The notes beneath the pieces were generated by a model. That model made no database searches. It was not told the DNA's origin and saw only the letters and a program-made list of their open reading frames with translations. From NCBI GenBank assembly GCA_964631145.1, contig CAZVXT010000001.1, forward strand, positions 127,151 through 191,150: 64,000 nt of DNA. The letters are read 5' to 3'. Position 1 is the stretch's first letter, and each line of letters opens with the position of its first letter. The DNA is from an uncultured Candidatus Saccharibacteria bacterium (GTDB taxonomy: Bacteria > Patescibacteriota > Doudnabacteria > UBA920). Shown here piece by piece: positions 1-64,000 of this stretch. Position numbers and translations under genes: made by a program.

Positions 1-3000
1 TACGGTTTAGATATGAATGTTACTACTTCGACTGGAGGCGTGATAGATACATATACAGGTGTCAATATTTCTCAGCTTACCAAGGGTACAAATAATGTTG
101 GTATTGCAATCGCAGAAGCAACAGGGACCAAACAAACTAATCTGCTTATTGGCACCACAACTCAACCAGCAGGGTCTTACTCTATATATAACTCTTCAAC
201 AGACAACAACTACTTTGCAGGAAAACTAGGCATCGCTACCACCGCTCCAGACAAACCTCTTGAAGTTAACAGCGCAACAGGTGCTGGTATTAGAATAACC
301 TACAATGATGCAGATGGTAGTGCAACTAACTACTCTGATTTCTCCGTATCATCTGGTGGTGACTTAACCATTGCTCCAAGTGGTGGGGATACTAACATCA
401 CTGGTAACTTGATTGTATCTTCCTTAACTTCAGGTGGTACTCAGTGTTTACAAGCAAACTCTTCTGGTGTTATCTCTGGCACAGGTAGTGCGTGTGGAGC
501 CGGGGGTGGCCTCACTGTCGGAACAACCGCTATTGCTTCTGGTGGTGCCAACAGAATTCTTTATGAAAATGGATCTACTACTTTAAGTTCAAGTAGTAAC
601 TTCACTTATGATGCCACTACTCTAGCTGTTACTACAGCTTCCACTACAGCATCTAACAAAACAATCAATATATCCCAAACTGGTGCTACTTCTGGAACAG
701 ACTACGCAGGTTACTTCTCAAACACAGGGGCTGCAACAACCAACGTAGGACTTTATTCAACAGCAACTGGTGCTACCAACAACTACGCTGCGATCTTTGA
801 CCAAGGTAATGTTGGGATTGGGATTACTACACCAGGTAATAAATTATGGGTAAGTGATAATACTACTAACCCAACTGTAACCATAGAAAATACCAATGCA
901 GTTGGGTATGCAATTGCTGCATATCGTGGTACGGCACGTGAGTATACTGTTGGTACTGCAGGGGCGAGCGAAACCGGATTTGGTTTAGCGAATAAGTTTT
1001 TTGTGTTCGATGGTACAGTGAGTGCTACTCGTTTAGTTATAGATACAAATGGGCTTATGGGTATTGGTACTAATGCTCCAGGTAAACAGTTAGATATTAA
1101 CTCTGCAACTGGCAACAATCTTCGCTTGACATACAACGACACAGATGGATCTGCTGCAAACTATGCAGACTTGCTCATGTCTTCTGGCGGCGATCTAACC
1201 ATTGCTCCAAGTGGTAGTGATACAGCTATTACCGGACAATTAGATGTCTCTGGACACTTGGCTGCTGGGGCTAACTCTGCAGTGAATGATGGTTCATTGC
1301 TATTTTCAGGAAGCACTTACAATACGATGCTGTCATTGCAAGAAAGTTATACTAACTTAACAGCTACTGATTATGTTGAAGGTATCACTAATTATATGGA
1401 GTTTAACCCTACAGCTCATGCTACGACTGAAATTTATGGTATAGATAATGAGTTAGTGGTTAAAACAGGGAACAACAAGAATATTCCAAGCATGTACGGC
1501 AACTTTACATCACTTTCTCATAACGGTACTGGTGCAGTTACTACTGCTATTGGGCAGTCTATTTTGTTGAATAATAGCGCTGCAGGCGGCACAATTACTA
1601 CTGCAAGAGGTTTGCAGGTAAATGTAGTAGATAATGGTACTAATGCTATTACTAATGCTACTGGTATTAGAGTTTTGGCAACATCAGCAGTGAACAGTGT
1701 CGGTATAAACATTGATCAAACTGTAGGAACTTCCAAACAAACCAATCTTCTCATTGGCACCACAACCCAGCCTGCAGGCTCTTACTCTATATATAACTCA
1801 TCAACAGACAACAACTACTTTGCAGGAAACCTAGGTGTTGGTGATTCTTCACCAAACTCACTCTTTACCGTAGGATCTGGCGACCTCTTCCAAGTAAACT
1901 CTTCTGGTGCTATTGCCGCAGCAACTGGTATTACATCTTCTGGAACAATCAACTTCTCTGGTCTTTCTGCATCTTCCGCAGTATATACCGATGGCTCTAA
2001 GAATTTAACTACTACTACACCAAGTAGCGGTACTATTGGATATTGGTCTAGGAGTGGGACTACTTTAAGTACTGCTAATGCAAACGATGTTATTACTGTT
2101 AGCTCTTCTACTGCTAACGCTACTGCTGTATACGCAACAGTAAGTGCTACTACTGGTACTAATTATGCTGGTAATTTTCAAGCCACAGGTGCTGCCACCA
2201 ATAATGTTGCTATGTACCTAAACGCTGCTAACGCTACAAACAATTATGCCTTACAAATTGCTTCGGGTAATATTTCAGCAGGAAGTAGTAATTTAACCGT
2301 TGGTCCAATAACAGTAGGCAATGGTACTGCAACAGCAAATGTCACTGGAGTGTATTCAGGAGTAAGTTCTGCAAGTGGCTCTAACTATGCGGGTAATTTT
2401 CAAGCCAGCGGAGCTGCGACAAATAATACGGGTCTGTATGTAAGTGCTACTGGTGCTACTAATAATAAAGCAATTTGGATAGTTAGCCCTGCCGCAAGTG
2501 CTAACAACTACGCTATCTATGACCAGAGTGGTGCACAGAGTTACTTTGCCGGCAACGTCGGTATTGGTGACACTTCACCAAATTCACTGTTCACTGTAGG
2601 CAATGGAGATTTATTCCAAATAAACTCTTCAGGACAAATTGGCTCCCAGCAAGCTCCTGTGTCTGATTACCTGTTTGCTCTGAACGGCAACACTACAAAT
2701 GATAATTCTCGAATCATTGATATAGTACAAACTAATGATTCAGGTGAAGATAACTCAAGGGTAATTAATGTATCCAATACAAGTAATATTGGAACTATTA
2801 GTAATGTCACCAAATCGATATATAATATTACCACTTCTATAAGGCCAACAGCTTCAATAATATCTACATCTTCTATTGCTTGGATGCAAGTTGTTGGTAA
2901 TAGTGTTAATGTTGATTTGTCCACAACAACTTTAGGTACTGGAACTGCTGGAACTCAAACAGTGTATGGGTATAGTGATCAAGTTATGTCTACATTTAAC

Positions 3001-6000
3001 CCTGTAATAAATGACACTGATGCAGGTGGTAGTAATACTGGGTTTGGCTACGGTGTGCATAGTACTTTATCTGGATCGCCTATTTTAACCAGTGTTTCCA
3101 GTACCACTACTTTTAATACATATTCTGGTTATTTTACAAATAGTGCTACAACAACTGGGAATGCAAATCTTACATATAATTCTTATGGGGTATATGGGTC
3201 TACTACAGGTAACTTAACTACTACTGGAACAACAACTCATTACGCTGGTTATTTTTCTGCAACTGGAACCGCAGATATTAATTATGGTATTTATTCTACA
3301 GTTTCTGGTGCTACTACTAACTACGCAGCTATCTTAACTGGTGGCAACGTTGGTATCGGCACTACAGTCCCAGACAAACCTCTTGAAGTTAACAGCGCAA
3401 CAGGTGCTGGTATTAGAATAACCTACAATGATGCAGATGGTAGTGCAACTAACTACTCTGATTTCTCCGTATCATCTGGTGGTGACTTAACCATTGCTCC
3501 AAGTGGTGGGGATACTAACATCACTGGTAACTTGATTGTATCTTCCTTAACTTCAGGTGGTACTCAGTGTTTACAAGCAAACTCTTCTGGTGTTATCTCT
3601 GGCACAGGTAGTGCGTGTGGAGCCGGGGGTGGTGGGATGAGTATCGGTGGATCCATTACTTCTGCAACAGCGGGGTCTGTATTATTCGCTGGTGCGGCTG
3701 GTGTATTAGCACAAAACAATAATGATTTCTTTTGGGATAATACCAATAAGCGTCTGGGTATAAATACTACAGCAGCTCCTAGTGCAAGCTTGCATGTGGT
3801 TTCATCTGGTGCAAAAACTGTCGCGGATACTGCGTCTTTAGTATCTAACACTTCAACGTCTTCTACTGCATCAATAGATAAAATTGGACTTAGGGTTTCT
3901 TCTACTGGCAGTTGGACTGGTACGAGTGCAAACAATATTGCACTTAAAGTAGATCCTGCTACCGGGGGTACTCAAAATATGGATATATTTAGTGGTCCAA
4001 ATGCTGTATCGTTAGCATGGGCAGGTGGAGAGTCGTTCGGTAAAAATTATTTCTCCTCTTTGAATGCTAGCACTTCAAATGCTACTATGCTTGTTTTGAA
4101 TGAAAGCAATAGTACATCTTCCTTTACTCAGTATGGGGTATTTGGTAGCGCGGTTGGTTTGCATGCATCTGGTACGCGTACAAGAATTTCCGGTATGCAC
4201 TCATTTGCTTATCAAGAAGGGGATGGAAATGTTACACAGCTGCTCGGATATAGCGCCGGTTTACAGTCTGATACGAGTGGTACAGTTTCAATAATGGCTG
4301 CGTTTAAAGCAGATACTAATTATCGATCTGCGGGTACTGTTTCTTTAAACAGTGCAATATATTTAGATGACCAATCTGGTGTTGCAAATACAGCTGCCAA
4401 TAATTATCAAATTTATTCTAATACCACTAGTCCCTTTGTAGTGAGGGCTGATGGTAATGTCGGTATTGGGCTTATTGCCCCTACCGGATTATTACATGTT
4501 AGACAGACTGCTGACAGTACTAATACATCAACTCCAATTGCATTATCTGTTGATAGTATAGGTAGTGCAGGTGAGTTAACTGCAGCTTCTGGTAATCAAA
4601 TCTTTGCACAGATTGCGCCAGTGATTAACCAAAGTGCAACTGGTAGCTATCGCGCATTAGATGTTAACGTAACCGAAACTACTACTTCAAATGTTACAGG
4701 ATTAAATCGTTTGGCTGACTTGCGTGTTGGCGGTAGTTCTAAATTAGCAATTTCAAATAATGGTTCTGTTACATTACAAAACGCTTCTGGGTTATTTACT
4801 TCTAGCTTAAGCGCTGGTACTTTCCAAAACCATTTAGTGAGAAGTGATGATTTTGCAACTACATGGACAACAAGCAGTATTACTGCGTTTAGTAATGATA
4901 CTCAAATTGCTCCAGACGGAAGTACTTCTGCAGAAAGCTTGGCAACAAGTGGTAGTGGTGGTTATGTACAACAAGATACTTCAACAGCTACCTCTTCTAC
5001 TGATTACACTTTCTCTGTATGGGCTCGTTCTACAAGTGGTACCCAAAACTTTAGTATGAGAATAGATGGAACTACAGGTGGAACAGGTACAGAAGTAACT
5101 CATACTGCTACTACAAGCTGGCAAAGGTTTAGCATAACTCAAACTTTGACTGGTGGTTTTACAGGAAATGTGCGTGTTCGTATTTATCCTGGAACTTCTG
5201 CAAGCACTGGTACTATTTATGCTTGGGGTGCTCAATTAGAAAAAGCTTCAAATGTAAATGGCTATGCAAAAACAACCACAGCCGCACTAACTAACTATAA
5301 TCGTGGTTCTTCTATATATTCTAATTTAGATGCAGCGACTGGATTCTCTTATGGCAACAGAAATATTATTCAAATTCAAACAGGTAATAATATAGATGCT
5401 ACTTATGTTGGACAGTTAATTCGTGTGATTGATAATGATTGTGCTACTGATTGTGATAACACAACTAAAGGTTTAGAAGTTCAAGCTTTCAGCGGTACCA
5501 ACTTAGCAGGTATTAACATGGGTATTGATACTTATGGCTATACTTTCGGTTTGAAAGCAACTACTACAGCACAAGCTAGTAATGTAGCTCAACCTGCTGC
5601 AATCTTTGCAGATTTAGATAATGGTTCTGCAACAACAACTGGTAATGCAATTCGCGCTTACACTGATAATGCAACATCAGCAAACTTGGTAAGTATTTAT
5701 CAAGAAACTTCTGCTTATACAGGAACTTTGTTAGCTCTAAGTGCTGGTAATAATAGTGGTAGCTTTGACAGTGGTAACTTCTTAAACTTTACTAATAATG
5801 ATAATACTCCAGGTACTCGTGGTACTGTGTTTAATGTTGATTATAAAGGTTTGTTAACAGTTTCTCCTTCGGATGCAGATAATACAAAAGCAATTGTTAT
5901 CGATACTGAAGAAAGTACGGCTGGACAAAGTGTATTCGAAATAGTTTCTGATGTGACTACCAATGACTCGTTAAAACTTCATGCAGAGGCAGACGGTAGT

Positions 6001-7278
6001 TTATTTGTCAGTTTGAGTGGAACACAAACCACAGTTGCTTTGTGTCATGCAAATAATGGACAAGTAACCAATGATGAAATTGTAGATTGTAGTGGAGCTC
6101 CATCCGACGTTGCCGAATATTTTGGAACTCGTGATGCTTCTATAGAAGCTGCTGAAGTTGTAGTTGGTGCTGAAGATGCAACTCCAATGCATCTTGATGG
6201 TATGCATACATCAAAGGCTTGGGTAAATAAAACTTCTAAGCCATATGACAATCGTATTCTTGGAGTTATTTCTACTTCACCTGCAGCGGTTTATGGAGAT
6301 GAGATTTTCTCACCTGAAGAAAATCCTCGCCCTGTTGCTTTGGTTGGACGTGTTCCTGTTAAAGTAAGTTTAGAAAATGGTCCAATACAAAAAGGCGATT
6401 ACTTAACATCTTCATCTACTCCTGGATTTGCAATGAAGTCAACTCGTCCAGGTATGGTAATAGGACAAGCTCTTAGTGGATATGATGGCAATGGCGAAGC
6501 TAAGGTTATGGTGTTTGTTAACCCATTTTATTACGATCCATCAGTAATAGTTGATAACAATGGAAATGTTCAATTACAACGTGGTTCTGCTTCCACTTCA
6601 TTAGTAGCAAATACAAATGGACAATCAGCATATTTGGTAAACCAAGAAGGTAGTGGAAACATTTTGCAATTGCAGCAAAATGGTATGGATAGATTTTTGG
6701 TAAAGAATAATGGAAGTGTAAATATAAACGTTCAACCCGTTACCGATCAAGATTTGGTATTAGAGGTTAAAGCAGGTGATAAGAGTGTGTTCTCTGTGAA
6801 TGCTAAAGGTTCTCCATTAATTTCTGGTGCAATTGTAATTAAAGATGATACCTTTGCTGGATCTGTTACCACAAATGAAGAAGGTTTGGCTGAGATAACC
6901 TTTAGCTATAATTTAGGTACCGGTAAGCCTGTGGTTCAATTAACAGCGGAATCTCAAATTCCAGTATTTGTGCAAATTGTTGATTTTAAGAAAGATGAAA
7001 ATGGTAATTATACTGGCTTTGTTATGAAGTCCTTCGATTTATTAGCTGGTCCAGTAAAAGCAATTGTTCATTATAATGTAACAGGCAAGGAAGATGGTTA
7101 TATTACTAGTGGTGATCAGCTTCAAGTTGCTCCAAATTCTTCAAACAGTCCAATGTTAATAATTGATAATGGGCAAGTAGTTGGCGGTGACTTTACTCCT
7201 ATTAACCCTGATGATGTAATTGGTGTTATTGGTAATGATTCTAATCAAGAGAGTGCTAATACAGAAGTAATTCCTTAA
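1..7278 (+). CDS. Giant repetitive surface protein (>2421 aa, 5'-truncated at window edge). Contains tail-fibre-like beta repeats, a carbohydrate-binding-module-like segment and a conserved C-terminal domain.
   Basis: Uninterrupted ORF open to position 1 (no stop upstream of the ATG at 13). Repeated motifs: 'NVGIGTTxPxxKLxV', 'YFAGNVGIGDTSPNSLFTVGNGDLFQ'. Internal perfect 263-bp direct repeat. CBM4/9-like stretch '...TDYTFSVWARS...YAWGAQLE'. S/T/G/N-rich composition typical of surface adhesins. Confidence 0.85.
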   Translation, partial: YGLDMNVTTSTGGVIDTYTGVNISQLTKGTNNVGIAIAEATGTKQTNLLIGTTTQPAGSYSIYNSSTDNNYFAGKLGIATTAPDKPLEVNSATGAGIRITYNDADGSATNYSDFSVSSGGDLTIAPSGGDTNITGNLIVSSLTSGGTQCLQANSSGVISGTGSACGAGGGLTVGTTAIASGGANRILYENGSTTLSSSSNFTYDATTLAVTTASTTASNKTINISQTGATSGTDYAGYFSNTGAATTNVGLYSTATGATNNYAAIFDQGNVGIGITTPGNKLWVSDNTTNPTVTIENTNAVGYAIAAYRGTAREYTVGTAGASETGFGLANKFFVFDGTVSATRLVIDTNGLMGIGTNAPGKQLDINSATGNNLRLTYNDTDGSAANYADLLMSSGGDLTIAPSGSDTAITGQLDVSGHLAAGANSAVNDGSLLFSGSTYNTMLSLQESYTNLTATDYVEGITNYMEFNPTAHATTEIYGIDNELVVKTGNNKNIPSMYGNFTSLSHNGTGAVTTAIGQSILLNNSAAGGTITTARGLQVNVVDNGTNAITNATGIRVLATSAVNSVGINIDQTVGTSKQTNLLIGTTTQPAGSYSIYNSSTDNNYFAGNLGVGDSSPNSLFTVGSGDLFQVNSSGAIAAATGITSSGTINFSGLSASSAVYTDGSKNLTTTTPSSGTIGYWSRSGTTLSTANANDVITVSSSTANATAVYATVSATTGTNYAGNFQATGAATNNVAMYLNAANATNNYALQIASGNISAGSSNLTVGPITVGNGTATANVTGVYSGVSSASGSNYAGNFQASGAATNNTGLYVSATGATNNKAIWIVSPAASANNYAIYDQSGAQSYFAGNVGIGDTSPNSLFTVGNGDLFQINSSGQIGSQQAPVSDYLFALNGNTTNDNSRIIDIVQTNDSGEDNSRVINVSNTSNIGTISNVTKSIYNITTSIRPTASIISTSSIAWMQVVGNSVNVDLSTTTLGTGTAGTQTVYGYSDQVMSTFNPVINDTDAGGSNTGFGYGVHSTLSGSPILTSVSSTTTFNTYSGYFTNSATTTGNANLTYNSYGVYGSTTGNLTTTGTTTHYAGYFSATGTADINYGIYSTVSGATTNYAAILTGGNVGIGTTVPDKPLEVNSATGAGIRITYNDADGSATNYSDFSVSSGGDLTIAPSGGDTNITGNLIVSSLTSGGTQCLQANSSGVISGTGSACGAGGGGMSIGGSITSATAGSVLFAGAAGVLAQNNNDFFWDNTNKRLGINTTAAPSASLHVVSSGAKTVADTASLVSNTSTSSTASIDKIGLRVSSTGSWTGTSANNIALKVDPATGGTQNMDIFSGPNAVSLAWAGGESFGKNYFSSLNASTSNATMLVLNESNSTSSFTQYGVFGSAVGLHASGTRTRISGMHSFAYQEGDGNVTQLLGYSAGLQSDTSGTVSIMAAFKADTNYRSAGTVSLNSAIYLDDQSGVANTAANNYQIYSNTTSPFVVRADGNVGIGLIAPTGLLHVRQTADSTNTSTPIALSVDSIGSAGELTAASGNQIFAQIAPVINQSATGSYRALDVNVTETTTSNVTGLNRLADLRVGGSSKLAISNNGSVTLQNASGLFTSSLSAGTFQNHLVRSDDFATTWTTSSITAFSNDTQIAPDGSTSAESLATSGSGGYVQQDTSTATSSTDYTFSVWARSTSGTQNFSMRIDGTTGGTGTEVTHTATTSWQRFSITQTLTGGFTGNVRVRIYPGTSASTGTIYAWGAQLEKASNVNGYAKTTTAALTNYNRGSSIYSNLDAATGFSYGNRNIIQIQTGNNIDATYVGQLIRVIDNDCATDCDNTTKGLEVQAFSGTNLAGINMGIDTYGYTFGLKATTTAQASNVAQPAAIFADLDNGSATTTGNAIRAYTDNATSANLVSIYQETSAYTGTLLALSAGNNSGSFDSGNFLNFTNNDNTPGTRGTVFNVDYKGLLTVSPSDADNTKAIVIDTEESTAGQSVFEIVSDVTTNDSLKLHAEADGSLFVSLSGTQTTVALCHANNGQVTNDEIVDCSGAPSDVAEYFGTRDASIEAAEVVVGAEDATPMHLDGMHTSKAWVNKTSKPYDNRILGVISTSPAAVYGDEIFSPEENPRPVALVGRVPVKVSLENGPIQKGDYLTSSSTPGFAMKSTRPGMVIGQALSGYDGNGEAKVMVFVNPFYYDPSVIVDNNGNVQLQRGSASTSLVANTNGQSAYLVNQEGSGNILQLQQNGMDRFLVKNNGSVNINVQPVTDQDLVLEVKAGDKSVFSVNAKGSPLISGAIVIKDDTFAGSVTTNEEGLAEITFSYNLGTGKPVVQLTAESQIPVFVQIVDFKKDENGNYTGFVMKSFDLLAGPVKAIVHYNVTGKEDGYITSGDQLQVAPNSSNSPMLIIDNGQVVGGDFTPINPDDVIGVIGNDSNQESANTEVIP

Positions 7279-7298
7279 ATATAGACTATAATAAATAT

Positions 7299-8360
7299 AT
7301 GAAATCTTTTCAGCAAGAAAAAAATAATAAAAATTATATGAACGGCGATTATCGTAGAATAATATTATTCGTGATGATTGGTACTTTGATTGGCTCAACT
7401 CTTACGACAGCTATTTTTTACAATAGAATTTTTGGTAATAATTCTTTGAAAAATAACCCATTAGCTATTACTAATCGTTTGGATACAGGTAAGTATAAGT
7501 TTATTAATCCTTTATTGGATTCAAGTTATGCGAATGAAAGTGAAACTCTAAAGTGGTTTCCTGCAGAGAGACAGTTAAAAAGCTCAATTCAAGATATTAT
7601 AGCTTCTAACCCTGAGATTAATACTTCAGTATTCTTTTTGAATCTCAGAAACTCAGGGTGGTTTGGTGTTAATAGCGCTGATGCTTTTATCCCCGCTAGT
7701 TTATTAAAATTACCAATGTTAATTTCTTATTATAAATTAAGAGAAAAAGAAAAAGATTTATTTGATCAGAGAATTACTTATCAAGGAGAGGATTACAATA
7801 AGTATAGAAAAATTGGAGAAGGTGGTATAGTTGCTGGAAAAACATATACAGTTAAAGAATTAATGAATGAAATGATTATTAATTCTGATAACAATGCATT
7901 GCAATTACTGTATAAGTATCGTCAAAACTCTCTACAATTAATATTTGATGATTTAAAAATTTCATTACCATCAACTGATAGCGAAATAGCTGATAAAGAT
8001 TTTGTAACAAGTCGCGATATCGCCCGCTTTTTATTGGTATTATATAACGCATCATATTTAAGCCATGATGATTCTGAAGAGGCATTAAAAACATTATCCC
8101 AAACTAGTTTTAAAGATGGATTAGTTGCCGGTATCCCAAGCAACATTAATGTTAGTCATAAGTTTGGGGAAAGAGAATTATCAGAAAATGGAACTGTAAA
8201 AAATGAGTTGCATGATTGTGGTATCGTGTATAATGAAAAAATTCCTTATATAGTTTGTATTATGACAAAGGGTAAAAATATTGATGCTCAAAAAACTGTA
8301 ATTCAGCAAATTTCTAAAAGAATTTACGAAGGTGTTAGTAAGTTTTCAAATCAAGAGTAA
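7299..8360 (+). CDS. Class A beta-lactamase-like / PBP-like serine hydrolase, membrane-anchored
   Basis: N-terminal TM helix. 'SLLK' (SxxK) and 'SDN' motifs lie ~60 residues apart, as in class A enzymes. A KTG-like 'KFG' lies ~100 aa further on. Confidence 0.6.
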   Translation: MKSFQQEKNNKNYMNGDYRRIILFVMIGTLIGSTLTTAIFYNRIFGNNSLKNNPLAITNRLDTGKYKFINPLLDSSYANESETLKWFPAERQLKSSIQDIIASNPEINTSVFFLNLRNSGWFGVNSADAFIPASLLKLPMLISYYKLREKEKDLFDQRITYQGEDYNKYRKIGEGGIVAGKTYTVKELMNEMIINSDNNALQLLYKYRQNSLQLIFDDLKISLPSTDSEIADKDFVTSRDIARFLLVLYNASYLSHDDSEEALKTLSQTSFKDGLVAGIPSNINVSHKFGERELSENGTVKNELHDCGIVYNEKIPYIVCIMTKGKNIDAQKTVIQQISKRIYEGVSKFSNQE

Positions 8361-8379
8361 ATTAGATTTTAGATAGAAA

Positions 8380-11300
8380 ATGACAAAAATAAAAATAAAA
8401 TTAAATTATCAAAACTACATTAAAGCATTGTTATATGTTGGTGTTTTTATCGTTGCTTCATTATGGTTTTTGGGAAGTGCGCAAAAAACGTTTGCTGCTA
8501 CAAGAACATGGACTGGCATTACAAGCAATTTATGGTCTGTTGCAAGTAACTGGGGTGGAACAGCGCCTGTAACTGGGGATGATTTGGTATTTCCTAGCGG
8601 TGCATCTAACTTATCCAATGTTAACGACTTAACAGAAAACACAATTATTAACTCCATTACTTTTACTGGCAGTGGTTATACCATTTCTGGTAATAAATTT
8701 ATTCTTGGAGCAGGTGTTGCTGGTATTACTGATAGTGTGTCTTCTGGTGGTAATACTCTTAGTTTGGATATTCGTTTGGATTCCACTCGTGACTTTTATG
8801 TCACAAACTCCACTGAAGCTTTAACTATAAGTGGAAGAATTGACGGTGTTGGTGGTATAAACAAAGAGGGATTGGGGACATTGATATTATCTGGTTCTAA
8901 TACTTATGGTGGTACTACAAAAATTAACACAGGTGTGATTAATGCAAGAACTAATACAGCACTGGGTACAATTGCGGCTGGTACAGAAGTTGTCGGTGGT
9001 GCAGCTTTGGAACTACAAAATTCTATTAGTATTAGTTATGAAGCTTTAACCTTAAGAGGTTATGGTGTATCTGGTGGAGGGGCTCTTCGTAATGTTGGTA
9101 ATAATAACACTTTTGGTGGTTTAATAACTTTAACTTCGGCAGGTGGTACAGAAATTTCCTCAGACTCTGGAACTCTTACAATTACAGGAGGTATTACAGG
9201 CGCTTTTCCTTTAGTTTTTGATGGCGCTGGTAATATAACTTTTTCAACCACACCTATTGCCACAGCTGCCGGTATTGTTACAAAAAATGGACTCGGTACA
9301 GTAACATATAATTTCCCTAATACTTATACTGGATTGACTACAGTTAATGCTGGTACGCTTGCTTATGGCATTGATAATGCAATTTTATCAGGAGCAGTCA
9401 CTGTGACTGGTGGTACATTAAACATTGGAACTTTTTCTGATATGGTTGGAACAGTAACTTTGGGTACTTTGGATTTGGCAAACGGAACAATTACTGGCTC
9501 GACCGGTATTTTGAGCAGTGCCACTTGGACAGTTTATAATGGAACCATTAGTGCAATTATTGCTGGTGATGGAGGTGCTCTTACAAAAAGTACGTCAGGA
9601 ACTGTGACTCTTACAAGAGCTAATCAGTACACTGGAGCCACTACTATTAGTTTAGGTGTTTTAAAAATTCAAGATAGCAACGCTTTAGGATTAATTGATG
9701 GTATTACCACAGTTACTGCGGGTGCAACTTTGCAAGTCGACGGAGATGGTTTATCTATTCCTGAATATATTACTTTTTCTGGTGCGGGGCATTTGTATTA
9801 TGGAGCTATTTTAAATAGCACAGGTAATAACACTCTGACAGGACTATTGACTATGGGCGCTACAGCAATGATCAAATCTAATATTGGAACTACTCTTACT
9901 GTAGACGGTAAAGGGCTTTTGGCTTCTGGTGTTCCATTGTATATAGGAGGTGCTGGTGATATTACCTTTACTTCAACTGCTCCTATATATGGAACCACTG
10001 CATCTTTAATAAAAAATGATAGCGGTGTTTTGAGAATACAATCTTTTAGCAACTACACTGGAGCTACTACTATAAATAGAGGTACCTTAGAATTAAGTTC
10101 TGCGGGTGCTTTGCCCTCTTCTGCTATAACAGTTAACTCCGGCGGCGTATTTACTATAGATAATAGCTCTATCTCTGCACTTAATCGTATGAGTGAAACG
10201 GCTGCGTTTACCATGAACGGTGGAAGATTTAATTTTATAGGTAGTGCTACTAACAGTACTTCTGAGTCTACCGGTGCTTTAACACTTTCCTCGGGACACA
10301 ATATTATTACTATTACCCCTGGTTCGGGCGGTTCTACTACTATGACTTTTGCAAGCTTGTCTCGTACTGCAGGTGCTACTGCGTTATTCCGTGGTACAAA
10401 CTTTGGCTCTACCCCAGCAGCTAATGTTTCTACTTTAATGTTTACCACAGCCCCTACCTTAACTGGGGCATCAGGGTCTGCAGGTACAACCACTGTAAGT
10501 GTTATTAAAGGTGTTTTCGGAGATGGTTATTTAAATGGTAATGGCAGTGATATGGTCACTTACAACGTTGGAAATACTAATGGTGTAAGACTTCTTAATG
10601 GTGCTGGGAATTCTGGAGAATATGCTACTACCTTAACAACAAATGCTAACGTCAAATTAACTGCAGATGTTGTAGCTAGTACAGCGAGTATTAATTCATT
10701 AATTTTAAATGGGTTTTCTATTACTAATCCTGGTAGTGCTGCTACATTAACAATCGCTTCTGCTTCTTTATCGGGAAATGTCTTGATAAATTCAGCTACT
10801 AGTATCTCTGGGTCTAATACTACGATCGGAATTACAACGTTGGAATTAGATATATTAGCCACTGCTAATGGAACTATTTCTGCTGTTGTTGGTACTGCGG
10901 TAACTGGATCTATGACGTTAAGTGGAACAGGCAATATTACATTAAGTGCAGCTAGCGCTTATACAGGAACAACTACTATAAATAACGCAACTCTTACTTA
11001 TGGTGCAAGTAATGTTTTGTCTAGTGGTGGTGTCACAGTAAATGGTGGTACATTAGACATTGGTGCAAATAGTGACACAGTAGGTGCAGTTATTTTACAA
11101 AATGGTGTAATTACAGGAGGTGTCGGTATTTTGACCGGAACTTCATATAGCTTTAGAGAAGGTACTGTTAGTGCAATTATTGCTGGAGCCGTTACGGTAA
11201 CCGTTGTGGCAACTAATGCTGCGTCTGATGCAGTTGTCACTATGACAAGAAACAATACTTATACTGGTGCCACTGCGATTTCTAGTGGAATTTTAAAATT

Positions 11301-14300
11301 AGGGGGAGCAGGTGACGGTACAAACTCTCCTTTAGGCACCATTGCAGCAGGTACGACGATAGCTAACGTTGCAGCTCTTGATCTTAATGGATTTACATTG
11401 TCGACCGCGGAAGCAATAACATCTATGAACGGATTAGGATATGGATTTGGGTCTACCGTGTCTGCTGGTAATAGTAATATGGGAGCATTAATGAATGGTT
11501 CTGGTTCATCGGTTAGTTATAGCGGAGCTATTACCTTGGCTGCGGCGTCACGTATTAATGCAGATTATGGCAGCTTAACTATAAGTAGTGCAATCTCCGG
11601 TGCTTTTGGTTTAACTGTTGGTGGTTTTAGCGATAGTACTTTTTCTGGCGTTATCGGTACAGGTACTGGAACTATTACAAAAGATGGTATTGGAGTATTA
11701 ACTCTTTCAAATAGTAATACTTACACTGGCGTAACTACTATTAGCGTAGGAACTGTAAAGTTGGGTACTGCAGGTGGTGCAACTAATACTCCTTTAGGTA
11801 CAACAGCTGGTGCAACTACTGTAGCTTTGGGCGCACGTTTAGATTTGGCTGGTTTTACCTTGGGGGCTGCTGAACCTTTAACTCTAAATGGAGTTGGATA
11901 TGGTCTCGGTGATTTTGCTAGCGGTGCTTTAATAAATAGCTCAATTGCCAGCGTAACTTATAGTGGACTACTTACGTTAGGTTCGGCATCAACTATTAAG
12001 GCTGATTCGGGAAATATTAGTTTGAGTAATGCGGGAACCATAACTGGTGCAACTTTTGCGTTAACATTAGGTGGAGTTGGAACAGGGACAGTGTCTAGTA
12101 TTATTGGAACGACTACAGGTACTGTAACAAAAATTGATACTGGAACATGGACTCTTGCCGGGGTTAATACTTATACAGGTGCAACTAACGTCAACCTTGG
12201 AACTTTAAAATATGGAGTTAATGATGCAGCTGGTGGCGGACCTCTTGGAACAGCTGCTGCAGGAACAAGCGTTTTTAGCGGTGCTGTTTTAGACTTTAAT
12301 GGTTTTTCTACAGTTACTTTAGCTGAGGTGCTTACTATAAATGGACGAGGAATTGGTAATGGCGGTGCTATTGTAAATAGCGCAGGAGGTCTTAAGAGTC
12401 AACTTGGTGGAGTTGTGTTAGGTAGTGATTCTCGCATTTCAATATCATCAGGTACATTAACATTTAATGGAGGTGTAACTGGTGCCTTTGCTTTGTATGT
12501 TGGTGGAGCAGGAAATGTGACATTTACTACCGGGGTGCTTGCTATGGGTGCAGGGTCATTAGTCAAACAAGGAGCGGGAACTGTAACGGCAACAGGCACT
12601 CATACTTATACCGGTGTGACGCGTATTGATGCTGGAACTTTTGCATATGGAAGCAATGTTACGGTTCTGGCAGGTACCAATCTAACTGTAGCTGGAGGTG
12701 TATTTGATATGGCTGCTAGTACTGATACTATTGGTACAGTAACTTTGATTGATGGGACTATACAAAATGGTACTCTGACAGCTACAACTAGCTACACTTT
12801 TGAAAAGGGTACTGTTAGTGCTGTTCTCGCAGGTACGACTTTGCCAATGACTAAAAATACAAATAACACCCTAACTTTAACAGCTGCAAATACAAATACT
12901 GGAACTTTAACCATTAATGCTGGTAGTGTTGTATTTAGTGGTTCCGGTAGTGCAACGGCGATTACAGGTTTAACTCTAAACTTAGGATCAACGTTAACAT
13001 TAGATAATTCTACTACAGCAGTTGCAAGTCGCCTGCCAGATGCGTTGGCTGTAACTATGAATGGAGCTAATTTCAACTTTATTGGTAATACTGCTGCAGC
13101 TTCATCAGAAACAGCTGGTGCGTTGACTCTTTCCTCAGGTCATAATGTTGTGACTATTACTCCTGGTGCTGGTGGGTCTACAACAATGACTTTTGCGAGT
13201 TTTGCCCGCACCGCTGGTGCAACAGTGCTCTTTAGAGGTACCAGCCTTGGTGCAACTCCAGCTGCTAATGTTTCTACACTGTTGTTTACTACATCAACTG
13301 GTATATTAACCGGTGCCGCAGGTGCCGCTAACTCTACTACTGTTAGTGTAATTAAAGGTGCCTTTGGAGACAGTTCTTTAAGTGGTAATGGAAGTGATAT
13401 GGTTACCTATAATACAGGAAATACTAATGGCTTAAGACTATTGAATGGCGCTGGTTTTAGTGGGGAGTATGCAACAAACTTGGCTACATTAAACTCTAAT
13501 GTAAAATTATCTGCTGATGCTGCTGCAACCACACAAAGTATAAACTCTCTTATTTTAAATGGTTTTTCTATTACTAATCCAGGAACTGCTCAAACTCTTA
13601 CTTTAGCTTCTGCATCACTTGCAGGAAATATTTTGATGAATTCTGCTACCAACATAGCTGGTGCTAATGCAACGATTGGTATTACGACGTTAGAATTAGA
13701 TATCTTAGCTACTGCCAATGGTACGGTGTCTGCAGTAGTTGGTACAGCTGTGGCAGGTTCGTTGGTTCTTAGTGGAAGCGGTAATGTAACCTTTAGCGCA
13801 GCTAATGCTTATACCGGTACAACTTTTATAAATAATGCAACTCTAACATACGGCGCAAGTAATGTACTGTCTAGCGGTGGTGTAACCATGGTTAGCGGTA
13901 CTTACAATTTAAATGGTAATTCTGATACAATTGGGGCTTTGGTGGTGAATGCAGCAAGGATTGATAGTGGTGCTGGGACTTTAACTTTTAGCGGCTCGTT
14001 TACTAGCACAGCAAATAATAATGTAACTACCATTGTATTGGGTAATTTGGCGTTGGGTGGGGCTGGAACTTTTAACATTGGAAATGGATTAATGGATAAC
14101 GATGTTGTTATTTCTGCAGTTATTAGCGGTGCTACTACTTTGACTAAATCAACTGGAGCTGGTGTTTTACTTCTTTCAGGTAGTAATACTTACACTGGTT
14201 TAACTACAGTTAGTGCTGGTACTATTCGTCTAGGTGCTACGGGAGGCGCTACTAATACACCACTTGGCACGACAGCCGCCGGTACTACAGTTTCTGGTGC

Positions 14301-17300
14301 AAGCTCTGCTTTAGACCTAAATGGGTATACGTTGGGAACTGCGGAACCACTCACTTTAAGCGGAGCTTTAGCTACAGGAGCTCTGCAAAACACTTCTAGT
14401 ACCGCGGTTACTTATAGTGGATTGATTACTTTAGGTGCTGCTAGTACTATAATTTCTAACTACGGTGATATTAATATTTCTAATGGTGGTACTATTACAG
14501 GTGCAACATTTGGTTTAACTATTGGTGGTGCGGGTAATGGAACATTATCTAGTATATTAGGAACCACTAGTGGAACTTTAACAAAAAATGGTCTTGGTGT
14601 GTGGACAGTCTCCGGTTCCAGTACTTATACAGGGTTAACAACCATTAGTGCTGGAACTCTAAGGTTGGGTTCAGCAGGTGGTGCAACCAATACTCCTTTG
14701 GGTACAACAGGTGGTGCTACTTCAATAACTAGTGGTGCAATTTTGGATTTAAATGGATTTACATTAGGAACTGCTGAGGCTCTTACTATTAACGGTACCG
14801 GTATCGCAAGTATCGGAGCGCTTATTACAAGCTCCGGAAGCGCTACTTCTTATAGCGGTGCCATTACTATGGGTGCTGCTTCGCGTGTAGCTAATTACGG
14901 TAGTGGTGAATTTACCATAACTGGTGCGATATCTGGAAACTTTGCATTAACTACTGTAACTGTAGGTGGAATAACTCAATCTTCTGGTAGTGTTTGGTCT
15001 GGTACTGGGGCTTTGGTAAAAGAAGGATCTGGTGTATTAACTTTAGCTGGTCAGAATTCGATGACCGGTGCAATGACTGTAAGCACAGGAACCTTAAGGC
15101 TTGGTGCTAATGGCGGAGTTACAAATACACCATTGGGTACTATAGCGGGTGGAGTTACGGTATCGGCAGGTGCGGTACTAGATTTATCAACTTTTACAGT
15201 AGGCGGTGCTTCAACTTGGGAACCTTTAACTTTAAACGGTAGTGGTTTATTAAACGGTGGGGCATTGATAAGTAATTCTTCAACAGGTAGTAGCTTTGCA
15301 ACAATAGCCCAGACTAACTCTCGCATTGTTAATAATGGTGCTGGGACATTAACTATTACTGGTGCTGTAACAGGTGCTTCAACATTTTGGGTTGGTGGTT
15401 CTGGAAATACAGCCATTTCTGGTGCACTTAATACAGCTGGTTTGTTATTAACTAAATACGGTTCTGGGACATTAACTCTTAGCAGTGCTGTAAATATAAA
15501 CACTTCTTTGGTTCGTATTAATGCTGGTACTTTGGCTTACGCTGTGGCAGATGCGCTTTCAACCCCGGCTGTAACTGTAGCCGGAGGTACGTTAAATTTA
15601 AACGGATTTAATGAAACAAATATCGGAGCTATCACATTAATTGATGGTAGTATAGTTAACACTGGTGCAGCCGCTACACTAACTTCTACAGCTACATATA
15701 CTTTAGAAAACGGCACAATAAGCGCTGCCCTTGGTGGTACTGTTGTTGCTGCTATTGCAAAAAATACTGCCGGCAGAGTTATACTGTCTGGTGACAATTC
15801 GTTCAGCGGTGCGTCTGCTACTATTGCGGTGAATGCAGGGTATCTTAATTTGCGCCATAACAATGCTTTAGGGGCGGCTGCCAGTGCTAATACGACTACA
15901 ATTTCTGGTGGAGCAACCGTGGAATTAGAAAACAATATCACTATTCCAAGTGTTAAAGCATTTACTGTTAACGGCACTGGTGTTGCAAAATCAGGTGCAA
16001 TCAGAAACGTTAGTGGTACCAATACTATTTCTGCAAATATTACTTTAGGTTCAACCAATGTTCGTATTAACTCTGATAGTGGCACTTTAACAATTCCAAC
16101 TATATCAGGAAATACCTTTAATGTAATTTTAGGAGGTTCTGGTGATACTACAGTTACAGGCGCTATCGGTACTACTAGTGGTTCTGTAACAAAAGATGGT
16201 TCTGGGACCTCTACATTATCTGGTACTAATACTTACACAGGAAGCACTACTATTATTTTAGGAACTATTGCAGCAAATAGTTCTGCATCAATCGGTAATG
16301 GTAGTTCTACTAATACTTTAATTTTTAATGGAGGAACCTTAAAAGCTACTGGTACTATTACGTCTCTTGCGACTAGAGCAGTAAGTTTATATGGCAATGG
16401 AACAATTGACACCAATGGAAATAGTGTTAGCATAGCTGGTACAGTTGGATCTATCGGTGGACTTACAAAGAGTGGTCTTGGTACATTAACTCTCACTGGC
16501 GTTACTGTAATTGGAGGGGACTTAAATATTTCTGCTGGTACTTTTGTAGCACCAACTTCGCTAACATTAAATGGAAATTTGAGTAATAGCGGTACATTTA
16601 CCCATAGCAGTGGAACTGTAACTATTACACCTACAACACCATCTAATACTATTAGTATTACGGGAAGTTCTGGTATTACATTTAATAACCTGACTAATAC
16701 CACACCGGGGTCAACTATTAAATTCCAAAACGGTAATACATATGCATTTAGTGGAACCTTAACTTTAACGGGAACGGAAACTGCTCCTATATGGTTAAGC
16801 AGTGTGTCTCCTGGATCTCAATGGAATGTAACTTTAGCCACTACAGCACTGACCTGGGTTGCTGTCCAAGATTCTAATTGCAGTGGTGGACAATCCATTA
16901 CTGCAGGAAATCAAACTATCCTTGATCAAGGTAATAATACCGGGTCTTGTTGGTTGTTTATTAGCCGTAGTTCTGGCGGCGGTGGTGGACCAAGTGAGGG
17001 CGGTCCTGGTGCTGGTGGTAACAGCGGTGGTAATGGAGGTAGTGGTAACGGTAATAGTGGTAGTGGAGGTAATGTTCAGGCTACAGCTACTGCAACTTTA
17101 CAAAGCGGTGCGGTAAATAATGTAATTTTAGGAGTTGGTGGCAGTGGATATACTGATATTCCATTAGTATGTTTCAGCGGTGGTTCTCCTAGCGTAGATG
17201 GAGTTGTAGTCGCAATTATATCTGGTGGGGCAGTAACAGGATTTAATTTAATCTCAGGGGGTAGCGGATATGGATCCATACCTTTAGTAATTATTGCAGC

Positions 17301-17382
17301 TCCTGGAACAAGTGGTGGTACATGTGGAAGCAGTGTTGGCGGAGGCGGAGCTGGAGGTGGAGGCGGCGGAGCGGCACCATAA
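8380..17382 (+). CDS. Giant (3000 aa) secreted protein built of autotransporter-associated beta-strand repeats (PATR/TIGR02601-like), with a Gly-rich low-complexity C-terminus
   Basis: Signal/TM anchor 'LLYVGVFIVASLWFLGSA'. Dozens of 'GTLTLSGxNTYTGxTTIxxGTLxLG' repeats. ~280-aa internal segmental duplication. C-terminal 'GGGGGPSEGGPGAGGNSGGNGG...GGGGAGGGGGGAAP'. Confidence 0.85.
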   Translation: MTKIKIKLNYQNYIKALLYVGVFIVASLWFLGSAQKTFAATRTWTGITSNLWSVASNWGGTAPVTGDDLVFPSGASNLSNVNDLTENTIINSITFTGSGYTISGNKFILGAGVAGITDSVSSGGNTLSLDIRLDSTRDFYVTNSTEALTISGRIDGVGGINKEGLGTLILSGSNTYGGTTKINTGVINARTNTALGTIAAGTEVVGGAALELQNSISISYEALTLRGYGVSGGGALRNVGNNNTFGGLITLTSAGGTEISSDSGTLTITGGITGAFPLVFDGAGNITFSTTPIATAAGIVTKNGLGTVTYNFPNTYTGLTTVNAGTLAYGIDNAILSGAVTVTGGTLNIGTFSDMVGTVTLGTLDLANGTITGSTGILSSATWTVYNGTISAIIAGDGGALTKSTSGTVTLTRANQYTGATTISLGVLKIQDSNALGLIDGITTVTAGATLQVDGDGLSIPEYITFSGAGHLYYGAILNSTGNNTLTGLLTMGATAMIKSNIGTTLTVDGKGLLASGVPLYIGGAGDITFTSTAPIYGTTASLIKNDSGVLRIQSFSNYTGATTINRGTLELSSAGALPSSAITVNSGGVFTIDNSSISALNRMSETAAFTMNGGRFNFIGSATNSTSESTGALTLSSGHNIITITPGSGGSTTMTFASLSRTAGATALFRGTNFGSTPAANVSTLMFTTAPTLTGASGSAGTTTVSVIKGVFGDGYLNGNGSDMVTYNVGNTNGVRLLNGAGNSGEYATTLTTNANVKLTADVVASTASINSLILNGFSITNPGSAATLTIASASLSGNVLINSATSISGSNTTIGITTLELDILATANGTISAVVGTAVTGSMTLSGTGNITLSAASAYTGTTTINNATLTYGASNVLSSGGVTVNGGTLDIGANSDTVGAVILQNGVITGGVGILTGTSYSFREGTVSAIIAGAVTVTVVATNAASDAVVTMTRNNTYTGATAISSGILKLGGAGDGTNSPLGTIAAGTTIANVAALDLNGFTLSTAEAITSMNGLGYGFGSTVSAGNSNMGALMNGSGSSVSYSGAITLAAASRINADYGSLTISSAISGAFGLTVGGFSDSTFSGVIGTGTGTITKDGIGVLTLSNSNTYTGVTTISVGTVKLGTAGGATNTPLGTTAGATTVALGARLDLAGFTLGAAEPLTLNGVGYGLGDFASGALINSSIASVTYSGLLTLGSASTIKADSGNISLSNAGTITGATFALTLGGVGTGTVSSIIGTTTGTVTKIDTGTWTLAGVNTYTGATNVNLGTLKYGVNDAAGGGPLGTAAAGTSVFSGAVLDFNGFSTVTLAEVLTINGRGIGNGGAIVNSAGGLKSQLGGVVLGSDSRISISSGTLTFNGGVTGAFALYVGGAGNVTFTTGVLAMGAGSLVKQGAGTVTATGTHTYTGVTRIDAGTFAYGSNVTVLAGTNLTVAGGVFDMAASTDTIGTVTLIDGTIQNGTLTATTSYTFEKGTVSAVLAGTTLPMTKNTNNTLTLTAANTNTGTLTINAGSVVFSGSGSATAITGLTLNLGSTLTLDNSTTAVASRLPDALAVTMNGANFNFIGNTAAASSETAGALTLSSGHNVVTITPGAGGSTTMTFASFARTAGATVLFRGTSLGATPAANVSTLLFTTSTGILTGAAGAANSTTVSVIKGAFGDSSLSGNGSDMVTYNTGNTNGLRLLNGAGFSGEYATNLATLNSNVKLSADAAATTQSINSLILNGFSITNPGTAQTLTLASASLAGNILMNSATNIAGANATIGITTLELDILATANGTVSAVVGTAVAGSLVLSGSGNVTFSAANAYTGTTFINNATLTYGASNVLSSGGVTMVSGTYNLNGNSDTIGALVVNAARIDSGAGTLTFSGSFTSTANNNVTTIVLGNLALGGAGTFNIGNGLMDNDVVISAVISGATTLTKSTGAGVLLLSGSNTYTGLTTVSAGTIRLGATGGATNTPLGTTAAGTTVSGASSALDLNGYTLGTAEPLTLSGALATGALQNTSSTAVTYSGLITLGAASTIISNYGDINISNGGTITGATFGLTIGGAGNGTLSSILGTTSGTLTKNGLGVWTVSGSSTYTGLTTISAGTLRLGSAGGATNTPLGTTGGATSITSGAILDLNGFTLGTAEALTINGTGIASIGALITSSGSATSYSGAITMGAASRVANYGSGEFTITGAISGNFALTTVTVGGITQSSGSVWSGTGALVKEGSGVLTLAGQNSMTGAMTVSTGTLRLGANGGVTNTPLGTIAGGVTVSAGAVLDLSTFTVGGASTWEPLTLNGSGLLNGGALISNSSTGSSFATIAQTNSRIVNNGAGTLTITGAVTGASTFWVGGSGNTAISGALNTAGLLLTKYGSGTLTLSSAVNINTSLVRINAGTLAYAVADALSTPAVTVAGGTLNLNGFNETNIGAITLIDGSIVNTGAAATLTSTATYTLENGTISAALGGTVVAAIAKNTAGRVILSGDNSFSGASATIAVNAGYLNLRHNNALGAAASANTTTISGGATVELENNITIPSVKAFTVNGTGVAKSGAIRNVSGTNTISANITLGSTNVRINSDSGTLTIPTISGNTFNVILGGSGDTTVTGAIGTTSGSVTKDGSGTSTLSGTNTYTGSTTIILGTIAANSSASIGNGSSTNTLIFNGGTLKATGTITSLATRAVSLYGNGTIDTNGNSVSIAGTVGSIGGLTKSGLGTLTLTGVTVIGGDLNISAGTFVAPTSLTLNGNLSNSGTFTHSSGTVTITPTTPSNTISITGSSGITFNNLTNTTPGSTIKFQNGNTYAFSGTLTLTGTETAPIWLSSVSPGSQWNVTLATTALTWVAVQDSNCSGGQSITAGNQTILDQGNNTGSCWLFISRSSGGGGGPSEGGPGAGGNSGGNGGSGNGNSGSGGNVQATATATLQSGAVNNVILGVGGSGYTDIPLVCFSGGSPSVDGVVVAIISGGAVTGFNLISGGSGYGSIPLVIIAAPGTSGGTCGSSVGGGGAGGGGGGAAP

Positions 17383-17392
17383 ATAAATTTTA

Positions 17393-17424
17393 AAACTCAA
17401 GTTTTACAACTTGAGTTTTTTATT
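17393..17424 (+). terminator. Rho-independent terminator after the 3000-aa gene
   Basis: Hairpin AAACTCAAGTT-ttac-AACTTGAGTTT followed by TTTTATTT. Confidence 0.8.
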
Positions 17425-17488
17425 TAAAAAGCCATATTATACAGATTATATAGTATAATTAATAATAGAAGAGTTTAATCTAATTCCG

Positions 17489-18418
17489 TTGATTTTTAAA
17501 GGACAAAAAAATAAAAAAATAAGTAAAATTATCAAGTTATATATATTGATAGTAATTTTATTTTTCCCATCATTTTTAAGTATAAATATTGCACATTCAG
17601 CTTCGCAAAATTTGGATGTAACGGCTGTTGTAGTTGATGAAAATGCTTTACCGAGTTCAGGTAGTGGGACTCTTACCGGAACAGTTGTATTGACTGGAAA
17701 TATTTTTCCAGGAGCTAAACTAACATTGCTCAAAGACGGTGTTATTGTGACGACTTTGGTAGTGGGTGGTGATGGCAAATTTCAGATTACAATGAATAAC
17801 TTAAGCTTTGGCTCTTACCAAGTATCTTTACTTGCTGAAGATCCTCAAGGAGTTCAATCTGCACCTTTTACCACTAATGTTAATTTACAAAACACCCAAC
17901 CTATTTCTCTTAACAATGTTTTAATACCTCCAACTTTAAGTTTTAAGTCCACTGTAATTTCTCAGTCAGAAAACATTAATGCTTATGGATATTCTGTACC
18001 AAACTCTACAGTGAGTTTGGAATTACCGGGAAGCGGGCTTTTGGCAAATGCTAATACTGATAGTAATGGTTACTATCAAATTACTACGCATTCTAGTTTA
18101 ACTCCCGGAACTTATTTATTTAGAACTAAAGTTAAATTTAAGGATGTGTATAGTTTATATAGTAAGCCAGTTCAAGTTTTAATTTATAATGGACCACCTG
18201 TGCCGGGAGATGTTAAAGATGATGGAAATCCAAAACCCCCTCCGCAATTTTCTTCTTGTATGGATTTTAATAAGGATCGACGGGTAAATTTGGTAGACTT
18301 CTCTATATTATTATTTTGGTTTAATAAAAGTGAACCCCCAAGTAGTGTAGATTGTAATAAGGATAGGGTGATAGATATCAAAGATTTTAGTATCTTAATG
18401 TATTTTTGGACAGGATAA
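17489..18418 (+). CDS. Secreted Ig-like/Big-domain protein with a C-terminal dockerin-like tandem Ca-binding repeat
   Basis: N-terminal hydrophobic anchor. C-terminus 'DFNKDRRVNLVDFSILL' and 'DCNKDRVIDIKDFSILM' fits the dockerin DxNxDxxVNxxDxxxL pair. The start is TTG at 17489; an alternative start is possible. Confidence 0.65.
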   Translation: MIFKGQKNKKISKIIKLYILIVILFFPSFLSINIAHSASQNLDVTAVVVDENALPSSGSGTLTGTVVLTGNIFPGAKLTLLKDGVIVTTLVVGGDGKFQITMNNLSFGSYQVSLLAEDPQGVQSAPFTTNVNLQNTQPISLNNVLIPPTLSFKSTVISQSENINAYGYSVPNSTVSLELPGSGLLANANTDSNGYYQITTHSSLTPGTYLFRTKVKFKDVYSLYSKPVQVLIYNGPPVPGDVKDDGNPKPPPQFSSCMDFNKDRRVNLVDFSILLFWFNKSEPPSSVDCNKDRVIDIKDFSILMYFWTG

Positions 18419-19347
18419 TGAAGTTATCTATAAAAAAAACTTATTTAATATTGATAATATCTTTGTTGATGCCAGCATGTGTTCATGCGGCTGATTTGGG
18501 TTTTGCCCCTGATGTGGTTTCTCCAAATCAATCTCAAAGTTTCGTTGTAAGTGTGGTCGTGGGAAGTGCAGAACCTATTAATGCTATTGAGGGACAGCTT
18601 CTAGTTAAGTCACCATTGTCTGTAAAAGAGATTAACATCGGATCATCTATAGTCACTTATTGGGTTAAGCAACCAGTTTGGGATCCTGTCAAAAAGACTA
18701 TTTCTTTCGGAGGCACTATACCAGGTGGTTATAATGGTAAAAACGGTGTCTTATTTAATGTTATTTTTAATGCTTTAAACTCAAGCGATGATACAATAGA
18801 TGCCTTAAAATTTATCAAAACTCAAGCTTTGATTAATGACGGGTTGGGTAGTGTAGCCAATATTAATACCACAACATTATCTATCAAGAAAGATACTGAA
18901 GCTTCTAACATCTTAAAAGATATAGAGTTATATGCTGATGATTATAAAAAAGATAGCGTGCCTCCAGAAGTTTTTTACCCTCAGGTATCTCGCGATGACC
19001 GTGTATATGTTGGAAAATGGTTTATAGTATTTTCTACAACAGATAAGCAAAGTGGTGTTGATAGATATGAAATTCAAGAAAGTAAATCAGGAAATATTGA
19101 TTCGCAAAAATGGAAGATCGCAGAAAGTCCTTATGTTTTAGAGGACCAACAACTACAAAGTTATATATATGTTACCGCTATAGATAAGCAGGGTAATGAA
19201 AGAATTATAAAAGTATCTCCAAAGTATTTAATACCATGGTACGATAAGTATAAGAACGCTTTGTATGTGCTAGGGTTGTTTTTGATAATTATAGTAATTT
19301 TTATTGTTAAAAGATTTATCTATAAAAAGAATGAACTTGAAGTTTAA
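18406..19347 (+). CDS. Cohesin-like domain protein with a C-terminal TM anchor. Start 18406 or 18418 (ATGA overlap with the upstream stop).
   Basis: Signal peptide 'MKLSIKKTYLILIISLLMPACVHA'. Cohesin-like core 'SFVVSVVVGSAEPINAIEGQLLV...'. Shares an 'FSTTDxxSGxDRYEI' Ig/FN3-like module with the next gene. C-terminal TM 'LYVLGLFLIIIVIFIV'. Confidence 0.6.
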   Translation: MDRIMKLSIKKTYLILIISLLMPACVHAADLGFAPDVVSPNQSQSFVVSVVVGSAEPINAIEGQLLVKSPLSVKEINIGSSIVTYWVKQPVWDPVKKTISFGGTIPGGYNGKNGVLFNVIFNALNSSDDTIDALKFIKTQALINDGLGSVANINTTTLSIKKDTEASNILKDIELYADDYKKDSVPPEVFYPQVSRDDRVYVGKWFIVFSTTDKQSGVDRYEIQESKSGNIDSQKWKIAESPYVLEDQQLQSYIYVTAIDKQGNERIIKVSPKYLIPWYDKYKNALYVLGLFLIIIVIFIVKRFIYKKNELEV

Positions 19348-21385
19348 GAAAATTTTATTATTACCAATTTTTGCATTTGCTATATTTTTGTCATGGACAA
19401 TTTTTACTAATGTTGCCAGTGCGGCGAGTTTAAATATCAGTCCAGGCTCAGGTACTTATAAAGTAGGTGACACCTTTGAAGTATCTGTTTTGTTAAATAC
19501 TCAAAATCAAGAAGTTAATGCTGTGCAGATGGAGTTGGCGTTTCCTCCTGATAAGTTGCAATTAGTTTCTCCGTCGACCGGGACTTCTATTATTAGCATT
19601 TATACAACACCTCCAAAGTATGATAATGCAAAAGGTGTTGTACAGATTATTGGTGGAATTCCAAATGGTGTAAATGTTCCTAGCGGGTTAGTTACAAAAT
19701 TAATTTTTAGAGTTAAAAGTTTAGGGCAGGCGACTATTAGGTTTACTGGGCAAAGCCAGGTTTTGCTAAACGATGGTAAGGGTACAAATGCTTTAAACAA
19801 TAGCAATGGGGCAACTTTTAAACTTGAGTTACCTGCACAGGCTGGTCCAATTGTAATTTCAGATTCGCACCCTGACCAAGAAACTTGGTATAAAAATCAA
19901 GCTGTAACTTTACAATGGGATTTGGATTTGCCAGCTGCCAATGGTTATAGTTACTCGATGAGTGATAACCCATCTGATGAACCGGATGATTCTATCGACT
20001 CTACAGATACAAAAATAACTTATAAAAAAGTCCCTGATGGTATAAATTATTTCCATATTAAGGCGATGCGTGGTGGTAAGTTTGGAGGTGTAAGTCATTA
20101 TGCTGTTAAAATTGACAGTAGTGCTCCTGCCTTGTTTCCTGTTCAGATTTCTCCATCAGACCACACATTTATTACTAGCCCATTTGTTCAATTTTCAACA
20201 ACTGATACTTTATCTGGACTAGATAGATACGAAATTAAAGTTATTCCTTTAAAAATTGAAGGGCGTCCAAAAGCCGCTGAGGGGGATCAATTGTTTATAG
20301 AATCTCAAAGTCCTTATCAAATCCCTAATTTACTAAATGGAACTTACGAGGTTGTGGTAAGAGCTTACGATAAAGCTGGTAATATCCAAGAAGTTAATCA
20401 TAAATTGTATATTACAGATTCGTGGTTTTGGTTTTTGAGTCAAGATGGCGTAACCTTGCCAGGAGGAAAACAAGTTAGCTGGTCATGGTCTGTAGGTATC
20501 TTACTATTCTTGTTGATGATTCTAATCATTGGTTCATATTATGTTCGCAAATGGTATCGCAGAACTCATCATCAGGTTGTTAATAATCACCTTCCTGATG
20601 CTATTGCGGCGCAGCTTACTGAGCTTCAAACTTATAGAGAAAGATATGGCAAATTGGCCGCTGTTTTATTGCTAGTAATCGGTTTATCTCTATTTTCTAA
20701 ATCTACAATAGTTAACGCACAACAAGTGACTCCTCCGGTAATTTCTAGCTATTCTGCAAATATTAAAGATGACGAACTTTTTTATGTATCTGGGAGAACT
20801 ACAGAGCCAAATAGTACAATAGTCGTACATTTACAAAGTTTGGTTGATGGAAGTAGTTTCGATTTTAACACTCAAGCAGACAAGCTGGGTGATTGGACGT
20901 ATCGCAGCAGCGATTTCTTGGCGGGAGGGAGATATATAGTTTGGGCTCATACTAAATTAGGGGATCAATTATCTACTCCAAGCCCTCAAGTGGAGCTTGA
21001 TGTTAAGCCAGTGGCAATAAATTGGGGTAATAGCCGCATCACATACCAAACAATTTATATTACTTTTATTGCGATTTTAGCATTATTATTGTTTGCACTA
21101 ACGGCTTATATAATTATTCACGCAATCTTACTAAGAAAGCGCAAAAAAGTATTTGCTAACAATTTAAGACAGGCTGAAGATTCGATTAAAAGAGGTTTTT
21201 TGGCACTCAGGCGCGATATTGAAGCAGAGCTTTTGTTGATACGAAAAGCTGGGCTTAATGCAGAGTTGTCAGGCGAGCAAAAAGTTCGAGAACAGCAACT
21301 ATCTGATGATTTAAGGAATATCGAAAATTTGGTTGGCAAAGAAATTTGGCAGCTAGAAACTTTTGAAAAATTGCCAAGTAATTAA
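19331..21385 (+). CDS. Cohesin-like domain membrane protein with Ig-like modules, several TM helices and a C-terminal coiled-coil region
   Basis: Signal peptide 'MNLKFKKILLLPIFAFAIFLSWTIFTNVASA' (ATG at 19331; the track start 19304 is TTG). Cohesin-like 'VGDTFEVSVLLNTQNQEVNAVQMELAFPPDKLQLV'. Shared FN3/Ig-like module with the previous gene. Three TM segments. Confidence 0.6.
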   Translation: MNLKFKKILLLPIFAFAIFLSWTIFTNVASAASLNISPGSGTYKVGDTFEVSVLLNTQNQEVNAVQMELAFPPDKLQLVSPSTGTSIISIYTTPPKYDNAKGVVQIIGGIPNGVNVPSGLVTKLIFRVKSLGQATIRFTGQSQVLLNDGKGTNALNNSNGATFKLELPAQAGPIVISDSHPDQETWYKNQAVTLQWDLDLPAANGYSYSMSDNPSDEPDDSIDSTDTKITYKKVPDGINYFHIKAMRGGKFGGVSHYAVKIDSSAPALFPVQISPSDHTFITSPFVQFSTTDTLSGLDRYEIKVIPLKIEGRPKAAEGDQLFIESQSPYQIPNLLNGTYEVVVRAYDKAGNIQEVNHKLYITDSWFWFLSQDGVTLPGGKQVSWSWSVGILLFLLMILIIGSYYVRKWYRRTHHQVVNNHLPDAIAAQLTELQTYRERYGKLAAVLLLVIGLSLFSKSTIVNAQQVTPPVISSYSANIKDDELFYVSGRTTEPNSTIVVHLQSLVDGSSFDFNTQADKLGDWTYRSSDFLAGGRYIVWAHTKLGDQLSTPSPQVELDVKPVAINWGNSRITYQTIYITFIAILALLLFALTAYIIIHAILLRKRKKVFANNLRQAEDSIKRGFLALRRDIEAELLLIRKAGLNAELSGEQKVREQQLSDDLRNIENLVGKEIWQLETFEKLPSN

Positions 21386-21394
21386 TAATAAAAG

Positions 21395-22438
21395 ATGAAT
21401 TTATTTTTCCGACAAAAAATTATTATCGCTGTTGTGGTTGTAGTGCTGCTTATAGCCAATGTATGTCTGTATAAATTGGTTTTAATGCAGATTAACGGCA
21501 CATCTAACGAAAGGCTAGAGGCAAGGACTTTGGACTTAGAAGATGATATTAGAGATCGCATAGAAATTTACTCAAATTTTATGTACGATGTTGCTGCATT
21601 ATTATCTTCGACCGATAATTTGAAACAGTCTGAGTGGGAACATTATATGGAGACGGCTAAAATGCTTGATCGATACCCAGGCATGCGTTCGGTTGTTTAT
21701 GCTCCCGTCATTGACGCAAAGCAGCGAACTATTTTTGAAGCCACAATTAAGCAATCGTCTGATTCTAGTTTTAGCATCTATCCAGATAAAATTACAGAAC
21801 AGGTTGCTCCTGTATTATTTATAGAACCTAAGACAAGAGATGGTAAACCTTTGAAGGTTGGCTTTAATATTTTATCTGATAGCTCTCGTGCTGCTGCTGT
21901 TAATTTTGCTAGAGATAATAATGAATTGGCTATTACCCAAAAAGTCGGTTTGATTGGTGATCTAAATGGGGTTTCAGAGCCAGGATTTGTTATATATTTG
22001 CCTATTTATAAAAAGAATATGCCTCTCAATTCTGTAGATCAAAGAAGGGCGGCATTTATGGGGGTTGTGGCAACTGGTATTAGGGTGAGCGAGTTAGTAA
22101 ATGGTTTGGTCGGCAATTATTACAAAGATTTATATTTTCAAATTTTTGATGGTCATAATGGTGAAACTCTTAGATCCGAGAATATGATGTATAACTCTGG
22201 ATCAGAAAAAGTTTTGCAACCAGGCTACGCTCCTACATACTCAAAAGTCACTAAAATAGATTGGGCTAACAATTCTTGGTATATTAGATATATTACACCT
22301 CCAAATTTTGGATTAACAAATTTTGAAAAATCTTTACCATTAATAATGACTGGACGAAATATTGTAATTTCTATCTTACTTCTTTGGTTATTATGGAGAA
22401 CTATGGTTAACAGAAATAAAAGGCATCAATCAGTATAA
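21395..22438 (+). CDS. CHASE-domain sensor protein without an output domain (TM - CHASE - TM)
   Basis: 'MLDRYPGMRSVVYAPVI', 'GFNILSDSSRAAAVNFARDNNELAITQKVGLI', 'GFVIYLPIYKKN', 'QRRAAFMGVVATGIRV' match the CHASE consensus. TM helices at both ends. No kinase, cyclase or HTH domain. Confidence 0.6.
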   Translation: MNLFFRQKIIIAVVVVVLLIANVCLYKLVLMQINGTSNERLEARTLDLEDDIRDRIEIYSNFMYDVAALLSSTDNLKQSEWEHYMETAKMLDRYPGMRSVVYAPVIDAKQRTIFEATIKQSSDSSFSIYPDKITEQVAPVLFIEPKTRDGKPLKVGFNILSDSSRAAAVNFARDNNELAITQKVGLIGDLNGVSEPGFVIYLPIYKKNMPLNSVDQRRAAFMGVVATGIRVSELVNGLVGNYYKDLYFQIFDGHNGETLRSENMMYNSGSEKVLQPGYAPTYSKVTKIDWANNSWYIRYITPPNFGLTNFEKSLPLIMTGRNIVISILLLWLLWRTMVNRNKRHQSV

Positions 22439-22447
22439 GCCTTATTC

Positions 22448-22485
22448 AAAAACCTCATGAACATAAGTGCATGAGGTTTTTTATT
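22448..22485. terminator. Bidirectional terminator between the CHASE gene and valS
   Basis: AAAACCTCATG-aacataagtg-CATGAGGTTTT flanked by A/T runs. Confidence 0.7.
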
Positions 22486-24656
22486 TAGTTTAAACTTTCT
22501 ATCATTAGAACAGGTTGTTTTACTAACCCTGCTTCATTTAATTCTTGCCATAATACTTCGGTAATAAATGGCATAAAGGGATGAAGGTTTTTTAATATAC
22601 TAATCAGTGAGTATAATAAAATTTGTTGAGTATTAGATTTTAGCTTGTCGTCCTGTAATTGAATCTTACTTGCTTCAATATAAATATCTGCTAAGTTTTT
22701 CCACGTAAAATCATATAATTCTTGTGCCGCCGCATGAAGGTGTAATTGCTCTATGGATGATATTGTAGTTTGTATTGCTTGGTCTAACTTAGTTAATATT
22801 TCTTCGTCTGCTTCTGTGATGGCTTGAGGTTTATCTGTCTTGGTTTGTTCATCTATGTTGGCTAAGATGTAGCGAGCAATGTTCCAGAGCTTGTTGCCAA
22901 AGTGCTTCATGCCTTTAATTTTATCTTCCGCGAGAGCAATATCAGTGCCTGGAGCTGTATTAAACACTAGTGCAAATCGCAAAGCGTCCGTACCGTACTT
23001 AGAAGTCATTTCTAGAGGGTCGATGATATTACCTAAAGATTTGCTCATCTTGCGATTTTTAGAATCTCTAATTAATCCGTGAAGGTAAACTTGCTTAAAT
23101 GGAATTTGTCCAACATGGTAAGTGCTCATCAAAATCATTCTTGCAACCCAGAAAAATAAAATATCGTAACCAGTTTCTAAAATATTTGTAGGATGAAATG
23201 TTTTTAAATCTTCGGTTTTATTTGGCCAGCCTAATATAGAAAAGGTCCATAGTCCAGAAGAAAACCATGTGTCTAATGTATCTTCGTCTTGGATCCAACC
23301 TTCTCCTTCTGGCGACTCTATACCGCAGTAAATATTGTCATTTTTATACCAAACCGGGATTTGATGCCCAAACCAAATCTGTCTAGAAATACACCAATCC
23401 CTGAGATTGTCTATAAAATGGTAATAAGTTTTGTCAAAGTGAGTCGGGCTAATAGAAATTTGATTTGTACTAACCACATGCTTCATCAATTGCTTTAAGG
23501 TTACTGTTTGTCCTGTAATAATACCTTCAATTTCAGAATGCTTGATTTGAAATTCTTTGTTAACTGCCATAAACCACTGCATTTTTGGTAATGGTTCGAT
23601 AATACCGCCAGTTCTTTCTGCTGTTGCAACATTTTGCTTAATTGCCTCTTCTTTTTCTAGTAAACCTTGTTCTTTTAGCCAGTCTACGACAACTTGCTTT
23701 GCTTCTGTAACTTTTTTATTTAGTAGGCTTTCTCCACCCAGCATCATTTTTGCATATTCATTGATAGCTTGCTTCATTGGTAGATTATGTCTTTCAGCAA
23801 TCTCAGCATCAATGAGGCTGTGTGCTGGTGTCACGCCCAATGCACCCGTACCAAAATCTTTTTCTACACTTTCGTCAGCAATAATTTTAACGTGTATTGG
23901 CACTCCGCAAAATTCTAAATCATACTCTTTGCCAATATACTGCTGATAGCGTTCATCATCAGGATGTACTGCTACTGCTGTGTCAGCTATTTTAGTCTCT
24001 GGTCTTGTTGTAGAGATTGCAATAGGGAAGTCTTTACTGTATTTAAAAGTGTACAATACAGCATCACGTTCTTGATAAACAATTTCTTCATCAGAAATAA
24101 CAGTCTGTCCTTTTGGATCCCAGTTTACAACTTTATAGCCGCGATAAATTAATCCATCATCATACATGGCTTTAAATGCTGTTCTAACAGCTAAGTTACG
24201 ATCTTGGTCTAATGTGTAAGCTTCGCGACTCCAATCAAGTGAGGCTCCCATTGCCTTCATTTGTCCAACAATTGTATCGTGGCTGTTTTGAGCAAACTCT
24301 TCTACGCGCTTTAAAAATTCTGGTCTGCCTAAATCGGCCTTTCTTTTACCTTCTTCTTTTTCTAAAATCTTTTCTACTTTGCTTTGGGTAGCTATTGCAG
24401 CATGATCTGTGCCAGGTAACCATAAAGTTTTTTTGCCTTGCATGCGCTGGAAGCGAATAATGATATCTTGTATGGTGATGCCTAAAGCGTGCCCAACGTG
24501 AAGAGTACCTGTTACATTTGGGGGAGGTAGAACAATGCTAAATGGCTCGTTTTGGTTTGGTAACTTGTCAGGATTAAAATAGCCAGAATTTAACCACTTT
24601 TGATATATATCTGCTTCATATTTAGAAGCATCGTAAGATTTATCTAATTCTTTCAT
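22485..24656 (-). CDS. valS: Valyl-tRNA synthetase (short form, lacking the C-terminal coiled coil)
   Basis: 'PPPNVTGTLHVGHALGITIQDIIIRFQRMQGKKTLWLPGTDHAAIATQ' is near-identical to the ValRS HIGH region. 'KMSKSLGN'. 'WCISRQIWFGHQIP'. Confidence 0.9.
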   Translation of the reverse strand: MKELDKSYDASKYEADIYQKWLNSGYFNPDKLPNQNEPFSIVLPPPNVTGTLHVGHALGITIQDIIIRFQRMQGKKTLWLPGTDHAAIATQSKVEKILEKEEGKRKADLGRPEFLKRVEEFAQNSHDTIVGQMKAMGASLDWSREAYTLDQDRNLAVRTAFKAMYDDGLIYRGYKVVNWDPKGQTVISDEEIVYQERDAVLYTFKYSKDFPIAISTTRPETKIADTAVAVHPDDERYQQYIGKEYDLEFCGVPIHVKIIADESVEKDFGTGALGVTPAHSLIDAEIAERHNLPMKQAINEYAKMMLGGESLLNKKVTEAKQVVVDWLKEQGLLEKEEAIKQNVATAERTGGIIEPLPKMQWFMAVNKEFQIKHSEIEGIITGQTVTLKQLMKHVVSTNQISISPTHFDKTYYHFIDNLRDWCISRQIWFGHQIPVWYKNDNIYCGIESPEGEGWIQDEDTLDTWFSSGLWTFSILGWPNKTEDLKTFHPTNILETGYDILFFWVARMILMSTYHVGQIPFKQVYLHGLIRDSKNRKMSKSLGNIIDPLEMTSKYGTDALRFALVFNTAPGTDIALAEDKIKGMKHFGNKLWNIARYILANIDEQTKTDKPQAITEADEEILTKLDQAIQTTISSIEQLHLHAAAQELYDFTWKNLADIYIEASKIQLQDDKLKSNTQQILLYSLISILKNLHPFMPFITEVLWQELNEAGLVKQPVLMIESLN

Positions 24657-24659
24657 AAT

Positions 24660-24872
24660 AATTTATTAAAAATAAAAACACCTTTTAATTAGGTGTCTAG
24701 AGCGCATGTTGTAGCGCGGTACCATCTAGGTTTGTTGCTTGATTTTGATAATTACGGTTATCTTCCGTCGGGTTCTAATTTCGTAAAGATTTCTTCCCGC
24801 ACTTGTCTGGTTATAGACATCATGGTGACAGCCATGACAAAAGTTTTGTTAAGTGTATGTATATTATATTAG
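24660..24872 (-). promoter_or_regulatory. Candidate T-box riboswitch leader of valS (T-box core + intrinsic terminator)
   Basis: On the minus strand: 'AGATGGTACCGCGCTA' (one mismatch to the GGTGGTACCGCG T-box core) lies immediately 5' of the hairpin ACACCT-aattaaa-AGGTGT + TTTTATTTTT, which ends ~15 nt before the valS ATG. The ~200-nt leader is unusually long for this genome. Confidence 0.45.
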
Positions 24873-24900
24873 AAGCCACAAAAAAAGTAAAGCAATAGCT
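24873..24900 (-). terminator. tsaD terminator
   Basis: Minus strand AAGTAAAGC-tatt-GCTTTACTT + TTTTTTTG directly after the tsaD stop. Confidence 0.7.
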
Positions 24901-25983
24901 TTACTTTAGTTCCCAAGCTGGGTCTGCAGATACAGTGTGGGGCTTAACTCCTTTTTTACCATTGAATAAATCAAAGTATGACGCGATGGCAATCATTTGG
25001 GCATTGTCAGTGCAGAGATCAAATTCTGGTAGCAAAAATTTTAGTTTATTTTTTTGACATGCTGACGCTAAAGAGTTTCGAAGATGTTTATTAGCTGCCA
25101 CTCCTCCAGATAACGCAATGGCTTTGGCGCCATATTGTTCTGCGGCTCTCAGAGTTTTTGTAACAAGAACATCAACGGCAGCATTTTGAAATGATAAAGA
25201 AATATTTGCTTTGGCTTGTGGGTTGAGCTTTATTTTATTTTTTTTAATAAAATATAAAACTGCAGTTTTAAGTCCAGCAAAAGAAAAGTTGTAGTTTTTT
25301 TCTTTTAACATCGGACGGGGGAAGTTGTAATCTTCTATGCCTTCCAACGATAACTTATCGATTTGAGGACCACCCGGATATGGCAGATTAAGCAGTTTGG
25401 CGACTTTGTCATATGCTTCGCCAACAGCATCATCAACAGTGCTCCCAATAACTTTGTAAGTTTTATAGTCTTTCATTAGTAATAGTAATGTATGTCCACC
25501 AGAAACTATCAAAGAAATCACAGGAAATTGAGCTTTCTCTGGCTTTTGTGCAAAGGCAGCATACAAATGCCCAGCCATGTGGTTGGTTGGAAGCACGGGT
25601 TTATTAAGAGAAGCTGCTAGTCCTTTGGCAAATTCTGTGCCTACTACTAAAGATACAATTAGTCCTGGACCTGTGGTCGGAGCAATGTAGTCTATATCTG
25701 ATAGGTTGACTTTTGCTTGCTTTAAAGCTTCGCTAACTACAGGCATGATATGTATAATATGTTCCCGGGCAGCAACTTCTGGAACAACGCCACCTGTTTT
25801 TTCATGAATCTTAATCTGAGAATTAACAATGGATGATAGGATTTTAAATTTAGGGAGTTTTCCCGAATATCCTTCTAATACAGCTGCAGCAGTTTCATCA
25901 CAGCTAGTTTCTATAGCTAAAACTTTAAATTTTTTTGGCAAAAGATTATTCATAACTTTTGTATCATAGCTAGATTTTAACAA
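24901..25983 (-). CDS. tsaD: tRNA N6-adenosine threonylcarbamoyltransferase (Kae1/YgjD family)
   Basis: 'LAIETSCDETAAAVL', 'GGVAANKHLR', and 360 aa length typical of the family. Confidence 0.85.
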   Translation of the reverse strand: MLKSSYDTKVMNNLLPKKFKVLAIETSCDETAAAVLEGYSGKLPKFKILSSIVNSQIKIHEKTGGVVPEVAAREHIIHIMPVVSEALKQAKVNLSDIDYIAPTTGPGLIVSLVVGTEFAKGLAASLNKPVLPTNHMAGHLYAAFAQKPEKAQFPVISLIVSGGHTLLLLMKDYKTYKVIGSTVDDAVGEAYDKVAKLLNLPYPGGPQIDKLSLEGIEDYNFPRPMLKEKNYNFSFAGLKTAVLYFIKKNKIKLNPQAKANISLSFQNAAVDVLVTKTLRAAEQYGAKAIALSGGVAANKHLRNSLASACQKNKLKFLLPEFDLCTDNAQMIAIASYFDLFNGKKGVKPHTVSADPAWELK

Positions 25984-26031
25984 AAAGAAAAGACCCTGTA
26001 TTAAATTACACGGTCATTTCTATGCAATATT

Positions 26032-26253
26032 TTATTGTCCTGCAGAGCAAGTACGACAATCTCCTTTATGGGTAAAGGCAATGTATAAAGCAGATAATCC
26101 TACGAGAATGTAAACAAGGTTTTGTAACCAGCCAATGCTTCCAAGCACTGCATGAACTAAATCAAAATGAAATAATCCAACTAGTCCCCAGTTTAAACCA
26201 CCAACAATCAACAAAATAAATGCAATTATGTGTAAGGCTTTCAAATTTTTCAC
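26032..26253 (-). CDS. DUF378-family small membrane protein
   Basis: 'ILLIVGGLNWGLVGLFHFDLV' is the hallmark DUF378 motif. Two TM helices. Confidence 0.6.
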   Translation of the reverse strand: MKNLKALHIIAFILLIVGGLNWGLVGLFHFDLVHAVLGSIGWLQNLVYILVGLSALYIAFTHKGDCRTCSAGQ

Positions 26254-26353
26254 CCCCTCTCAAGAGTGTTACTTACGCCTTTAGTATACGCTGGCTGTTG
26301 TGTGTAGGCAAGCTAATTGTGCACAGATAAGCAGAAAATGATAAAATTAATTT

Positions 26354-27679
26354 ATGAATAAAATCAATCAAAAATATATAAAAAATATTATATTGTTAGC
26401 TGTAACTTTGAGCTCAATATCATTTTTATTATTGTACTTTTTTGGTATCGATTATAGTGCTGCCAAAGAGGGTGGCTATTTAACTAGTTTGCTGATTTCT
26501 ACAACTGCTAGCATCACTGGGTTAATCGGCGCTGTGTTATTATTTTGGCAAACTATTTTGTCTTCCAAAAAAATTATGTCTGTATTTACACGAGACGTGT
26601 TTTGGCTACAAGACATACATACATTTTTAGGGAAGTATGGAATTTTTTTGATACTTCTACACCCTATATTTATATTTTTTGCTTACAATAAAAATTGGGA
26701 TTTATTTTTAAGTATTTTGCCTACAACAGAATTTGCTGAGCATGTTGCTTTTGGACGTATTGCTTTATTATTATGGCTTGTCATTTGGCTTACTAGTGCT
26801 GTTGTGAGGGAAAAGGTTTCTTACCGCCCTTGGAAATATCTGCATTACTTAAGTTATCCAATTAGATTTTTGGTAATTTTACACGCAGGAGAAATAGGAA
26901 ATTTTGTGGCAAGTAATGTTGTAGTACAAGTTATATGGTGGTTTATGGTCGGGGCGTTTATATTTACTACTGTGTGGCGGGCATTAGAATGGGCAGGATT
27001 CTTAAAAGCAAAATATGAAGTTGTTTCTACTCAAAAAGTAGGAGACAGTATAGTCTTGGTCAAAATGAAGCCAACTGGCAAAAAAATGACTACACCATTA
27101 ATTGGTCAACATGCGTATGTGCAATTTGGTCGTTTTGGTGAAAATCACCCATATACCATTATGGAATGGGATGAAATGAGCGGTGGGGTGCAAATAGGAG
27201 TAAGGGAAGTTGGCAAATTCTCTAAGCTATTAATGAATGCTCAACCAGGACAATCAATATTTATTGATGGTCCGTACGGTACTTATACTTTAGAAGGGCA
27301 AAACGATATTCCAAAAGTTATTATTGCCGGGGGTGTTGGTATAACTCCGTTTACAAGACTTGTAAGAGATTATCCAAAGAATACGTTGTTTATCAATTGC
27401 AATAGAACATATAAAGATATTGTCGACAGGCAAGAATTACAGCAGATTTTAGGAAGTTCTTATTTTGATGTTATGGATTCGGAAACCCAACCAGACAATA
27501 ATAATGTCTTAGTGGGAAGACTAGATGCCCAAAAAATTATACAAATAGTTGGACAACAAAACCTGCAAAAATATAATTATTTTATTTGCGGTAGTCCTGG
27601 ATTTATTGGGGCGATCGAAAAAACTATTACTGGTTTGGGATTAGATGAGAGTAAAGTTTATTACGAGACCTTAGGTTAG
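26354..27679 (+). CDS. Ferric-reductase-like transmembrane flavocytochrome (NOX/FRE family: FRD heme domain + FAD/NAD(P)-binding FNR-like domain)
   Basis: 6 TM helices with paired His ('LLHPIF', 'ILHAGE'). FAD-binding motif 'HPYTI'. NAD-binding motif 'IAGGVGITPF'. C-terminal 'CGSPGF'. Confidence 0.7.
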   Translation: MNKINQKYIKNIILLAVTLSSISFLLLYFFGIDYSAAKEGGYLTSLLISTTASITGLIGAVLLFWQTILSSKKIMSVFTRDVFWLQDIHTFLGKYGIFLILLHPIFIFFAYNKNWDLFLSILPTTEFAEHVAFGRIALLLWLVIWLTSAVVREKVSYRPWKYLHYLSYPIRFLVILHAGEIGNFVASNVVVQVIWWFMVGAFIFTTVWRALEWAGFLKAKYEVVSTQKVGDSIVLVKMKPTGKKMTTPLIGQHAYVQFGRFGENHPYTIMEWDEMSGGVQIGVREVGKFSKLLMNAQPGQSIFIDGPYGTYTLEGQNDIPKVIIAGGVGITPFTRLVRDYPKNTLFINCNRTYKDIVDRQELQQILGSSYFDVMDSETQPDNNNVLVGRLDAQKIIQIVGQQNLQKYNYFICGSPGFIGAIEKTITGLGLDESKVYYETLG

Positions 27680-27721
27680 TGTGCTATACTATTTAAAGTG
27701 TTTAATAATTAATTAATTTTC

Positions 27722-28153
27722 ATGAACAAAACAATATTGGCTTCATTCGTAGTATTAAGCTTGTTGGCAGCTGGCTGCAGCAAAACCAATTCTACAGATA
27801 ATAACTATAATACAAGTGCAACCTCAACTCAGTCTGATTCTTCTTCAACTTCAGTATCAAAAGAATCAGTTAACTCTAGCACTTCTTCTGCAAACGGAAA
27901 TTCTTCTTCCACAACAGCTTCTGGCTACACAATGACTGATGTTGCAAAGCATAGTTCTTCTGGAGATTGTTGGGCTGCTGTAAATGGCGGGGTTTATAAC
28001 TTAACAGGTTGGATCTCTCAACATCCAGGTGGATCCCAAGCTATTATAGGTATGTGCGGTAAAGATGCAAGTGCAATGTTTAATAAACAGCACGGTGGGC
28101 AAAGAGAAGCTAATCAAGCATTGGCTAGCCTAAAAATTGGCACTTTAAACTAA
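27722..28153 (+). CDS. Lipoprotein with a cytochrome b5-like heme-binding domain
   Basis: Lipobox 'LLAAGC'. S/T-rich linker. 'HSSSGDCWAAVNGGVYNLTGWISQHPGG' (HPGG heme-ligand motif), second His in 'KQHGG'. Confidence 0.7.
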   Translation: MNKTILASFVVLSLLAAGCSKTNSTDNNYNTSATSTQSDSSSTSVSKESVNSSTSSANGNSSSTTASGYTMTDVAKHSSSGDCWAAVNGGVYNLTGWISQHPGGSQAIIGMCGKDASAMFNKQHGGQREANQALASLKIGTLN

Positions 28154-28159
28154 AATAAA

Positions 28160-28186
28160 AATACCTCGCAAGAGGTATTTTTTTAT
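28160..28186. terminator. Bidirectional terminator
   Basis: AAAAATACCTC-gcaa-GAGGTATTTTT. Confidence 0.75.
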
Positions 28187-28195
28187 TTTCATTCT

Positions 28196-28627
28196 TTATT
28201 TCCAGTATGTAATTATTATTGCAGCCACGATAGTTGCAATCAAATAATATCCCAAGTCTATTGATATATATTTAAGTTTTTTACCAGCCCATAATTTTTC
28301 GCTATATTTAACCGGTAGAATAAAACCTAACCATATCCATACCGCTGCTCTAATTGAGGATTCAAAATTGCTATCTAGTCCCATAACTTTTGTAAAAGCC
28401 CAAATAATGTGAGCTAGAATATATGAAGTTAGCAATGCCCCAATAAACATTTGTAAGTAAGATGTGCTGGCAGATTTTTTTTGTTGCTCTATAAACTCTT
28501 TATTTTTAGTATTCCAACCTAATCCTTGCATCCATAATTTACCAAACAGTGGTCCGTACCAAATGGCACCTATGATCATAAAAGTAATCGCCGAAGCAAC
28601 TACTGCAATATAATTTATTTCTGGCAT
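28196..28627 (-). CDS. DUF1761-family membrane protein
   Basis: 'INYIAVVASAITFMIIGAIWYGPLFGKLWM' is the typical DUF1761 N-terminus. 4 TM helices. Confidence 0.55.
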   Translation of the reverse strand: MPEINYIAVVASAITFMIIGAIWYGPLFGKLWMQGLGWNTKNKEFIEQQKKSASTSYLQMFIGALLTSYILAHIIWAFTKVMGLDSNFESSIRAAVWIWLGFILPVKYSEKLWAGKKLKYISIDLGYYLIATIVAAIIITYWK

Positions 28628-28660
28628 TTGTTTTTTTACTTTCGCAACTATTAATATTAT

Positions 28661-29800
28661 TTAATTTTTAATTGCACTTGCTACTGTTTTCACTACTGTT
28701 TTGTCTAATGCATCTGGCAAAATTTTGTCTGCACTAACATCGCTAACATGATCTGCCAAATTTTGAGCAGCTTGCAAAAGCATTTGTGGGGTAATTTGTA
28801 CGATATTATTATCTAATGCACCTCGGAATATCCCTGGAAAAGCTAAGACGTTGTTAATTTGATTGGGAAAGTCGCTGCGCCCTGTGGCAACAATTAATGC
28901 ACCTGCTTCTTTAGCAAGATCTGGCATAATTTCTGGTTCTGGGTTAGCTAAGGCAAATATAATTGGGTTTGTATTCATGGATTTTACCATGTCAGTTGTC
29001 AAAACTTTGCCCTTACTGACTCCAATAAAGATGTCACTGTTTTGTACTGCATTAGATAAATTCCCACTAATATTATTTTTGTTGGTCATGGTAACTAATT
29101 CTTGTTTTTCTGAATTTAGATCAGTCCTGTTAGAGTTTAAAATTCCTTTACTATCGCATACAACAATATTTTCAAAACCATAAAGCATTAAAAGCTTGGT
29201 AATTGCCGTACCTGCCGCACCTGCGCCATTAATTACAATCTTTGCGTTAGATTTAGTTAGTTCTGTTTTAACCTTAAGAGAATTAATCAATCCAGCTAGG
29301 ACCACTACAGCTGTACCTTGTTGATCATCGTGCATAACCGGAATGTTTAGTTCGGTCTTTAGTCTTCTTTCAATTTCAAAACAAAGAGGAGCGGCAATGT
29401 CTTCTAGATTAATACCTCCAAAAACCGGTGCAATGTATTTTACAGTTTTGATAATTTCTTCTGGATCCTGTGTGTCTAAACAAATCGGAAAGGCATCGAT
29501 GTCTGCAAACTCTTTAAATAGCAAAGCTTTGCCTTCCATAACTGGTAGGGCACCGATCGGTCCAAGATTGCCTAATCCCAAAACTGCAGAACCATCGGTT
29601 ACTATTGCAACGCTATTGCCTTTGATGCTCATAGTTTTGGCAAGCTCTGGATTTTGAGCAAAGGCGGAGCTAACTGCAGCTACTCCAGGTGTGTAGGCTG
29701 TAGCTAGGTCGTCTTTAGTATTTAACTCAATTTTGCTAGCCAGCTTAATCTTGCCGCGAAGCTTTTTATGTAAATTGATAGAATCTTCAGCGTAATTCAT
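28661..29800 (-). CDS. NAD(P)-dependent malic enzyme (short ~380-aa type)
   Basis: 'GTAVVVLAGLINSLK', 'VINGAGAAGTAI' dinucleotide-binding motif, 'NPEPEI'; overall malic-enzyme domain order. Confidence 0.8.
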   Translation of the reverse strand: MNYAEDSINLHKKLRGKIKLASKIELNTKDDLATAYTPGVAAVSSAFAQNPELAKTMSIKGNSVAIVTDGSAVLGLGNLGPIGALPVMEGKALLFKEFADIDAFPICLDTQDPEEIIKTVKYIAPVFGGINLEDIAAPLCFEIERRLKTELNIPVMHDDQQGTAVVVLAGLINSLKVKTELTKSNAKIVINGAGAAGTAITKLLMLYGFENIVVCDSKGILNSNRTDLNSEKQELVTMTNKNNISGNLSNAVQNSDIFIGVSKGKVLTTDMVKSMNTNPIIFALANPEPEIMPDLAKEAGALIVATGRSDFPNQINNVLAFPGIFRGALDNNIVQITPQMLLQAAQNLADHVSDVSADKILPDALDKTVVKTVASAIKN

Positions 29801-29888
29801 GGTTTTGACAGTTAATTTATATATTAATTGTACCAGTCAGTAGTCATTAAAAAAAGAGAAAGATAAAAACTCTTTGATTCTATTTATT

Positions 29889-29923
29889 GACAAAATGTCT
29901 AATTATTATTACAATACTTGGTC
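29889..29923 (+). promoter_or_regulatory. Near-consensus sigma70-type promoter for the 30005 gene
   Basis: TTGACA - 17 nt - TACAAT, followed by an ~80-nt leader and a GGAGG SD. Confidence 0.6.
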
Positions 29924-30004
29924 TATTTGCTTGAGACTTAAGGCAAGCACATTTTACAAAAACCATAGCCGACTGAGATTGGCTCATAGGCGACTGGAGG
30001 GTAT

Positions 30005-30658
30005 ATGCAAGAACAGCGAAAACAACAACTGCTACAATCATTAGCAGAAATGGCACAAACTAGATTAGTGCTAAGAATTAATAGCCAGATCAACTTCAAT
30101 GCTTTGTATAAATATCATTATCAAGTCGAATTTTTGATTGCTGATAATGAAGAAGTTTGGTTGTTTCGTTATTATGGGCAACCTATGAGAGATGTGATCG
30201 GTGATTCATCGTTTCCATATCTTTATGCAGAGACTGTCTCTGTTGGTTACACATTGTATAAAGGGAAAAAATATCCATTGCTGGACAACGAAGAAGAAGT
30301 TGTCGAGATTTGGCAAAAAGTTCACCCTGATTGGTTAAGCGATGATCAAATCGTCATTACTTTAAGCGATGGCGATCATAAAATGGGTCGTTTGTCCGCA
30401 GTTACTGTAAGAGGATATGGACAACTAATGTGTATATTAGGACTGGCTAGAAAAGCTTATCAGCGGCATGTTGATTATAGACAAGTTCAACTTACAGATC
30501 CTGACAATGCTCAAGCAAAAATTGACCCAGCTTTAGCTATATATGCTGGAGAAGTTCCTCCAACTTCTATACAAAAAAACTTTTGTGTTAGATTGCAAGC
30601 TTGTTTAATTGAGGTTGAAAAAACTTTAATCGAAGCCGGGCAAATTTTAGCATATTAA
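30005..30658 (+). CDS. Hypothetical protein (217 aa), locally GC-richer
   Basis: ORF with GGAGGG SD. No recognisable motif. Confidence 0.6.
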   Translation: MQEQRKQQLLQSLAEMAQTRLVLRINSQINFNALYKYHYQVEFLIADNEEVWLFRYYGQPMRDVIGDSSFPYLYAETVSVGYTLYKGKKYPLLDNEEEVVEIWQKVHPDWLSDDQIVITLSDGDHKMGRLSAVTVRGYGQLMCILGLARKAYQRHVDYRQVQLTDPDNAQAKIDPALAIYAGEVPPTSIQKNFCVRLQACLIEVEKTLIEAGQILAY

Positions 30659-30677
30659 AATAAAGGAGGAAGATTAT

Positions 30678-30926
30678 ATGTCTAACAATTATACGCCCGC
30701 TGTAGATGCTCAGTTAAATGCTTTAGTGACTATGGCAAATTTTTTTGAACATAGTAATAGCCGTGAACAAAATTTTAAATCATTGGTAGATGGACTTTTT
30801 GAAAAGTGGCCGGATTATTATCCTTATCATATAGATGATATGTTAGAGTGGATTAAGTCACGAAATTTACCAGAATGGGCTTTAAAAGTTTTTAATTCTA
30901 CCGTTGAAGAACATAGAATTAAGTAG
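30678..30926 (+). CDS. Hypothetical small protein (82 aa)
   Basis: AAGGAGGA SD 8 nt upstream. Followed by the terminator AGAAGTGT-tatt-ACACTTCTT + TTTTATTTT (30939-30969). Confidence 0.6.
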   Translation: MSNNYTPAVDAQLNALVTMANFFEHSNSREQNFKSLVDGLFEKWPDYYPYHIDDMLEWIKSRNLPEWALKVFNSTVEEHRIK

Positions 30927-30938
30927 TTGCAAAAATAT

Positions 30939-30969
30939 AAGAAGTGTTATTACACTTCTTTTTTATTTT
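30939..30969. terminator. Bidirectional terminator
   Basis: AGAAGTGT-tatt-ACACTTCT + T-run. Confidence 0.75.
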
Positions 30970-31013
30970 GAAAAATCAAGGTTTATTTAATCAACATGCA
31001 TTTATATAGCAAT

Positions 31014-31442
31014 TTATTTTTTGCAAGTTTTACATATCCCAAAAAATTCCAAAGCATGGTAATTAATTTTGGCGAAATTTCCTAATTTTTTGACCTCGTT
31101 TTCAATATTTGAAGTATCGCATTTAGAAACGTCCACCACTTTTCCGCAACTTTGACATATTAAGTGATGGTGATGTATCTCACTTACAAGTTCATAGTGA
31201 TTATGGTCATGCTGAAAATTAACAGTCCGTACTATATTGTTTTGTGTTAAAGATTGTAGGGTTCTATAAATGGTTGCCTGATCTATTGCTTCTGATGCTA
31301 GTCTTTCTTTTAGCTCTTTTACACTCAATGGTTTTTTAGAATTTGTTAAAGCATTTATGATGGCAAATCTTTCAGGTGTAGATTTAAGACCTGCATCCTT
31401 TAAGAGGGGACCGTATTTATCTTTAATAGAAAGTTTGTTCAT
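31014..31442 (-). CDS. Fur-family metalloregulator (Zur/PerR/Fur-like)
   Basis: 'HHHHLICQSCGKVVDV...C..C' metal site. N-terminal wHTH 'ERFAIINALTNSKKPLSVKELKERL'. Confidence 0.8.
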   Translation of the reverse strand: MNKLSIKDKYGPLLKDAGLKSTPERFAIINALTNSKKPLSVKELKERLASEAIDQATIYRTLQSLTQNNIVRTVNFQHDHNHYELVSEIHHHHLICQSCGKVVDVSKCDTSNIENEVKKLGNFAKINYHALEFFGICKTCKK

Positions 31443-31495
31443 ATAAATATATTATGAACCAAAATTATAAGCTTTTCAACTAGATGGTTTATAAA

Positions 31496-31568
31496 TGCGA
31501 ATAATACGCAATTATTTGACAAGCACAAAAACATAAATTATAATAATTGCAAGTAATTCGCAATTATG
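31496..31568. promoter_or_regulatory. Candidate Fur-family operator(s) in the divergent promoter region
   Basis: AATAAT-acgca-ATTATT palindrome (31500-31516). TAATTGC-n9-GCAATTA (31544-31566) overlaps a TATAAT -10 box (31539-31544) and the start codon. Direct repeat 'CGCAATTAT' x2. Confidence 0.45.
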
Positions 31569-32876
31569 GGAAAACTTTTAAAGAATACTAAATTTATTAA
31601 GCAATCTACTGGGTCCGAGAAATTCGACTCGTTTTTAAATATGATTGAGTCTAAGTTTTTAAAAGGCAATTTAAAAGAAAAAATTGTAATAAAAAAGTTT
31701 GCTAATAAAGATGTTATAGATATTAGTTCTGCGACCTCTATGAATATTTTCCATGATTTTATAGAGCCAAAATTAAAAGTAAATTTAAAAAAAGATTCTT
31801 TGGGGATATTAGAAAAGATTCATTCTTATCCTTATCTTATACAACGCGACTTTAAACTAGAAAATAATTTTATTAACTTTATAAAAAAGTGGACTGGTTT
31901 GAGTATTAAGCAGGAAGAAATTTTTATAGCCCCTAATGGGGTTTATGGATCGTATAAAACTATATTATTGTCGCAGCAGGCGCCGATTGTTTTTGTACCT
32001 GAGGTAATACATCAGATAAATAAAGCGGCTTTTACAAGTTTAGGCAAACAAGTTATAGAAATTCCTAATATTTTAGAAACTGGTTTATTAGACTTAGATT
32101 TTTTGGATAAAAATTTAAAAAAGCTAAGTGATAAAACCGCTTGTGTTTATATTTATCATTCAAAGCCAGTTTTACCTATTACTAAATCTTATTATTTAAA
32201 ATTAGCTAAGATCTTAAAAAAACATAATGTACTGGGAATAGTCGATATAGATTCTTGGTATACAAATCATATTGCTGGCGTTACCGCGTGGCTACCATTT
32301 GCTATTCGAGAATTACGCAAACAATGCTTATTTCTTTTTACAATGACGAAAGAATTGGGGGCGCCAGGTTTGAGAGTGGGGATTGGTGTTGGTCCAAAAA
32401 ATGTTGTGAGTAATATTAAGAAATTTCAACAAGTTAGCTTAGAGATGACTTCTTCAGTCACTAATTATTTAACTGGATTAATTTTACGTGACGTGGATAT
32501 GGACAAAATTAAAACTGAGCTTCAGCTCCGCATGAAAACTTTAGTTGAAGGATTGCGTCATCTTGGTTTTCGAGCAGTGTACCCACCGGTAGGAGTTAAT
32601 TTCTTTTTGCATGTCCCAGATAGTTTTGAGAGTTCTAATAGTGTGTTGCCTGACCACCTCTTTGCGTATTATGTCCTTACCAGAGCTAAGGTACTGCTTC
32701 GCCCTGCATCTAATCATGGGTATAGGATGAATCATTGGGTGCGTTTTGTTATTGGTCAACCTGTCTCTAAAATCAAGGAAGTTTTGGAGAGATTAGAGAA
32801 GGCTGGGATCAGGGGTGATATGGCGATGCCTAAAGATTTGATTACCGAGTACAAGAATTTTATTGCAAAATCATAA
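31566..32876 (+). CDS. PLP-dependent aminotransferase-like protein (class I/II fold, divergent) with an N-terminal extension
   Basis: 'TMTKELGAPGLRVGIG' resembles the SxSKxxGxxGxRxG PLP-lysine motif. 'VDIDSWYTN' resembles the D..Y motif. This is a weak assignment. Confidence 0.4.
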   Translation: MGKLLKNTKFIKQSTGSEKFDSFLNMIESKFLKGNLKEKIVIKKFANKDVIDISSATSMNIFHDFIEPKLKVNLKKDSLGILEKIHSYPYLIQRDFKLENNFINFIKKWTGLSIKQEEIFIAPNGVYGSYKTILLSQQAPIVFVPEVIHQINKAAFTSLGKQVIEIPNILETGLLDLDFLDKNLKKLSDKTACVYIYHSKPVLPITKSYYLKLAKILKKHNVLGIVDIDSWYTNHIAGVTAWLPFAIRELRKQCLFLFTMTKELGAPGLRVGIGVGPKNVVSNIKKFQQVSLEMTSSVTNYLTGLILRDVDMDKIKTELQLRMKTLVEGLRHLGFRAVYPPVGVNFFLHVPDSFESSNSVLPDHLFAYYVLTRAKVLLRPASNHGYRMNHWVRFVIGQPVSKIKEVLERLEKAGIRGDMAMPKDLITEYKNFIAKS

Positions 32877-32959
32877 TTGCATAATATATAAAATATCATG
32901 TGCTCAATAGTAATTGATAACATGTAATTTATATATTAAATATTTTAATGGAGGAACAT

Positions 32960-34417
32960 ATGGAAGTTTTGTGTATTTTAGGCACTTTAGGTAGCGGTAA
33001 AACTACTGTTTTAAATCACATTTTGCCAACATGGTCAGATAAACGTGTTTTGGTTGTAGTAAATGATGTTGGGACAGTAAATGTTGATGTTAAAAGAATT
33101 AACCATTCGGGTGAAGTGAAAGCAATGACAGCAGGTTGTATAGGGTGTAACGATTTCGCTGCGTTTCAAAAACTTTTTTTAGAGGCAATTAATAGTGGTA
33201 TCGAATTGTTGATTATCGAGCCTACAGGAATTGCTGATGGTAGAGAGATTGTTCAAGCTGTTAGTGCTCAACAAAACTGTGAAGTCTATTGTTTAACTCT
33301 TGTAGATGTTGCTCATTTCTATAGAAATCGAGCATTAAATACTTTACCAACTCAGATTGAAGTGGCAAATGATATATTATTAACTTGGACTTCAGCAGAA
33401 TCAAGTTTATACAACCAAGTCTTGGATTATATTGCTAGATATTCATTAGGTGCTCGTATAAATGAGATTGATATAGATGATGTTGATGGTTTGCAAAGAC
33501 TTGTTGCTCAAATGTCTCGTAATAAAATCGTTAATTTTAAGTTTGAGAAAGATAATAATTCACATAATCATTCTAATCACGGGGTATATGCTTACAGTAT
33601 TGCTTTTAAAGATACGATTACTTTTGCGGATTTGGTTTTATCTATAATTCCATATAAAGACATTTTGCTTAGAGCTAAAGGATTGGTTGCGGGTAGAGAG
33701 TTTGATTTTGTTCAAGGAGATTTGGTGCAAAGGGGGTTTAGTAATGGTTTATCTGCAGGCAATTTTATTTCTAATCAACCGTTGCCGGAAAATGCTTTTT
33801 CTAATATCCGAGATTTGGTTGTTACTGATCAGCGTAATAAGAAGCAGAGAATGCAAAGTTCTGATGACATACCGCTTAAGGACACTCTTGCAGCAATAGA
33901 CTGGCAATTAGGACAATACCCATCAGTAGAGGGGAATGGATTTTTGCGTGTAGATTTTGAAGCCGATGTTGCTTATCAAATTTCTAAGCGACCAGGTGTT
34001 CCGACTAAAATTTGGCAACAAGTATTACAAAAGTATTTTTATATGAGAGTTTTGGCAGGAAATCAAATTGTTTCTGGCAAATGGGATAGTCATCCAGATC
34101 TTCCATATTGGAAGCGTAGAGTTGGGATGAACTTGGCTTGGCATATGAAAAACTATTCTAATGATTTAACAGATGATCTTTGTATGTCAGCTATGCAGTT
34201 AAACCCGTCTTCTATGGCACTAGATGGCTTGCGACAAATAGAATCCTTGTCTTTTGTAGAAGAGATGGCGGAAGAAAGACCGGAGATTATTAAGGAGGTA
34301 ATAGAGTTTGGTAGTAAGTTTGAAAACTTAAAAAATGCGGAAGATGTAATTTTGAGATGTATTGATCTAGCGGAACAAAACCCTGAATGGAAGGCTCGTT
34401 GGCAGAAGCTGCTTTAA
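32960..34417 (+). CDS. COG0523 / CobW-like G3E GTPase (putative zinc metallochaperone) with a long C-terminal extension
   Basis: Walker A 'GTLGSGKTT'. 'AGCIGCNDF' (GCxCC-like). 'IIEPTGIADG' (ETTG-like switch). GGAGGA SD ends 4 nt before the ATG at 32960 (the track start 32948 lies inside the SD). Confidence 0.7.
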   Translation: MEVLCILGTLGSGKTTVLNHILPTWSDKRVLVVVNDVGTVNVDVKRINHSGEVKAMTAGCIGCNDFAAFQKLFLEAINSGIELLIIEPTGIADGREIVQAVSAQQNCEVYCLTLVDVAHFYRNRALNTLPTQIEVANDILLTWTSAESSLYNQVLDYIARYSLGARINEIDIDDVDGLQRLVAQMSRNKIVNFKFEKDNNSHNHSNHGVYAYSIAFKDTITFADLVLSIIPYKDILLRAKGLVAGREFDFVQGDLVQRGFSNGLSAGNFISNQPLPENAFSNIRDLVVTDQRNKKQRMQSSDDIPLKDTLAAIDWQLGQYPSVEGNGFLRVDFEADVAYQISKRPGVPTKIWQQVLQKYFYMRVLAGNQIVSGKWDSHPDLPYWKRRVGMNLAWHMKNYSNDLTDDLCMSAMQLNPSSMALDGLRQIESLSFVEEMAEERPEIIKEVIEFGSKFENLKNAEDVILRCIDLAEQNPEWKARWQKLL

Positions 34418-34438
34418 TACAAATCCAATTAATTTACA

Positions 34439-34470
34439 TAGACATGGGATTATATTCCATGTCTTTTTGT
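34439..34470 (+). terminator. Terminator
   Basis: AGACATGG-gattatatt-CCATGTCT + TTTTGTT. Confidence 0.65.
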
Positions 34471-34482
34471 TATACTTAATTA

Positions 34483-35652
34483 ATGAATAAGCATTTTTCT
34501 CTTCAAAAAATATTACTAATAATTTTTGGCGTTTTATTGGTTTTAGGTTTGATTATTTTTCAACAGCATTCACCAAATCAATTGTCTTTTCAACGTGATA
34601 ATGCCAGTTTTGACACCTCTACATTTAATAGTTATGAGCGTGGGGTTGTAGATCAGATTTTGGAAGAAAGAATTGATCATGGTCCGCAAAATAAATTATT
34701 ATACCAAAATTTAGATATAGTAATTTTATCCGGAGAAAATTCTGGTAAGAACATCCAAACACAGTTTACTCAAATTTTGGACGCGGCTGAGGGTGTAAAA
34801 TTTAAATCTGGTGACAGGGTTGTTTTGGGCAGGCTGTTGATGCCTCCAAGTGAGGATGCTTCTACGGAGTATGTGATTGTAGATCGTTACAGAATGAATG
34901 GATTGGTTTTTGCAGCTTTGTTATTAGTGCTACTTGCCTTTATATTTGGTAGAAGTAAAGGTTTGCTTTCTGTCTTGGGGTTAATTATTACAACTTTAAT
35001 TTTGGTATTTTTTACTGCACCACAGTTGCTGGCGGGTAAAAATGCAATTTTAGTATCAGGAGTTTCTGCGGGTCTAATTGCAATTGTTACCATGTTAATT
35101 GCTCATGGGTTTAATACTCGCACCAAAATTAGCATATTGAGCACGCTGGCTTCACTAGCTTGCGCTATTGGGCTATCTTATATTTTAGTATTTGTTGTAA
35201 AATTATTTGGTTTGGGTCAGGCTGATGCATTTGTACTGCAAACTGGTTATTTAGGTTCAATTAATTTACAAGGATTATTGTTGTCCGGATTAATTATTTC
35301 TTTATTGGGCGTGCTCGATGATGTAACCACAGCTCAAACTGCTACTGTAGACGAGTTGTTAAAAGCAAATGACCAGTTTACTTTTAAGCAGTTGTTTAAT
35401 GCAGCTATGTCAGTTGGTAGAGAACACATTGCTTCCTTGATTAATACATTAATTTTAGTATATGTTGGGGCTGGGTTACCTTTATTTTTATTATTGGTTT
35501 CGGCAACTAATCAGCCTTTATGGGTCTTATTAAATAGTGAAAATATTGCCGAAGATATAGTAAGAGCAGTGGCTGGAAGCAGTGCTCTTATTTTGGCAGT
35601 GCCTATAAGTACTATTATGGCGGTTTATTTTTACAAAAAGAATCGTAAGTAG
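34483..35652 (+). CDS. YibE/F-family-like polytopic membrane protein
   Basis: N-terminal TM, ~120-aa external domain, then ~7 TM helices. Topology and size match the YibE/F family. Confidence 0.45.
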   Translation: MNKHFSLQKILLIIFGVLLVLGLIIFQQHSPNQLSFQRDNASFDTSTFNSYERGVVDQILEERIDHGPQNKLLYQNLDIVILSGENSGKNIQTQFTQILDAAEGVKFKSGDRVVLGRLLMPPSEDASTEYVIVDRYRMNGLVFAALLLVLLAFIFGRSKGLLSVLGLIITTLILVFFTAPQLLAGKNAILVSGVSAGLIAIVTMLIAHGFNTRTKISILSTLASLACAIGLSYILVFVVKLFGLGQADAFVLQTGYLGSINLQGLLLSGLIISLLGVLDDVTTAQTATVDELLKANDQFTFKQLFNAAMSVGREHIASLINTLILVYVGAGLPLFLLLVSATNQPLWVLLNSENIAEDIVRAVAGSSALILAVPISTIMAVYFYKKNRK

Positions 35653-35791
35653 TTAAGATTTTTAATGCAGTTTTAATGATGCTGTTTTTTAATTGACCAA
35701 TTTAGAGCAAGGTGGAAAACTTATCTAGCCATAGTCAGATAAGTTAATTATAATTTAATTAACATAATTGTGATTTACAGATTTCAAAATA

Positions 35792-36592
35792 ATGCAACAA
35801 CCTTCTATTCAACCAAAGAGTGCTAAGAATAAAACTGGCGCGAAGTTTTTAATTAAAATTGCAGAAGCAGTAGGAATTGAAGCAGGGTATTCTGCTACAA
35901 CTGCGTGGTTTGCAGAGCGCATGCTACTGGCAAGCTTTGCTTTGGCGGTATTATCTTTTGCTGCCGGTGCAATGTTTGTCCTAAAATTATCCGAGCCTAT
36001 TGGCGATAGTGTAATCTATAGTGCAGCAGCACGCAGGGCTAGTTTGGCTGAAGATGGGGTAAAAGTGTTTTCTCAGCAAGTTATTGATGTGGCTTCTCCA
36101 GTGTTTGGTGGCTTGGTCAAAGAAAATCGTGAAGAAGTGGATTCTAAAGTAGAGCAGTTGGCAATCCGTAAAGATAAGCTTCGAGCATATTTAGCTTCTA
36201 AGAAGTCTCCATTTGTAGATGATGAGGCAACTTTAGATGCCTTTGCTCAATCTAAAAATATGAAGATGATGGTGGCTATTTCTTTTGTCGAAAGTACTTT
36301 TGGAAAAAATTGCTATTACTTTAATTGTAGTGGTATTGGTGGCACACCTCCTAAGCTGCGAAAATATAATAGTTATGCAGAATGGGTAAAAGATTTTGAT
36401 AATCTATTAGAAAGCCGTTACAAAAATGTTCCCCCAGAGGATTTTATTGGTTTGTATGTACAACCAGGAAGTCCTAATTGGATTTATGGGGTAAAGCAGG
36501 TGTTGCGTGAATTTGAAGAACAAGGTATTGCTCAAAATCCAAACAAGAATCACCATAATGGTCGCGTCGCTGGAGAGAGTGTGGGGCAGTAA
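35792..36592 (+). CDS. Membrane-anchored protein with a FlgJ-type glucosaminidase-like motif (putative peptidoglycan hydrolase)
   Basis: 'MVAISFVESTFGKNCYYFNCSGIGG' resembles the glucosaminidase ESgwG...NNlFG motif. This is weak. Confidence 0.3.
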   Translation: MQQPSIQPKSAKNKTGAKFLIKIAEAVGIEAGYSATTAWFAERMLLASFALAVLSFAAGAMFVLKLSEPIGDSVIYSAAARRASLAEDGVKVFSQQVIDVASPVFGGLVKENREEVDSKVEQLAIRKDKLRAYLASKKSPFVDDEATLDAFAQSKNMKMMVAISFVESTFGKNCYYFNCSGIGGTPPKLRKYNSYAEWVKDFDNLLESRYKNVPPEDFIGLYVQPGSPNWIYGVKQVLREFEEQGIAQNPNKNHHNGRVAGESVGQ

Positions 36593-36657
36593 AATAGCTA
36601 CCTCGGGCTGAAATCTGGATCCTTTAATTTCCGATTAAGAACTAAAATAAATAATAT

Positions 36658-36692
36658 TAAAAACCCCATTGGAAACGATGGGGTTTTGGTTG
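36658..36692 (+). terminator. Terminator
   Basis: AAACCCCAT-tggaaacg-ATGGGGTTT + TGGTTG. Confidence 0.7.
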
Positions 36693-37031
36693 TGCATTGC
36701 TAACTTATCATTAAAAAGTGTGTAATAAAACCAATGGTGGTAGAAATTTTCTACAATTCAAATACATTTAGAAAACTTTAGTTTAAGAGTGGTTGTATGG
36801 AGTGACCTTACTTTAGTCTTTGGACTAGATAAAAGTCTCCGTCAATAATATAGCTGAAAGTTGTCCAAGAATTTTTAGATTTTTCTTAGTTTAAACTATT
36901 AGAGATAGTTATATGGTTAAATGAAATGATGAATATGCCAGCGAATCATTGCCCTGAAAACTGAGTTTATTTTTTTTGGTGTGGAAGGTTTTTGCTCATA
37001 ATCTATGCAAATAAAAAGGGCAATTACATTA

Positions 37032-37622
37032 TCACACTTCTAAGTTAATTTTCTCTATCCTGTATAGTTCTGGATGGTTTTTATGTCGTGCTGAGTTGTT
37101 GCTCCATCTAAGAGCAGAATAACCATTTATTATCCCGTGGGCACACCATCGTGGGTCGGTTATGAGAAATCCAAATGATGGTTTATTCCATAAAATCAAC
37201 GAAGCCATAAACTTAAACCAACTACTTTCATTTAACACAGTGGGGAAGTATCCATGGAATGAACGGTTTGTTTTGTATATCCAGAGATGTTTTCCAAGAT
37301 TATGGTCAGGGTGGGAAGTAATTTGTAAAACTTCTAATATGTTGCTACCCAAGAAATCTACCAATGGTAAATGCCCAAGTAAGTTTTTAGTGGAATCATA
37401 AACTCTTGACTGTAGGGCAAATTCGTATCCTGGTTTTAAGCTGGTTATATGTAAATTTAAAAATTTTTCATCTACATTTGAAAATCTTGTAAGAAATACT
37501 TCGCGGCTTTGATCGGTGTTGGTTTCTGATTGGTATTCGTATTTAGAGAACTCTAAAAAATGGCTCGGAGGGATTAAGTCCCTTAAGCATTTAAGAAAAT
37601 GTATAGGATGTTTTTTCCACAT
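37032..37622 (-). CDS. Hypothetical protein (196 aa)
   Basis: ORF only; no motif recognised. Lies in an AT-rich island-like region. Confidence 0.45.
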   Translation of the reverse strand: MWKKHPIHFLKCLRDLIPPSHFLEFSKYEYQSETNTDQSREVFLTRFSNVDEKFLNLHITSLKPGYEFALQSRVYDSTKNLLGHLPLVDFLGSNILEVLQITSHPDHNLGKHLWIYKTNRSFHGYFPTVLNESSWFKFMASLILWNKPSFGFLITDPRWCAHGIINGYSALRWSNNSARHKNHPELYRIEKINLEV

Positions 37623-37901
37623 ATATTAAACCTCGCTTTTAAGTTGATGATTAAGTGTATCAAATAAAGAGGGTCGATGCAATTAAACAATGATAATCTA
37701 AAACACCACTTTTCAGTGGTATTTTGTATGTATAAATCAAGTGTTATAACACTACTTAGCCATTCACTTCACTTTACCATTTTCGGCATTGCCTCTATGT
37801 ATTCTGATGTTTTTTTCAGCAATGGTAATGTTGGCTGCCTGTCGGTGCTTCGCTCAGCGGTATCGCCTACAATTTTCACTTTGCTAAATTGAATTGAGAA
37901 T

Positions 37902-37976
37902 CTCACTTCGTTCGATTCCTCTATACCTACACCAATAATAAAACACCAGACAAGCTGATGTTTTATTATTGGTAGC
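37902..37976. repeat. Direct repeat copy 1 (~75 bp; 67-nt block identical to 40515-40581)
   Basis: 'CTCACTTC..GTTCGATTCCTCTATACCTACACCAATAATAAAACACCAGACAAGCTGATGTTTTATTATTGGTAGC'. Contains the hairpin CCAATAATAAAACA-n13-TGTTTTATTATTGG. Ends with GGTAGC (= the tRNA 3' GCUACC...). Confidence 0.85.
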
Positions 37977-38203
37977 CCGAGACGGGAAGCGGTTCGAATT
38001 TTAGAAAGAATTGTGAAAAAACTTTACAAGCTTTTCAAAGATGGAGGAAGCTTCAAAAATGAGTAAAGAGTGTAAAGATTACGTTACTCTAAAAAGTCAA
38101 GGTATATTATCAAAAGTAGTATGTCTAGACTTAAATATATAAACAAGTATTCCACTCTGATTTGGTAAAGTATTTTTCTTGTTATGCTATAACCTTAGAA
38201 TGT

Positions 38204-39334
38204 CTAATCTTTTTTAAAACCTGCCCAACTGTCTATTGGTAATTCTATATGGGGAATATTCGGTATTGCATAATCAATATTTTTGTTTCCAAAATTTTGA
38301 ATTACAAATTTAATTCTACTATATGGATTTTCGTGGCATTTTTTAAATTTTTTACCGCTTTTGCAACCGCACAAATCATTTCTACCTAAACCCTTGTATT
38401 GACTAAAGTTCATAAGTTCTAGCATGTCAAAAGCTTCTTTATCAATTGGGTCGTAGAATACTTCTTTCTTTTTTATCGCTCCAGTTGTATATCCATTAGG
38501 ATTTCCACCTGCGTATATTTGCGTAGGTGATGAAAACCTAAAATCTTTATGAGCTTGTTCGACTCGTTCTTGTTTTTTTGCAATACTTTTTATATAAGAG
38601 TTATTTATTATTGACCTATTCACGTTGATTAATTCATTTTCACTAAGTAAGTTAATTTTTTCTGCTATGAAATTCAATTTTGCAGAATTCCAATATGCAA
38701 CGTAGAAGCTAGCGTTGACTGGGATAAGAACTAAGGTTTCTGTTAATCCAATATGTCGATTGCTAACATCGAAAAATCTAGATTTTATTCCAGTTGCGAC
38801 GGTTGAAATAAATTGATCACTCATTAAGAAGTCGTCACTGCTTTCAATTATCCCGCAATTGTAAAAATTTTCTAAAATTTTAGAAAGACTTTGGATGTAT
38901 TCAATATTCAAAATTTTTTTTGTGAGTAAAGGGATTTTATGATCACTGTTTCCACTAGCAAATTCAGTGAGTAAAGCCCCGCTTCTATAATAAAATACTA
39001 ATAACTTTGGGAGCATCTTTGTTAAACACTTCTTTATATCTGCAAATTCTTTAGCACCATTTTTAACATCCGAAATAACGCTAAGTAATTCTGCCATTTC
39101 ATTTATTGCTTCATTGTCTAATTTGGCAAATTGGTTTTCTAATTCATTTTTTTCTAGTGCTTCATGTTCGTATACAAATGTTTCTGACATTGAATTACTA
39201 GGACTGGTTGGGTAGATTTTTGATTTAGATAACAGTATTTCAAATATCTGACCTTTTTCATTAGTAAAAAAACTAAGCAACCCCTCAGGTATGTAATGTT
39301 GGTTTTTTACTACGTTAGAGTTTTTTAAAGCCAT
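38204..39334 (-). CDS. DUF4238-like protein with a C-terminal SEC-C zinc-binding motif
   Basis: N-terminal 'NQHYIPEGLLSFF' (conserved HY motif of DUF4238). C-terminal 'GRNDLCGCKSGKKFKKCH' (SEC-C motif). No SD. Confidence 0.5.
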   Translation of the reverse strand: MALKNSNVVKNQHYIPEGLLSFFTNEKGQIFEILLSKSKIYPTSPSNSMSETFVYEHEALEKNELENQFAKLDNEAINEMAELLSVISDVKNGAKEFADIKKCLTKMLPKLLVFYYRSGALLTEFASGNSDHKIPLLTKKILNIEYIQSLSKILENFYNCGIIESSDDFLMSDQFISTVATGIKSRFFDVSNRHIGLTETLVLIPVNASFYVAYWNSAKLNFIAEKINLLSENELINVNRSIINNSYIKSIAKKQERVEQAHKDFRFSSPTQIYAGGNPNGYTTGAIKKKEVFYDPIDKEAFDMLELMNFSQYKGLGRNDLCGCKSGKKFKKCHENPYSRIKFVIQNFGNKNIDYAIPNIPHIELPIDSWAGFKKD

Positions 39335-39466
39335 TAGTTAAAAAAGACAAATTAAGGGATTTCTATTTGATTTTACCTGTCCAAAACAAAATTTAGAAAA
39401 TATTGACATATTTGTTCTACTTATAGAATTATAGAAATAAATAATAGAAAGTTGTAAGAATTTAAA

Positions 39467-39949
39467 CTAGAAAATAAATACAGAGCTAACAATTAATAAA
39501 CCAATAATCCCTAAACCAAGAGATGCTATTTGTAACTTCAAAATACTATCAGATGTATTCTGAGGTAGCTTGTTAAAAGTTATATTTACTAAGCTGTTAA
39601 TTTTTTCTTGACTATCAACAACCCTTTTTGAAATGGCTTCTGCTATGCTTTCTGCTGCTGTAGCCCAGTCGCCAAAAAATCTGCGATCTTTTATAAAAAT
39701 CGATACACCTAAACCCATTGAAATAATAAATGAAGACCAAGAAAGTACCAATATTATTTTAAATATTTGGCTTAAATCTACTTCTAAATTATCCTTTTGC
39801 AATACAAATAGTGAAGCTGTTAAAAAGACAGTGGCAACAAGTATTAATTGTCTAACCGCTTCTGTCTCTGAATCGTTAAGTGCTTTTACATAATGATCTC
39901 TAACTGATTCATATTTATTTTTTTGTTTATTTAATTCTTCTGGTGTCAT
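39467..39949 (-). CDS. Small 3-TM membrane protein (160 aa)
   Basis: Three predicted TM helices ('LILVATVFLTASLFVL', 'IILVLSWSSFIISMGLGVSIFI', 'IASLGLGIIGLLIVSSVFIF'). Confidence 0.5.
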   Translation of the reverse strand: MTPEELNKQKNKYESVRDHYVKALNDSETEAVRQLILVATVFLTASLFVLQKDNLEVDLSQIFKIILVLSWSSFIISMGLGVSIFIKDRRFFGDWATAAESIAEAISKRVVDSQEKINSLVNITFNKLPQNTSDSILKLQIASLGLGIIGLLIVSSVFIF

Positions 39950-40368
39950 AATGATTTATTTGCTATTTTCTTCTTCTGGCACTCCGGGAAGGTCTGGTAT
40001 TGACGGGCGAGCGTGACCCTTTTTTTCGTCATCTTGAATCATATTGGTAATAATCATGGCTTGTGAATGATGAGGTGCTTATCATGGATAGAATTTCTAT
40101 ATCCATTAATGGTTTAGTGAATTGTTATTGTCTTACATATCTTATTTTACCCTCTAGGTAAATTCTCGCAAGCCCTTGCCAGATTTAGACTTATGTGCGG
40201 AAATAAATAGACGACAGTTGCGTATTTCGGCAACTTTTTACCGCTATTTTTATTATGAGATTCAAGTTAGGCTAAATACATACTGATCAGTATAAATATT
40301 AAAAAACTAGGAGAAGTGCGTGAATAGGGGTAGAAATCAAAAAACCCCTTTTCGTGATAGATAAGTTT

Positions 40369-40395
40369 TTTTATTGGTAGCGCTGCGGGGAATTT
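40369..40395 (-). repeat. Remnant of the tRNA-Glu 3' end (att-like partial duplication)
   Basis: 'TTATTGGTAGCGCTGCGGGGAATTTCG' matches the genuine tRNA 3' end at 40571-40597 at 24 of the first 25 positions. Confidence 0.6.
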
Positions 40396-40501
40396 CGCCT
40401 TGCTTGCCTCTGGCAAGCTTCGTTGTCCTGGGTTGCAAAGAACTTCCACAGGAAGTTCTTTGATCGTTCGCTGCGACTTGGGCTTACGCTCCCAAGTCTA
40501 G

Positions 40502-40581
40502 CTCACTTCAACCCGTTCGATTCCTCTATACCTACACCAATAATAAAACACCAGACAAGCTGATGTTTTATTATTGGTAGC
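40502..40581. repeat. Direct repeat copy 2 (~80 bp), overlapping the 3' end of tRNA-Glu
   Basis: Identical to copy 1 over 67 nt, plus 'CTCACTTC' with a 5-nt indel. Confidence 0.85.
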
Positions 40582-40649
40582 GCTACGGGGAATCGAACCC
40601 CGATTACCAGGATGAAAACCTGGCGTCCTAACCATTAGACGATAGCGCC
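40575..40649 (-). tRNA. tRNA-Glu (anticodon UUC)
   Basis: Minus strand: GGCGCTA TC GTCTAATGGTTAGGAC G CCAGG TTTTCAT CCTGG TAAT CGGGG TTCGATT CCCCG TAGCGCT A CCA. Cloverleaf with G1-U72, anticodon TTC, encoded CCA. Confidence 0.85.
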
Positions 40650-40748
40650 GTATTTAATTTGTACTTCAATATTCTACTATAATTGCCACTTTTTTTCAAG
40701 TCCCAGACTTGGTATAATTATTAAGAAATAGTAATACTTTGACTAAAT

Positions 40749-41684
40749 ATGAATGAAATTTATAACACAATTATAGTTGGTTCTGGTCCAGCTGGATTAA
40801 CAGCTGCTTTATACACGTCTAGAGCTGGTCTTAAACCTTTGGTGATAGCTGGTCTAGAGCCGGGTGGACAGCTAATGTGGACAACAGAAGTTGAAAATTA
40901 CCCTGGTTTTCCAGACGGTATTATGGGTCCAGACTTAATGGGTAATATGCGTCAGCAGGCAGAAAAGTTTGGAGCAGAAATAAAAAACGAAACCGCAAGT
41001 AAAGTTGATTTTTCTAACAAACCTTTTGTGGTAACTACCGAAAATGGAAGCTATCAAGCTCATACAGTTATTATTGCAACTGGTGCAGAAGCAAAATGGC
41101 TTGGACTTTCAAACGAACAGCGTCTTCGTGGTAAAGGTGTTTCTGCATGTGCTACTTGTGACGGCTTCTTTTTTAGAGGTAAAGAAGTTGTAGTAATTGG
41201 TGGTGGAGATAGTGCTATGGAAGAGGCTTTGTTTTTAACTAAGTTTGCTAGTCAAGTAACATTGGTACACCGTAGCGAACAATTTAAAGCTTCTAAGATT
41301 ATGCTAGGTCGTGCTCATAGTAATGACAAGATTAAATTTATTACTAACAGTACAGTTGTAGATGTGTTGGGCGAAAATAATGTCACTGGAATTAAAATTA
41401 AAAATAACGCTACTGCAGAAGAAAGCGTAATAGATTGCAGTGGCTATTTTGCAGCTATTGGGCGTAGTCCAGCTACAAAAATTTTTATAGAAGCTGGAAT
41501 CACTGCTGATGACCGTGGCTATATTGTTCCTCAAGAATTTACTTCTACTAACATCGAAGGTGTTTTTGTGGCAGGAGATGTTCATGATCATCGTTATCGT
41601 CAAGCTGTAACAGCAGCAGGGGAAGGATGTAAGGCGGCTATTGATGTAGAAAAATATTTAGCCGAAAAAAATATTGCCGAATAA
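40749..41684 (+). CDS. trxB: Thioredoxin-disulfide reductase
   Basis: 'GSGPAGLTAALY' FAD motif. Redox-active 'CATCDG'. 'GGGDSAMEEA' NADPH motif. TTCAAG-n-TATAAT promoter upstream. Confidence 0.9.
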   Translation: MNEIYNTIIVGSGPAGLTAALYTSRAGLKPLVIAGLEPGGQLMWTTEVENYPGFPDGIMGPDLMGNMRQQAEKFGAEIKNETASKVDFSNKPFVVTTENGSYQAHTVIIATGAEAKWLGLSNEQRLRGKGVSACATCDGFFFRGKEVVVIGGGDSAMEEALFLTKFASQVTLVHRSEQFKASKIMLGRAHSNDKIKFITNSTVVDVLGENNVTGIKIKNNATAEESVIDCSGYFAAIGRSPATKIFIEAGITADDRGYIVPQEFTSTNIEGVFVAGDVHDHRYRQAVTAAGEGCKAAIDVEKYLAEKNIAE

Positions 41685-41690
41685 AATAAA

Positions 41691-41722
41691 GCACTTCCAT
41701 AATGTGAAGTGCTTTTTAAATA
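41691..41722. terminator. Bidirectional terminator
   Basis: AAAGCACTTC-cataatgt-GAAGTGCTTT + TTT. Confidence 0.75.
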
Positions 41723-41763
41723 AATAAAAAAGCGACTGCTAATTGCAATCGCATAAATAATTC

Positions 41764-42417
41764 TTAAAACTTATAAGCAAACGTTGCCACCAGATGTGGC
41801 TTTAAAGTTTTTTCTTTTAAGTCGGTATAAACAATGCCTCCAACAGTAATCTTTTTGGTTAGGTCATATGTTCCTCCAAAACCTTGATAGTTGGCACGGG
41901 TGCCAGTTTTAAAAGCAAACAAGTAATCTGCGTAATAAAACAGGTTAGTTTTTTGATATTTAAAACCAACATTGGTAATTAACTTGTCAGTATGATCGCC
42001 CTGTTTTGCATTGGGGCTAACTGACAAAAAGTTTGCAGCTCTGGCGTTAAAAGAAAGTTTTTTGTTAATTTTATGCTTATACTGCAAGTCGTTGGACAAT
42101 AAAGCCTGATAAGAATTGGTGTTTCTTTTACGGCTTGTAACTTGAATGCCCAATCCGGCAGATAGTTGCAAGTTATCCTTCTCGGTATTCTTGTTAATAA
42201 CTTTTGCTTGTAAAGAAAATCTAATGCGTTTTTGAGCAGTTAGATTTTTATACCAAATCTGTGTATTAACGCCCATTGTCTTGTTCCAAAAATTATTAAC
42301 TACGAGCTTATTCCAGTCATGTGGATCAATGCTTAGATTTACCACAGTTGTGCTTTGTCCAAAGCTGGGCAATGTAACTGCAAAAAATAAACAAAATAAA
42401 ATTAAGAATTTCTTCAT
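41764..42417 (-). CDS. Secreted beta-barrel-like protein (OMP-like, C-terminal Phe)
   Basis: Signal peptide 'MKKFLILFCLFFAVTLPSFGQ'. Alternating amphipathic beta-strand pattern. C-terminal 'FAYKF'. Confidence 0.5.
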   Translation of the reverse strand: MKKFLILFCLFFAVTLPSFGQSTTVVNLSIDPHDWNKLVVNNFWNKTMGVNTQIWYKNLTAQKRIRFSLQAKVINKNTEKDNLQLSAGLGIQVTSRKRNTNSYQALLSNDLQYKHKINKKLSFNARAANFLSVSPNAKQGDHTDKLITNVGFKYQKTNLFYYADYLFAFKTGTRANYQGFGGTYDLTKKITVGGIVYTDLKEKTLKPHLVATFAYKF

Positions 42418-42605
42418 TTTTCCTCCAATATTCTGATATTTTTGTTAAATCGCTATAAAATATAGCTCTTTATTATATCTAATTTGCATAAAATGTCAAG
42501 ATTAATTTAACCAATTGTATATTGACAGTTTTTAATAATTATGGTATTTTGATTAGTCATAAATTTATTTATGAAAATTTAAAAATATTTCTAGGAGGAA
42601 ATAAA

Positions 42606-43700
42606 ATGTCACAACAATTTAAAGTTAAAAAAGGTCCAGTTTTTGGTGGGGTTATCTTTATTATCTTAGTCTTCGTTTTGGTTTATTGGCTGTTGAGTTA
42701 CTTTAATGTTTTTGGCGGTCATAATGCTAATAACAATGTTACTCAGAGCAATAGGTCTTCTGGTCTCGACGGGGTTAATTCTCAGTCTTCAGCACCGACA
42801 TTAAATAACGGCAAATACGATGTTGTTGTCCCGGATTTCGGACGAAAAAATCGTAATTCGTTTCCGGTTTCAGAATCTTTAATGCCGAACAAACAATGTA
42901 TGATTACTATGTGTTTAGTTAAAAGGTGGTTGTTTACATTTGCGTTTAAGACCGATGGCAAAAATCAAGAACTGGTTTATTCTAACGCTAATCAGCTATT
43001 GTTTGATTTAGCATTAGAAAAAGAAGCTAATAAAAATGCAGAAAATTTTAATAGACTGGCAATTGGCGAACTTCGTTCTGCCAATGCAGAGTGTGCAACA
43101 CCTTCAAATAAGCCTGGTAATATTCAATTTTTTATGAATTCAACGGCTGCACAATTGCCGGGAGTAATCGCGGCTAAGCCAGGAATTTCAGAAAAATTTG
43201 TTGTTACAACAACTGATGTTACAAAGGAAGGAGAAGGTGGTCTATTGTCGGCTATACCTGATTCTTTAAAACGCAACGCTGCTGTTTGGGACTTAACATC
43301 TGATTTTTCAAGAATCTCTTATTATGATCAGAATGGCAATCCTAAAACTAATAAGGAAGAAGGATTGGGATATGACTTTTATTCAAAAAAAGTTGATCCA
43401 GAAGTCATTCGACAAAAAGCCATTGATGCTGTTAATAGGATCCCGGCACAAAATCGGCAAAACATTATTATCATTTGGACAGCCCTTAAAAACTTGGGCT
43501 ACAAAGATAATAATCAACCGTATATGTATCTGGGCGAGATTCAAGGTTACAGCTTTACGTCTATTGAAGATGAAAAAATGATGGTAAAAAGCGGATTGTT
43601 TATTTTAAATACCGCTCAAAATGAGCTGGACAATGAAATGGTTTATAGTTTGAAAGACCACTTTACAATTGGTCTGACTAAATTAATGTTCAAAAATTAA
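42606..43700 (+). CDS. Hypothetical membrane-anchored secreted protein (365 aa)
   Basis: GGAGGA SD before the ATG at 42606 (the track start 42522 lacks an SD). N-terminal TM helix. Confidence 0.55.
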   Translation: MSQQFKVKKGPVFGGVIFIILVFVLVYWLLSYFNVFGGHNANNNVTQSNRSSGLDGVNSQSSAPTLNNGKYDVVVPDFGRKNRNSFPVSESLMPNKQCMITMCLVKRWLFTFAFKTDGKNQELVYSNANQLLFDLALEKEANKNAENFNRLAIGELRSANAECATPSNKPGNIQFFMNSTAAQLPGVIAAKPGISEKFVVTTTDVTKEGEGGLLSAIPDSLKRNAAVWDLTSDFSRISYYDQNGNPKTNKEEGLGYDFYSKKVDPEVIRQKAIDAVNRIPAQNRQNIIIIWTALKNLGYKDNNQPYMYLGEIQGYSFTSIEDEKMMVKSGLFILNTAQNELDNEMVYSLKDHFTIGLTKLMFKN

Positions 43701-43793
43701 CTTTTTGAATCACAAGGAAGTTTATATAGCTTCCTTTTTATTTTTCTTAAATTTATTAGAAATAAAAAACGCCATAAGGCGTTTTTTTGTAGT

Positions 43794-44354
43794 TTAGTTA
43801 TTTACGCGTTCGATGTATTCTGCGGTATCGGTGTTGATTTTGATTACATCACCTTCTTTGATAAACATCGGAGCTTGGACCATTAAGCCTGTTTCCATTT
43901 TTACTGGTTTAGTTACGTTTCCGCCACTATTACCAGTTACCCCTGGGGGAGCTTCTACAACCTTAAGGTCAACTTTAATTGGAAGTTCAATTGATACTGG
44001 CTTACCGTTAAAACGAAGAACAATCACTTTAGTACCTTCAATTAAAAATGGCTCTTGTTCTAAAGTTACTTCTTTTGGAAAATCTATAGTTTCGTAAGTC
44101 TCATTGTTCATAAAATGAGTACCTTCGTCATCGGCATATAAGAAATTTGCGTTTTCTCGTGTTACATCTGCAGATTCTACTTTTTCTCCAAATTTAAAGC
44201 TATACTCCAATACTTTGCCAGTAATTACATTACGAAGCTTAGCTTGCATAACTGGCTTGCGCTGCGCTGTGCGCATGCGGTTAGACCATATTACTTGAAA
44301 AGGTTCTTTGTTCATTAGAACAATCGCACCTAATTTTACATCGTTTAAATCCAT
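43794..44354 (-). CDS. efp: Elongation factor P
   Basis: 186 aa. KOW/OB arrangement. 'GKVLEYSFKFGEKVE' and 'KPVSIELPIKVDLKVVEAPPGVTGNS' are typical of EF-P. Confidence 0.85.
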   Translation of the reverse strand: MDLNDVKLGAIVLMNKEPFQVIWSNRMRTAQRKPVMQAKLRNVITGKVLEYSFKFGEKVESADVTRENANFLYADDEGTHFMNNETYETIDFPKEVTLEQEPFLIEGTKVIVLRFNGKPVSIELPIKVDLKVVEAPPGVTGNSGGNVTKPVKMETGLMVQAPMFIKEGDVIKINTDTAEYIERVNN

Positions 44355-44520
44355 TTTATTTTCGGCTTTATGAGTCCGGATTTATTCAAACCAATTATTT
44401 TATGAACCCGCGCCCAAAAGCCTCTCCTTATAACATATCCATAAATGCAAATTATTTAAAATATCTTGGAGAAAAATCTGCACTTATGAATTGTATTATC
44501 TAATTAAGAATTAAAATATC

Positions 44521-44571
44521 AGCAAACTAGTAAGAATTTTTAAATTTTCTTAATAATTTGCTGATACTGTT
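44521..44571 (-). terminator. Long nested hairpin terminator after rpsR
   Basis: ATCAGCAAA...TTTGCTGAT 9-bp stem enclosing a TAAGAA/TTCTTA inner stem, followed by a T-run on the minus strand. Confidence 0.55.
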
Positions 44572-44572
44572 T

Positions 44573-44806
44573 TTATGGTGCTACGAAAGGTAGTAAAGCC
44601 ATGTGGCGTGCACGTTTTAGTGCAACAGTGATCATGCGTTGGTGCTTTGGGCAAGAGCCAGTGCGGCTACGAGCTAAGATCTTTGCATGAGGTGACATAA
44701 AACGACGTAGCGTTTGAGTGTCTTTGTAATCTACTGTAGAAAGTTTGTTAGAACAAAAGTAGCAAACTTTTTTTACAGGTTGGTTGTTATTAGTTGGTTT
44801 AGGCAT
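44573..44806 (-). CDS. rpsR: 30S ribosomal protein bS18
   Basis: 'CYFC...VDYKDTQTLRRFMS...GSCPKHQRMITVALKRARHMALLPF'. Confidence 0.9.
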   Translation of the reverse strand: MPKPTNNNQPVKKVCYFCSNKLSTVDYKDTQTLRRFMSPHAKILARSRTGSCPKHQRMITVALKRARHMALLPFVAP

Positions 44807-44822
44807 GTTAGTTAAATATTAT

Positions 44823-45290
44823 TTAAAACGGAATATCATCTACATTTATCTCTTCGGCTTGTATTGTTGGAAGCTCTTCTTCGTAGTTTGATTGAGGTTT
44901 TTGAGCAGGTCCGCTTTGGTTAGAATAATTATTTTCTGAACCATTGCCGCCATTGCCACGTCCGCCATCAAGCATGATCATGTTATCTGCAATAATTTCG
45001 GTGCGGTTTTTCTTTTGACCGTCTTGAGCATCCCAGCTACGAGTTTGAATTCTTCCTTCGATATAAACTCTTTGACCTTTTTTAAGATATTGACTAGCAA
45101 TTTCTGCTAATTTTCTCCATGCAACTATATTGTGGTATTCAACTTGTTCAACTTTTTGACCAGTTTGTTGGTTATTATACACATAGTTTGTCGCAATGCT
45201 AAATTGGCAAACATTGGCACCACCTGGAGTAGTGCGAAGTTCTGGATCGCGAGTGAGGCGACCGATAATCATAGCTTTATTAAGATCCAT
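44823..45290 (-). CDS. ssb: Single-stranded DNA-binding protein
   Basis: OB fold 'MIIGRLTRDPELRTTPGG'. Gly/Asn-rich tail ending in acidic 'DDIPF'. Confidence 0.9.
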   Translation of the reverse strand: MDLNKAMIIGRLTRDPELRTTPGGANVCQFSIATNYVYNNQQTGQKVEQVEYHNIVAWRKLAEIASQYLKKGQRVYIEGRIQTRSWDAQDGQKKNRTEIIADNMIMLDGGRGNGGNGSENNYSNQSGPAQKPQSNYEEELPTIQAEEINVDDIPF

Positions 45291-45333
45291 AATGTAGTTT
45301 GATTTTTTTGGTTGAAATAACCAAAGTTTAATT

Positions 45334-45783
45334 TTAGATTAAGTCTTCAGATAATGCTTTTTCGATTTTTTCATCTAATTTTGCACTGCCTGCTTCTTTT
45401 GGTTCGTTAGAAGTTTTTTCATCTTCCATTTTTACTGGACGATTTTTAACCATCTTTGCTTGAGCAACTTCGTCTTTACCACTACGAGCAATATGGTCTT
45501 CTAAGTTGATAATCAAAGAACGAATAATTGTGTTCTTTTGAGTTCTGATCTTTGCTTCAAATGTATTAACCTTTGCTGCAGGCATTTCGAAGTTGATTAC
45601 TCCGTAATGACCGTTGCGGGTTTTTTTGATTGTGTAAGCAAGTTTCTTTTTACCAAGCAATTCGTGCTTGATGTCTGTGCCGCCAAAATCAGCGACTTGT
45701 TGCTCAATTTGAGCAGTTGTTTCTGGAACTATGTCATCAGAAACAGAGGAGGCGAGAATGTACATTAATTCATATCTCGGCAT
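45334..45783 (-). CDS. rpsF: 30S ribosomal protein bS6 (with an acidic C-terminal extension)
   Basis: 'MPRYELMYILASS' start (ATG at 45783 with an AAGGAA SD; the track start 45828 is less likely). rpsF-ssb-rpsR synteny. Confidence 0.85.
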   Translation of the reverse strand: MPRYELMYILASSVSDDIVPETTAQIEQQVADFGGTDIKHELLGKKKLAYTIKKTRNGHYGVINFEMPAAKVNTFEAKIRTQKNTIIRSLIINLEDHIARSGKDEVAQAKMVKNRPVKMEDEKTSNEPKEAGSAKLDEKIEKALSEDLI

Positions 45784-46028
45784 AAGGATTCCTTTCTTAT
45801 TGGAATTACTGAATATAGTATTTTCCAAATCCTTATCTCTATAAAAATAGAGAATATTAATTAAATGTTTACGGAACTTTTATAGCATAACATTGTTAGC
45901 TTCAAGAAAATGTAAATTTCCTTTAAAAATCCTATAAATTTCTTTAATTTTAACTAATTTTTATAGTTTTGTCTAGTATTGACTTAGATTAAAAAATATT
46001 GTATGCTGACAAAAAATATGGAGGAAAT

Positions 46029-46553
46029 ATGACCAAAAATCCAGGTAAGCATATGTTTAATATGCTATTGCAAAATAGCGGTCCACGATATGATCATGAC
46101 GCATTAGATTTTATGAAAAAACTTTATCCTGTAATTCCTGAAAATAAATTAATTCCTTATAAGGTAATTGCTAATTTAGAAGCTAATGTTTTCAAATTAA
46201 CTGTTATGGACCATTGGTTGTTAGTTATTTTTTTGTTTAATAAAGAAAAAGCCAAAACCCTTATTGATAGTAGAGTTATTTTGTATTCAAACTCCGCTGA
46301 TCAAGTTTTGATCAATGATACCTATCGGGGCTTGTTGCCTCGGCAATTATTAGGCACTGATTATAAAAATGTTAAAAATTCGCAATTTGAATCAATCAGA
46401 AGTAATATGAATAAAATAATAGATAACATTGCCAGCTTGGCAGTATCAGATCCGGTTGATCTGTTGCATGACTTATATTTGCTTCCAAGACCTAAATGGC
46501 AATCTGTTGGATTTTTTATTACTAGAGCAAAAATAATGCAAATTTATTGTTAA
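46029..46553 (+). CDS. Hypothetical protein
   Basis: GGAGGA SD before the ATG at 46029. Terminator AGACCCTC-ctaagaaa-GAGGGGTTTTTATTT downstream. Confidence 0.5.
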   Translation: MTKNPGKHMFNMLLQNSGPRYDHDALDFMKKLYPVIPENKLIPYKVIANLEANVFKLTVMDHWLLVIFLFNKEKAKTLIDSRVILYSNSADQVLINDTYRGLLPRQLLGTDYKNVKNSQFESIRSNMNKIIDNIASLAVSDPVDLLHDLYLLPRPKWQSVGFFITRAKIMQIYC

Positions 46554-46689
46554 ATAATAGACCCTCCTAAGAAAGAGGGGTTTTTATTTGTCTTATTTTT
46601 TTAAAAATCCACGTGCTAGATTTTTTAAAAAAGTATATAATATTAACAAATCCATATAGGATTTTAATTTTTTTGGAGGAAATATTAGT

Positions 46690-47085
46690 ATGCAATCAGT
46701 TAGTAAAGTAACCGATATAAATTTGCCAAAATCTATGGCAAGTTCGATTGTTACCCTAAAGAATAATAGTGGAAGAGGTTTTGCTAAAGATTTAATTTTA
46801 TGGGTTGTTAATAGTTTTGAGAATCCAGAAAATATTAAACGTATGATCGAAGAAAGAATATTTTTTTCTAAAGCCAATGCTATATGTTTAAGACGAGATA
46901 GCGGGGTTGAGCTTTCTTTGGCTAATCTTATAGATATGGTTAAAAATGCTAAGAAGAAATTGCGAAGAGGGGTTTATTATCTTAAAGAAAGTTGCTTTAA
47001 ATTAATTGTCGAAAATGCACATGAAGGTGCAAATAGAGTAGTTTTGAAACGTGGTGCATTACGCAGAGTTTATCAAAAGTTTTAA
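46690..47085 (+). CDS. Hypothetical protein (131 aa)
   Basis: TGGAGGAAAT SD. Followed by the terminator AAACGCAGG-aaaatat-CCTGCGT + T7. Confidence 0.5.
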   Translation: MQSVSKVTDINLPKSMASSIVTLKNNSGRGFAKDLILWVVNSFENPENIKRMIEERIFFSKANAICLRRDSGVELSLANLIDMVKNAKKKLRRGVYYLKESCFKLIVENAHEGANRVVLKRGALRRVYQKF

Positions 47086-47128
47086 ACTTTTCTAAATAAA
47101 AACGCAGGAAAATATCCTGCGTATTTTT

Positions 47129-48214
47129 TTATCTATTAAAATGAAAATGAACCACATCGCCGTCTTGCATAACATACTCTTTGCCTTCCATACGTAACCA
47201 ACCCTTTTCTTTTGCTTGCACATAACCGCCAGCTTCTAGAAGTTTATCGTAGCCAATTACTTCGGCACGAATAAACCCTTTTTCAAAGTCTGTATGAATT
47301 ACTCCCGCAGCTCCAGGAGCTTTTGTCCCTGCTGGGCAAGTCCATGCTTTGCTTTCCATGGGTCCTGCAGTAATAAAAGTAATTAAGCCTAGCGTTTGAT
47401 AAGCTGCTTTGATGATTTTGTCCAAACCGCTTTCGGACATACCTATCTCTTGCAAATAAGAGGTTCTGTCCTCATCTTCTAATTCTGATAACTCGCTTTC
47501 CAGCTGGGCGTCTATAATTAAAGCGTTGCTCGGCATTGGGTCTGGAACATTGCTATATGTTTTTGCGCTCATGTCGTAGCTGCTATTAAAAGCATACAAA
47601 AATGGTTTTGTCGTTAGGAGTTGAATATCCTTAGTGGCAGACTTTTCTTCATCACTTAAGTTTACTGTGTTTGCCATTTGACCTGCTTCTAAAGCAGCTT
47701 TATATTTTTCCAGCACTGTCTGCTTAATTTTTGCAATACGGTCCCCAGACTTTACTAGCTTGCTATTAGATTCTAAACGCTTGTCTACATTTTGCAGATC
47801 GGCAAGTTGTAGTTCTATGGCAATGGTTTCCATATCTCGTTTTGCATCTACAGATCCATTTACATGAATAATATCGTCATTATTAAAGACGCGCGTGACT
47901 TCTAAAATTGCATCAACTTCACGAATATGTGATAAGAACTGATTTCCCAAACCTTCACCTTTATGGGCACCGCTAACAAGCCCAGCTATATCAACAAATT
48001 CAATGCTTGTCGGTACGATTTTTGCGCTTTTTTCTTGCACTGCTAACTTAGCAAGCCTATCATCAGGTACAGGAACAACGCCAACATTAGGGTCGATGGT
48101 TGCAAAAGGGTAGTTAGCTGCTTCAACTTGAGATTTGGTTATTGCATTAAATAAAGTTGATTTTCCTACATTTGGTAAACCAACGATTCCGATTGTCTGT
48201 TTTGAACCCGACAT
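47129..48214 (-). CDS. ychF: Ribosome-binding ATPase YchF (Obg family)
   Basis: 'GIVGLPNVGKSTLFNAIT' G1 motif. C-terminal TGS domain 'GFIRAEVI'. 361 aa. Confidence 0.9.
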   Translation of the reverse strand: MSGSKQTIGIVGLPNVGKSTLFNAITKSQVEAANYPFATIDPNVGVVPVPDDRLAKLAVQEKSAKIVPTSIEFVDIAGLVSGAHKGEGLGNQFLSHIREVDAILEVTRVFNNDDIIHVNGSVDAKRDMETIAIELQLADLQNVDKRLESNSKLVKSGDRIAKIKQTVLEKYKAALEAGQMANTVNLSDEEKSATKDIQLLTTKPFLYAFNSSYDMSAKTYSNVPDPMPSNALIIDAQLESELSELEDEDRTSYLQEIGMSESGLDKIIKAAYQTLGLITFITAGPMESKAWTCPAGTKAPGAAGVIHTDFEKGFIRAEVIGYDKLLEAGGYVQAKEKGWLRMEGKEYVMQDGDVVHFHFNR

Positions 48215-49796
48215 AATTTGAATTAGTTAATGGTAAGTATCCTGTGACTTGCAGCTGATTTTTATCGCTTACAACCTTTTCAACAGTATTGAGTATTATT
48301 GCCCGTTTAGGTTCAAATTTCAAATCCTGTAAGGTCTTTTTAGCTTTTTCGGCAAATGCTTTAATGTCACGTTGGCTGGGTGCTTCCAAGAGCGTTTGGT
48401 TAGCTTGGTCGGTAGTGTTTGCGACTTGTGCTTCAAGTTTAGTGATTTTATCTCGAAGGGGGATAGTATATTCTTTAAGTTGCTCTAAAGTAAATGCTCC
48501 AGCTCCGTAACCTTTGTTATATCGTTCAATCTGACCGTTTAATTTACTGATTTCCTTTTTGGTAGCTTCAACATCTACCAAAGTAGATTTTGCTTTGATT
48601 TGTCGGTTCTTGAGCCAGCGTTCAACCTGTTCGGCTAATAACTTGGGAGAGCTCATCAAGCCAGAAACCTTTTTCCATACCAGTTCATCAGCAACTCTTG
48701 CGTTGATACCTCTTTCTTCACATTTAGGCGGCAAAGGGAAACTTAATGTTCTGTCAGTGCAGCGGTAATATAGGTTTGGCTTATTATAATAGCCTTCACC
48801 CATCCGCTTTCTACCGCATACGCAATCAATTTTCCCAGACAGTAAATACTGATTTTTCTTATTGCGTTTACACAGAGCAAAGTTTGTCTTTAGCTGTTGG
48901 CCTGCTTTTTCAAAAACTTTTGGTTCAATAATTGCAGGAATGGGTATTGTTATCCATTCTTCGGTAGGTCGTAACCTACGACTGGTCTTTTTCTGCTTTT
49001 TATACTTTTCGTTTTTGAGCGGTCTTTCTGGAACAACAGCGTAAGAAGCTCCATAATGGGCTTCGCCAATATAACCCTTGTGTCGCAGCATAGTGCTTAA
49101 GGTGCTGGTGCTCCATACGCCTCTTTTGCTGTTACGTGGCCTAATACCAAGCTGTTGTAGCTTCCTGACTATGGCTCGCAGTGTCATTCCGTCATTAGCT
49201 ACCCAAGAGAATATCATTTTTACAACTCGTGCTTCCTCTGGATTGATTTCATAATAACCGTGTTGCTTATCCTGTTTCGGGATGTAGTTATAACCGTAAA
49301 GGGGATGCGTTGTAAGAATATGTCCTTCTTTTACCTTTCGCAGTTTGCCAAGTCTAAATCTTTCGGCAATTTTCGCACGCTCATATTCAGCAAACAAACC
49401 TCTAACACCGTGCAGAATTTTATCTTCGCTATTTTTTGGTGCAGGAACAGTAACAAAGATAACTTCCACTCCAGCTTCCCGCAACTCATCCATTACTAAT
49501 TCTTGGTAGGAATAACGGCGAGCCAATCGGTCAGGGTCGTAGATAAGCACGGCTTCCCAAACTCTGTCTTTGCTTTTCGCATCCAGTCGAAGCCTATCCA
49601 GTGCTGGGCGTTCCAAAATATCGCCGCTCCAGTCATCATCCTTATACTCCTGAACTATCTGCCAATTATTTTTTCCAGCCAGCTCACTAAAAGTCATTAG
49701 CTGGTTTTTTATGGTGCGTTCTTCTTCGTCAGGATTTTCAGATACACGAGCGTATGTAGCGATTAGCTTAAATTGTTTGTCTGCTTCTGGTGTCAT
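48147..49796 (-). CDS. Large serine recombinase (resolvase catalytic domain + recombinase domain + zinc ribbon + coiled coil)
   Basis: 'YARVSENPDEEERTIKNQL' (catalytic Ser region). 'VLIYDPDRLARR'. Cys cluster 'CVCGRK...YYRCTD'. 549 aa. Confidence 0.85.
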   Translation of the reverse strand: MTPEADKQFKLIATYARVSENPDEEERTIKNQLMTFSELAGKNNWQIVQEYKDDDWSGDILERPALDRLRLDAKSKDRVWEAVLIYDPDRLARRYSYQELVMDELREAGVEVIFVTVPAPKNSEDKILHGVRGLFAEYERAKIAERFRLGKLRKVKEGHILTTHPLYGYNYIPKQDKQHGYYEINPEEARVVKMIFSWVANDGMTLRAIVRKLQQLGIRPRNSKRGVWSTSTLSTMLRHKGYIGEAHYGASYAVVPERPLKNEKYKKQKKTSRRLRPTEEWITIPIPAIIEPKVFEKAGQQLKTNFALCKRNKKNQYLLSGKIDCVCGRKRMGEGYYNKPNLYYRCTDRTLSFPLPPKCEERGINARVADELVWKKVSGLMSSPKLLAEQVERWLKNRQIKAKSTLVDVEATKKEISKLNGQIERYNKGYGAGAFTLEQLKEYTIPLRDKITKLEAQVANTTDQANQTLLEAPSQRDIKAFAEKAKKTLQDLKFEPKRAIILNTVEKVVSDKNQLQVTGYLPLTNSNYVGFKTDNRNRWFTKCRKINFI

Positions 49797-49972
49797 TTAA
49801 TTTTATGCTTTTCTAAAAATTTACTAACTTCGGTTTTTGGAATGCGAAGCAGAGAAGTCTTGCCATCACCAAGCTTATAACCTTTAAGCGAGCCACTTTT
49901 AAGCCAGCGCAATATGGTGCGCTTGTGAACTCTTAATTCTTTTGCTACTTCTTCCAATGTGAGAAATTCCAT
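49793..49972 (-). CDS. Excisionase/MerR-like HTH DNA-binding protein (59 aa), translationally coupled to the recombinase (ATGA overlap)
   Basis: 'MEFLTLEEVAKELRVHKRTILRWLKSGSLKGYKLG...' is a classic Xis/HTH_17 domain. Below the 60-aa ORF-track cutoff; read directly from the sequence. Confidence 0.65.
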   Translation of the reverse strand: MEFLTLEEVAKELRVHKRTILRWLKSGSLKGYKLGDGKTSLLRIPKTEVSKFLEKHKIK

Positions 49973-50117
49973 AAGTTTATTATAGTCTTAATTGTCATCA
50001 GTTGTCAAATTGCCGTATTTCAGTAATGTTTCTTCAAATAAAAGGTCAAAGGCACTTTCAATCAGCCCATTGGTGTCTTCTATGGGCTGGTATCTCACTG
50101 AAGGCTGACTTCGTTTT

Positions 50118-51284
50118 TTAGTCTTGTTTGAAGTCATACCTTTCGAATTTTTCTAATGCTGATTGTATTTCGCTGATAGCGAGCGATGGTGGCGTTCCTC
50201 GTAAGGTAGTAGCTGCGACCTTTATTTTAGGTGATAGCCGTGTCCAGCTTTTGCTTGTCCAATTTTTCTCAATTTTATCTCTGGTTTTCCTAACCCCATA
50301 TTGGTTGATAAGTGTATAGAGACCAAGACTGGCGAGTGCGGCATTAAGTGAGTGCGCCTGCTTCTTCTTTTTGGAAGTTAATCCAGCAATCATTGCATCA
50401 AACACTTCTTCAGTTGGTCGTTCCAGCTTAAAGGCGAGCTGACTGGCTGGTGATTTGATTATTTCTGACCACTTGGTAAGTAGGGTTTTTTGCCAGAGTT
50501 CTTTGTTGAATAGCTCCTCAAAAGCAGCTTCCTTAATTTTTTCGCCTTTTATTTTCGAGAGGAAAGCAGTCAGGCTTTGCTGCTTCGCCAGTCTGATTTC
50601 GAAACGTAGAATTTCAGGCTTTTGTTCATCGTTCCAAATGTCTGTAAACATTCGTTCCAGATAAAGTTTGTCTTTATCAATGGCCTTCGCTTTAGGGGTT
50701 TGAATGTCTTTGAGTTTGTCGTAAAAAATGATATTGGCAGAGGAAGCATAAAAATATAAAGCTTGGCCATTATTGCCGTAGTGCCTCACATTCACGTCTT
50801 TTGTTTTGCCGATGTCTGCTTTGTAAAGCGTTGAAATAGCATCCTGCACGGTCATTGGAGCAGGTAGCACGATATTCTTACCAAAGTGTGCTTTAACAAC
50901 TATCGCTTTGCGAAGTAATGCCTTGAAAATTTTAATTCCCATCTGGGAAAGGCGAGCTTGGAGTTCTTCTATAACCCTGTCAAAGTCCGTGTCGTTGTAT
51001 TCTTGAACGCTATTGCCATTTAACAGTTTGGGAACAGAAAATTCAATGTGCAGGTCGTATCTCACCTTAAAATCCTCAAAACGCTGATATACGGTCAGCC
51101 TTGGTAAGTAAATACCAGCCTGTTTGTCTGCGAACGTGGCGTTCTGGGTGAACTTTTGGAACTTATGGCGTCCGTAGTTAAAATCAGTAGTTTTGTCGTT
51201 GATAATTAACGCAGGAGTAAAAAGGTTGGGGTTTCCAACCATAAAGTTCGGATATGTAATTCTGATAGCAACTGTATCCAGCAT
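50118..51284 (-). CDS. Rep_trans-family rolling-circle initiator / MobT-like relaxase
   Basis: 'QALYFYASSANIIFYDK' fits the Rep_trans 'lYiGsrxSxxxxRiYDK' signature. N-terminal 'MLDTVAIRITYP'. ~390 aa. Confidence 0.5.
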   Translation of the reverse strand: MLDTVAIRITYPNFMVGNPNLFTPALIINDKTTDFNYGRHKFQKFTQNATFADKQAGIYLPRLTVYQRFEDFKVRYDLHIEFSVPKLLNGNSVQEYNDTDFDRVIEELQARLSQMGIKIFKALLRKAIVVKAHFGKNIVLPAPMTVQDAISTLYKADIGKTKDVNVRHYGNNGQALYFYASSANIIFYDKLKDIQTPKAKAIDKDKLYLERMFTDIWNDEQKPEILRFEIRLAKQQSLTAFLSKIKGEKIKEAAFEELFNKELWQKTLLTKWSEIIKSPASQLAFKLERPTEEVFDAMIAGLTSKKKKQAHSLNAALASLGLYTLINQYGVRKTRDKIEKNWTSKSWTRLSPKIKVAATTLRGTPPSLAISEIQSALEKFERYDFKQD

Positions 51285-51314
51285 AACGCCTGCGTTTGGC
51301 TGCCTTTCGGCTGC

Positions 51315-51602
51315 TTATTTTTGTCTTGGCGTCCGTTTTTTGTTGTCCCGAAATTTCGGGGAATACTCCAAGACGTTATGCGGATACTGGTTTGCAATCA
51401 TTTGCGGAACTAATATCCAGCCTCGACCTTTACATTCATCACACGTCAAATAATCACTGCCGACTACTGTGAAGTCGTCAATTCTTTCACTGTGCCAAAT
51501 GATATTTTTTGGCACTTCAATTTTGCCAGTGCAGTCGCACAGTAAACACTTGTATTTAACCGACGGCACTGAACAGTGATGGCATTGTTTTGATTGGTTC
51601 AT
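51315..51602 (-). CDS. Small zinc-ribbon protein
   Basis: 'CHHCS...CLLCDC...CDECKGRG' Cys pairs. Confidence 0.45.
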   Translation of the reverse strand: MNQSKQCHHCSVPSVKYKCLLCDCTGKIEVPKNIIWHSERIDDFTVVGSDYLTCDECKGRGWILVPQMIANQYPHNVLEYSPKFRDNKKRTPRQK

Positions 51603-51611
51603 AAAATTTCC

Positions 51612-51944
51612 TTATTCGCTGTATAGTCGGTTTTTAAGCATTTTGAGGTTATCGAAAAACGACCTCGCTTTAACTTCGAGGCGGTCAGCCCAATAATCGT
51701 CTACAACCCGTTCTATCCCTGCTTGTCGCAGGAAAGCAAACTGGACTTTACGTGAGTTAGTTTTATCAAGCAAGGCAAGCTGAAAGCCAGCTGAAACCAG
51801 TGCTGCGGCTGCACCTAAATCGAACGTGTATAAGTAATTGCGGTAATCTTCGGCATAACTTTGGGTGTCTGCCTGACCCTTTGGTAATTTTCTGGTCATT
51901 GATTTTTTGTTAATGGTAATGTTTTGGCGAAAGAAAAAAGCCAA
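51612..51944 (-). CDS. Hypothetical protein (110 aa)
   Basis: ORF within the element, same strand as its neighbours. Confidence 0.45.
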   Translation of the reverse strand: MAFFFRQNITINKKSMTRKLPKGQADTQSYAEDYRNYLYTFDLGAAAALVSAGFQLALLDKTNSRKVQFAFLRQAGIERVVDDYWADRLEVKARSFFDNLKMLKNRLYSE

Positions 51945-52047
51945 AGCGTATTGTGCTTTGACTTTATCCTTTTATTATTCAATTATGGACGGAAAGAATG
52001 TGCGATTATTGTGGTTGTATTATGGGCTGAATGTGCTTCAGGTGTGC

Positions 52048-52503
52048 TTAAACTATCAGTTTGTATCCGTGTTGCTTGATATTTTCTATACAGTCTCGGT
52101 TCTTGGCCTGTCCTTTCGGCAAAATACCCAATATCTCTTTAATGTTTCTAATAATAAAACCAAGTTTACGTTTGGCGTCTTTTGAGGGATTTTCTCCCAA
52201 CAAATCGGTATAAGTCGCTAAATACTCATCACTGCTCATTAACGTGTGTAGGATTGCAAATTCTTGGGTCTGTGGGTTAATACTCGCTTTCACTTCGTTG
52301 AATTGCACAGAACCTGCGCTTTCGTTAAGTGTTAAAAGCCCGTGCTTTAATTGGACGCTTAAGACTTTATTTTTTGGCGTTGGCAAAGCCTCAACTTTAG
52401 GCTGTGGTTGCGCAGGAGATGCACTGCCTAAAACTTTTTCTTTGTATTGACTATACCGCTTTTCGAAATCCTGCGGGAATTGGATTGTGAGAATACTGCT
52501 CAT
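52048..52503 (-). CDS. Hypothetical protein (151 aa)
   Basis: ORF within the element. Confidence 0.45.
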   Translation of the reverse strand: MSSILTIQFPQDFEKRYSQYKEKVLGSASPAQPQPKVEALPTPKNKVLSVQLKHGLLTLNESAGSVQFNEVKASINPQTQEFAILHTLMSSDEYLATYTDLLGENPSKDAKRKLGFIIRNIKEILGILPKGQAKNRDCIENIKQHGYKLIV

Positions 52504-52507
52504 ACAA

Positions 52508-53134
52508 TTACCTCGCTGCTCCTATAATTCTAAATTTTGAAATAAGTCCTGCTTGCTCCAGCAGCTTTAATATGTTTTCCAGCTCATACCAGTCTGTAAT
52601 GCCGCATTCTCTCATCCAAGAATGATATTTTTGGGTCGATATTTTAGTCTCGCCCGTGTTTGGAGTTAGAGCCCATTCTTCTTTGAGCTTTTCAAGTATG
52701 AATAACTTTTTCTGGTCTGCCGCAGACAGGTTAGTCTTTTTTGGTTCAGGCGGCTTATTGGCCGACTGACTTAATACTTGGACTTGCTTGGTAAGAAATT
52801 TTATGTGGTCAGCATTATATTCTTGAGTAAAAATACTTTCGTATAGAGCGTAGACTTCCTCGAATCTTGGAAGTATAGGCTCAACCTTGTAAGCATTGGG
52901 TCTGGTATGCACTCCATTTAGCTGTTGTATGCTTCTGAAGGTAGCCAATAAGGATGTTTGGTATTCTAATGCTTTAAGGCTGCCCGTTTTAGCAATCATC
53001 CTAACAGCTCGTTCTCTGACATCAGCGTTAGTATCAATAATAATCCACTGGTCATTAGGAGTAGCGAGCTGTTCTTGCTGGATTTCGCATAAGATTTGCC
53101 AAGCAGTTTTGTGTAATTCTTCAATAGGGGACAT
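52508..53134 (-). CDS. Hypothetical protein (208 aa)
   Basis: ORF within the element, 4-nt spacing to the downstream gene. Confidence 0.45.
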   Translation of the reverse strand: MSPIEELHKTAWQILCEIQQEQLATPNDQWIIIDTNADVRERAVRMIAKTGSLKALEYQTSLLATFRSIQQLNGVHTRPNAYKVEPILPRFEEVYALYESIFTQEYNADHIKFLTKQVQVLSQSANKPPEPKKTNLSAADQKKLFILEKLKEEWALTPNTGETKISTQKYHSWMRECGITDWYELENILKLLEQAGLISKFRIIGAAR

Positions 53135-53219
53135 CGTAATAATATGGTAATTTAGCTTAATTTTAAGCTATTTACGCTCGAACATCAATCTTGTGGGCAG
53201 ATACGAGGATTAACCGATT

Positions 53220-53246
53220 ATGGTATTATTCCTAATAATAGGATAA
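53220..53246 (+). promoter_or_regulatory. Candidate erm leader peptide uORF (MVLFLIIG) / translational attenuator
   Basis: GAGGA SD 10 nt upstream. The 8-codon ORF ends 3 nt before the erm ATG. The weak erm SD (AGGATA) lies inside the uORF. Local hairpins ATTATT-cct-AATAAT and AGCTTAA-ttt-TTAAGCT. Confidence 0.35.
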
Positions 53247-53249
53247 CCA

Positions 53250-54131
53250 ATGAACTTACAACATTCCCAAAATTTTTTACGAGACCCCAAGCTCGTTCAG
53301 GAGTTGATACAGAAGTCGTCTTTGCGTAAAGAGGATACGGTTCTTGAAATTGGGGCAGGAAAGGGGATTATTACCGAGTTGTTAGTCAAGTCGGTTAAAT
53401 CAGTAATTGCCATAGAACCTGACCCAAAACTTTATGGTTACTTGCAGGACAAGTTCAAAGAGTATGGCAATGTTCGCATAGAAAAAGCTGACTTTCTTAA
53501 ATCCGATTTGCCCAAAGAACCATATAAGATTTTTTCCAACATTCCCTTTAACATTACTGCCGATATAATTAAGAAGTTGCTGGGAGCACAAAATTCACCC
53601 GAAGATAGCTATTTAATCGTGCAGGAAGAAGCAGCAAAAAAGTATGCTGGGAAGCCATATGCCAGAGAAACATTATTGTCCATTCTATATAAGCCGTGGT
53701 TTAGTTTCAGTGTTGTTCACAAATTTAGACGCAACGATTTTACTCCCACACCACAAGTAAATTCAGTATTATTACGAATAGAAAAATTGAAAAAGCCGCT
53801 TATTCCACAACACACTGCGGCTTTGTTCAAAGATTTTGTTGCGTTCGGTTTTACGTCGGTAAGACCAAATCTTAAAAAGGGTTACAAAAATGTTTTTGGA
53901 CACGTCCAGTTTCTGAAACTGGCTGATGAGCTTAATTTTAATCCTGATGCCAAGCCCACAGACCTCGACTTTGAGCAGTGGTTGGGTATATTTAATTACT
54001 TTGTCGTTGGGGTGGAAGAAAGAAGGCAAAAACAAGTTGTGGGTGCAGTAGCAAAGTTGGCCGAGCAGCAGAAATCTTTAGATAAAATCCATAGAACCCG
54101 CACAGCCAGAAATTGGCAGAATAAAAAATAA
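53250..54131 (+). CDS. erm: Erm-family 23S rRNA (adenine-N6)-methyltransferase (putative MLSB resistance determinant)
   Basis: 'HSQNFL', 'LEIGAGKGIIT', 'PYKIFSNIPFNITADIIKKLL', 'SYLIVQEEAAKKY', 'TPTPQVNSVLLRI', 'FEQWLGIFNYF'. Each has a close counterpart in ErmC/ErmB, less so in KsgA. Confidence 0.8.
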   Translation: MNLQHSQNFLRDPKLVQELIQKSSLRKEDTVLEIGAGKGIITELLVKSVKSVIAIEPDPKLYGYLQDKFKEYGNVRIEKADFLKSDLPKEPYKIFSNIPFNITADIIKKLLGAQNSPEDSYLIVQEEAAKKYAGKPYARETLLSILYKPWFSFSVVHKFRRNDFTPTPQVNSVLLRIEKLKKPLIPQHTAALFKDFVAFGFTSVRPNLKKGYKNVFGHVQFLKLADELNFNPDAKPTDLDFEQWLGIFNYFVVGVEERRQKQVVGAVAKLAEQQKSLDKIHRTRTARNWQNKK

Positions 54132-54138
54132 GCCCATC

Positions 54139-55074
54139 TTACGATAGGGCTAATTCCAAAGTTCTTTTTGTCGTAAGTTCAAGGTCTTTCCAGTTGCGCT
54201 TGAAAGCGTTGTAGCTCATTCCATTAAGACCAATACTAATTTCGTAACAGCGCAAACGTTCTTCAAAATTAGGCACTTCCAAGCCTATTTTTTTGTAATG
54301 ACTTCGGGCTTCTTCTACCCAGTCTATATTTTGCATTGCGGAATACCAAGGCGACCACACGATAAGTCCAGCTAACTCATACAGGAAATCGCCATACATC
54401 GCATTACCCCAATCAATGACAGCATTGATTTTCCCATCTTGAACCAGCACATTGTAATGCAAAAGGTCAGTGTGAAGTAGATGACGTTCTTTGGGACACT
54501 TGTCTACGAGAGATTTTAAGACATCAAAAGCCTTGTTAAAAGGCGCATCGCCCATTGGCGAGTTTTTTAGTGAAGCACGCCAACCATATGTTCTGCTGGT
54601 CATTGGGTCGTTCCAAACATCTAATAGACATTCTTGCCAAGTTGGATATGGAGCAACTTTTTCGGTATTCCAATTACCATATCCAGAGGTAGAGCTTATG
54701 TCAGTCATCCTCATAGCATCAAGCATCTGAAAAACAGCAGGAACTATTTGAACCATTTGTGGCTCGTCTAAACCATCCAGCATATTACCAAAAGCTCTTT
54801 CCGAAATAGCGAAACTTCGACCCAAAGCTTGCCCAATTTCCGTTACCTGCGGTATTGGCAAGTGTGATACAGCATAAGCGGCGGCAATTTGGTCTTTCTT
54901 AAAATCATCGCTATATAAGCCAAACCGAATAACGTAGTCCTTTCCTAAATGACGAAATGAAAAAGCTTGAGACCATACACCTTGCCCTAAATGTGCTATA
55001 TCACTCACTGTTTGTTTGAAGCGAGTGTGTAAAAAGTTTTCTATCTCTGTAATTTCTAAAGGTTTTAATTCCAT
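54139..55074 (-). CDS. Aminoglycoside phosphotransferase (APH) family kinase (hygromycin/APH(4)-like motif pattern)
   Basis: 'HTDLLHYNVLVQDGKINAVIDWGNAMYGDFLYELAGLIVW' matches the APH catalytic loop and IDW...GD..YE.A segment. Confidence 0.7.
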   Translation of the reverse strand: MELKPLEITEIENFLHTRFKQTVSDIAHLGQGVWSQAFSFRHLGKDYVIRFGLYSDDFKKDQIAAAYAVSHLPIPQVTEIGQALGRSFAISERAFGNMLDGLDEPQMVQIVPAVFQMLDAMRMTDISSTSGYGNWNTEKVAPYPTWQECLLDVWNDPMTSRTYGWRASLKNSPMGDAPFNKAFDVLKSLVDKCPKERHLLHTDLLHYNVLVQDGKINAVIDWGNAMYGDFLYELAGLIVWSPWYSAMQNIDWVEEARSHYKKIGLEVPNFEERLRCYEISIGLNGMSYNAFKRNWKDLELTTKRTLELALS

Positions 55075-55405
55075 ATTTGAATTATCGGCTTATACTGGCA
55101 CAGAGCGGACAATCTGCCCAGTCTGCTTATTTCGTGCCACTATGCGCCGTCCATACTGCGGTGGCGGCAGTTTAATCGTAAAACTAAATGGTATGAGTTT
55201 GGCTGTTTCTTCAAGAATAGGATGTCTGGTTGTGTTCGCTCCATACCGATTTGAAATGACATAAAATTTAAATTTAAACTTTAATCATTCTACTTTACTT
55301 TTATATTAATATCAAGCCTAATATTGACACAATAAGTCAAAAGTAGTAAATTAGTAACACGTTCTATTAAATAGAGCGATATATTTTATGGAGGAAACTT
55401 TATTT

Positions 55406-55741
55406 ATGTCGATAGAAGCTGCTTCAACTCAGCAACAAAAAACCAACCACACACCTATAATCAGAACAATGCTTTCTATTTGTCCGCAAGTAAGAAATCA
55501 TGTCCTGGATTTGGCTAAAGAAAAATTTTCTAATCAGACCGAAGTCTGTCCCAATCAATTAGGGGATTTTTTGCTCGAAGCATTTGGGCAAGCCAAACAT
55601 TTACCAAACAGTAATGTTGTAAGTGTTGTAGAAAAAACAGATATACCAAAAATTTATAATTTTGGTAAGGTGGTGGTAGTAGAATTGTCAGACAAATCTA
55701 TTGTAAACGTGTCTGCCAATCAATATCGGCGATTTTTATAA
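55406..55741 (+). CDS. Hypothetical protein
   Basis: ATGGAGGAAAC SD before the ATG at 55406. Confidence 0.45.
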   Translation: MSIEAASTQQQKTNHTPIIRTMLSICPQVRNHVLDLAKEKFSNQTEVCPNQLGDFLLEAFGQAKHLPNSNVVSVVEKTDIPKIYNFGKVVVVELSDKSIVNVSANQYRRFL

Positions 55742-55898
55742 ATTATTTAAACTAATGGTCAAGGCTATGCTTTGACCTTTTTTATTTTTAATAGCATGAA
55801 AGTTTTTATTATGCTTGATGTTTGACACAAAGAAAAGTTTGTGTTAAATTTTAGCTTAGCATTACGCTAATATATAAAAAATACGGAGGATTTAAATT

Positions 55899-56279
55899 AT
55901 GAGTTCGCAAGTTGCGGGTGTTGCACCCGACGGTAATTTTAATATCACAATTCCAATGTTTTCGATGTTGGAAAAGAAAAATTTTTTTCCGCAGACAAAA
56001 TGGGAAACAGTTACAGGAGGATTTAACAAACTTACTTCAAAACAACAGCAAGAATTTTTAGAAAACTTTACAGAAAGATATGCCGGTAAACCAGTTACCA
56101 CTGAAGCAATCAAATGTTGTTTAAAATCAATGAAAGATTTTTCATTCCGTATTGAAGGGTTATCTTGGCTCCAAAAAATCCAAGGCGACAATGATGAAAG
56201 CACTGGCGTTATTGTTCCTTTAGGAAAAGATAAAGTTACCTTAGTATCTGTTGCAGATATTAAAAACCAATTACAGTAA
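55899..56279 (+). CDS. Hypothetical protein (126 aa)
   Basis: ACGGAGGAT SD. Confidence 0.5.
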   Translation: MSSQVAGVAPDGNFNITIPMFSMLEKKNFFPQTKWETVTGGFNKLTSKQQQEFLENFTERYAGKPVTTEAIKCCLKSMKDFSFRIEGLSWLQKIQGDNDESTGVIVPLGKDKVTLVSVADIKNQLQ

Positions 56280-56363
56280 CCATAATTTTAAAACTTTATA
56301 GCTATGTGATTTTTATCGCATAGCTTTTTTGATGATATAATAAAAGAAAGTTTTGGAGGTAAT

Positions 56364-56675
56364 ATGAACTGGTCTAAGTATTTATTCGTCGTTAATTATG
56401 GCAAAAAGCAGCACGATCAAATATTTTACAATAAAGAATTACAATTTTTGCTGCAAGAAATTGCTAATCGTCTTGCTAAGCTTTCTGTTAGAGGTTTTGA
56501 AGGCGATCTAAAAGAGCTTTTGGCTTATTGGCTTTTTATAACCGACTACTTTAGGTATGTTAAAGTTGGATCAGGCGATGCAATTTTAATGAGTCGCCGT
56601 AGAGGGGGTTTAACTTTTGGTTTTCGGATTAGAGATTTAGAAAAAATTAGAAAACTGCGACATAAGCACCAGTAG
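56364..56675 (+). CDS. Hypothetical protein (103 aa)
   Basis: TTGGAGGTAAT SD. Terminator downstream. Confidence 0.5.
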   Translation: MNWSKYLFVVNYGKKQHDQIFYNKELQFLLQEIANRLAKLSVRGFEGDLKELLAYWLFITDYFRYVKVGSGDAILMSRRRGGLTFGFRIRDLEKIRKLRHKHQ

Positions 56676-56687
56676 AGATATAAAATG

Positions 56688-56755
56688 ACAGGCTAGATTT
56701 AGCCTGTTTTTTTTGATAAAATAAATTTACTTAGCCTAGATTTAGGCTTTTTTGA
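56688..56755 (+). terminator. Two tandem related terminator hairpins
   Basis: ACAGGCT-agattt-AGCCTGT + T8. Then AGCCT-agattt-AGGCT + T6. Confidence 0.65.
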
Positions 56756-56772
56756 TTTTTAATATTACAAAT

Positions 56773-58143
56773 ATGGAAGTAAATACTAGTATTTTTAAAG
56801 CCTACGACATTCGTGGTACTTATCCTGACCAGCTTAATGAAGATACGGCTTACTTAATTGGACGAGGTGTTGCAACCTTGCTTATTCAAGAAAACCCTGG
56901 TCGTCAGTTAACTCTTGCAATTGGCGGAGATATGAGAGTCCATACCAAACCTCTTAAAGATAAATTAATCTCTGGTTTAATAGATAGTGGTGTTAATGTG
57001 GTTGATATTGGTTTAGTTTCTACTCCTACTTATTATTTTGCAGTTGGATACTTTGGATATGATGGCGGTGTTCAGATTACTGCTTCCCATAATGCTAAAG
57101 AGTATAATGGCTTTAAAGTTGTGCGCAAAAATGCAGTTGCTATGGGTGGTAAAACAGGTATCGAAGCAATAAGAGATATTATTACCAATGATACTTTTGT
57201 GTCTTTGCCAGATGCAAAAGGGCAGTTGTCTGCCAAAGATGATGTTACTAAACTCGCCGTAGAACAGTACTTGCAGGTCGCTGGTACTAAAGCAATTAAG
57301 CCTCTTAAGCTAGTTATTGATCCTGCACATGCAATGGGATTGGTTGATAGTGATATGTTGTTAGCTCGTATTGATGCAGATGTAGTTAAAATGAATTATG
57401 AGCTTAATGGAGATTTTCCTAGTCATGAAGCTGATCCTTTAAAGCCGGAAAATACCGCGGACTTGCAGGCAAAAGTTGTTGAAGAGAAGGCTGACTTTGG
57501 TGTTGCTTTTGATGGGGATGCGGATCGTATTTTTATCATTGACGAAAAAGGAGAGCGAATACCTTCTCCAATTTTGTACACCATTCTTGCTCATATTGAA
57601 CATGAAGAAAATCCGGGTCAACCACTTGCTTACGAAATCAGACTTGGTAATTTGGTAGAAGAAGAGTTTGAACACGTGCATTTAATTCAAACACCAGTTG
57701 GACATTCTTTAATAAAAGCAGAAATGCTTAAGCAGGATGCATTATTTGGAGGTGAGATCAGCGGGCATTACTTCTTCAAAACACCGTGGGGAACATTTGA
57801 AGCACCAATTTTATTGTTTATAAAATTTATGCAGTGGTTATCTGCTCAAGATCAACCTTTGTCTTATTTGGTTGCTAAGTATAAACGTTATGTTTCTTCT
57901 GGAGAAATTAATAATAAAGTAGCAAGTAGGGAAGAAGTTGAAAGCAAGATCTCAGAGATCATTGAAAAGTACAAAGATGGTAAGCAGATTAAAATTGATG
58001 GTATAAAAGTAACTTATCCAAATTATTGGTTTAGTGTGAGAGCTTCAAATACCGAGCCATTGATTAGGCTTGTGGTAGAAGCAAAGGATCCAGCTGTAAT
58101 GACTGCTAAGCGAGACGAATTGCTGCAAATTATAACTAGCTAA
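56773..58143 (+). CDS. Phosphoglucomutase/phosphomannomutase (alpha-D-phosphohexomutase family)
   Basis: 'TASHNAKEYNGFK' (active Ser), 'FDGDADR' (Mg site), 'GGEISGHYFF' (sugar-binding loop). The ATG at 56773 is preferred over the TTG at 56752, which lies in the terminator T-run. Confidence 0.85.
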   Translation: MEVNTSIFKAYDIRGTYPDQLNEDTAYLIGRGVATLLIQENPGRQLTLAIGGDMRVHTKPLKDKLISGLIDSGVNVVDIGLVSTPTYYFAVGYFGYDGGVQITASHNAKEYNGFKVVRKNAVAMGGKTGIEAIRDIITNDTFVSLPDAKGQLSAKDDVTKLAVEQYLQVAGTKAIKPLKLVIDPAHAMGLVDSDMLLARIDADVVKMNYELNGDFPSHEADPLKPENTADLQAKVVEEKADFGVAFDGDADRIFIIDEKGERIPSPILYTILAHIEHEENPGQPLAYEIRLGNLVEEEFEHVHLIQTPVGHSLIKAEMLKQDALFGGEISGHYFFKTPWGTFEAPILLFIKFMQWLSAQDQPLSYLVAKYKRYVSSGEINNKVASREEVESKISEIIEKYKDGKQIKIDGIKVTYPNYWFSVRASNTEPLIRLVVEAKDPAVMTAKRDELLQIITS

Positions 58144-58213
58144 ATAATATAAAAAGCACCTCTTGGTGCTTTTTATTTTTTGTTTTATAATCAAGGCAAA
58201 GGAGGATTGCAAT

Positions 58214-58438
58214 ATGTTAACAATCGATCAAATTGAAAAAGCCGCTAATTTGGAGCATCAAATTGGCACCGGATGTGCTAGTAAAAACTCTACCCGTCCA
58301 AGCAAGAAAAAAGTTAAGTCAATAAACACTTCAAGTGAAAATGTTAATGATCGTAATGATGTTTTAACAGAAATTAAAACTAAATTTGTCACTGCTGTTG
58401 ATAGTCGGGGCAAAAAAATACTGAAGCAAATTAGTTAA
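58214..58438 (+). CDS. Hypothetical small basic protein (74 aa)
   Basis: AAGGAGGA SD before the ATG at 58214. Confidence 0.45.
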   Translation: MLTIDQIEKAANLEHQIGTGCASKNSTRPSKKKVKSINTSSENVNDRNDVLTEIKTKFVTAVDSRGKKILKQIS

Positions 58439-58442
58439 ATAA

Positions 58443-58484
58443 AAATCGGACACTGTATATTACAGTAGTCCGACTTTTTCTTTT
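58443..58484. terminator. Bidirectional terminator overlapping the trpS stop
   Basis: TCGGACACTGTA-tat-TACAGT(a)GTCCGA + TTTTTCTTTT. Confidence 0.65.
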
Positions 58485-59422
58485 ACTTCGCTTAAAGTAA
58501 GCTGGGCGATGATGCGAGCTTGCTCTGCGCCATCAGCTAAGATTCGTGCTAATTCTGCTTTATCGTTAAGTAGTTCTTTTTTCTTTTCTCGAAGAGGTTT
58601 GAAGTGCTCACTTATTACCTCTGCTAAGGTGGTTTTAAGTTCGCTAAATTTTATAGAGCCATCTTTAAAGTCTGTTTCAAATTTTGCAATTTGTGCTGGT
58701 TCTCCAAAATGTCTAAGTAGATCCAAAAGATTTGCTGCTCCTTTATCAGTGGTCACAGCTTTTTTTAATTTTGTCGCGATATCTGCAGGGCTGTCGCTAA
58801 TGTAAATTGGATCATCATTGGTTTTGCTCATCTTTTTTTCTGGATTTTTTATGCTCATTATACGCAGCGGTTTTTGGATAAATGGTTTTGGTTCTGCAAA
58901 AGTTTGTCCAAACTGTTTGTTAAATTTTCGAGCAATGATACGAGCAAGTTCAATATGCTGAGTTTGATCTTCTCCTACTGGAACTAAATTAGGTTTGTAC
59001 ATCAAAATATCTGCTGCCATTAAAACAGGGTAGGTAAGAAGTCCTGCATTTACTTTATCTTTTTGAGCTTCTCCTTTGTCTTTAAATTGAGTCATGCGAT
59101 AAAGTTCGCCAAGGGGAGTGATACAGTTAAAAATCCAAGCTAGTTCTGCATGCTCTAAAATATGGTTTTGTATAAAGATTACAGATTTTTGCGGGTCCAG
59201 CCCGGCAGCAATATATTCCGCCACAATTTCCAGAGTATCGGTACGAAGCTGTTTTGGGTCTCGTGGTACAGTTAATGCGTGCAAGTCAGCAATAAAAAAG
59301 TAGGTTTGATATTTGTCTGTATTGTTTTGAATATCAATCCAAGGTTTTAACGCACCTAGATAATTACCAATATGGAGTTTGCCGGTAGCCTGTGCCCCCG
59401 AAAGTATTGTTTCTTTATTCAT
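58460..59422 (-). CDS. trpS: Tryptophanyl-tRNA synthetase
   Basis: 'TGKLHIGNYLGAL' (HIGH). 'KMSKT'. 320 aa. Confidence 0.9.
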   Translation of the reverse strand: MNKETILSGAQATGKLHIGNYLGALKPWIDIQNNTDKYQTYFFIADLHALTVPRDPKQLRTDTLEIVAEYIAAGLDPQKSVIFIQNHILEHAELAWIFNCITPLGELYRMTQFKDKGEAQKDKVNAGLLTYPVLMAADILMYKPNLVPVGEDQTQHIELARIIARKFNKQFGQTFAEPKPFIQKPLRIMSIKNPEKKMSKTNDDPIYISDSPADIATKLKKAVTTDKGAANLLDLLRHFGEPAQIAKFETDFKDGSIKFSELKTTLAEVISEHFKPLREKKKELLNDKAELARILADGAEQARIIAQLTLSEVKEKVGLL

Positions 59423-59477
59423 ATTGACATTTTAGCATAAAATTGGCATATTTATAGCAGATTTTTTAGGAGGAAAT

Positions 59478-60014
59478 ATGAAAGCACAAATTTCTAAAGC
59501 CGATAATAACAATAATAATCATATAAATTATATGGAAATTAGAGAAAAGCAACAACAATGGGAAAGCAAAATTTTAATAGTTTATAATTATCTTTTTGGT
59601 ATTCAAGATAGACTAAAAATTTTGAAGCTTAAATCTCCTGTAAAATTTACAAAAGTTCCCGGTATGTTAAGTAATGTAAGTTATATGATGGCTTTGCCAA
59701 AAAAACTAAATCAGTTATTTTATTTAAAAAAACATAATAAACCAATCTATTGGGACCCACAATTTCCTCATAAAGTTCATTGTTATTATGTAAAAAATTC
59801 TGGAAATTTTGAGGCATGTTTTTTAACTCTCGAACAAACAGAAACAATATATTCTACTCTTAAACATTTAGCTGTAAAAGTTTTTGCACACTTACATCAT
59901 GCTGAAAATAATTTAATTAAAGAGTATGGTTACCAAATGTCTTTTGAAACTATAATTTTAGAACAAAATATATTAGGAGGTAGTAATGGCAAATTGGTTA
60001 AAAATAAAATCTGA
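59478..60014 (+). CDS. Hypothetical protein (178 aa)
   Basis: AGGAGGAAAT SD. Confidence 0.5.
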   Translation: MKAQISKADNNNNNHINYMEIREKQQQWESKILIVYNYLFGIQDRLKILKLKSPVKFTKVPGMLSNVSYMMALPKKLNQLFYLKKHNKPIYWDPQFPHKVHCYYVKNSGNFEACFLTLEQTETIYSTLKHLAVKVFAHLHHAENNLIKEYGYQMSFETIILEQNILGGSNGKLVKNKI

Positions 60015-60195
60015 ACATGAGCATCAAGAAAATGAAAGAAAAAGGATAGAGGCAGAAAGGAAGCAGGCAGCAGAGGAAAACAATACTGAGTTGACTGAAA
60101 ATAATACAGCACCGGCTTCTCCTGTTAATCCGAATGATTTTGGCTATAAGTATGATAATACTGTAAATATTCCTTCGGCAGAAATGCCAAGGTGA
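59986..60195 (+). CDS. Hypothetical small protein (69 aa)
   Basis: AGGAGGTAGT SD. Terminator AAGCGACG-ataattt-CGTCGCT + TTTTATTT downstream. Confidence 0.45.
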   Translation: MANWLKIKSEHEHQENERKRIEAERKQAAEENNTELTENNTAPASPVNPNDFGYKYDNTVNIPSAEMPR

Positions 60196-60272
60196 GATAC
60201 TATTTATATTTCTGCCAGTTTGGTAGAAAAAAATAAGCGACGATAATTTCGTCGCTCTTTTATTTATCTTAG

Positions 60273-60770
60273 TTATCTAGCTAATGCAATAGCCTCTTCT
60301 GGTTTTTCAAAAAGCTGTAAAGATTTTTTGATATTTTCTATTGCGAGATGTTCTGGAAAAAATTCTATTATATCGCTAAGCATTTTGGTTCTACAAAGTA
60401 GATATTTTCCAAATTGTTCTTCAGTCAAATTTGTTTTTGCAAATTTAATTTCTTCTGCAAAAAGGCTTGCACATTGCTGATAATGATTTTCTGGACCACA
60501 ATTAATTTCGTGATCAAACCATATCCCGCGCAGGTATAGGGGCACTTCATCAGATATGGCAATTATTTTTGTTTGACTATTTTTGTGTGCAAAATATTTT
60601 GGCGTTTGAATTCCTGCTGCCTGGAAGGCATGACGACTTATCACAAAACAGCTAAAGTCTTTAATGTTATATAAGTCAATGTAACTGTTTATAATAGTTT
60701 TTAGGATAAGCGTAAATTCTTTAGCGACTCTCTCTTTGACCAAAAATTCTTTTATATTCAAAATTGGCAT
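60273..60770 (-). CDS. Hypothetical protein (166 aa)
   Basis: AAGGAGG SD before 'MPILNIKEF' (the track start 60830 is less likely). Confidence 0.5.
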   Translation of the reverse strand: MPILNIKEFLVKERVAKEFTLILKTIINSYIDLYNIKDFSCFVISRHAFQAAGIQTPKYFAHKNSQTKIIAISDEVPLYLRGIWFDHEINCGPENHYQQCASLFAEEIKFAKTNLTEEQFGKYLLCRTKMLSDIIEFFPEHLAIENIKKSLQLFEKPEEAIALAR

Positions 60771-60890
60771 AAAAACCTCCTTAAGTTTTATTCTGGCGTT
60801 TATAATAACAGTTTTGTGTAGTAAAATCAACTCTTGATTTTAAATATTTATTATGTAAAAATAAGTAAAATTTTATGGAGGTAAATTATA

Positions 60891-61366
60891 TGGGATGTGG
60901 AGATAGATATGATGAAGATAGTTATTCCGGTAATTCTTCTAGTGAGTATGAATTGCAAAAGCAGGCTCAAAAATACAAAGAAGATCAGCAAATGACACCG
61001 GTTAGGCAGTGGTTGTGCGATCAATTGCCTGTAAAAATGTTGTCATTGGAGGAATATGAAAAATTATTGAGCAAAGTTTTGCTGGGTCAATTAATTACTC
61101 GTGAAGAGCAAATTAAAATTTTTGTTTATAACTATTCTGAAAAATATAAAGAAAACGAATTTAATAAAAAGCGTTTGCACATAGGCGATGTCGTGTTGTT
61201 AAGACAAGGATATGATGAGTTTGCGTTTATTGTCCAAGAAGTTTACTTTGATGGAACATATAAAGTAACTGGTTATAATACCAAAGAGCAACGAGTAAGT
61301 GGCGAAACCTTAGTAATTAGCCATTATAAAGAAGTTTTGCAATATGCGGTAAAGAAAGCGGCATAA
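60891..61366 (+). CDS. Hypothetical protein
   Basis: ATGGAGGTAAAT SD before the ATG at 60891. Two terminator hairpins downstream. Confidence 0.5.
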
Positions 61367-61452
61367 TTTTAAACTGTAATTTTAGAGCATGTATTATTTG
61401 CATGCTCTTTTTTGATAAATAAAAAACACCCATAAAGGGTGTTTTAAATAAA

Positions 61453-63372
61453 TTAAACTTCTATAACAACAGGTAAAATCATTGGATGGCGTTGGGTTTT
61501 TTGGAATAAATATTCTCCCACTTCATCACGAATTTGTTGACGCAAATTGGTCCAGCTTTGTTCGCCTTTGCCTTTATTGCTTTCAATCATTTTTCGAATT
61601 TCGTGTTTTACCTCTCTAATAAGATCATCATTACTCTTCATGTAAACAAACCCTCGAGATAAAATTTCTGGTTGATTTACAAGTTTGCCGGTATGGCGGT
61701 CCACGGTTGCGATAATTACAAACATACCATCTTGAGCCATAGCTTGACGGTCACGGATAACAACTTCACCGACATCGCCAACACCAAGTCCATCTACGAA
61801 AACATAGCCAGATGGAATCTTTTCGTTAAGAACTTTAGCTTCACCACGTTGGTTGATTTCTAATATAGAACCATTTTCCAACAGGAAGCTATTTTCTTCT
61901 GGAATTCCGATACTGGTAGCTAATTTTGCGTGAGCTGCAAGCATGTGAAGCTCTCCGTGTATCGGCACAAAGTACTTTGGCTTAACAAGCTGCATCATCA
62001 TCTTTAATTCTTCTTGTTGACCATGTCCACCAGTGTGAATATCTAAAATTTTATTATAAATAACGTTAGCGCCAGCGCGAGTAAGATTATCAAGTACTGT
62101 TACAATAGAGCGTTCATTACCTGGAATGGTAGATGCAGAAATTACAACAGTGTCACCCTTTTTGATTTTTACAAAACGGTGTTCGCCTCTAGACATGCGA
62201 GCTAATTGTGAACTTTCTTCACCTTGTCCACCAGTTGATAAAATTAAAATTTGATTATCAGGGTATTTAGCTGCTTGTTCTGATTTGATAATTATTTTCG
62301 GTTGAATTGTTATGTAGCCTAAGCTAAGAGCAGTTTCTATTGTATTAACAATAGAGCGACCAGTAATAATAACTTTACGGTTATGTTTTGCAGCCAAATC
62401 TAGTACTTGCTGTATACGAGCAATCAAAGAAGAGAAGCTGGTAAAGACAATTCTACCTTTGGCATCAGAAAAGATGCGATCAATAGTTACGCCAATTTCT
62501 CGTTCTGACTGAGAATATCCAGGTTTGATAGCATTGGTAGAGTCGCTCATTAAAGCAAGAACGCCTTCGCCGCCATACATTGCCAGTTTTTGAAATTCTG
62601 TTTGAACTTCGTTTACTGGAGTGTGATCAAATTTCCAATCTCCCGTATGAATAACTTGTCCGATAGGAGTTTTGATACACAATCCCATAGAATCTGGAAT
62701 GTTGTGATTAACAGCAAAAAAGTTAACGCGAAAATTTCCAAGAGGAAGACTATCGTCTAATTGTACAACATTAATACGTGCTCGGTTTTCTAAGTTAAAT
62801 TCTTCTAGACGTTTTTTGATCATCCCTGCAGAAAGCTTTAGTGTATAAATTGGAGGATCTCCAAGTTTACCTAACAAGTAGGGAATAGCACCAATGTGGT
62901 CCATGTGTCCGTGGGTAACAAAAAGTCCGCGGATGTTTTTTCGCTTTTCTTCTAAGTATTTAGTTTCTGGAATAATATAATCAATACCTGGTGTATCGTC
63001 ACCAGGAAAAGCAAAACCGGCGTCAACAATAATAATGTCATCGCCAAATTCATATGCCATCATATTAGCACCGACTTCTTCAAGTCCACCTAATGGGATA
63101 ATGCGAAGAGTATCTCTGGATACTGTAAAAGCGCTGTTGCCTGGTGCAACTAAGTTTTTGCTTGGTATATGATTGTTGGTAGAGCTGCGACTTGGGTTTA
63201 AGCTACGATTAGTAGTTTTAAAGTTAGATCTGCTTGCAGCCATTTTACGAGGACTGCGAGGTCCTTTGCTATTTGGCTTTGCGTTATTAGCGCGCATTGG
63301 TTTTGAATTGTTAGCAGTGCTATTAGCAGCTGCTGGTTTTCTCATTGCATTCATGTTTAAAAGTATATGCAC
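61453..63372 (-). CDS. rnj: Ribonuclease J (metallo-beta-lactamase + beta-CASP) with a basic low-complexity N-terminal extension
   Basis: 'THGHMDHIGA' (HxHxDH). 'GDW' and 'HTGGHG' beta-CASP motifs. ~85-aa K/R/S/N-rich N-terminal tail. The exact start is uncertain. Confidence 0.85.
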   Translation of the reverse strand: MHILLNMNAMRKPAAANSTANNSKPMRANNAKPNSKGPRSPRKMAASRSNFKTTNRSLNPSRSSTNNHIPSKNLVAPGNSAFTVSRDTLRIIPLGGLEEVGANMMAYEFGDDIIIVDAGFAFPGDDTPGIDYIIPETKYLEEKRKNIRGLFVTHGHMDHIGAIPYLLGKLGDPPIYTLKLSAGMIKKRLEEFNLENRARINVVQLDDSLPLGNFRVNFFAVNHNIPDSMGLCIKTPIGQVIHTGDWKFDHTPVNEVQTEFQKLAMYGGEGVLALMSDSTNAIKPGYSQSEREIGVTIDRIFSDAKGRIVFTSFSSLIARIQQVLDLAAKHNRKVIITGRSIVNTIETALSLGYITIQPKIIIKSEQAAKYPDNQILILSTGGQGEESSQLARMSRGEHRFVKIKKGDTVVISASTIPGNERSIVTVLDNLTRAGANVIYNKILDIHTGGHGQQEELKMMMQLVKPKYFVPIHGELHMLAAHAKLATSIGIPEENSFLLENGSILEINQRGEAKVLNEKIPSGYVFVDGLGVGDVGEVVIRDRQAMAQDGMFVIIATVDRHTGKLVNQPEILSRGFVYMKSNDDLIREVKHEIRKMIESNKGKGEQSWTNLRQQIRDEVGEYLFQKTQRHPMILPVVIEV

Positions 63373-64000
63373 TTAGAAAAACTTTGGATTTCTTGATAAT
63401 AAATTTATGACTATGCCTCTGTAAAAAAGTACTTGTCAGACAAGTGCAAAATAAATTTATTTTGATTTATATCTTCCGGAAAATCTTTATGATATTAAAG
63501 ATATCCAAAGCTTTCTATTAATTTTTGATTTTGTGTCAAAGAACTAAATGATATTTAAAAATGGCAAAATAAAAAGTTCCCAATTAAATATAATAAGTTT
63601 TTGTATCAAGAGAAGTGGCTTCCGGGGCCGCCTTCAAGTGATTTGAGATTGCATAATGTATGCAATTAACACATGGATGGTTACTTTCTAAAGTTAGAAA
63701 ATAAACTAACATGTGGTAACTGATAAAACAAGTATAGCAATATTGGACAGTTTTGTCAAAGATTTTGCTGTTTTTTGGCTTATTTAAAGGCTTTTTATGA
63801 TATAAAAAATTCGACAAAATATTGTCGAATTATGCGAATATAAAAACTCATTTATCTGAGATAAACAAGAATAACTTTTCTTTGAAAATTATATAATCAG
63901 TAAAAAAATGATTTGGATATAGAGTTTTGATTTGGGCAAATAAGAATCTTTCTATTTTACAACAAATTGAATACCATTTTTCATGCCAATCCTGGTAGGT

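What the first reader, a model, noticed from the sequence alone, without database searches (positions are those of the whole stretch)
247..3632. 263-bp perfect direct repeat and tail-fibre-like architecture inside the first giant gene
Nucleotides 247-509 and 3370-3632 are identical, encoding the same ~88-aa module 3.1 kb apart. A second ~95-bp imperfect repeat lies at 127-222 and 1735-1830. Such perfect long repeats are substrates for recombinational expansion or contraction (phase or size variation) and are assembly hazards. The protein combines phage-tail-fibre-like 'GIGTTxPxxKLxV' beta repeats, a CBM4/9-like segment (~aa 1640-1740) and a conserved ~100-aa C-terminal domain ('VISTSPAAVYGDE...VALVGRVPVKV...GDYLTSS...GFAMK...VIGQALS'). 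That domain resembles auto-chaperone-type C-terminal domains of fibre proteins, but I cannot confirm this.
Basis: seen in the sequence. Interest (0 to 1): 0.55.

Follow-up and report, generated by a model that had tools for sequence, protein, structure and literature searches.

The report
Giant phage-fibre-like surface protein gene
The repeat is real and lies inside a 3347-residue secreted protein of a tiny symbiotic-type (Patescibacteria) bacterium that is built like a phage tail fibre, with a sugar-binding module and a probable self-cleaving folding domain. It is an interesting but not unprecedented kind of cell-surface adhesin.

Summary
Nt 247-509 and 3370-3632 are identical (263 bp, in frame, 1041 codons apart). 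Nt 128-230 and 1733-1835 are 91% identical.

The perfect pair has no synonymous differences. The older pair has 9 synonymous differences in 35 codons, so the 263-bp block is a recent intragenic gene conversion or duplication. Three independent short-read assemblies break exactly at its right edge, which shows the repeat is real and is an assembly hazard. No length variant was seen.

The gene is cut by the window's left edge. The full protein (P0146) has 3347 aa and an N-terminal signal peptide, and the surrounding genome is cellular and Patescibacteria-like.

Architecture:
- Repeated 'GIGTxxPxxxLxV' modules, whose homologues carry phage tail-fibre domains.
- A CBM4/9-type jelly-roll at aa 1609-1759.
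- A ~145-aa domain remotely homologous to the phi29 gp12 auto-chaperone (Peptidase_G2). It keeps the scissile motif S|DVAEYF and the Glu whose Gln substitution is seen in the uncleaved crystal form.
- A C-terminal beta-sandwich.

The G2-like domain defines a very large family (about 17,900 clusters at 50% identity), mostly in giant proteins, that scores below Pfam's threshold.

Most likely this is a trimeric, self-processing adhesin fibre. Cleavage, trimerisation and size variation are inferred, not shown.

The parts
1..7278 (+). 3' 7.3 kb of a giant gene, 2425 of 3347 codons, with stop TAA at 7276-7278. The first 922 codons lie upstream of the window. They include the signal peptide and YadA-head-like repeats.
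   Evidence: There is no stop in frame 1 before nt 13. P0146 (3347 aa, NCBI contig 653,896 bp) is identical over all 2425 aa.
247..509 (+). Copy 1 of the 263-bp perfect repeat. It encodes PDKPLEVNSATGAGIRITYNDADGSATNYSDFSVSSGGDLTIAPSGGDTNITGNLIVSSLTSGGTQCLQANSSGVISGTGSACGAGGG.
3370..3632 (+). Copy 2 of the 263-bp perfect repeat, in frame and 1041 codons downstream of copy 1.
   Evidence: Logan contigs L001-L003 begin at nt 3603, so their first 31-mer is 3603-3633.
128..230 (+). Older repeat, copy 1 (KQTNLLIGTTTQPAGSYSIYNSSTDNNYFAG). With copy 1 of the perfect repeat it makes the first module a mosaic of two donor types.
   Evidence: Of 35 codons, 24 are identical, 9 differ synonymously and 2 differ non-synonymously.
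1733..1835 (+). Older repeat, copy 2 (91% identical).
1060..1314 (+). Third, diverged copy of the ~88-aa module (GIGTNAPGKQLDINSATGNNLRLTYNDTDGSAANYADLLMSSGGDLTIAPSGSD...). It is 62% identical in nt to copy 1.
3352..3396 (+). One of seven 'G(I/V)G(T/D)xxPxxxLxV' motifs in the window. The others start at nt 229, 814, 1060, 1834, 2560 and 4462. The left edge of the perfect repeat falls inside this motif.
3643..3825 (+). The most widely conserved fibre segment, 'GSVLFAG..WDNTNKRLGI..P..LHV'. It is shared with proteins that carry phage tail-fibre domains.
   Evidence: phrog_5906 gives E 1.3e-5.
4825..5277 (+). CBM4/9-type beta-jelly-roll (lectin-like) domain, aa 1609-1759.
   Evidence: Pfam CBM_4_9 gives E 8.9e-5. 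AF2 pLDDT is 80-96. Foldseek PDB top hits are CBM4/16/22. phrog_5939 'tail protein' gives 7.2e-10.
5293..6105 (+). Stalk or tip region between the CBM and the predicted cleavage site, aa 1765-2035. It is conserved only in close relatives and is poorly modelled as a monomer.
6103..6123 (+). Predicted scissile site S2035|D2036-V-A-E2039-Y-F. In full-length numbering this is S2957|D2958 with E2961.
   Evidence: hhalign places it on gp12 S691|D692-FAEYF. The D and E are at least 90% conserved. The motif occurs in 204 of 222 domain copies. The uncleaved structure 3SUC has Gln at 695.
6106..6540 (+). Peptidase_G2-like intramolecular-chaperone domain, aa 2036-2180.
6685..7107 (+). C-terminal beta-sandwich domain, aa 2229-2369, followed by a disordered tail. 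It is conserved in about 30 close relatives only.

Best explanation
The gene encodes a 3347-aa Sec-exported, probably homotrimeric surface fibre (adhesin) of a Patescibacteria/CPR-type bacterium. It is built from the same parts as phage receptor-binding fibres.

Proposed mechanism (all steps inferred unless marked otherwise):
1. The C-terminal Peptidase_G2-like domain brings three chains into register. It templates folding of the long beta-structured shaft in the way the phi29 gp12 D4 domain does.
2. Once the trimer is formed, the conserved Glu (E2039) catalyses cleavage of the S2035|D2036 bond.
3. Cleavage frees a 390-aa C-terminal fragment consisting of the G2 core plus a beta-sandwich.
4. 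The mature fibre carries a CBM4/9-type lectin domain near its distal end, which would bind a glycan on a partner or host cell.

The shaft is a string of paralogous ~90-250-aa modules joined at 'GIGTxxPxxxLxV' motifs. The 263-bp perfect repeat is a recent gene-conversion or duplication tract between two such modules. Its edges are sharp and the left edge lies in the motif.

Because the copies are in frame and 1041 codons apart, RecA-type recombination between them could give 2306-aa or 4388-aa variants. That potential exists, but no variant was observed.

Shown: the repeats, the domain homologies and folds, the export signal, the cellular context and the assembly break.
Inferred: trimerisation, cleavage, glycan binding, the adhesin role and length variation.
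For: Repeat and its age:
- The repeat is exact and in frame.
- It has 0 synonymous differences in 87 codons. The older pair has 9 synonymous differences in 35 codons, and the third module copy is only 62% identical in nt.
- Three independent assemblies branch exactly at the repeat's end.
- Long perfect internal repeats recur in the family: 33 of 146 relatives have exact repeats of 30 aa or more, 10 have 80 aa or more, and the longest is 724 aa.

G2-like domain:
- The family profile hits PDB 3gqh (gp12 C-terminal domain) from its first residue, D692, at E 8.4e-4.
- Pfam Peptidase_G2 gives E 9.4e-4. It is also the most frequent Pfam hit among relatives, in 8 of 79.
- hhalign against gp12 gives 92.8% probability and E 3.9e-7, with S|D-x-A-E-Y-F aligned.
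- The D and E are at least 90% conserved.
- 3SUC, the uncleaved gp12 structure, differs from wild type by E695Q.
- The Dpo31 D4 domain starts at Asp664 of A|DYAEYF. Constructs lacking D4 are insoluble (PMC13317679).
- AF2 pLDDT for the domain is above 90.
- BFVD gives 51 hits at E<=1e-3, including a 'Preneck appendage protein' (TM 0.63) and tail fibres.

CBM domain.

Fibre modules.

Secreted and cellular:
- P0146 has an N-terminal signal peptide.
- There is a weak YadA_head hit.
- The neighbours are aminoacyl-tRNA synthetases, TsaD, RNase J and tRNA-Glu, and no phage genes were seen.
- Relatives are mostly Patescibacteria. The closest genome hit is a Candidatus Saccharibacteria MAG.
Against: - The Pfam G2 score (19.1 bits) is below the curated cut-off of 25. 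Confident profile alignment covers only the N-terminal half of the domain.
- Foldseek against the PDB did not return 3gqh or 3suc in its top 50.
- Unlike gp12, the domain is followed by 245 aa.
- Relatives often have 2-3 copies of the domain, and some carry a lectin after it. One example is H_lectin in P0058. This fits poorly with a chaperone that is simply discarded.
- Release of the gp12 chaperone needs ATP (Xiang et al. 2009, from memory; the ATP site is mentioned in PMC13317679). An exported protein would fold where there is no ATP.
- The shaft regions were modelled poorly as a monomer, so the trimeric fibre is not shown.
- No variant lengths were seen.
Confidence: 0.6

Rival explanations
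1. The G2-like domain is a retained structural node rather than a self-cleaving, discarded chaperone. It would act as a trimerisation knob related to phage cement or decoration proteins. The C-terminal beta-sandwich would then be the true functional tip.
For: - The domain is internal, with a median of 266 aa after it in 146 relatives.
- Many relatives have 2-3 copies.
- Some have a lectin downstream (P0058 H_lectin).
- Three relatives give weak Phage_cement_2 hits.
- Foldseek PDB top hits are phage capsid or decoration chains.
Against: - The D-x-A-E motif at the position of the gp12 scissile bond is kept in 92% of full domain copies.
- It includes the Glu that is replaced by Gln in the uncleaved gp12 crystal form.
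- A purely structural role would not obviously need that motif.
Confidence: 0.28
2. The perfect repeat is maintained as a contingency device. Frequent recombination between the two copies would switch the fibre between 2306, 3347 and 4388 aa, giving programmed size variation.
For: - The repeat is in frame, 263 bp long and perfectly identical.
- Perfect repeats are common in the family.
Against: - No variant was detected. Three samples carry identical sequence downstream of the repeat.
- There is only a single pair of repeats, not an array.
- A recent conversion event explains the perfect identity without any selection for switching.
- No dedicated recombinase lies next to the gene.
Confidence: 0.15
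3. The repeat is an assembly artefact, either a spurious duplication or a mis-join in the MAG.
For: - The genome is a metagenome-type assembly.
- Repeats longer than the k-mer are classic sites of error.
- No read spanning the repeat was available.
Against: - Three independent k=31 assemblies branch exactly at the last base of copy 2. Two different right-hand continuations of the same 30-mer therefore exist in the reads.
- With two distinct left and two distinct right flanks, the only path that uses all the segments is the assembled one.
- The reading frame is preserved through both copies.
- Relatives show the same kind of repeat.
Confidence: 0.05
4. The gene is a tail fibre of a prophage or tailocin, not a cellular adhesin.
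For: - The G2-like domain, the CBM and the fibre modules all have phage tail counterparts.
- The region upstream of the gene lies outside the window.
Against: - The protein has an N-terminal Sec-type signal peptide.
- At 3347 aa it is very large for a tail fibre.
- The downstream neighbours are a beta-lactamase-family protein, a 3000-aa PATR-repeat protein, cohesin/dockerin-like proteins and housekeeping genes. No capsid, portal or terminase genes are present.
- tblastn against 50,697 phage genomes finds only a 77-85-aa core match in jumbo phages.
Confidence: 0.05

Closest known systems
Bacillus phage phi29 gp12 pre-neck appendage, C-terminal D4 auto-chaperone (MEROPS/Pfam Peptidase_G2; PDB 3GQH, 3SUC), and Cobetia phage Carin-1 Dpo31 D4
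   Same: - Profile-level homology anchored at the scissile bond: S|D-x-A-E-Y-F here, S691|D692-FAEYF in gp12, A|D664-YAEYF in Dpo31.
- The catalytic-position Glu is conserved.
- The body of the domain is beta-stranded.
- It sits after a long beta-structured fibre or spike that carries a carbohydrate-recognising domain.
   Different: - It scores below Pfam's threshold.
- It is followed by 245 aa that include a beta-sandwich.
- Relatives can carry 2-3 copies.
- The host protein is a 3347-aa exported cellular protein, not a virion component.
- Folding would occur outside the cytoplasm, so the ATP-dependent release step of gp12 may not apply.
Endosialidase-type intramolecular chaperone (Peptidase_S74) of K1F, T5 pb1 and GA-1 fibres and of eukaryotic MyRF
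   Same: - The logic is the same: a C-terminal trimerisation chaperone that cuts itself off after the fibre folds.
- Homologues of this gene's shaft modules occur in front of S74 domains.
   Different: - No S74 match was found in this protein.
- The fold and catalytic residues differ. S74 uses a Ser-Lys dyad (from memory; the catalytic Ser is mentioned in PMC4690869). The G2 type uses a Glu.
Giant surface proteins or adhesins of Patescibacteria, Omnitrophota and other episymbionts
   Same: - A very large, poorly annotated, exported protein in a reduced genome, next to other giant surface-protein genes.
- Such ORFs have been proposed to act as host-attachment adhesins (PMC10066038). Adhesins are required for epibiotic growth (PMC10633639).
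   Different: - Here a concrete architecture and maturation mechanism can be proposed.
- No experimental link to host attachment exists for this gene.
Trimeric autotransporter adhesins (YadA family)
   Same: - Repetitive trimeric fibre logic.
- Weak YadA_head-like repeats in the N-terminal part.
   Different: - No membrane anchor or translocator domain is present.
- The cell is probably monoderm.
- The C-terminus is G2-like instead.

Membership tests
Peptidase_G2 (phi29 gp12-type intramolecular chaperone) | Match to the Pfam PF11962 model at or above its gathering score | tested here: not met
   The score is 19.1 bits against a cut-off of 25, with E 9.4e-4, on window:6040-6600. Eight of 79 relatives hit at E<=0.01, and the best is 1.5e-4.
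Peptidase_G2 (phi29 gp12-type intramolecular chaperone) | Profile-level homology to the solved gp12 D4 domain | tested here: met
   hmmsearch of the A1 profile hits 3gqh_A at E 8.4e-4, starting at chain residue 1. hhalign gives 92.8% probability and E 3.9e-7, and 92.4% with a domain-only alignment. Only the N-terminal half aligns confidently.
Peptidase_G2 (phi29 gp12-type intramolecular chaperone) | Scissile motif small|D-x-A-E-x-(Y/F) with the conserved Glu (gp12 E695) | tested here: met
   S2035|DVAEYF aligns with S691|DFAEYF. The D and E are at least 90% conserved. The motif is present in 204 of 222 domain copies, and P1 is A, S, G or T. 3SUC carries E695Q.
Peptidase_G2 (phi29 gp12-type intramolecular chaperone) | Structural similarity to the D4 fold | tested here: inconclusive
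Peptidase_G2 (phi29 gp12-type intramolecular chaperone) | Domain forms the extreme C-terminus and is removed | tested here: not met
   245 aa follow the domain, including a confident beta-sandwich. The median tail in relatives is 266 aa.
Peptidase_G2 (phi29 gp12-type intramolecular chaperone) | Autocleavage after trimerisation; ATP-dependent release | not testable with these tools
   This needs protein expression or mass spectrometry.
CBM4/9 carbohydrate-binding module | Pfam PF02018 at gathering score | tested here: not met
   The score is 23.3 bits against a cut-off of 25.9, with E 8.9e-5. The homologue P0128 reaches 49.4 bits.
CBM4/9 carbohydrate-binding module | Beta-jelly-roll fold of the CBM4/16/22 type | tested here: met
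   AF2 pLDDT is 80-96 for aa 1609-1759. Foldseek PDB top hits are 3jxs, 1gui, 2zew and 4bj0, at E 7e-7 to 1.5e-6 and TMt 0.63-0.67.
CBM4/9 carbohydrate-binding module | Binds a carbohydrate | not testable with these tools
   No ligand-site analysis or assay was done.
Peptidase_S74 (endosialidase chaperone) | Pfam PF13884 match | tested here: not met
   The gene gave no Pfam family. S74 is present only in some homologues of the shaft module.
Phage virion tail fibre | Encoded among phage structural genes; no export signal | tested here: not met
   The full protein has a signal peptide. The downstream context is cellular. The upstream context was not seen.
Diversity-generating retroelement TR/VR pair | Near-identical repeats that differ at template adenines, with a reverse transcriptase nearby | tested here: not met
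   The repeats are 100% identical and both lie inside the ORF. No reverse transcriptase was found among the window ORFs scanned. Not every ORF was scanned.
Trimeric autotransporter adhesin (YadA) | YadA head repeats plus a C-terminal membrane anchor | tested here: not met
   YadA_head gives E 8e-4 and 20.2 bits against a cut-off of 25, and it lies outside the window. No anchor domain was found.

The most novel reading that the evidence does not exclude
The G2-like domain marks a very large family that current libraries do not recognise at threshold: about 17,900 clusters at 50% identity, in proteins up to 5766 aa. In this reading, ultrasmall episymbiotic bacteria build their host-attachment fibres with phage receptor-binding-protein machinery. 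This version of the domain would work outside the cell, without ATP. It can be internal or repeated, so it would cut giant precursors into several non-covalently held pieces or release functional tips carrying a lectin or Ig-like domain. Frequent perfect intragenic repeats would let fibre length and module order change quickly.
Probability: 0.3. Interest if true: 0.65.

Novelty: new variant of a known kind. Interest (0 to 1): 0.45.

Why it matters
Giant ORFs of Patescibacteria and other episymbionts are usually left as 'hypothetical', yet they are the prime candidates for host attachment. This one can be read as a self-assembling, self-cleaving, lectin-tipped fibre. That reading gives a testable maturation site (S|DVAEYF, with the Glu four residues on). 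It also supplies a domain profile that would annotate thousands of similar proteins, and a concrete example of phage fibre parts used by cells. On the practical side, the repeat explains why short-read assemblies of this locus fragment. It also marks where length variants should be looked for.

Tried and rejected
Searches that found nothing or little:
- Single-sequence searches of the gene against Pfam, NCBIfam, PHROGs and PDB sequences gave nothing usable. Only profiles or isolated domains gave signals.
- Foldseek of the two-domain C-terminal model against the PDB gave no hit at E<=1e-3.
- tblastn of the repeat module against phage genomes found no match. tblastn of the whole protein found only one short core hit.

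Attempts to test the repeat junctions and length variants:
- Exact look-up of cut products failed even for the positive control, so the test is uninformative.
- An exact search for the repeat core in JGI metagenome contigs gave 0 hits.
- P0146 itself is not on record in the contig index.

Other dead ends:
- The window's own genome is not among the GTDB representatives. The best hit is a Saccharibacteria MAG at 63% identity.
- The Xiang et al. 2009 paper could not be read. The catalytic role of E695 therefore rests on the E695Q sequence of 3SUC and on my recollection.
- The run accessions are not mentioned in any held paper.

Ideas considered and rejected:
- A DGR TR/VR pair: the repeats are 100% identical and no reverse transcriptase was found.
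- A further G2-like copy elsewhere in the window: none was found.

Full report
**1. Observation**

The two stretches 247-509 and 3370-3632 are identical over exactly 263 nt. Identity ends abruptly on both sides. The 27 nt to the left are about 70% identical and the right flank is unrelated. The spacing is 3123 nt, or 1041 codons, so both copies are read in the same frame and encode the same 87 residues.

The second repeat is 128-230 versus 1733-1835, at 91% identity and 535 codons apart. Apart from an unrelated 68-bp pair near a tRNA gene, no other exact repeat of 30 nt or more exists in the 64-kb window. Chance is excluded.

The ORF has no stop before nt 13, so the gene runs off the left edge of the window. 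The exhaustive protein search returned P0146. It is 3347 aa long, comes from an NCBI contig of 653,896 bp, and its last 2425 residues are identical to the window's translation. I number residues from window nt 1; add 922 for the full protein.

**2. Is the repeat real, and how old is it?**

The small gene just downstream (7299-8360) was found on three Logan short-read assemblies from different runs. All three contigs are identical to the window for 10.7-13.5 kb. All three start at window nt 3603, so their first 31-mer is the last 30 nt of copy 2 plus the first unique base. A k=31 de Bruijn graph does exactly this when a 30-mer has two different continuations. The repeat, with two distinct right flanks, is therefore present in the reads of three samples. 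It does break short-read assemblies.

Codon comparison dates the events:

| Pair | Codons compared | Identical | Synonymous differences | Non-synonymous differences |
|---|---|---|---|---|
| Perfect repeat (247-507 / 3370-3630) | 87 | 87 | 0 | 0 |
| Older repeat (127-231 / 1732-1836) | 35 | 24 | 9 | 2 |
| Module copy A vs copy B (nt 1060-1314) | 60 | 16 | 24 | 20 |

The older pair looks like an old duplication under purifying selection. The third copy of the same module (nt 1060-1314) is only 62% identical in nt to copy 1. The first module is a mosaic: its upstream part resembles nt 1733-1835 and its downstream part equals nt 3370-3632. The left breakpoint lies inside the conserved 'GIGTxxP' motif.

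The simplest reading is a recent gene-conversion or duplication tract between paralogous modules.

The same pattern is common in the family. Of 146 relatives, 33 have exact internal repeats of 30 aa or more, 10 have repeats of 80 aa or more, and the longest is 724 aa.

Recombination between the two copies would give in-frame proteins of 2306 or 4388 aa. No such variant was seen, and my attempts to test for one failed.

**3. What the gene is**

*Context.* The context is cellular. The window holds a class I aminoacyl-tRNA synthetase, TsaD, malic enzyme, tRNA-Glu, YchF, KsgA, TrpS/TyrS-type synthetase, RNase J and phosphoglucomutase, and no phage structural genes. The immediate neighbours are a beta-lactamase-family protein, a 3000-aa PATR/autotransporter-repeat protein and cohesin/dockerin/Ig-like proteins. 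This is a surface-protein gene cluster. Relatives are overwhelmingly Patescibacteria, and the closest genome hit is a Candidatus Saccharibacteria MAG.

*Export.* P0146 begins with a basic n-region, a 20-residue hydrophobic stretch and AQA|T. I read this by eye as a Sec signal peptide.

*Shaft.* The N-terminal 922 aa, outside the window, contain weak YadA-head-like repeats. Residues 1-1560 are paralogous modules punctuated by seven 'G(I/V)G(T/D)xxPxxxLxV' motifs.

Homologues of the module region are short proteins in which the same segments sit in front of other domains: Peptidase_S74, Mtd_N plus T4 gp36, PTR (phage tail repeat), a pectate-lyase-like domain, or a C1q/BclA_C head. The shared segments include the 88-aa repeated unit and the 'GSVLFAG..WDNTNKRLGIGT..P..L.V' piece. 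Cultured phage genomes, however, show no BLAST-level match to the modules.

**4. CBM-like segment**

- As an isolated segment it hits Pfam CBM_4_9 at E 8.9e-5. The score of 23.3 bits is just under the 25.9 cut-off.
- It hits PHROG 5939 'tail protein' at 7.2e-10.
- The AF2 model is confident for aa 1609-1759, with pLDDT 80-96.
- The best PDB matches of that model are CBM4, CBM16 and CBM22 modules, at E about 1e-6 and TM 0.6-0.7. Phage tail-spike and tail-fibre chains also match.

The fold assignment is sound. The ligand is unknown.

**5. The 'C-terminal' domain**

About 150 residues (aa 2030-2180) are conserved across all hits. The following 200 residues are conserved only in about 30 close relatives.

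Evidence that the domain is related to the gp12 auto-chaperone:
- A profile of 102 sequences hits a single PDB entry, 3GQH. This is the released C-terminal auto-chaperone of phi29 gp12, and the alignment starts at its first residue, D692.
- Pfam Peptidase_G2 is the only family hit for the isolated domain (E 9.4e-4, sub-threshold). It is also the commonest hit among relatives.
- hhalign against gp12 residues 642-854 gives 92.8% probability and E 3.9e-7. It aligns gp12 W-S691|D692-F-A-E695-Y-F with P-S2035|D2036-V-A-E2039-Y-F.
- The Asp and Glu are at least 90% conserved in the family. The motif occurs in 204 of 222 full domain copies, with a small P1 residue.
- PDB 3SUC, the uncleaved gp12 structure, differs from wild type at this very Glu, as E695Q.
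- In the recently solved Dpo31 tail-spike, the homologous D4 domain is traced from Asp664 of A|DYAEYF. It is trimeric and is lost from the expressed protein. Constructs without it are insoluble (PMC13317679).
- Earlier literature states that the gp12 C-terminal domain is an auto-chaperone cleaved off after folding, and that chains lacking it aggregate (PMC3357383, PMC4690869).
- AF2 models the domain with pLDDT above 90.
- Against predicted viral structures, the model finds 51 matches at E<=1e-3. They include a 'Preneck appendage protein' and several tail fibres.

Weaknesses:
- The Pfam threshold is not reached.
- Only the N-terminal half aligns confidently.
- PDB Foldseek did not return 3GQH.

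**6. How it differs from gp12**

- The domain is not terminal. A linker and a confident beta-sandwich (aa 2229-2369) follow it.
- In the exhaustive search the domain has 17,926 relatives at E<=1e-3 among 50%-identity cluster representatives, and 6005 at E<=1e-10.
- Among the best 146, the median length is 1728 aa and the maximum is 5766 aa. The median tail after the domain is 266 aa, and many proteins have two or three copies.
- Some members carry a lectin after the domain. In P0058 the domain lies at 461-627 and H_lectin at 680-739.

These features leave room for the rival view that the domain is a retained trimerisation node, or that the cleaved fragment stays attached and is functional.

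**7. Verdict**

The repeat is a genuine, recent, in-frame conversion or duplication tract in a modular gene. It is a proven assembly hazard and a potential, but undemonstrated, source of length variation.

The product is a giant exported, phage-fibre-like adhesin of a Patescibacteria-type bacterium. It carries a CBM4/9-fold lectin domain and a divergent Peptidase_G2-type intramolecular chaperone.

I rate it a new variant of a known kind, of moderate interest. Its value lies mainly in the size of the unannotated G2-like family and in the testable maturation mechanism for episymbiont giant proteins.

Noticed in passing
window 37909-37976 and 40514-40581: A 68-bp perfect direct repeat. Each copy holds a tRNA-3'-end-like stretch (CGTTCGATTCC...CACCA), a terminator-like hairpin and TGGTAGC. 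The second copy overlaps the last 7 nt of tRNA-Glu(ttc) at 40575-40649 on the minus strand. The 2.6 kb between the copies holds a DUF4238+SEC-C ORF and a 160-aa ORF, and an AEP-like primase ORF (37032-37622) lies just upstream. These may be att-like ends of a small integrated element. No integrase was seen.
   Followed up: partly
window 8380-17382 (+): A second giant gene (3000 aa) with 14-17 PATR / autotransporter beta-strand repeats (Pfam E 3e-37, TIGR02601 E 3.6e-52). The three Logan contigs end inside it at nt 14308, 15907 and 17099. It probably also contains sequences that break assemblies.
   Followed up: no
window 7299-8360 (+): A class-A-type beta-lactamase family protein (Beta-lactamase2, E 1.7e-33) lies between the two giant surface-protein genes. 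It starts 20 nt after the stop of the first giant gene and ends 19 nt before the start of the second, so the three may be co-transcribed.
   Followed up: no
window 17489-22438 (+): A run of ORFs with bacterial Ig-like, cohesin and dockerin-like matches, followed by a CHASE-domain protein. It continues the surface-protein cluster.
   Followed up: no
window 48147-49796 (-), region about 48-54 kb: A large serine recombinase (Resolvase + Recombinase + zinc ribbon) lies in a stretch whose G+C content (0.39-0.41) is higher than that of its surroundings (about 0.34). It may be an integrated element.
   Followed up: no
relatives P0033, P0034, P0158, P0160, P0174 and others (not in the window): Many family members carry two or three copies of the G2-like domain 150-300 aa apart, most with their own D-x-A-E motif. 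This is unexpected for a C-terminal chaperone that is discarded after use.
   Followed up: partly
window 6037-6096 (aa 2013-2032): Two cysteines (ALCH...VDCSGAPS) lie just upstream of the predicted cleavage site. The VDCSGAPS context is kept in the closest relatives, and one Cys is a majority residue in the family consensus. I did not examine whether they form a disulfide or a ring like the P22 tailspike cysteine annulus.
   Followed up: no

Follow-up and report, generated by a model that had tools for sequence, protein, structure and literature searches.

We identified a three-gene module, A-B-C, which probably constitutes a non-cellulosomal cohesin-dockerin tether of the cell envelope of Patescibacteria (CPR). 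It lies in a window of 64 kb, by which we mean the whole stretch of DNA that was analysed, and is followed there by a fourth gene, D, encoding a CHASE protein. CPR bacteria are very small, mostly uncultured and live attached to other cells, and to our knowledge the manner in which they build their surface and hold their partners is largely unknown. The A-B-C module is a testable candidate part of their attachment apparatus, because its anchor shows a housekeeping-like conservation, its cargo is hypervariable and genes for giant proteins are often adjacent to it. A literature search turned up no account of it in CPR. The original prediction for this locus was a minimal cellulosome-like tethering system; the tether is retained, whereas the cellulosome is not, given that enzymes and a scaffoldin with several cohesins are lacking and that the 64 kb contain a single dockerin.

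Organization of the locus

The open reading frames of A, B, C and D were confirmed and, like the features within them, all lie on the plus strand. The stop codon of A overlaps the ATG of B within the sequence TAATG (18416-18420). The next overlap, between B and C, measures 17 nt (ATG of C at 19331), and C and D are separated by 9 nt. The locus had been described as three tightly linked plus-strand genes followed by a fourth, which agrees with these overlaps and with the hairpins that bracket the group. The first of these, a terminator-like hairpin with a 12-bp stem and a T run (17392..17419, plus strand; hairpin scan and sequence), lies between the gene of a 3000-aa protein and A. The second, also with a T run, lies between D and the convergent valS (about 22449..22480) and was read directly from the sequence, since its loop of 10 nt caused the terminator scan to miss it; it is a probable bidirectional terminator of D and valS. 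In this AT-rich window, a promoter scan returned matches at chance level only. On the basis of this arrangement, A-D are predicted to be co-transcribed as a four-gene operon.

The two giant proteins expected upstream of A are present. The first has 2421 aa and no Pfam match; it is followed by a 353-aa Beta-lactamase2-family gene (7299-8360), and both are comprised in 13..8360 (plus strand). The second, of 3000 aa (8380..17382, plus strand), is a surface protein in which Pfam found 14 beta-helix repeats of the PATR type and which has a poly-Gly tail ending in ..GGGGGGAAP. Among the related loci, which were gathered by a metagenome scan with an alignment query, such a poly-Gly ..[AS]P C-terminal tail is common to the upstream giants in about a dozen cases and could be a ligand or a sorting signal. 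HMM searches gave no cohesin or dockerin match in the giant proteins, which rules them out as cohesin- or dockerin-bearing partners and reduces their tie to the module to adjacency. An Omnitrophota giant-gene preprint was discarded as a precedent, as it concerns a different dockerin-like repeat. The recurrent upstream families of ~140 aa and ~300 aa gave no match in a Pfam search. The genes around the module encode giant repeat proteins and a beta-lactamase-fold protein, and include valS and tsaD.

Gene A encodes a putative secreted dockerin protein

Gene A (17489..18418) encodes a protein of 309 aa in which the open reading frame, Pfam and the sequence indicate a signal peptide (~aa 1-38), two Ig-like domains, a Pro-rich linker and a C-terminal dockerin. 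The Ig-like or prealbumin-like beta-sandwich domains (aa ~61-136 and 162-215; 17669..18133) match Big_6 with 39.1 bits and CarboxypepD_reg with 36.7 bits. They represent the cargo of A and its variable part among relatives, with a length of 91-395 aa and a median identity of 18%.

In the tail of A (aa 257-309; 18257..18415), a calcium loop of the form D-x-N-x-D-x6-D occurs twice, with a 'DFSIL..' helix after each copy, and the protein ends in ..YFWTG. With the loops DFNKDRRVNLVD-FSILL.. and DCNKDRVIDIKD-FSILM.., it consists of tandem duplicated EF-hand-like segments. Type I dockerins are built from such a duplicated segment, with 12-residue calcium loops carrying D1, N/D3, D5 and D12 and a helix after each. 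The Dockerin_1 family (PF00404), whose gathering score is 22.9 bits, reaches 19.8 bits in whole A and 26.2 bits in the isolated tail. The orthologous tails match this family in 41 of 41 cases, at an E value of 0.01 or better (best 6.5e-12), and D10, D14, D21 and D50 are invariant among these 41 sequences as calcium ligands, while N12 and D39 are conserved in at least 90%. A single-sequence PDB search with A was not informative and a profile was required; the 16 best PDB matches of the A-tail profile are all dockerins, the best being 2y3n_B at 2.5e-10. Two sequence features are specific to the A-tail family, namely the helix motif 'D[FL]SI[LM]..YYW' and a terminal 'WTG'. The earlier view of A as a secreted Ig-like protein ending in a dockerin-like tandem Ca-binding repeat can thus be maintained, and the tail can be assigned as a true dockerin from its sequence features.

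B and C are putative paralogous cohesin proteins

Gene B (18418..19347) encodes 309 aa when counted from its ATG, within an open reading frame that opens with a TTG at 18406. It comprises a signal peptide, a cohesin domain, an Ig-like 'FSTTD' module and one C-terminal transmembrane anchor (aa ~279-301; 19252..19320), which was located by hydropathy and in the model. No cohesin, and no other Pfam family above cut-off, was found in B by a Pfam search. Its cohesin domain (aa 25-157; 18490..18888) was recognized instead from the AF2 model, where it forms nine strands with a pLDDT of 91.5. In a Foldseek comparison of this model, ~35 solved cohesins rank first, including 2w1n (E 1.3e-7), 2xdh (TM 0.74), OlpC (4dh2) and several ScaB cohesins. 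The B profile gave four matches in all against PDB sequences (E up to 10), every one a cohesin and each of them weak (E 0.011-0.78). The family-invariant residues of the cohesin are found in strands 3, 5 and 6 and in the loop after strand 8; the dockerin-binding face of cohesins is the 8-3-6-5 sheet. The Ig-like 'FSTTDKQSGVDRYEI' module (aa 189-266; 18982..19215), delimited from the AF2 model and the alignment of B with C, shows a weak OmpL47-type match.

Gene C (19331..21385) encodes a polytopic cohesin protein of 684 aa, as seen from the open reading frame, Pfam and the model; the reading frame opens with a TTG at 19304, and the ATG at 19331 is the start of the database protein P0001. Its cohesin domain (aa 32-166; 19424..19828) matches PF00963 with 33.1 bits over aa 47-169 of the ORF (cut-off 24.1) and resembles 6kgf_C (TM 0.75, rmsd 2.7 Å). 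It is followed by an Fn3-like domain (aa 175-261; 19853..20113) outside any Pfam family, whose 'SHPDQETWY ... YFHIKA' motifs were seen in the alignment and the model, and by an Ig-like 'FSTTDTLSGLDRYEI' module (aa 271-361; 20141..20413; Big_13, 26.8 bits) that is paralogous to that of B. Hydropathy, alignment and model then place a membrane hairpin (20480..20713), consisting of TM1 (aa 384-406), a cytoplasmic loop with the motif 'LP..I..QL.EL..YR.KYGK' and TM2 (aa 443-461). The model shows a second extracellular Ig-like domain (aa 470-570; 20738..21040) and, together with the alignment, TM3 (aa 574-596) and a cytoplasmic helical hairpin tail (aa 597-684; 21050..21382). With the whole C model, Foldseek returned mostly generic multi-Ig arrays, and a single-sequence PDB search was as uninformative for C as for A, a profile being required here too. 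In the Minisyncoccia relative L093, the C homolog has 571 aa and lacks the membrane hairpin.

Over 178 aa, the cohesins of B and C are 26% identical (E 7e-11); for their 'FSTTD..SG.DRYEI' Ig-like modules the value is 29% over 160 aa (E 3e-10), in line with the shared 'FSTTDxxSGxDRYEI' module reported at first. By these similarities, the two proteins are paralogs. Both had been regarded as cohesin-like proteins with a C-terminal membrane anchor each. The cohesin assignment stands, as both N-termini model as cohesin jelly-rolls and C, as well as the tail of A, is recognized by the corresponding HMM, B being recognized by profile and fold. The single anchor also stands for B but not for C, which has three transmembrane segments after the signal peptide. 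Being polytopic and having a conserved cytoplasmic tail, C is likely more than a passive anchor.

With regard to polysaccharide-degrading enzymes, a locus that carries cohesins and a dockerin could by that fact suggest a miniature cellulosome that assembles them on the cell, yet nothing else at the locus points in this direction. Pfam found no catalytic domain in A, only Ig-like sandwiches, and the dockerin of A is the sole one in the 64-kb window (E up to 10), as it is in each related locus. A single cohesin is present in each of B and C, and searches for a carbohydrate-binding module, SLH or LPXTG in them gave no match, transmembrane helices being present instead; the neighbouring genes listed above are of no help to a cellulosome either. 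This reading is extremely improbable and was rejected, in view of the lack of enzymes and the single dockerin. As no enzymes are involved, the tether is regarded as non-cellulosomal.

Conservation and co-variation of the module

The order A, B, C is found in 44 of 51 CPR loci with enough flank, which supports the predicted co-occurrence of these genes in relatives, and four loci with pre-called genes have an identical layout. B and C are fused in L058 and L083. The module is further present in a lineage that has enrichment-cultured members, as seen from MCSN_0760 of Ca. Microsyncoccus archaeolyticus, a homologue of B, and from the locus L093. Across orthologues, the identity is 45% for the dockerin, 48% for C, 24% for B and 18% for the cargo of A. 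By this synteny, A-B-C is a module whose gene order has been retained among distant lineages of the CPR group.

In a mirror-tree analysis of 40 loci, the correlation of the dockerin with the cohesin of B (r = 0.60) exceeds that with the Ig-like module of B and with every domain of C (0.18-0.28), the bootstrap difference between the two cohesins being 0.36 (0.20-0.51) and the partial r 0.56; part of this result may be due to the wider range over which the two fast domains vary, or to a co-transfer of adjacent segments. Since the dockerin distances track the cohesin of B far better than the other domains, the co-variation points to the docking of A on the cohesin of B.

The cohesin of C behaves differently. 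It is the best conserved domain of the C family, with a median pairwise identity of 58%, and does not co-vary with the dockerin in any particular way. This could be explained if B and C were structural or assembly parts of the CPR envelope, such as anchors of the S-layer, the wall or the giant proteins, with cohesins that bind a ligand other than A, the dockerin of A being calcium-stabilized and having another partner. The housekeeping-like conservation of C, which includes its cytoplasmic parts and is unusual for an adhesin anchor, would be in keeping with such a role, and the poly-Gly tail of the upstream giants might provide the ligand. Nevertheless, cohesins are known essentially as receptors of dockerins, no other gene accompanies C as constantly as the dockerin gene does (49 of 51 loci), and the dockerin co-varies specifically with the cohesin of B. 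An upstream ORF of at least 1000 aa is present in 19 of 30 loci with long flanks and missing in the other 11, and giants are missing in L093 as well. We therefore regard such a structural role as rather doubtful and favour the tether.

Gene D and the possibility of signalling

Gene D (21395..22438) encodes 347 aa with a transmembrane segment (aa 8-26), a CHASE domain (aa 75-257; PF03924, 132.6 bits, positions 2-183 of the 189-position model) and a second transmembrane segment (aa 316-334). The protein ends 13 residues further on, with no cytoplasmic transmitter, as anticipated for a TM-CHASE-TM protein with no output domain. As its stop codon lies 46 nt before that of the convergent valS, there is no room for the remnant of an output domain. 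Such an architecture had been considered unusual, and ~11 of the 150 best matches of D are indeed 420 aa or shorter, fragments being possible among these; CHASE proteins with no output domain thus appear to be uncommon, though not unique. The 14 nearest clusters have 473-519 aa, and all seven whose Pfam domains or sequence were examined are CHASE-PAS proteins, none of the family members examined having an enzymatic output; more distant relatives are histidine kinases. By its sequence relationships, D is probably a PAS-less member of a small family of 473-485-aa CHASE-PAS proteins. Six further loci have a CHASE-PAS gene after C, down to 29% identity and with gaps of 0-9 nt. In L092, this adjacency is kept although other genes are inserted behind. 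The gene is missing from most module carriers and from the same-clade loci L006, L009 and L010, so that the CHASE gene appears to be part of the operon in the clade of the window only.

Given this adjacency, the module could act as a trans-membrane sensor, in which an outside contact, made by A and the cohesins or by a CHASE ligand, would be relayed by the cytoplasmic hairpin of C, with the CHASE(-PAS) protein as a hetero-oligomerizing co-receptor. The loop (42% identity) and the ~88-aa tail of C (47.5% pairwise identity) are conserved, and the tail profile found nothing in the PDB and no credible Pfam match. The retention of CHASE-PAS beside C and its lack of an enzyme of its own would also suit a co-receptor. 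However, most carriers do without this gene, and in the window D has lost its sole cytoplasmic domain, as expected of gene decay in a reduced genome. The truncation of D can be equally well ascribed to such decay or to the heteromeric signalling suggested at first, and a sensor as the main function seems quite unlikely. A broader role is also conceivable, namely that A-B-C is a CPR-wide trans-envelope coupling device, in which A and B would provide lineage-specific recognition outside, C would relay attachment or load via its hairpin and tail, and CHASE(-PAS) would serve as a co-receptor in one clade. Although distinctly improbable, this would give episymbiotic bacteria the first cohesin-dockerin system that serves signalling or mechanical coupling.

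Proposed mechanism

In the tether that we favour, Sec signal peptides would export A, B and C. B and C would remain embedded in the cytoplasmic membrane, the cohesin end of each facing outward, and A would be released and then recaptured by way of its calcium-binding dockerin, for which the cohesin of B is the most likely receptor. Docking would display the lineage-variable Ig-like cargo of A at the surface, beside the giants encoded upstream. C would form a core that evolves slowly and whose cohesin probably holds an invariant partner, and the cytoplasmic loop and tail of C may couple the assembly to a component of the cell interior. D would be a clade-specific addition, namely what is left, after the loss of PAS, of a CHASE-PAS membrane sensor that follows C in the clade of the window. 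The analysis establishes the domains, the topology (by hydropathy and model), the operon structure, the synteny, the pattern of conservation and the co-variation of the dockerin with the cohesin of B; from these we infer that the proteins bind one another, that calcium is needed for this, that A is displayed at the surface, that the module takes part in contact with a host or partner, and that D has any activity. The scheme predicts that the tail of A binds the cohesin of B in a calcium-dependent manner and with lineage-matched specificity.

Comparison with known systems

The anchoring scaffoldins of Clostridia and Ruminococcus (OlpC, SdbA and ScaE; type I, II and III dockerins) provide a cell-bound cohesin that captures a secreted dockerin protein via a duplicated calcium-binding segment, and the same is proposed here. 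The near-symmetric repeats of cellulosome dockerins permit a dual binding mode, and the tail of A also has two such repeats. In contrast to these scaffoldins, the CPR proteins are anchored by transmembrane helices rather than by SLH or sortase, one dockerin is present for two cohesins, enzymes and carbohydrate-binding modules are absent, and the helix motif and terminal 'WTG' of the dockerin are family-specific. D resembles the CHASE receptors (plant cytokinin receptors, bacterial histidine kinases and diguanylate cyclases; PF03924) in having a full CHASE domain between two transmembrane helices, but lacks any cytoplasmic domain, its examined nearest relatives carrying PAS only. The TMEM132 proteins, which are metazoan adhesion molecules, combine a cohesin, Ig domains, a transmembrane segment and a cytoplasmic tail (PMC6030884). 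TMEM132 is eukaryotic and is not known to have a dockerin partner, and the resemblance of C to it is one of architecture only.

Close parallels are also seen in non-cellulosomal pairs, namely the Archaeoglobus fulgidus cohesin (2xdh) and the Clostridium perfringens GH84 toxin/glycosidase complexes (2w1n, 2jh2 and 2ozn/2jnk). Like the module, they involve a single cohesin and a single dockerin, occur in non-cellulolytic organisms and serve protein-protein attachment. They are also among the best matches, 2w1n and 2xdh for B and 2jnk for the dockerin profile (1.2e-4), and 2w1n has an Fn3/Ig module behind its cohesin, an arrangement that recurs in B and C. The CPR module differs from these pairs in that A has no enzyme domain, in that it forms a fixed three-gene operon across a whole bacterial radiation, and in that its cohesins reside on integral membrane proteins, one of them a polytopic protein whose cytoplasmic tail is conserved. 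Integral membrane proteins that have cytoplasmic tails would thereby join the settings in which cohesin-dockerin pairs are known to be used.

Results

Four consecutive plus-strand genes were found to form a single tight block, and ORF calls placed them exactly where the original prediction had. Gene A (17489-18418) encodes a secreted Ig-like protein with a dockerin tail, gene B (ATG at 18418, end at 19347) a membrane-anchored cohesin protein, gene C (ATG at 19331, end at 21385) a polytopic cohesin protein and gene D (21395-22438) a CHASE protein. The stop codon of A and the start codon of B overlap as TAATG, B and C share 17 nt, and 9 nt separate C from D. A terminator-like hairpin with a 12-bp stem (17392-17419) lies between the gene for a 3000-aa protein and the block, and between D and the convergent valS there is another hairpin, which carries a T run.

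Protein A begins with a Sec-type signal peptide and continues with two Ig-like sandwiches (Big_6, 39.1 bits), a Pro-rich linker and a 53-residue C-terminal tail, in which a 'DFSIL' helix follows each of two D-x-N-x-D-x6-D loops. The Dockerin_1 profile scored 19.8 bits on the whole protein, under the cut-off of 22.9, and 26.2 bits on the isolated tail. All 41 collected orthologous tails matched PF00404 (best, 6.5e-12), with calcium-ligand positions that are invariant or nearly so. When the tail profile was compared with the PDB, the 16 top matches were all solved dockerins, including 2y3n_B (2.5e-10) and the CelS dockerin (2e-8). The tandem calcium-binding repeat described as dockerin-like is thus a dockerin, and the HMM search returned one dockerin and two cohesins in the window.

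Protein B has no match in Pfam. Its AlphaFold2 model (100-sequence alignment, pLDDT 91.5) shows a nine-stranded sandwich (aa 25-157), an Ig-like module and one transmembrane (TM) helix. Cohesins account for about 35 of the sandwich's best Foldseek matches, among them 2w1n, a cohesin-Fn3 pair from C. perfringens (E 1.3e-7), and 2xdh, a non-cellulosomal cohesin from A. fulgidus (TM-score 0.74). Protein C matches the Pfam cohesin family with 33.1 bits, over the cut-off of 24.1, and its model resembles cohesin 6kgf_C (TM-score 0.75). B and C are paralogous both in the cohesin (E 7e-11) and in the 'FSTTD..SG.DRYEI' Ig module (3e-10), in agreement with the common module originally described. The C-terminal TM anchor attributed to both proteins holds for B only, as C has three TM segments.

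According to hydropathy and a structure model (pLDDT 82), C is predicted to consist of a signal peptide, a cohesin (aa 32-166), an Fn3-like domain with 'SHPDQ..WY' (aa 175-261), the Ig module (aa 271-361), TM1, a cytoplasmic loop, TM2, a second outside Ig domain (aa 470-570), TM3 and a cytoplasmic helical hairpin of about 88 residues. Both cytoplasmic parts are conserved, with pairwise identities of 42% for the loop and 47.5% for the tail, which has no relatives in the PDB or Pfam. The C homolog of a Minisyncoccia relative (locus L093, 8834-10549; 571 aa) lacks the TM1-loop-TM2 hairpin, so that the two outside parts are joined directly into a contiguous ectodomain, in agreement with the proposed topology. 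At this locus, the B homologue (P0152) is named MCSN_0760 of Ca. Microsyncoccus archaeolyticus, the A-like gene before C keeps a dockerin tail ending in ..DFSIIAYYWTG, and no giant gene lies upstream. At two further loci (L058, 5081-7933; L083, 1124-3943), a single polypeptide of 940-950 aa comprises both B and C; in it, the signal-peptide-like segment of C directly follows the TM anchor of B, which yields a membrane hairpin resembling C's own.

With regard to synteny, four loci with pre-called genes encode, in this order, a large or giant protein, a dockerin protein, a protein of about 300 aa and a protein of about 690 aa, the latter being C (43-61% identity). We made our own ORF and HMM calls on 80 additional metagenome loci. 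In the 51 non-redundant loci that extend 2.5 kb or more upstream of C, a dockerin-tailed ORF was present in 49, a B paralogue in 45 and both in 44, always in the order dockerin gene, B, C on a single strand; the expected co-occurrence in relatives is therefore observed. Named homologues in protein databases belong solely to Patescibacteria/CPR (Doudnabacteria, Jorgensenbacteria, Brennerbacteria, Spechtbacterales and Microsyncoccus), those nearest to C being from Doudnabacteria. Some C homologues are already annotated as 'cohesin domain-containing protein', and a literature search found no paper describing the three-gene module.

Thirty loci extend 7 kb or more upstream of C, and in 19 of them the module is preceded by an ORF of 1000 aa or longer. 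The giants of the window contain neither cohesin nor dockerin in HMM searches. The 3000-aa protein just upstream of the module ends in a poly-glycine tail (17245-17379), and the same ending, ..GGGGGG[A/E/G/S][A/S]P-stop, closes the large protein directly upstream at about 12 distinct loci (besides the window, L002, L005, L006, L008, L009, L010, L013, L017, L020, L033 and L042). In the full set of ORFs from the 90-odd loci, a terminal glycine run is nearly confined to these proteins, two unrelated ORFs matching without ..[AS]P. The tail could be a sorting or attachment signal.

Several other neighbours recur. A 353-aa Beta-lactamase2-family gene (class A beta-lactamase/PBP fold, 116 bits; 7299-8360, plus strand) lies between the two giant ORFs; homologues occur upstream of the module in seven loci, with two copies in L006, and the family might be connected with the Gly-tailed giants. 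GIY-YIG nuclease-family ORFs of about 90-115 aa are found in eight loci, though not in the window, about 1.1 kb upstream of C near the junction of the dockerin and B genes (L008 8738-9070, minus strand, between the two genes; L049 9642-9914), which suggests recurrent mobile insertion at one spot. Two small families of single-TM proteins of about 140 aa directly precede the dockerin gene in many lineages (22 loci in all; L002 8148-8567, L048 4182-4622), and a family of about 300 aa in 15 loci has, by eye, a signal peptide, an apparently beta-rich ectodomain and a TM anchor; these families have no Pfam match and no member in the window. Elsewhere in the window, genes for an AEP-like primase (37032-37622, minus strand) and a DUF4238/SEC-C protein (38204-39334, minus strand) occupy the lowest-GC stretch (0.296 at 38-40 kb) beside the only tRNA gene, tRNA-Glu (40575-40649, minus strand); the region 37032-40649 could be an integrated mobile element.

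Across 40 loci, C and the dockerin tail had median pairwise identities of 48% and 45%, compared with 24% for B and 18% for the part of A preceding the tail (the cargo), whose length varies between 91 and 395 aa. Of the domains of C, the cohesin is conserved best (58%); within B, the cohesin evolves faster (31%) and the Ig module more slowly (49%). Some loci encode a cargo with homology to domains found in the upstream giants, and both appear, from these similarities, to draw on a common pool of surface domains. In one pair of loci, cargo residues 45-202 of a dockerin protein (L074 6746-7666) are 49% identical to an internal domain, residues 161-323, of a 2311-aa giant (L042 796-7731).

The distance matrix of the dockerin tail correlated with that of the B cohesin (r=0.60) more strongly than with those of the B Ig module and each C domain (0.18-0.28). 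The bootstrap difference between the B and C cohesins was 0.36 (0.20-0.51), and the partial correlation with the B cohesin was 0.56 once a C-based phylogeny proxy was removed. As the Ig module of B lacks the signal, a simple joint transfer of A and B as neighbouring genes does not account for it. For this small sample of sequences, the co-variation suggests that the dockerin of A docks on the cohesin of B.

The CHASE domain of protein D is complete (132.6 bits) and lies between two TM segments; only 13 residues follow the second segment, in line with the predicted absence of an output domain. The stop codon of D is 46 nt from that of valS, which leaves no space for a concealed remnant behind it. 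A full HMMER search covering 1.84 billion representatives placed 14 clusters of 473-519 aa nearest to D; about 11 of the top 150 matches are at most 420 aa long, and remoter relatives are histidine kinases. All seven family members with Pfam domains or sequence examined are CHASE-PAS proteins; D aligns with them through TM2 and ends where their PAS domain of about 130 residues starts. A CHASE-PAS gene follows C by 0-9 nt in L005, L008, L089, L090, L091 and L092 (identity down to 29%), always in a valS/tsaD neighbourhood; in L092 an ABC-efflux operon is inserted behind it. Among related loci, no CHASE gene was found in L006, L009 and L010 of the window's clade, nor in any other clade. Since the gene is confined to this clade and the near relatives examined bear PAS, D is a clade-specific operon member whose copy in the window uniquely lacks its sole cytoplasmic domain. 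This copy may still work through its TM or outside parts, or it may be decaying. The clade also has a single-TM protein of 124-130 aa encoded after C or the CHASE-PAS gene (L006 12086-12466, L008 13526-13915, L009, L090 3750-4124), which is not present in the window; a single deletion may have taken both this gene and the PAS-coding part of D.

Discussion

We propose that A would be secreted and then recaptured on B through calcium-dependent cohesin-dockerin binding. B and C would act jointly, as their paralogous Ig modules and the two fusion proteins suggest. The invariant cohesin of C would hold some invariant partner, its cytoplasmic parts would couple to something inside, and the assembly would be part of a surface apparatus that includes the giant proteins. 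The module is unsurprising in kind, and as a lead into CPR surface biology it is concrete, conserved widely and readily put to the test.

Of the minimal cellulosome-like tethering originally proposed, the tethering is retained, in that the module would work similarly to the anchoring end of a cellulosome. Its identification as a cellulosome is rejected, given that the defining features are missing: dockerin-bearing enzymes, a multi-cohesin scaffoldin, a CBM, and an SLH or sortase anchor. It most resembles cohesin-dockerin pairs of the non-cellulosomal type, namely those in A. fulgidus and C. perfringens. The module is distinguished by its TM-anchored cohesins, its 1:2 ratio of dockerin to cohesins, a highly conserved polytopic partner that has a cytoplasmic tail, and a three-gene operon that is fixed across CPR.

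What the first reader, a model, noticed from the sequence alone, without database searches (positions are those of the whole stretch)
37902..40649. tRNA-Glu-associated islet bracketed by ~75-bp direct repeats, with stacked tRNA 3'-end remnants and a two-gene cargo
A 67-nt identical block (plus an 8-nt extension) occurs at 37902-37976 and 40502-40581. The second copy overlaps the 3' end of tRNA-Glu(UUC). A third, partial copy of the tRNA 3' end lies at 40369-40395. This is the classic signature of repeated site-specific integration at a tRNA. The bracketed ~2.4 kb carries no integrase. It encodes a 376-aa protein with a DUF4238-type N-terminal 'HY' motif and a C-terminal SEC-C zinc motif, plus a 160-aa 3-TM protein, both without SDs. 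A DUF4238-like protein paired with a small membrane protein on a mobile islet resembles a two-component abortive-infection or defence module (a membrane effector plus a sensor). That role is an inference; I cannot name a described system matching this pair.
Basis: partly seen in the sequence, partly recalled or inferred. Interest (0 to 1): 0.7.

Follow-up and report, generated by a model that had tools for sequence, protein, structure and literature searches.

The report
Integrase-less tRNA-Glu islet carrying DUF4238 gene
A 2.6-kb piece of foreign-looking DNA sits behind a tRNA-Glu gene between two identical 68-base repeats and carries a distant relative of a known single-gene anti-phage protein (DUF4238); this is an ordinary small genomic islet, not a new two-gene system.

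Summary
A perfect 68-nt direct repeat (37909-37976 and 40514-40581) brackets 2.5 kb next to tRNA-Glu(UUC), and a third partial tRNA-Glu 3' end lies at 40365-40393. The cargo is a 376-aa DUF4238 + SEC-C protein and a 160-aa 3-TM protein. No tyrosine recombinase is encoded anywhere in the window.

Comparison with about 65 related loci shows that the DUF4238-SEC-C gene is a rare, patchy cargo gene.
- In Patescibacteria it lies just downstream of a same-strand tRNA in 10 of 23 loci. Six of these are tRNA-Glu, covering both isoacceptors.
- Some loci keep tyrosine integrases and tRNA 3' remnants (L017, L014, L037).
- The closest homologue (L002) has the same design of repeats made of the tRNA tip plus a terminator.
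- Neighbouring genes are enriched in restriction enzymes and recombinases.

A DUF4238 protein from an E. coli P2-like prophage is a validated single-gene anti-T7 defence (Rousset 2022). The window protein passes the Pfam DUF4238 threshold but not PADLOC's narrow model. Its fold has no solved relative.

The 3-TM protein is not a conserved partner. It is absent from every other DUF4238-SEC-C locus, and one homologue occurs without a DUF4238 gene.

Verdict: an integrase-less (decayed or in-trans-mobilised) tRNA-Glu islet with a probable stand-alone defence gene. It is a new member of a known kind and of modest interest.

The parts
40575..40649 (-). tRNA-Glu(UUC), intact, CCA encoded. This is the anchor of the islet.
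   Evidence: ARAGORN. Rfam RF00005 at 66.8 bits.
40514..40581 (.). Right copy of the 68-nt perfect direct repeat (attR-like). Read on the minus strand it holds the last 7 nt of tRNA-Glu (GCTACCA), then a hairpin with a 19-bp stem, then 26 nt that on the plus strand look like a tRNA T-loop to 3' end (CGTTCGATTCC...ACACCA).
37909..37976 (.). Left copy of the 68-nt perfect direct repeat (attL-like). It is not attached to an intact tRNA on either strand.
   Evidence: ARAGORN with introns allowed finds no tRNA here at default stringency.
37902..37909 (.). 8-nt extension of the repeat (CTCACTTC). The counterpart at 40502-40509 is separated from the perfect block by a 5-nt indel.
   Evidence: Read from the sequence and the alignment.
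40536..40578 (.). Hairpin inside the right repeat: 19-nt arms, 95% complementary, 5-nt loop. It is terminator-like and its stem ends are ACCA and TGGT. An identical copy lies at 37931-37973.
   Evidence: Inverted repeats I2 and I3. Folds.
40365..40393 (-). Third, partial copy: 19 nt of the tRNA-Glu 3' end (T-loop to CCA, one mismatch) plus 10 nt downstream. It is a stacked att remnant.
40394..40513 (.). 120-nt G+C-rich spacer made of three perfect palindromes, lying between the remnant and the right repeat. It has no ORF, no Rfam match and an unknown role. It may be the leftover of an earlier element.
   Evidence: Fold z = -6.4 for 40360-40582. No Rfam hit. No match in other loci.
39956..40057 (-). 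33-aa ORF that ends 6 nt before the start of the TM gene. It may be the first gene of the cargo operon. Not supported by homology.
   Evidence: the ORF listing. No PHROGs hit.
39467..39949 (-). 160-aa protein with three predicted TM segments. It is a lineage-restricted accessory gene in the variable slot.
   Evidence: no family. (3 homologues). (not linked to DUF4238 elsewhere). (hydrophobic segments).
38204..39334 (-). 376-aa DUF4238 + C-terminal SEC-C zinc-motif protein. It is the constant cargo gene and a candidate stand-alone anti-phage protein.
   Evidence: Pfam. Family search. AF2 model with pLDDT 94. hhalign to the validated E. coli DUF4238 protein. BFVD hit to a protein of phage Smp131.
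37977..38203 (.). Non-coding left end of the islet. Next to the repeat it reads CCGAGACGGGAAGCGGTTCGAAT, which resembles a tRNA-Glu 3' end only weakly (69% over 29 nt).
   Evidence: (family D3)

Best explanation
The segment 37977-40513 is a small genomic islet in a low-GC, Patescibacteria-like genome. It lies immediately downstream of tRNA-Glu(UUC) between two identical 68-bp att-like repeats.

**How it got there (inferred).** The most likely origin is site-specific recombination at the extreme 3' tip of the tRNA plus its terminator hairpin. The recombinase would be a tyrosine integrase that is no longer encoded here: either lost by decay, or supplied in trans as for cis-mobilisable elements. 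More than one event stacked up at the site, which would explain the extra tRNA-Glu 3' remnant and the 120-nt spacer. The 68-bp repeats would also permit excision by integrase or by RecA.

**What the cargo does (inferred).** The functional cargo is the DUF4238 + SEC-C protein. It probably acts alone in the cytoplasm as an anti-phage defence protein, as the E. coli DUF4238 protein does against T7. The biochemical mechanism of DUF4238 is unknown in any member. The C-terminal Cys3-His/Cys zinc knuckle probably mediates a binding interaction. The 160-aa 3-TM protein occupies a variable accessory slot and is not an obligatory partner.

**Shown:** the repeats, the tRNA overlap, the domain assignments, the recurrent tRNA linkage, the integrase-bearing relatives and the non-conservation of the TM partner.

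**Inferred:** integrase-mediated origin, current mobility and the defence function.
For: **Repeats and remnants**
- Perfect 68-nt direct repeats with only two copies in the window.
- A stacked partial tRNA-Glu end.
- Islet GC is 0.319 against 0.365 for the window, in the lowest 5% of equal-sized windows.
- An independent read-level contig matches the islet.

**Closest homologue**
- L002 (57% identity) has the same design. A 2178-bp cassette follows tRNA-Glu between 51-nt repeats made of the last 9 nt of the tRNA plus a terminator hairpin, and a third copy lies in between.

**Recurrent linkage to tRNAs**
- A same-strand tRNA lies within 1.3 kb upstream in 10 of 23 Patescibacteria-type loci. The binomial P is 5e-10 at p=0.03.
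- Six of these are tRNA-Glu.
- L007 and L010 carry 91% identical DUF4238 genes behind different tRNA-Glu isoacceptors (CUC and UUC) that share identical 3' halves.
- L004 and L010 share 82% nt identity only from the tRNA through the DUF4238 gene, and none in the upstream flanks, the only ones both contigs hold.

**Integrases in relatives**
- L017 reads tRNA-Thr | integrase | DUF4238 | ... | integrase | Schlafen-AlbA2 | tRNA-Thr 3' remnant.
- L014 reads integrase | DUF4238 | integrase.
- L037 has tRNA-Met, two stacked 3' remnants and an integrase C-terminal fragment before DUF4238.

**Defence and mobile context**
- Among 150 neighbouring proteins the most frequent families are HSDR_N (3), Phage_integrase (3), serine Recombinase (3), SWI2_SNF2/ResIII (2), MmeI and TerL.
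- About 95% identical elements carrying the gene occur in three Clostridia genera.

**Homology to a validated defence protein**
- Pfam DUF4238 is hit above threshold.
- hhalign to the E. coli TA007 protein gives E 2.4e-4 over 234 columns. Shared motifs are HH(F/Y), SD(N/Q) and GL.(D/E)TLVL.P(V/I)S.
- The model matches a protein of phage Smp131, which I recall as a P2-like temperate phage (my recollection, not from the tool output), at E 1.3e-8.
- The DUF4238 protein gives strong T7 resistance as a single gene (PMC9122126).
Against: - No integrase or integrase fragment is present in the window, so mobility is inferred and not demonstrated.
- Only 7 of the 68 repeated bases lie inside tRNA-Glu. 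The rest is intergenic hairpin plus a tRNA-like fragment on the other strand, which is atypical for a tRNA att block. The similarity also continues past the block with an indel, which looks more like duplicated homologous DNA than a clean core site.
- No close relative of this genome is available (best TrxB match 77%, in a different context), so no empty site could be shown.
- The protein does not hit PADLOC's DUF4238 model. The hhalign probability is only 43.5%.
- No relative was found in IMG/VR viral contigs or in GenBank phages.
- The defence function has been tested only in a distant E. coli homologue that lacks the SEC-C motif.
- Four of the six tRNA-Glu-linked loci belong to one related clade (75-91% nt identity), so there are fewer independent events than loci.
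Confidence: 0.62

Rival explanations
1. Two-gene abortive-infection module. The DUF4238-SEC-C protein senses infection and activates the 160-aa 3-TM protein, which damages the membrane.
For: - The two genes are adjacent, on the same strand and 132 nt apart. A 33-aa ORF abuts the TM gene.
- Small 3-TM proteins, unrelated by BLASTP, also lie directly upstream of DUF4238-SEC-C genes in L015 and in the L018-L020 element.
- Membrane effectors are common in defence systems (general knowledge; also noted in PMC9122126).
Against: - The TM protein family has only 3 other members.
- It is absent from all other DUF4238-SEC-C loci by tblastn and hmmsearch at E<=1.
- Its homologue in L005 has no DUF4238 neighbour.
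- The closest DUF4238 homologues have either nothing or unrelated genes in that slot.
- The validated E. coli DUF4238 system works as a single gene.
Confidence: 0.12
2. This is not a mobile islet. The arrangement tRNA-Glu then DUF4238 is old and vertically inherited in a Patescibacteria clade. The 68-nt repeat arose from a local duplication of the tRNA tip and terminator region (unequal crossing-over or gene conversion), not from site-specific integration.
For: - Six loci share the same order and orientation of tRNA-Glu followed by the DUF4238 gene.
- L004, L010 and L067 share a conserved CGTGCTAGCACG box just after the tRNA, and L010 and L067 share some upstream synteny.
- No integrase is present in any of the six tRNA-Glu-linked loci.
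- The similarity between the repeat copies runs past the perfect block with an indel.
Against: - The family is very rare and patchy: 33 loci in 185,579 species genomes and 83 clusters. It also spans Patescibacteria and Bacillota.
- Upstream flanks differ completely between L004 and L010, although the cassette is 82% identical.
- Nearly identical genes sit behind different tRNA-Glu isoacceptors and behind tRNA-Thr, tRNA-Met, tRNA-Pro and tRNA-His in other loci.
- Integrases and tRNA 3' remnants accompany the gene in L017, L014 and L037.
- The islet has low GC.
Confidence: 0.13
3. Assembly artefact or free circle. The 2.6-kb unit is really a separate small circular molecule, or a mis-threaded repeat path, that shares the 68-nt block with the chromosome and was placed into the chromosome by the assembler.
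For: The k=31 Logan graph breaks on both sides of the islet exactly 30 nt into the repeat. That topology fits the integrated form, the empty site plus a circle, or a mixture of both.
Against: - A 68-nt repeat is shorter than standard reads and than the large k values used by assemblers, so the junctions in the 654-kb contig were most likely read directly (inference).
- The same contig occurs in three samples.
- The unit carries no replication gene.
- L002 shows the same integrated design in an unrelated assembly.
Confidence: 0.05

Closest known systems
Single-gene DUF4238 anti-phage system (E. coli TA007 P2-like prophage hotspot; Rousset et al. 2022, PMC9122126; PADLOC model PDLC03000 'DUF4238-Pers'; called Rst_DUF4238 in a 2024 survey preprint)
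   Same: - Both proteins match Pfam DUF4238 above threshold (supplement of PMC9122126).
- They share an N-terminal HH(F/Y) motif, the SD(N/Q) motif and the GL..TLVL.P.S motif.
- Both are cargo of a mobile element at a variable hotspot.
- Both probably act as a single gene.
   Different: - The relationship is distant: no PADLOC hit and hhalign probability 43.5%.
- The window protein has about 110 extra C-terminal residues ending in a SEC-C zinc motif, which the 309-aa E. coli protein lacks.
- The host is a Patescibacteria-like genome and the carrier is a tRNA islet, not a prophage.
- Activity is untested here.
tRNA-targeting genomic islands integrated by tyrosine recombinases (sublocation classes of Williams 2002, cited from my own knowledge)
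   Same: - The islet lies at the 3' end of a tRNA gene.
- It is flanked by direct repeats that include the tRNA 3' end.
- Stacked remnants indicate repeated events.
- Its GC content is lower than the surroundings.
- Relatives of the cargo gene lie next to integrases at tRNA-Thr, and next to an integrase fragment at tRNA-Met.
   Different: - No integrase is present.
- Only 7 nt of the repeat lie inside tRNA-Glu. The block is mostly terminator hairpin plus a pseudo-tRNA fragment on the opposite strand.
- At 2.5 kb the islet is unusually small.
Cis-mobilisable elements (CIMEs): att-flanked islands without recombination genes, formed by accretion next to ICEs in streptococci (from my own knowledge)
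   Same: - att-like repeats flank cargo and there is no recombinase gene.
- Several repeat-delimited modules are stacked in tandem (window: 40394-40513 and 37977-40364; L002: two modules).
   Different: - No helper element with a matching integrase was identified.
- Mobilisation was not shown.
- The lineage (Patescibacteria) and the att type are different.
SEC-C / YchJ-type C-terminal zinc motif (PF02810)
   Same: The motif C-x-C-x8-C-(H/C) at residues 322-334 matches the SecA C-terminal and YchJ-C zinc-binding peptides. It also accounts for the PADLOC 'E2' hits at residues 273-345.
   Different: Here the motif is fused to a DUF4238 domain rather than to SecA or a UPF0225 protein. Its binding partner is unknown.

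Membership tests
Pfam DUF4238 (PF14022) | Full-length match to the family HMM above the gathering score | tested here: met
   E 2.3e-11, 44.1 bits against a cut-off of 27, residues 11-253 on profile positions 1-277 of 281. The relative in L067 scores 70.6 bits.
Validated DUF4238 defence system (Rousset 2022; PADLOC DUF4238-Pers) | Match to the system's own HMM (PADLOC PDLC03000) | tested here: not met
   The window protein gives no hit at E<=0.1. The E. coli TA007 protein scores 718 bits.
Validated DUF4238 defence system (Rousset 2022; PADLOC DUF4238-Pers) | Detectable homology to the experimentally tested protein | tested here: inconclusive
   - hhalign of A1 against the TA007 protein gives E 2.4e-4 and probability 43.5% over 234 columns, with shared motifs.
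- Foldseek matches the model to a protein of phage Smp131 at E 1.3e-8, TM 0.41-0.50.
Validated DUF4238 defence system (Rousset 2022; PADLOC DUF4238-Pers) | Confers phage resistance as a single gene | not testable with these tools
   This needs expression and phage challenge. Only context supports it: restriction and recombinase neighbours and no conserved partner.
tRNA-integrated genomic island (tyrosine-integrase type) | Located at the 3' end of a tRNA gene and flanked by direct repeats that contain the tRNA 3' end | tested here: met
   The 68-nt perfect repeats overlap the last 7 nt of tRNA-Glu. A further 19-nt tRNA 3' remnant is present.
tRNA-integrated genomic island (tyrosine-integrase type) | Encodes its own integrase next to the att site | tested here: not met
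   hmmsearch with a profile of four island integrases finds nothing in the six-frame translation of the window at E<=10. tblastn on the islet gives only noise.
tRNA-integrated genomic island (tyrosine-integrase type) | Absent from the same site in related genomes (empty site) | not testable with these tools
   The nearest TrxB homologue is 77% identical and lies in a different context. Logan contigs break at or near the tRNA.
tRNA-integrated genomic island (tyrosine-integrase type) | Base composition that differs from the surroundings | tested here: met
   GC is 0.319 (cargo genes 0.296) against 0.365 for the window, in the lowest 5% of equal-length windows (profile).
Cis-mobilisable element (att-flanked, recombinase-less) | att repeats on both sides and no recombination gene inside | tested here: met
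Cis-mobilisable element (att-flanked, recombinase-less) | Mobilised by an integrase supplied by a related element | not testable with these tools
   The window has no tyrosine integrase. The only recombinase is a large serine recombinase at 48147-49793, and that type does not use long identity blocks. The rest of the 654-kb genome was not available.
Two-gene defence system (membrane effector plus sensor) | The two gene families co-occur across genomes | tested here: not met
   - The TM family is absent from about 65 other DUF4238-SEC-C loci.
- Its homologue in L005 has no DUF4238 neighbour.
- The TM protein has no PADLOC or Pfam hit.
SEC-C motif (PF02810) | CxC...C(H/C) zinc knuckle matching the HMM above threshold | tested here: met
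   E 5.5e-6, 26.6 bits against a cut-off of 20.4, residues 318-335. C322, C324 and C333 are nearly invariant. PDB matches to SecA and YchJ zinc peptides.

The most novel reading that the evidence does not exclude
The DUF4238-SEC-C gene may not be passive cargo. It may itself be tied to tRNA-Glu.

- One form of this reading: it is part of a self-contained, integrase-independent cassette system that inserts at the tRNA tip and terminator, with the DUF4238 protein acting in recombination.
- Another form: its activity is directed at, or regulated through, tRNA-Glu.

The evidence does not exclude this. All six tRNA-Glu-linked loci lack an integrase and keep the same order and orientation. In the window and in L002 the cassettes are bounded by repeats made of the tRNA tip plus a hairpin. 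The fold has no solved relative, and the biochemical function of DUF4238 is unknown in any member.
Probability: 0.06. Interest if true: 0.75.

Novelty: new member of a known kind. Interest (0 to 1): 0.3.

Why it matters
Patescibacteria (CPR bacteria) are thought to carry few recognisable defence systems. Here a rare DUF4238-SEC-C subfamily, missed by PADLOC's model, recurs as cargo of small tRNA-linked islands in these bacteria and on mobile elements in Bacillota, next to restriction enzymes and recombinases. This extends the known range of a defence gene whose mechanism is still unknown.

It also supplies a high-confidence structural model (pLDDT 94) with no solved relative, and a list of invariant residues for mutagenesis.

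For the scan itself, the main result is a downgrade. The islet is an ordinary decayed or in-trans-mobilised tRNA island, and the proposed two-gene system is not supported.

Tried and rejected
- **Intact plus-strand tRNA or tmRNA ending in the repeat's tRNA-like 3' end.** ARAGORN with introns and tmRNA allowed finds none. Only low-stringency noise appears. Rfam at E<=5 finds nothing but tRNA-Glu. The T-stem 5' strand is missing in both copies, so this was rejected. An exact 24-nt search of viral contigs found no source tRNA.
- **Structured RNA in 40394-40513.** It folds strongly, but it has no Rfam family and no homologue in any fetched locus. Left unexplained.
- **Further att remnants to the left that would make a larger island including the AEP-like gene.** blastn-short over the window finds none.
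- **Empty site in relatives.** The third protein search and two look-ups on TrxB showed there is no close relative.
- **Phage origin.** tblastn against GenBank phages gives no match. IMG/VR gives only SEC-C motif hits. PHROGs gives none.
- **Homology between the small TM proteins of the window, L015 and L018.** BLASTP E-values are only 0.007-0.09 in a tiny database. This is not accepted as homology.
- **Decayed genes in the islet's non-coding parts.** blastx and tblastn find nothing.
- **Organism name.** The cluster look-up returned no names.


Full report
**1. The observation**

The region was read directly and scanned for repeats.
- A 68-nt block, 100% identical, occurs at 37909-37976 and 40514-40581, with starts 2605 nt apart.
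- Both halves of the block occur only twice in the 64-kb window, with zero expected by chance.
- The 8-nt CTCACTTC precedes both copies.
- The only tRNA in the window is tRNA-Glu(UUC) at 40575-40649 on the minus strand. The right repeat overlaps its last 7 nt.
- A third, partial copy lies at 40365-40393. It holds 19 nt of the tRNA 3' end with one mismatch, plus 10 nt downstream.

A Logan contig assembled independently from run SRR12712853 (L001, 2597 nt, seen in three samples) equals window 37947-40543 exactly. This is the unique islet plus 30 nt of each repeat, as a k=31 graph yields at a genuine repeat.

**2. Anatomy of the repeat**

Read along the tRNA (minus) strand, each repeat has three parts:
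- GCTACCA, the tip of tRNA-Glu including CCA;
- a hairpin with a 19-bp stem and a 5-nt loop, whose stem ends are the ACCA and TGGT of two convergent tRNA-like ends (I2/I3);
- 26 nt that on the plus strand read CGTTCGATTCCTCTATACCTACACCA, which looks like a tRNA T-loop to 3' end.

Neither copy of that tRNA-like end belongs to an intact tRNA. The T-stem 5' strand is missing. ARAGORN with introns and tmRNA allowed, and Rfam at E<=5, find nothing there.

Between the partial remnant and the right repeat lies a 120-nt G+C-rich stretch of three perfect palindromes (40394-40513). It has no ORF, no Rfam match and no counterpart in any other locus. It remains unexplained. It may be what is left of an earlier inserted element.

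**3. Cargo and surroundings**

The cargo:
- The 376-aa ORF (38204-39334, minus) matches Pfam DUF4238 (44.1 bits, cut-off 27) and SEC-C.
- The 160-aa ORF (39467-39949, minus) has three hydrophobic segments. It has no hit in Pfam, PADLOC or PHROGs.
- A 33-aa ORF ends 6 nt before the TM gene.
- PADLOC hits for the large protein are confined to the SEC-C region (E2-type models, residues 273-345).

The flanks:
- The left flank holds an AEP-like primase gene (37032-37622, minus). Further left are ordinary genes: YibE/F, CobW, an aminotransferase and Fur.
- The right flank holds trxB, EF-P and others.

No tyrosine recombinase exists in any frame of the window. The only recombinase is a large serine recombinase at 48147-49793. 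The islet's GC is 0.319 against 0.365 for the window, in the lowest 5% of equal-sized windows.

**4. The DUF4238-SEC-C family**

The family is well conserved but rare.
- The first search found 159 homologues. They are about 50% identical in Patescibacteria and about 40% identical in Paenibacillus, Bacillus and Clostridia.
- An exhaustive profile search of 1.84 billion cluster representatives gives only 83 clusters at E<=1e-30.
- Invariant or nearly invariant residues include Q12-H13-Y14, E56, E66, Y115-Y116-R117-S118-G119, D173-Q174, K184, R193, N244-N245-S246-Y247, K289-K290-E291 and the zinc ligands C322, C324 and C333.

The AlphaFold model is very confident (pLDDT 94.2, pTM 0.92), but it has no solved relative:
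- Foldseek against PDB gives nothing.
- A profile search of PDB sequences matches only the SecA and YchJ zinc peptides.
- In BFVD the one real match is an uncharacterised protein of Stenotrophomonas phage Smp131 (E 1.3e-8). I recall this as a P2-like temperate phage, from my own knowledge.

**5. What is known about DUF4238**

Rousset et al. 2022 (PMC9122126) cloned a single DUF4238 protein from the hotspot of a P2-like prophage of E. coli TA007. They found strong resistance to T7 and stated that the molecular function is unknown. A 2024 survey still lists Rst_DUF4238 among systems with no classifiable domain.

PADLOC's model DUF4238-Pers scores that protein at 718 bits but does not detect the window protein. 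Profile comparison of the window's family with the E. coli protein gives E 2.4e-4 and probability 43.5% over 234 columns. The N-terminal HH(F/Y), the SD(N/Q) and the GL..TLVL.P.S motifs align.

The window protein is therefore a Pfam-level, distant relative of a validated defence protein. It carries an extra C-terminal extension with a SEC-C zinc knuckle.

**6. Comparative context**

Loci came from one scan of species genomes (33 loci), one scan of metagenomes (41 loci) and look-ups of individual homologues. Four things stand out.

*(a) Linkage to tRNAs.*
- In Patescibacteria-type loci with enough upstream sequence, 10 of 23 have a same-strand tRNA ending within 1.3 kb upstream of the gene. The binomial P is about 5e-10 for a background of 0.03.
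- Six are tRNA-Glu: the window, L002, L004, L007, L010 and L067. The others are tRNA-Pro, tRNA-Thr, tRNA-Met and tRNA-His.
- Both tRNA-Glu isoacceptors are used. L007 (CUC) and L010 (UUC) have DUF4238 genes 91% identical at the DNA level. Their tRNAs differ in the anticodon arm but have identical T-arm and acceptor 3' halves.
- L004 and L010 share 82% nt identity from the first base of the tRNA to the end of the DUF4238 gene, and nothing in 7 kb of upstream flank.

*(b) The same repeat design in the closest homologue.* In L002 (57% identity), a 2178-bp cassette is bracketed by 51-nt repeats (82% identical). Each repeat is made of the last 9 nt of tRNA-Glu plus a terminator hairpin. A third copy lies in between and delimits a small first module.

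*(c) Integrases in other loci.*
- L017 reads tRNA-Thr | integrase | DUF4238 | three ORFs | second integrase | Schlafen-AlbA2 protein | 34-nt tRNA-Thr 3' remnant. These are two islands in tandem.
- L014 has integrases on both sides of the gene.
- L037 has tRNA-Met followed by two stacked 3' remnants and the C-terminal fragment of an integrase (HSDIKTTTIY) just before the gene.
- L011 has a reverse transcriptase upstream and L009 a P63C protein.

*(d) A defence and mobile neighbourhood.*
- Among 150 proteins flanking the gene, the most frequent Pfam families are type I restriction HSDR_N (3), Phage_integrase (3), serine recombinase (3) and SWI2_SNF2/ResIII (2). MmeI and a terminase also appear.
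- In Clostridia, an element carrying the gene is about 95% identical across three genera.

**7. The proposed partner**

The 3-TM protein has only three homologues in 5.8 billion cluster representatives.
- None of about 65 other DUF4238-SEC-C loci encodes a relative, by tblastn and by profile search at E<=1.
- The homologue with usable context (L005) lies next to a large helicase-nuclease and has no DUF4238 gene nearby.

The position between the tRNA and the DUF4238 gene varies:
- empty in L007 and L067;
- a 171-aa protein with sub-threshold HEPN hits in L004 and L010 (87% identical to each other);
- a 63-aa acidic ORF in L002;
- the TM protein here.

Unrelated small 3-TM proteins occur upstream in L015 and in L018-L020. 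A loose functional analogy therefore cannot be excluded. A conserved two-gene system is not supported.

**8. Interpretation**

The best-supported reading is a small, integrase-less islet at tRNA-Glu. It was formed by site-specific recombination at the tRNA tip and terminator, with stacking of more than one event. Its constant cargo is a stand-alone DUF4238-SEC-C protein that most likely serves phage defence.

The origin by integrase, the present mobility and the defence role are inferences.

Points against:
- There is no integrase.
- The repeat lies mostly outside tRNA-Glu, and its similarity continues with an indel.
- No empty site could be shown, because no close relative of this genome is available (TrxB at most 77%).
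- The homology to the tested protein is distant.

Each is given with its tests in the structured fields.

**9. Novelty and score**

tRNA islands, recombinase-less att-flanked elements and DUF4238 as a defence gene are all known. Genomic islands carrying defence genes are already reported in Patescibacteria (PMC12455944).

Three modest new points emerge:
- a rare DUF4238-SEC-C subfamily that current defence models miss;
- its recurrent linkage to tRNA-Glu in candidate-phyla bacteria;
- a confident model of a fold with no solved relative.

Interest is 0.3, as a new member of a known kind. The most novel reading not excluded is that the DUF4238 protein is itself tied to tRNA-Glu, either in insertion or as a target. 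This is unlikely (about 0.06) but would be interesting if true.

Noticed in passing
window 37032-37622 (-): A 196-aa protein matches Pfam AEP-like (archaeo-eukaryotic primase 1D-like, E 6e-27) and lies directly outside the left repeat. Primase-like genes are common on integrative elements. However, no further att remnant was found to the left.
   Followed up: partly
window 48147-49793 (-), with 50118-51281 (-): A large serine recombinase (Resolvase + Recombinase + Zn_ribbon_recom) lies about 7.5 kb to the right of tRNA-Glu, next to a 387-aa ORF with no Pfam match. This may be a second mobile element.
   Followed up: no
window 40394-40513: A 120-nt G+C-rich stretch consists of three perfect palindromes with stems of 7, 11 and 8 bp. 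It lies between the partial tRNA-Glu remnant and the right repeat. It folds strongly (z -6.4 for 40360-40582), has no Rfam family and has no match in other loci.
   Followed up: partly
window 37909-37934 and 40514-40539 (+): Inside both repeat copies is a tRNA-like T-loop to 3' end on the plus strand (GTTCGATTCC...ACACCA), convergent with tRNA-Glu and sharing the hairpin. Neither copy has the 5' half of a tRNA. An exact search of viral contigs found no source tRNA.
   Followed up: partly
window 13-7278 (+) and 8380-17382 (+): Two giant ORFs of 2421 and 3000 aa lie at the start of the window. They were not examined.
   Followed up: no
L017 6928-14002: Two tyrosine-integrase islands lie in tandem at tRNA-Thr. 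The first carries the DUF4238-SEC-C gene and the second a Schlafen AlbA_2 protein. They end with a 34-nt tRNA-Thr 3' remnant at 13969-14002.
   Followed up: yes
L004 7460-7975 and L010 7450-7965: A 171-aa protein sits between tRNA-Glu and the DUF4238 gene, 87% identical between the two loci. It has an RNHMAHG motif and sub-threshold HEPN hits (Apea-like E 0.017, RiboL-PSP E 0.035).
   Followed up: partly
L018, L019, L020 (about 4900-10700): Geosporobacter, Lutispora and Caloramator genomes share about 95% nt identity over 5.8-10.7 kb. The shared region includes the DUF4238-SEC-C gene and two 3-TM ORFs upstream of it. This looks like a recently transferred element.
   Followed up: partly
L037 7290-7880: tRNA-Met is followed by two further copies of its 3' end, about 175 nt apart, and then by the C-terminal fragment of a tyrosine integrase just before the DUF4238 gene. 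This is the same short stacked-unit pattern as in the window.
   Followed up: partly
window 40230-40249 and L006 1216-1235: A 20-nt exact match (GCAACTTTTTACCGCTATTT, hairpin-like) lies near the TM gene in both loci, but in opposite orientation relative to the gene. It may be chance.
   Followed up: no
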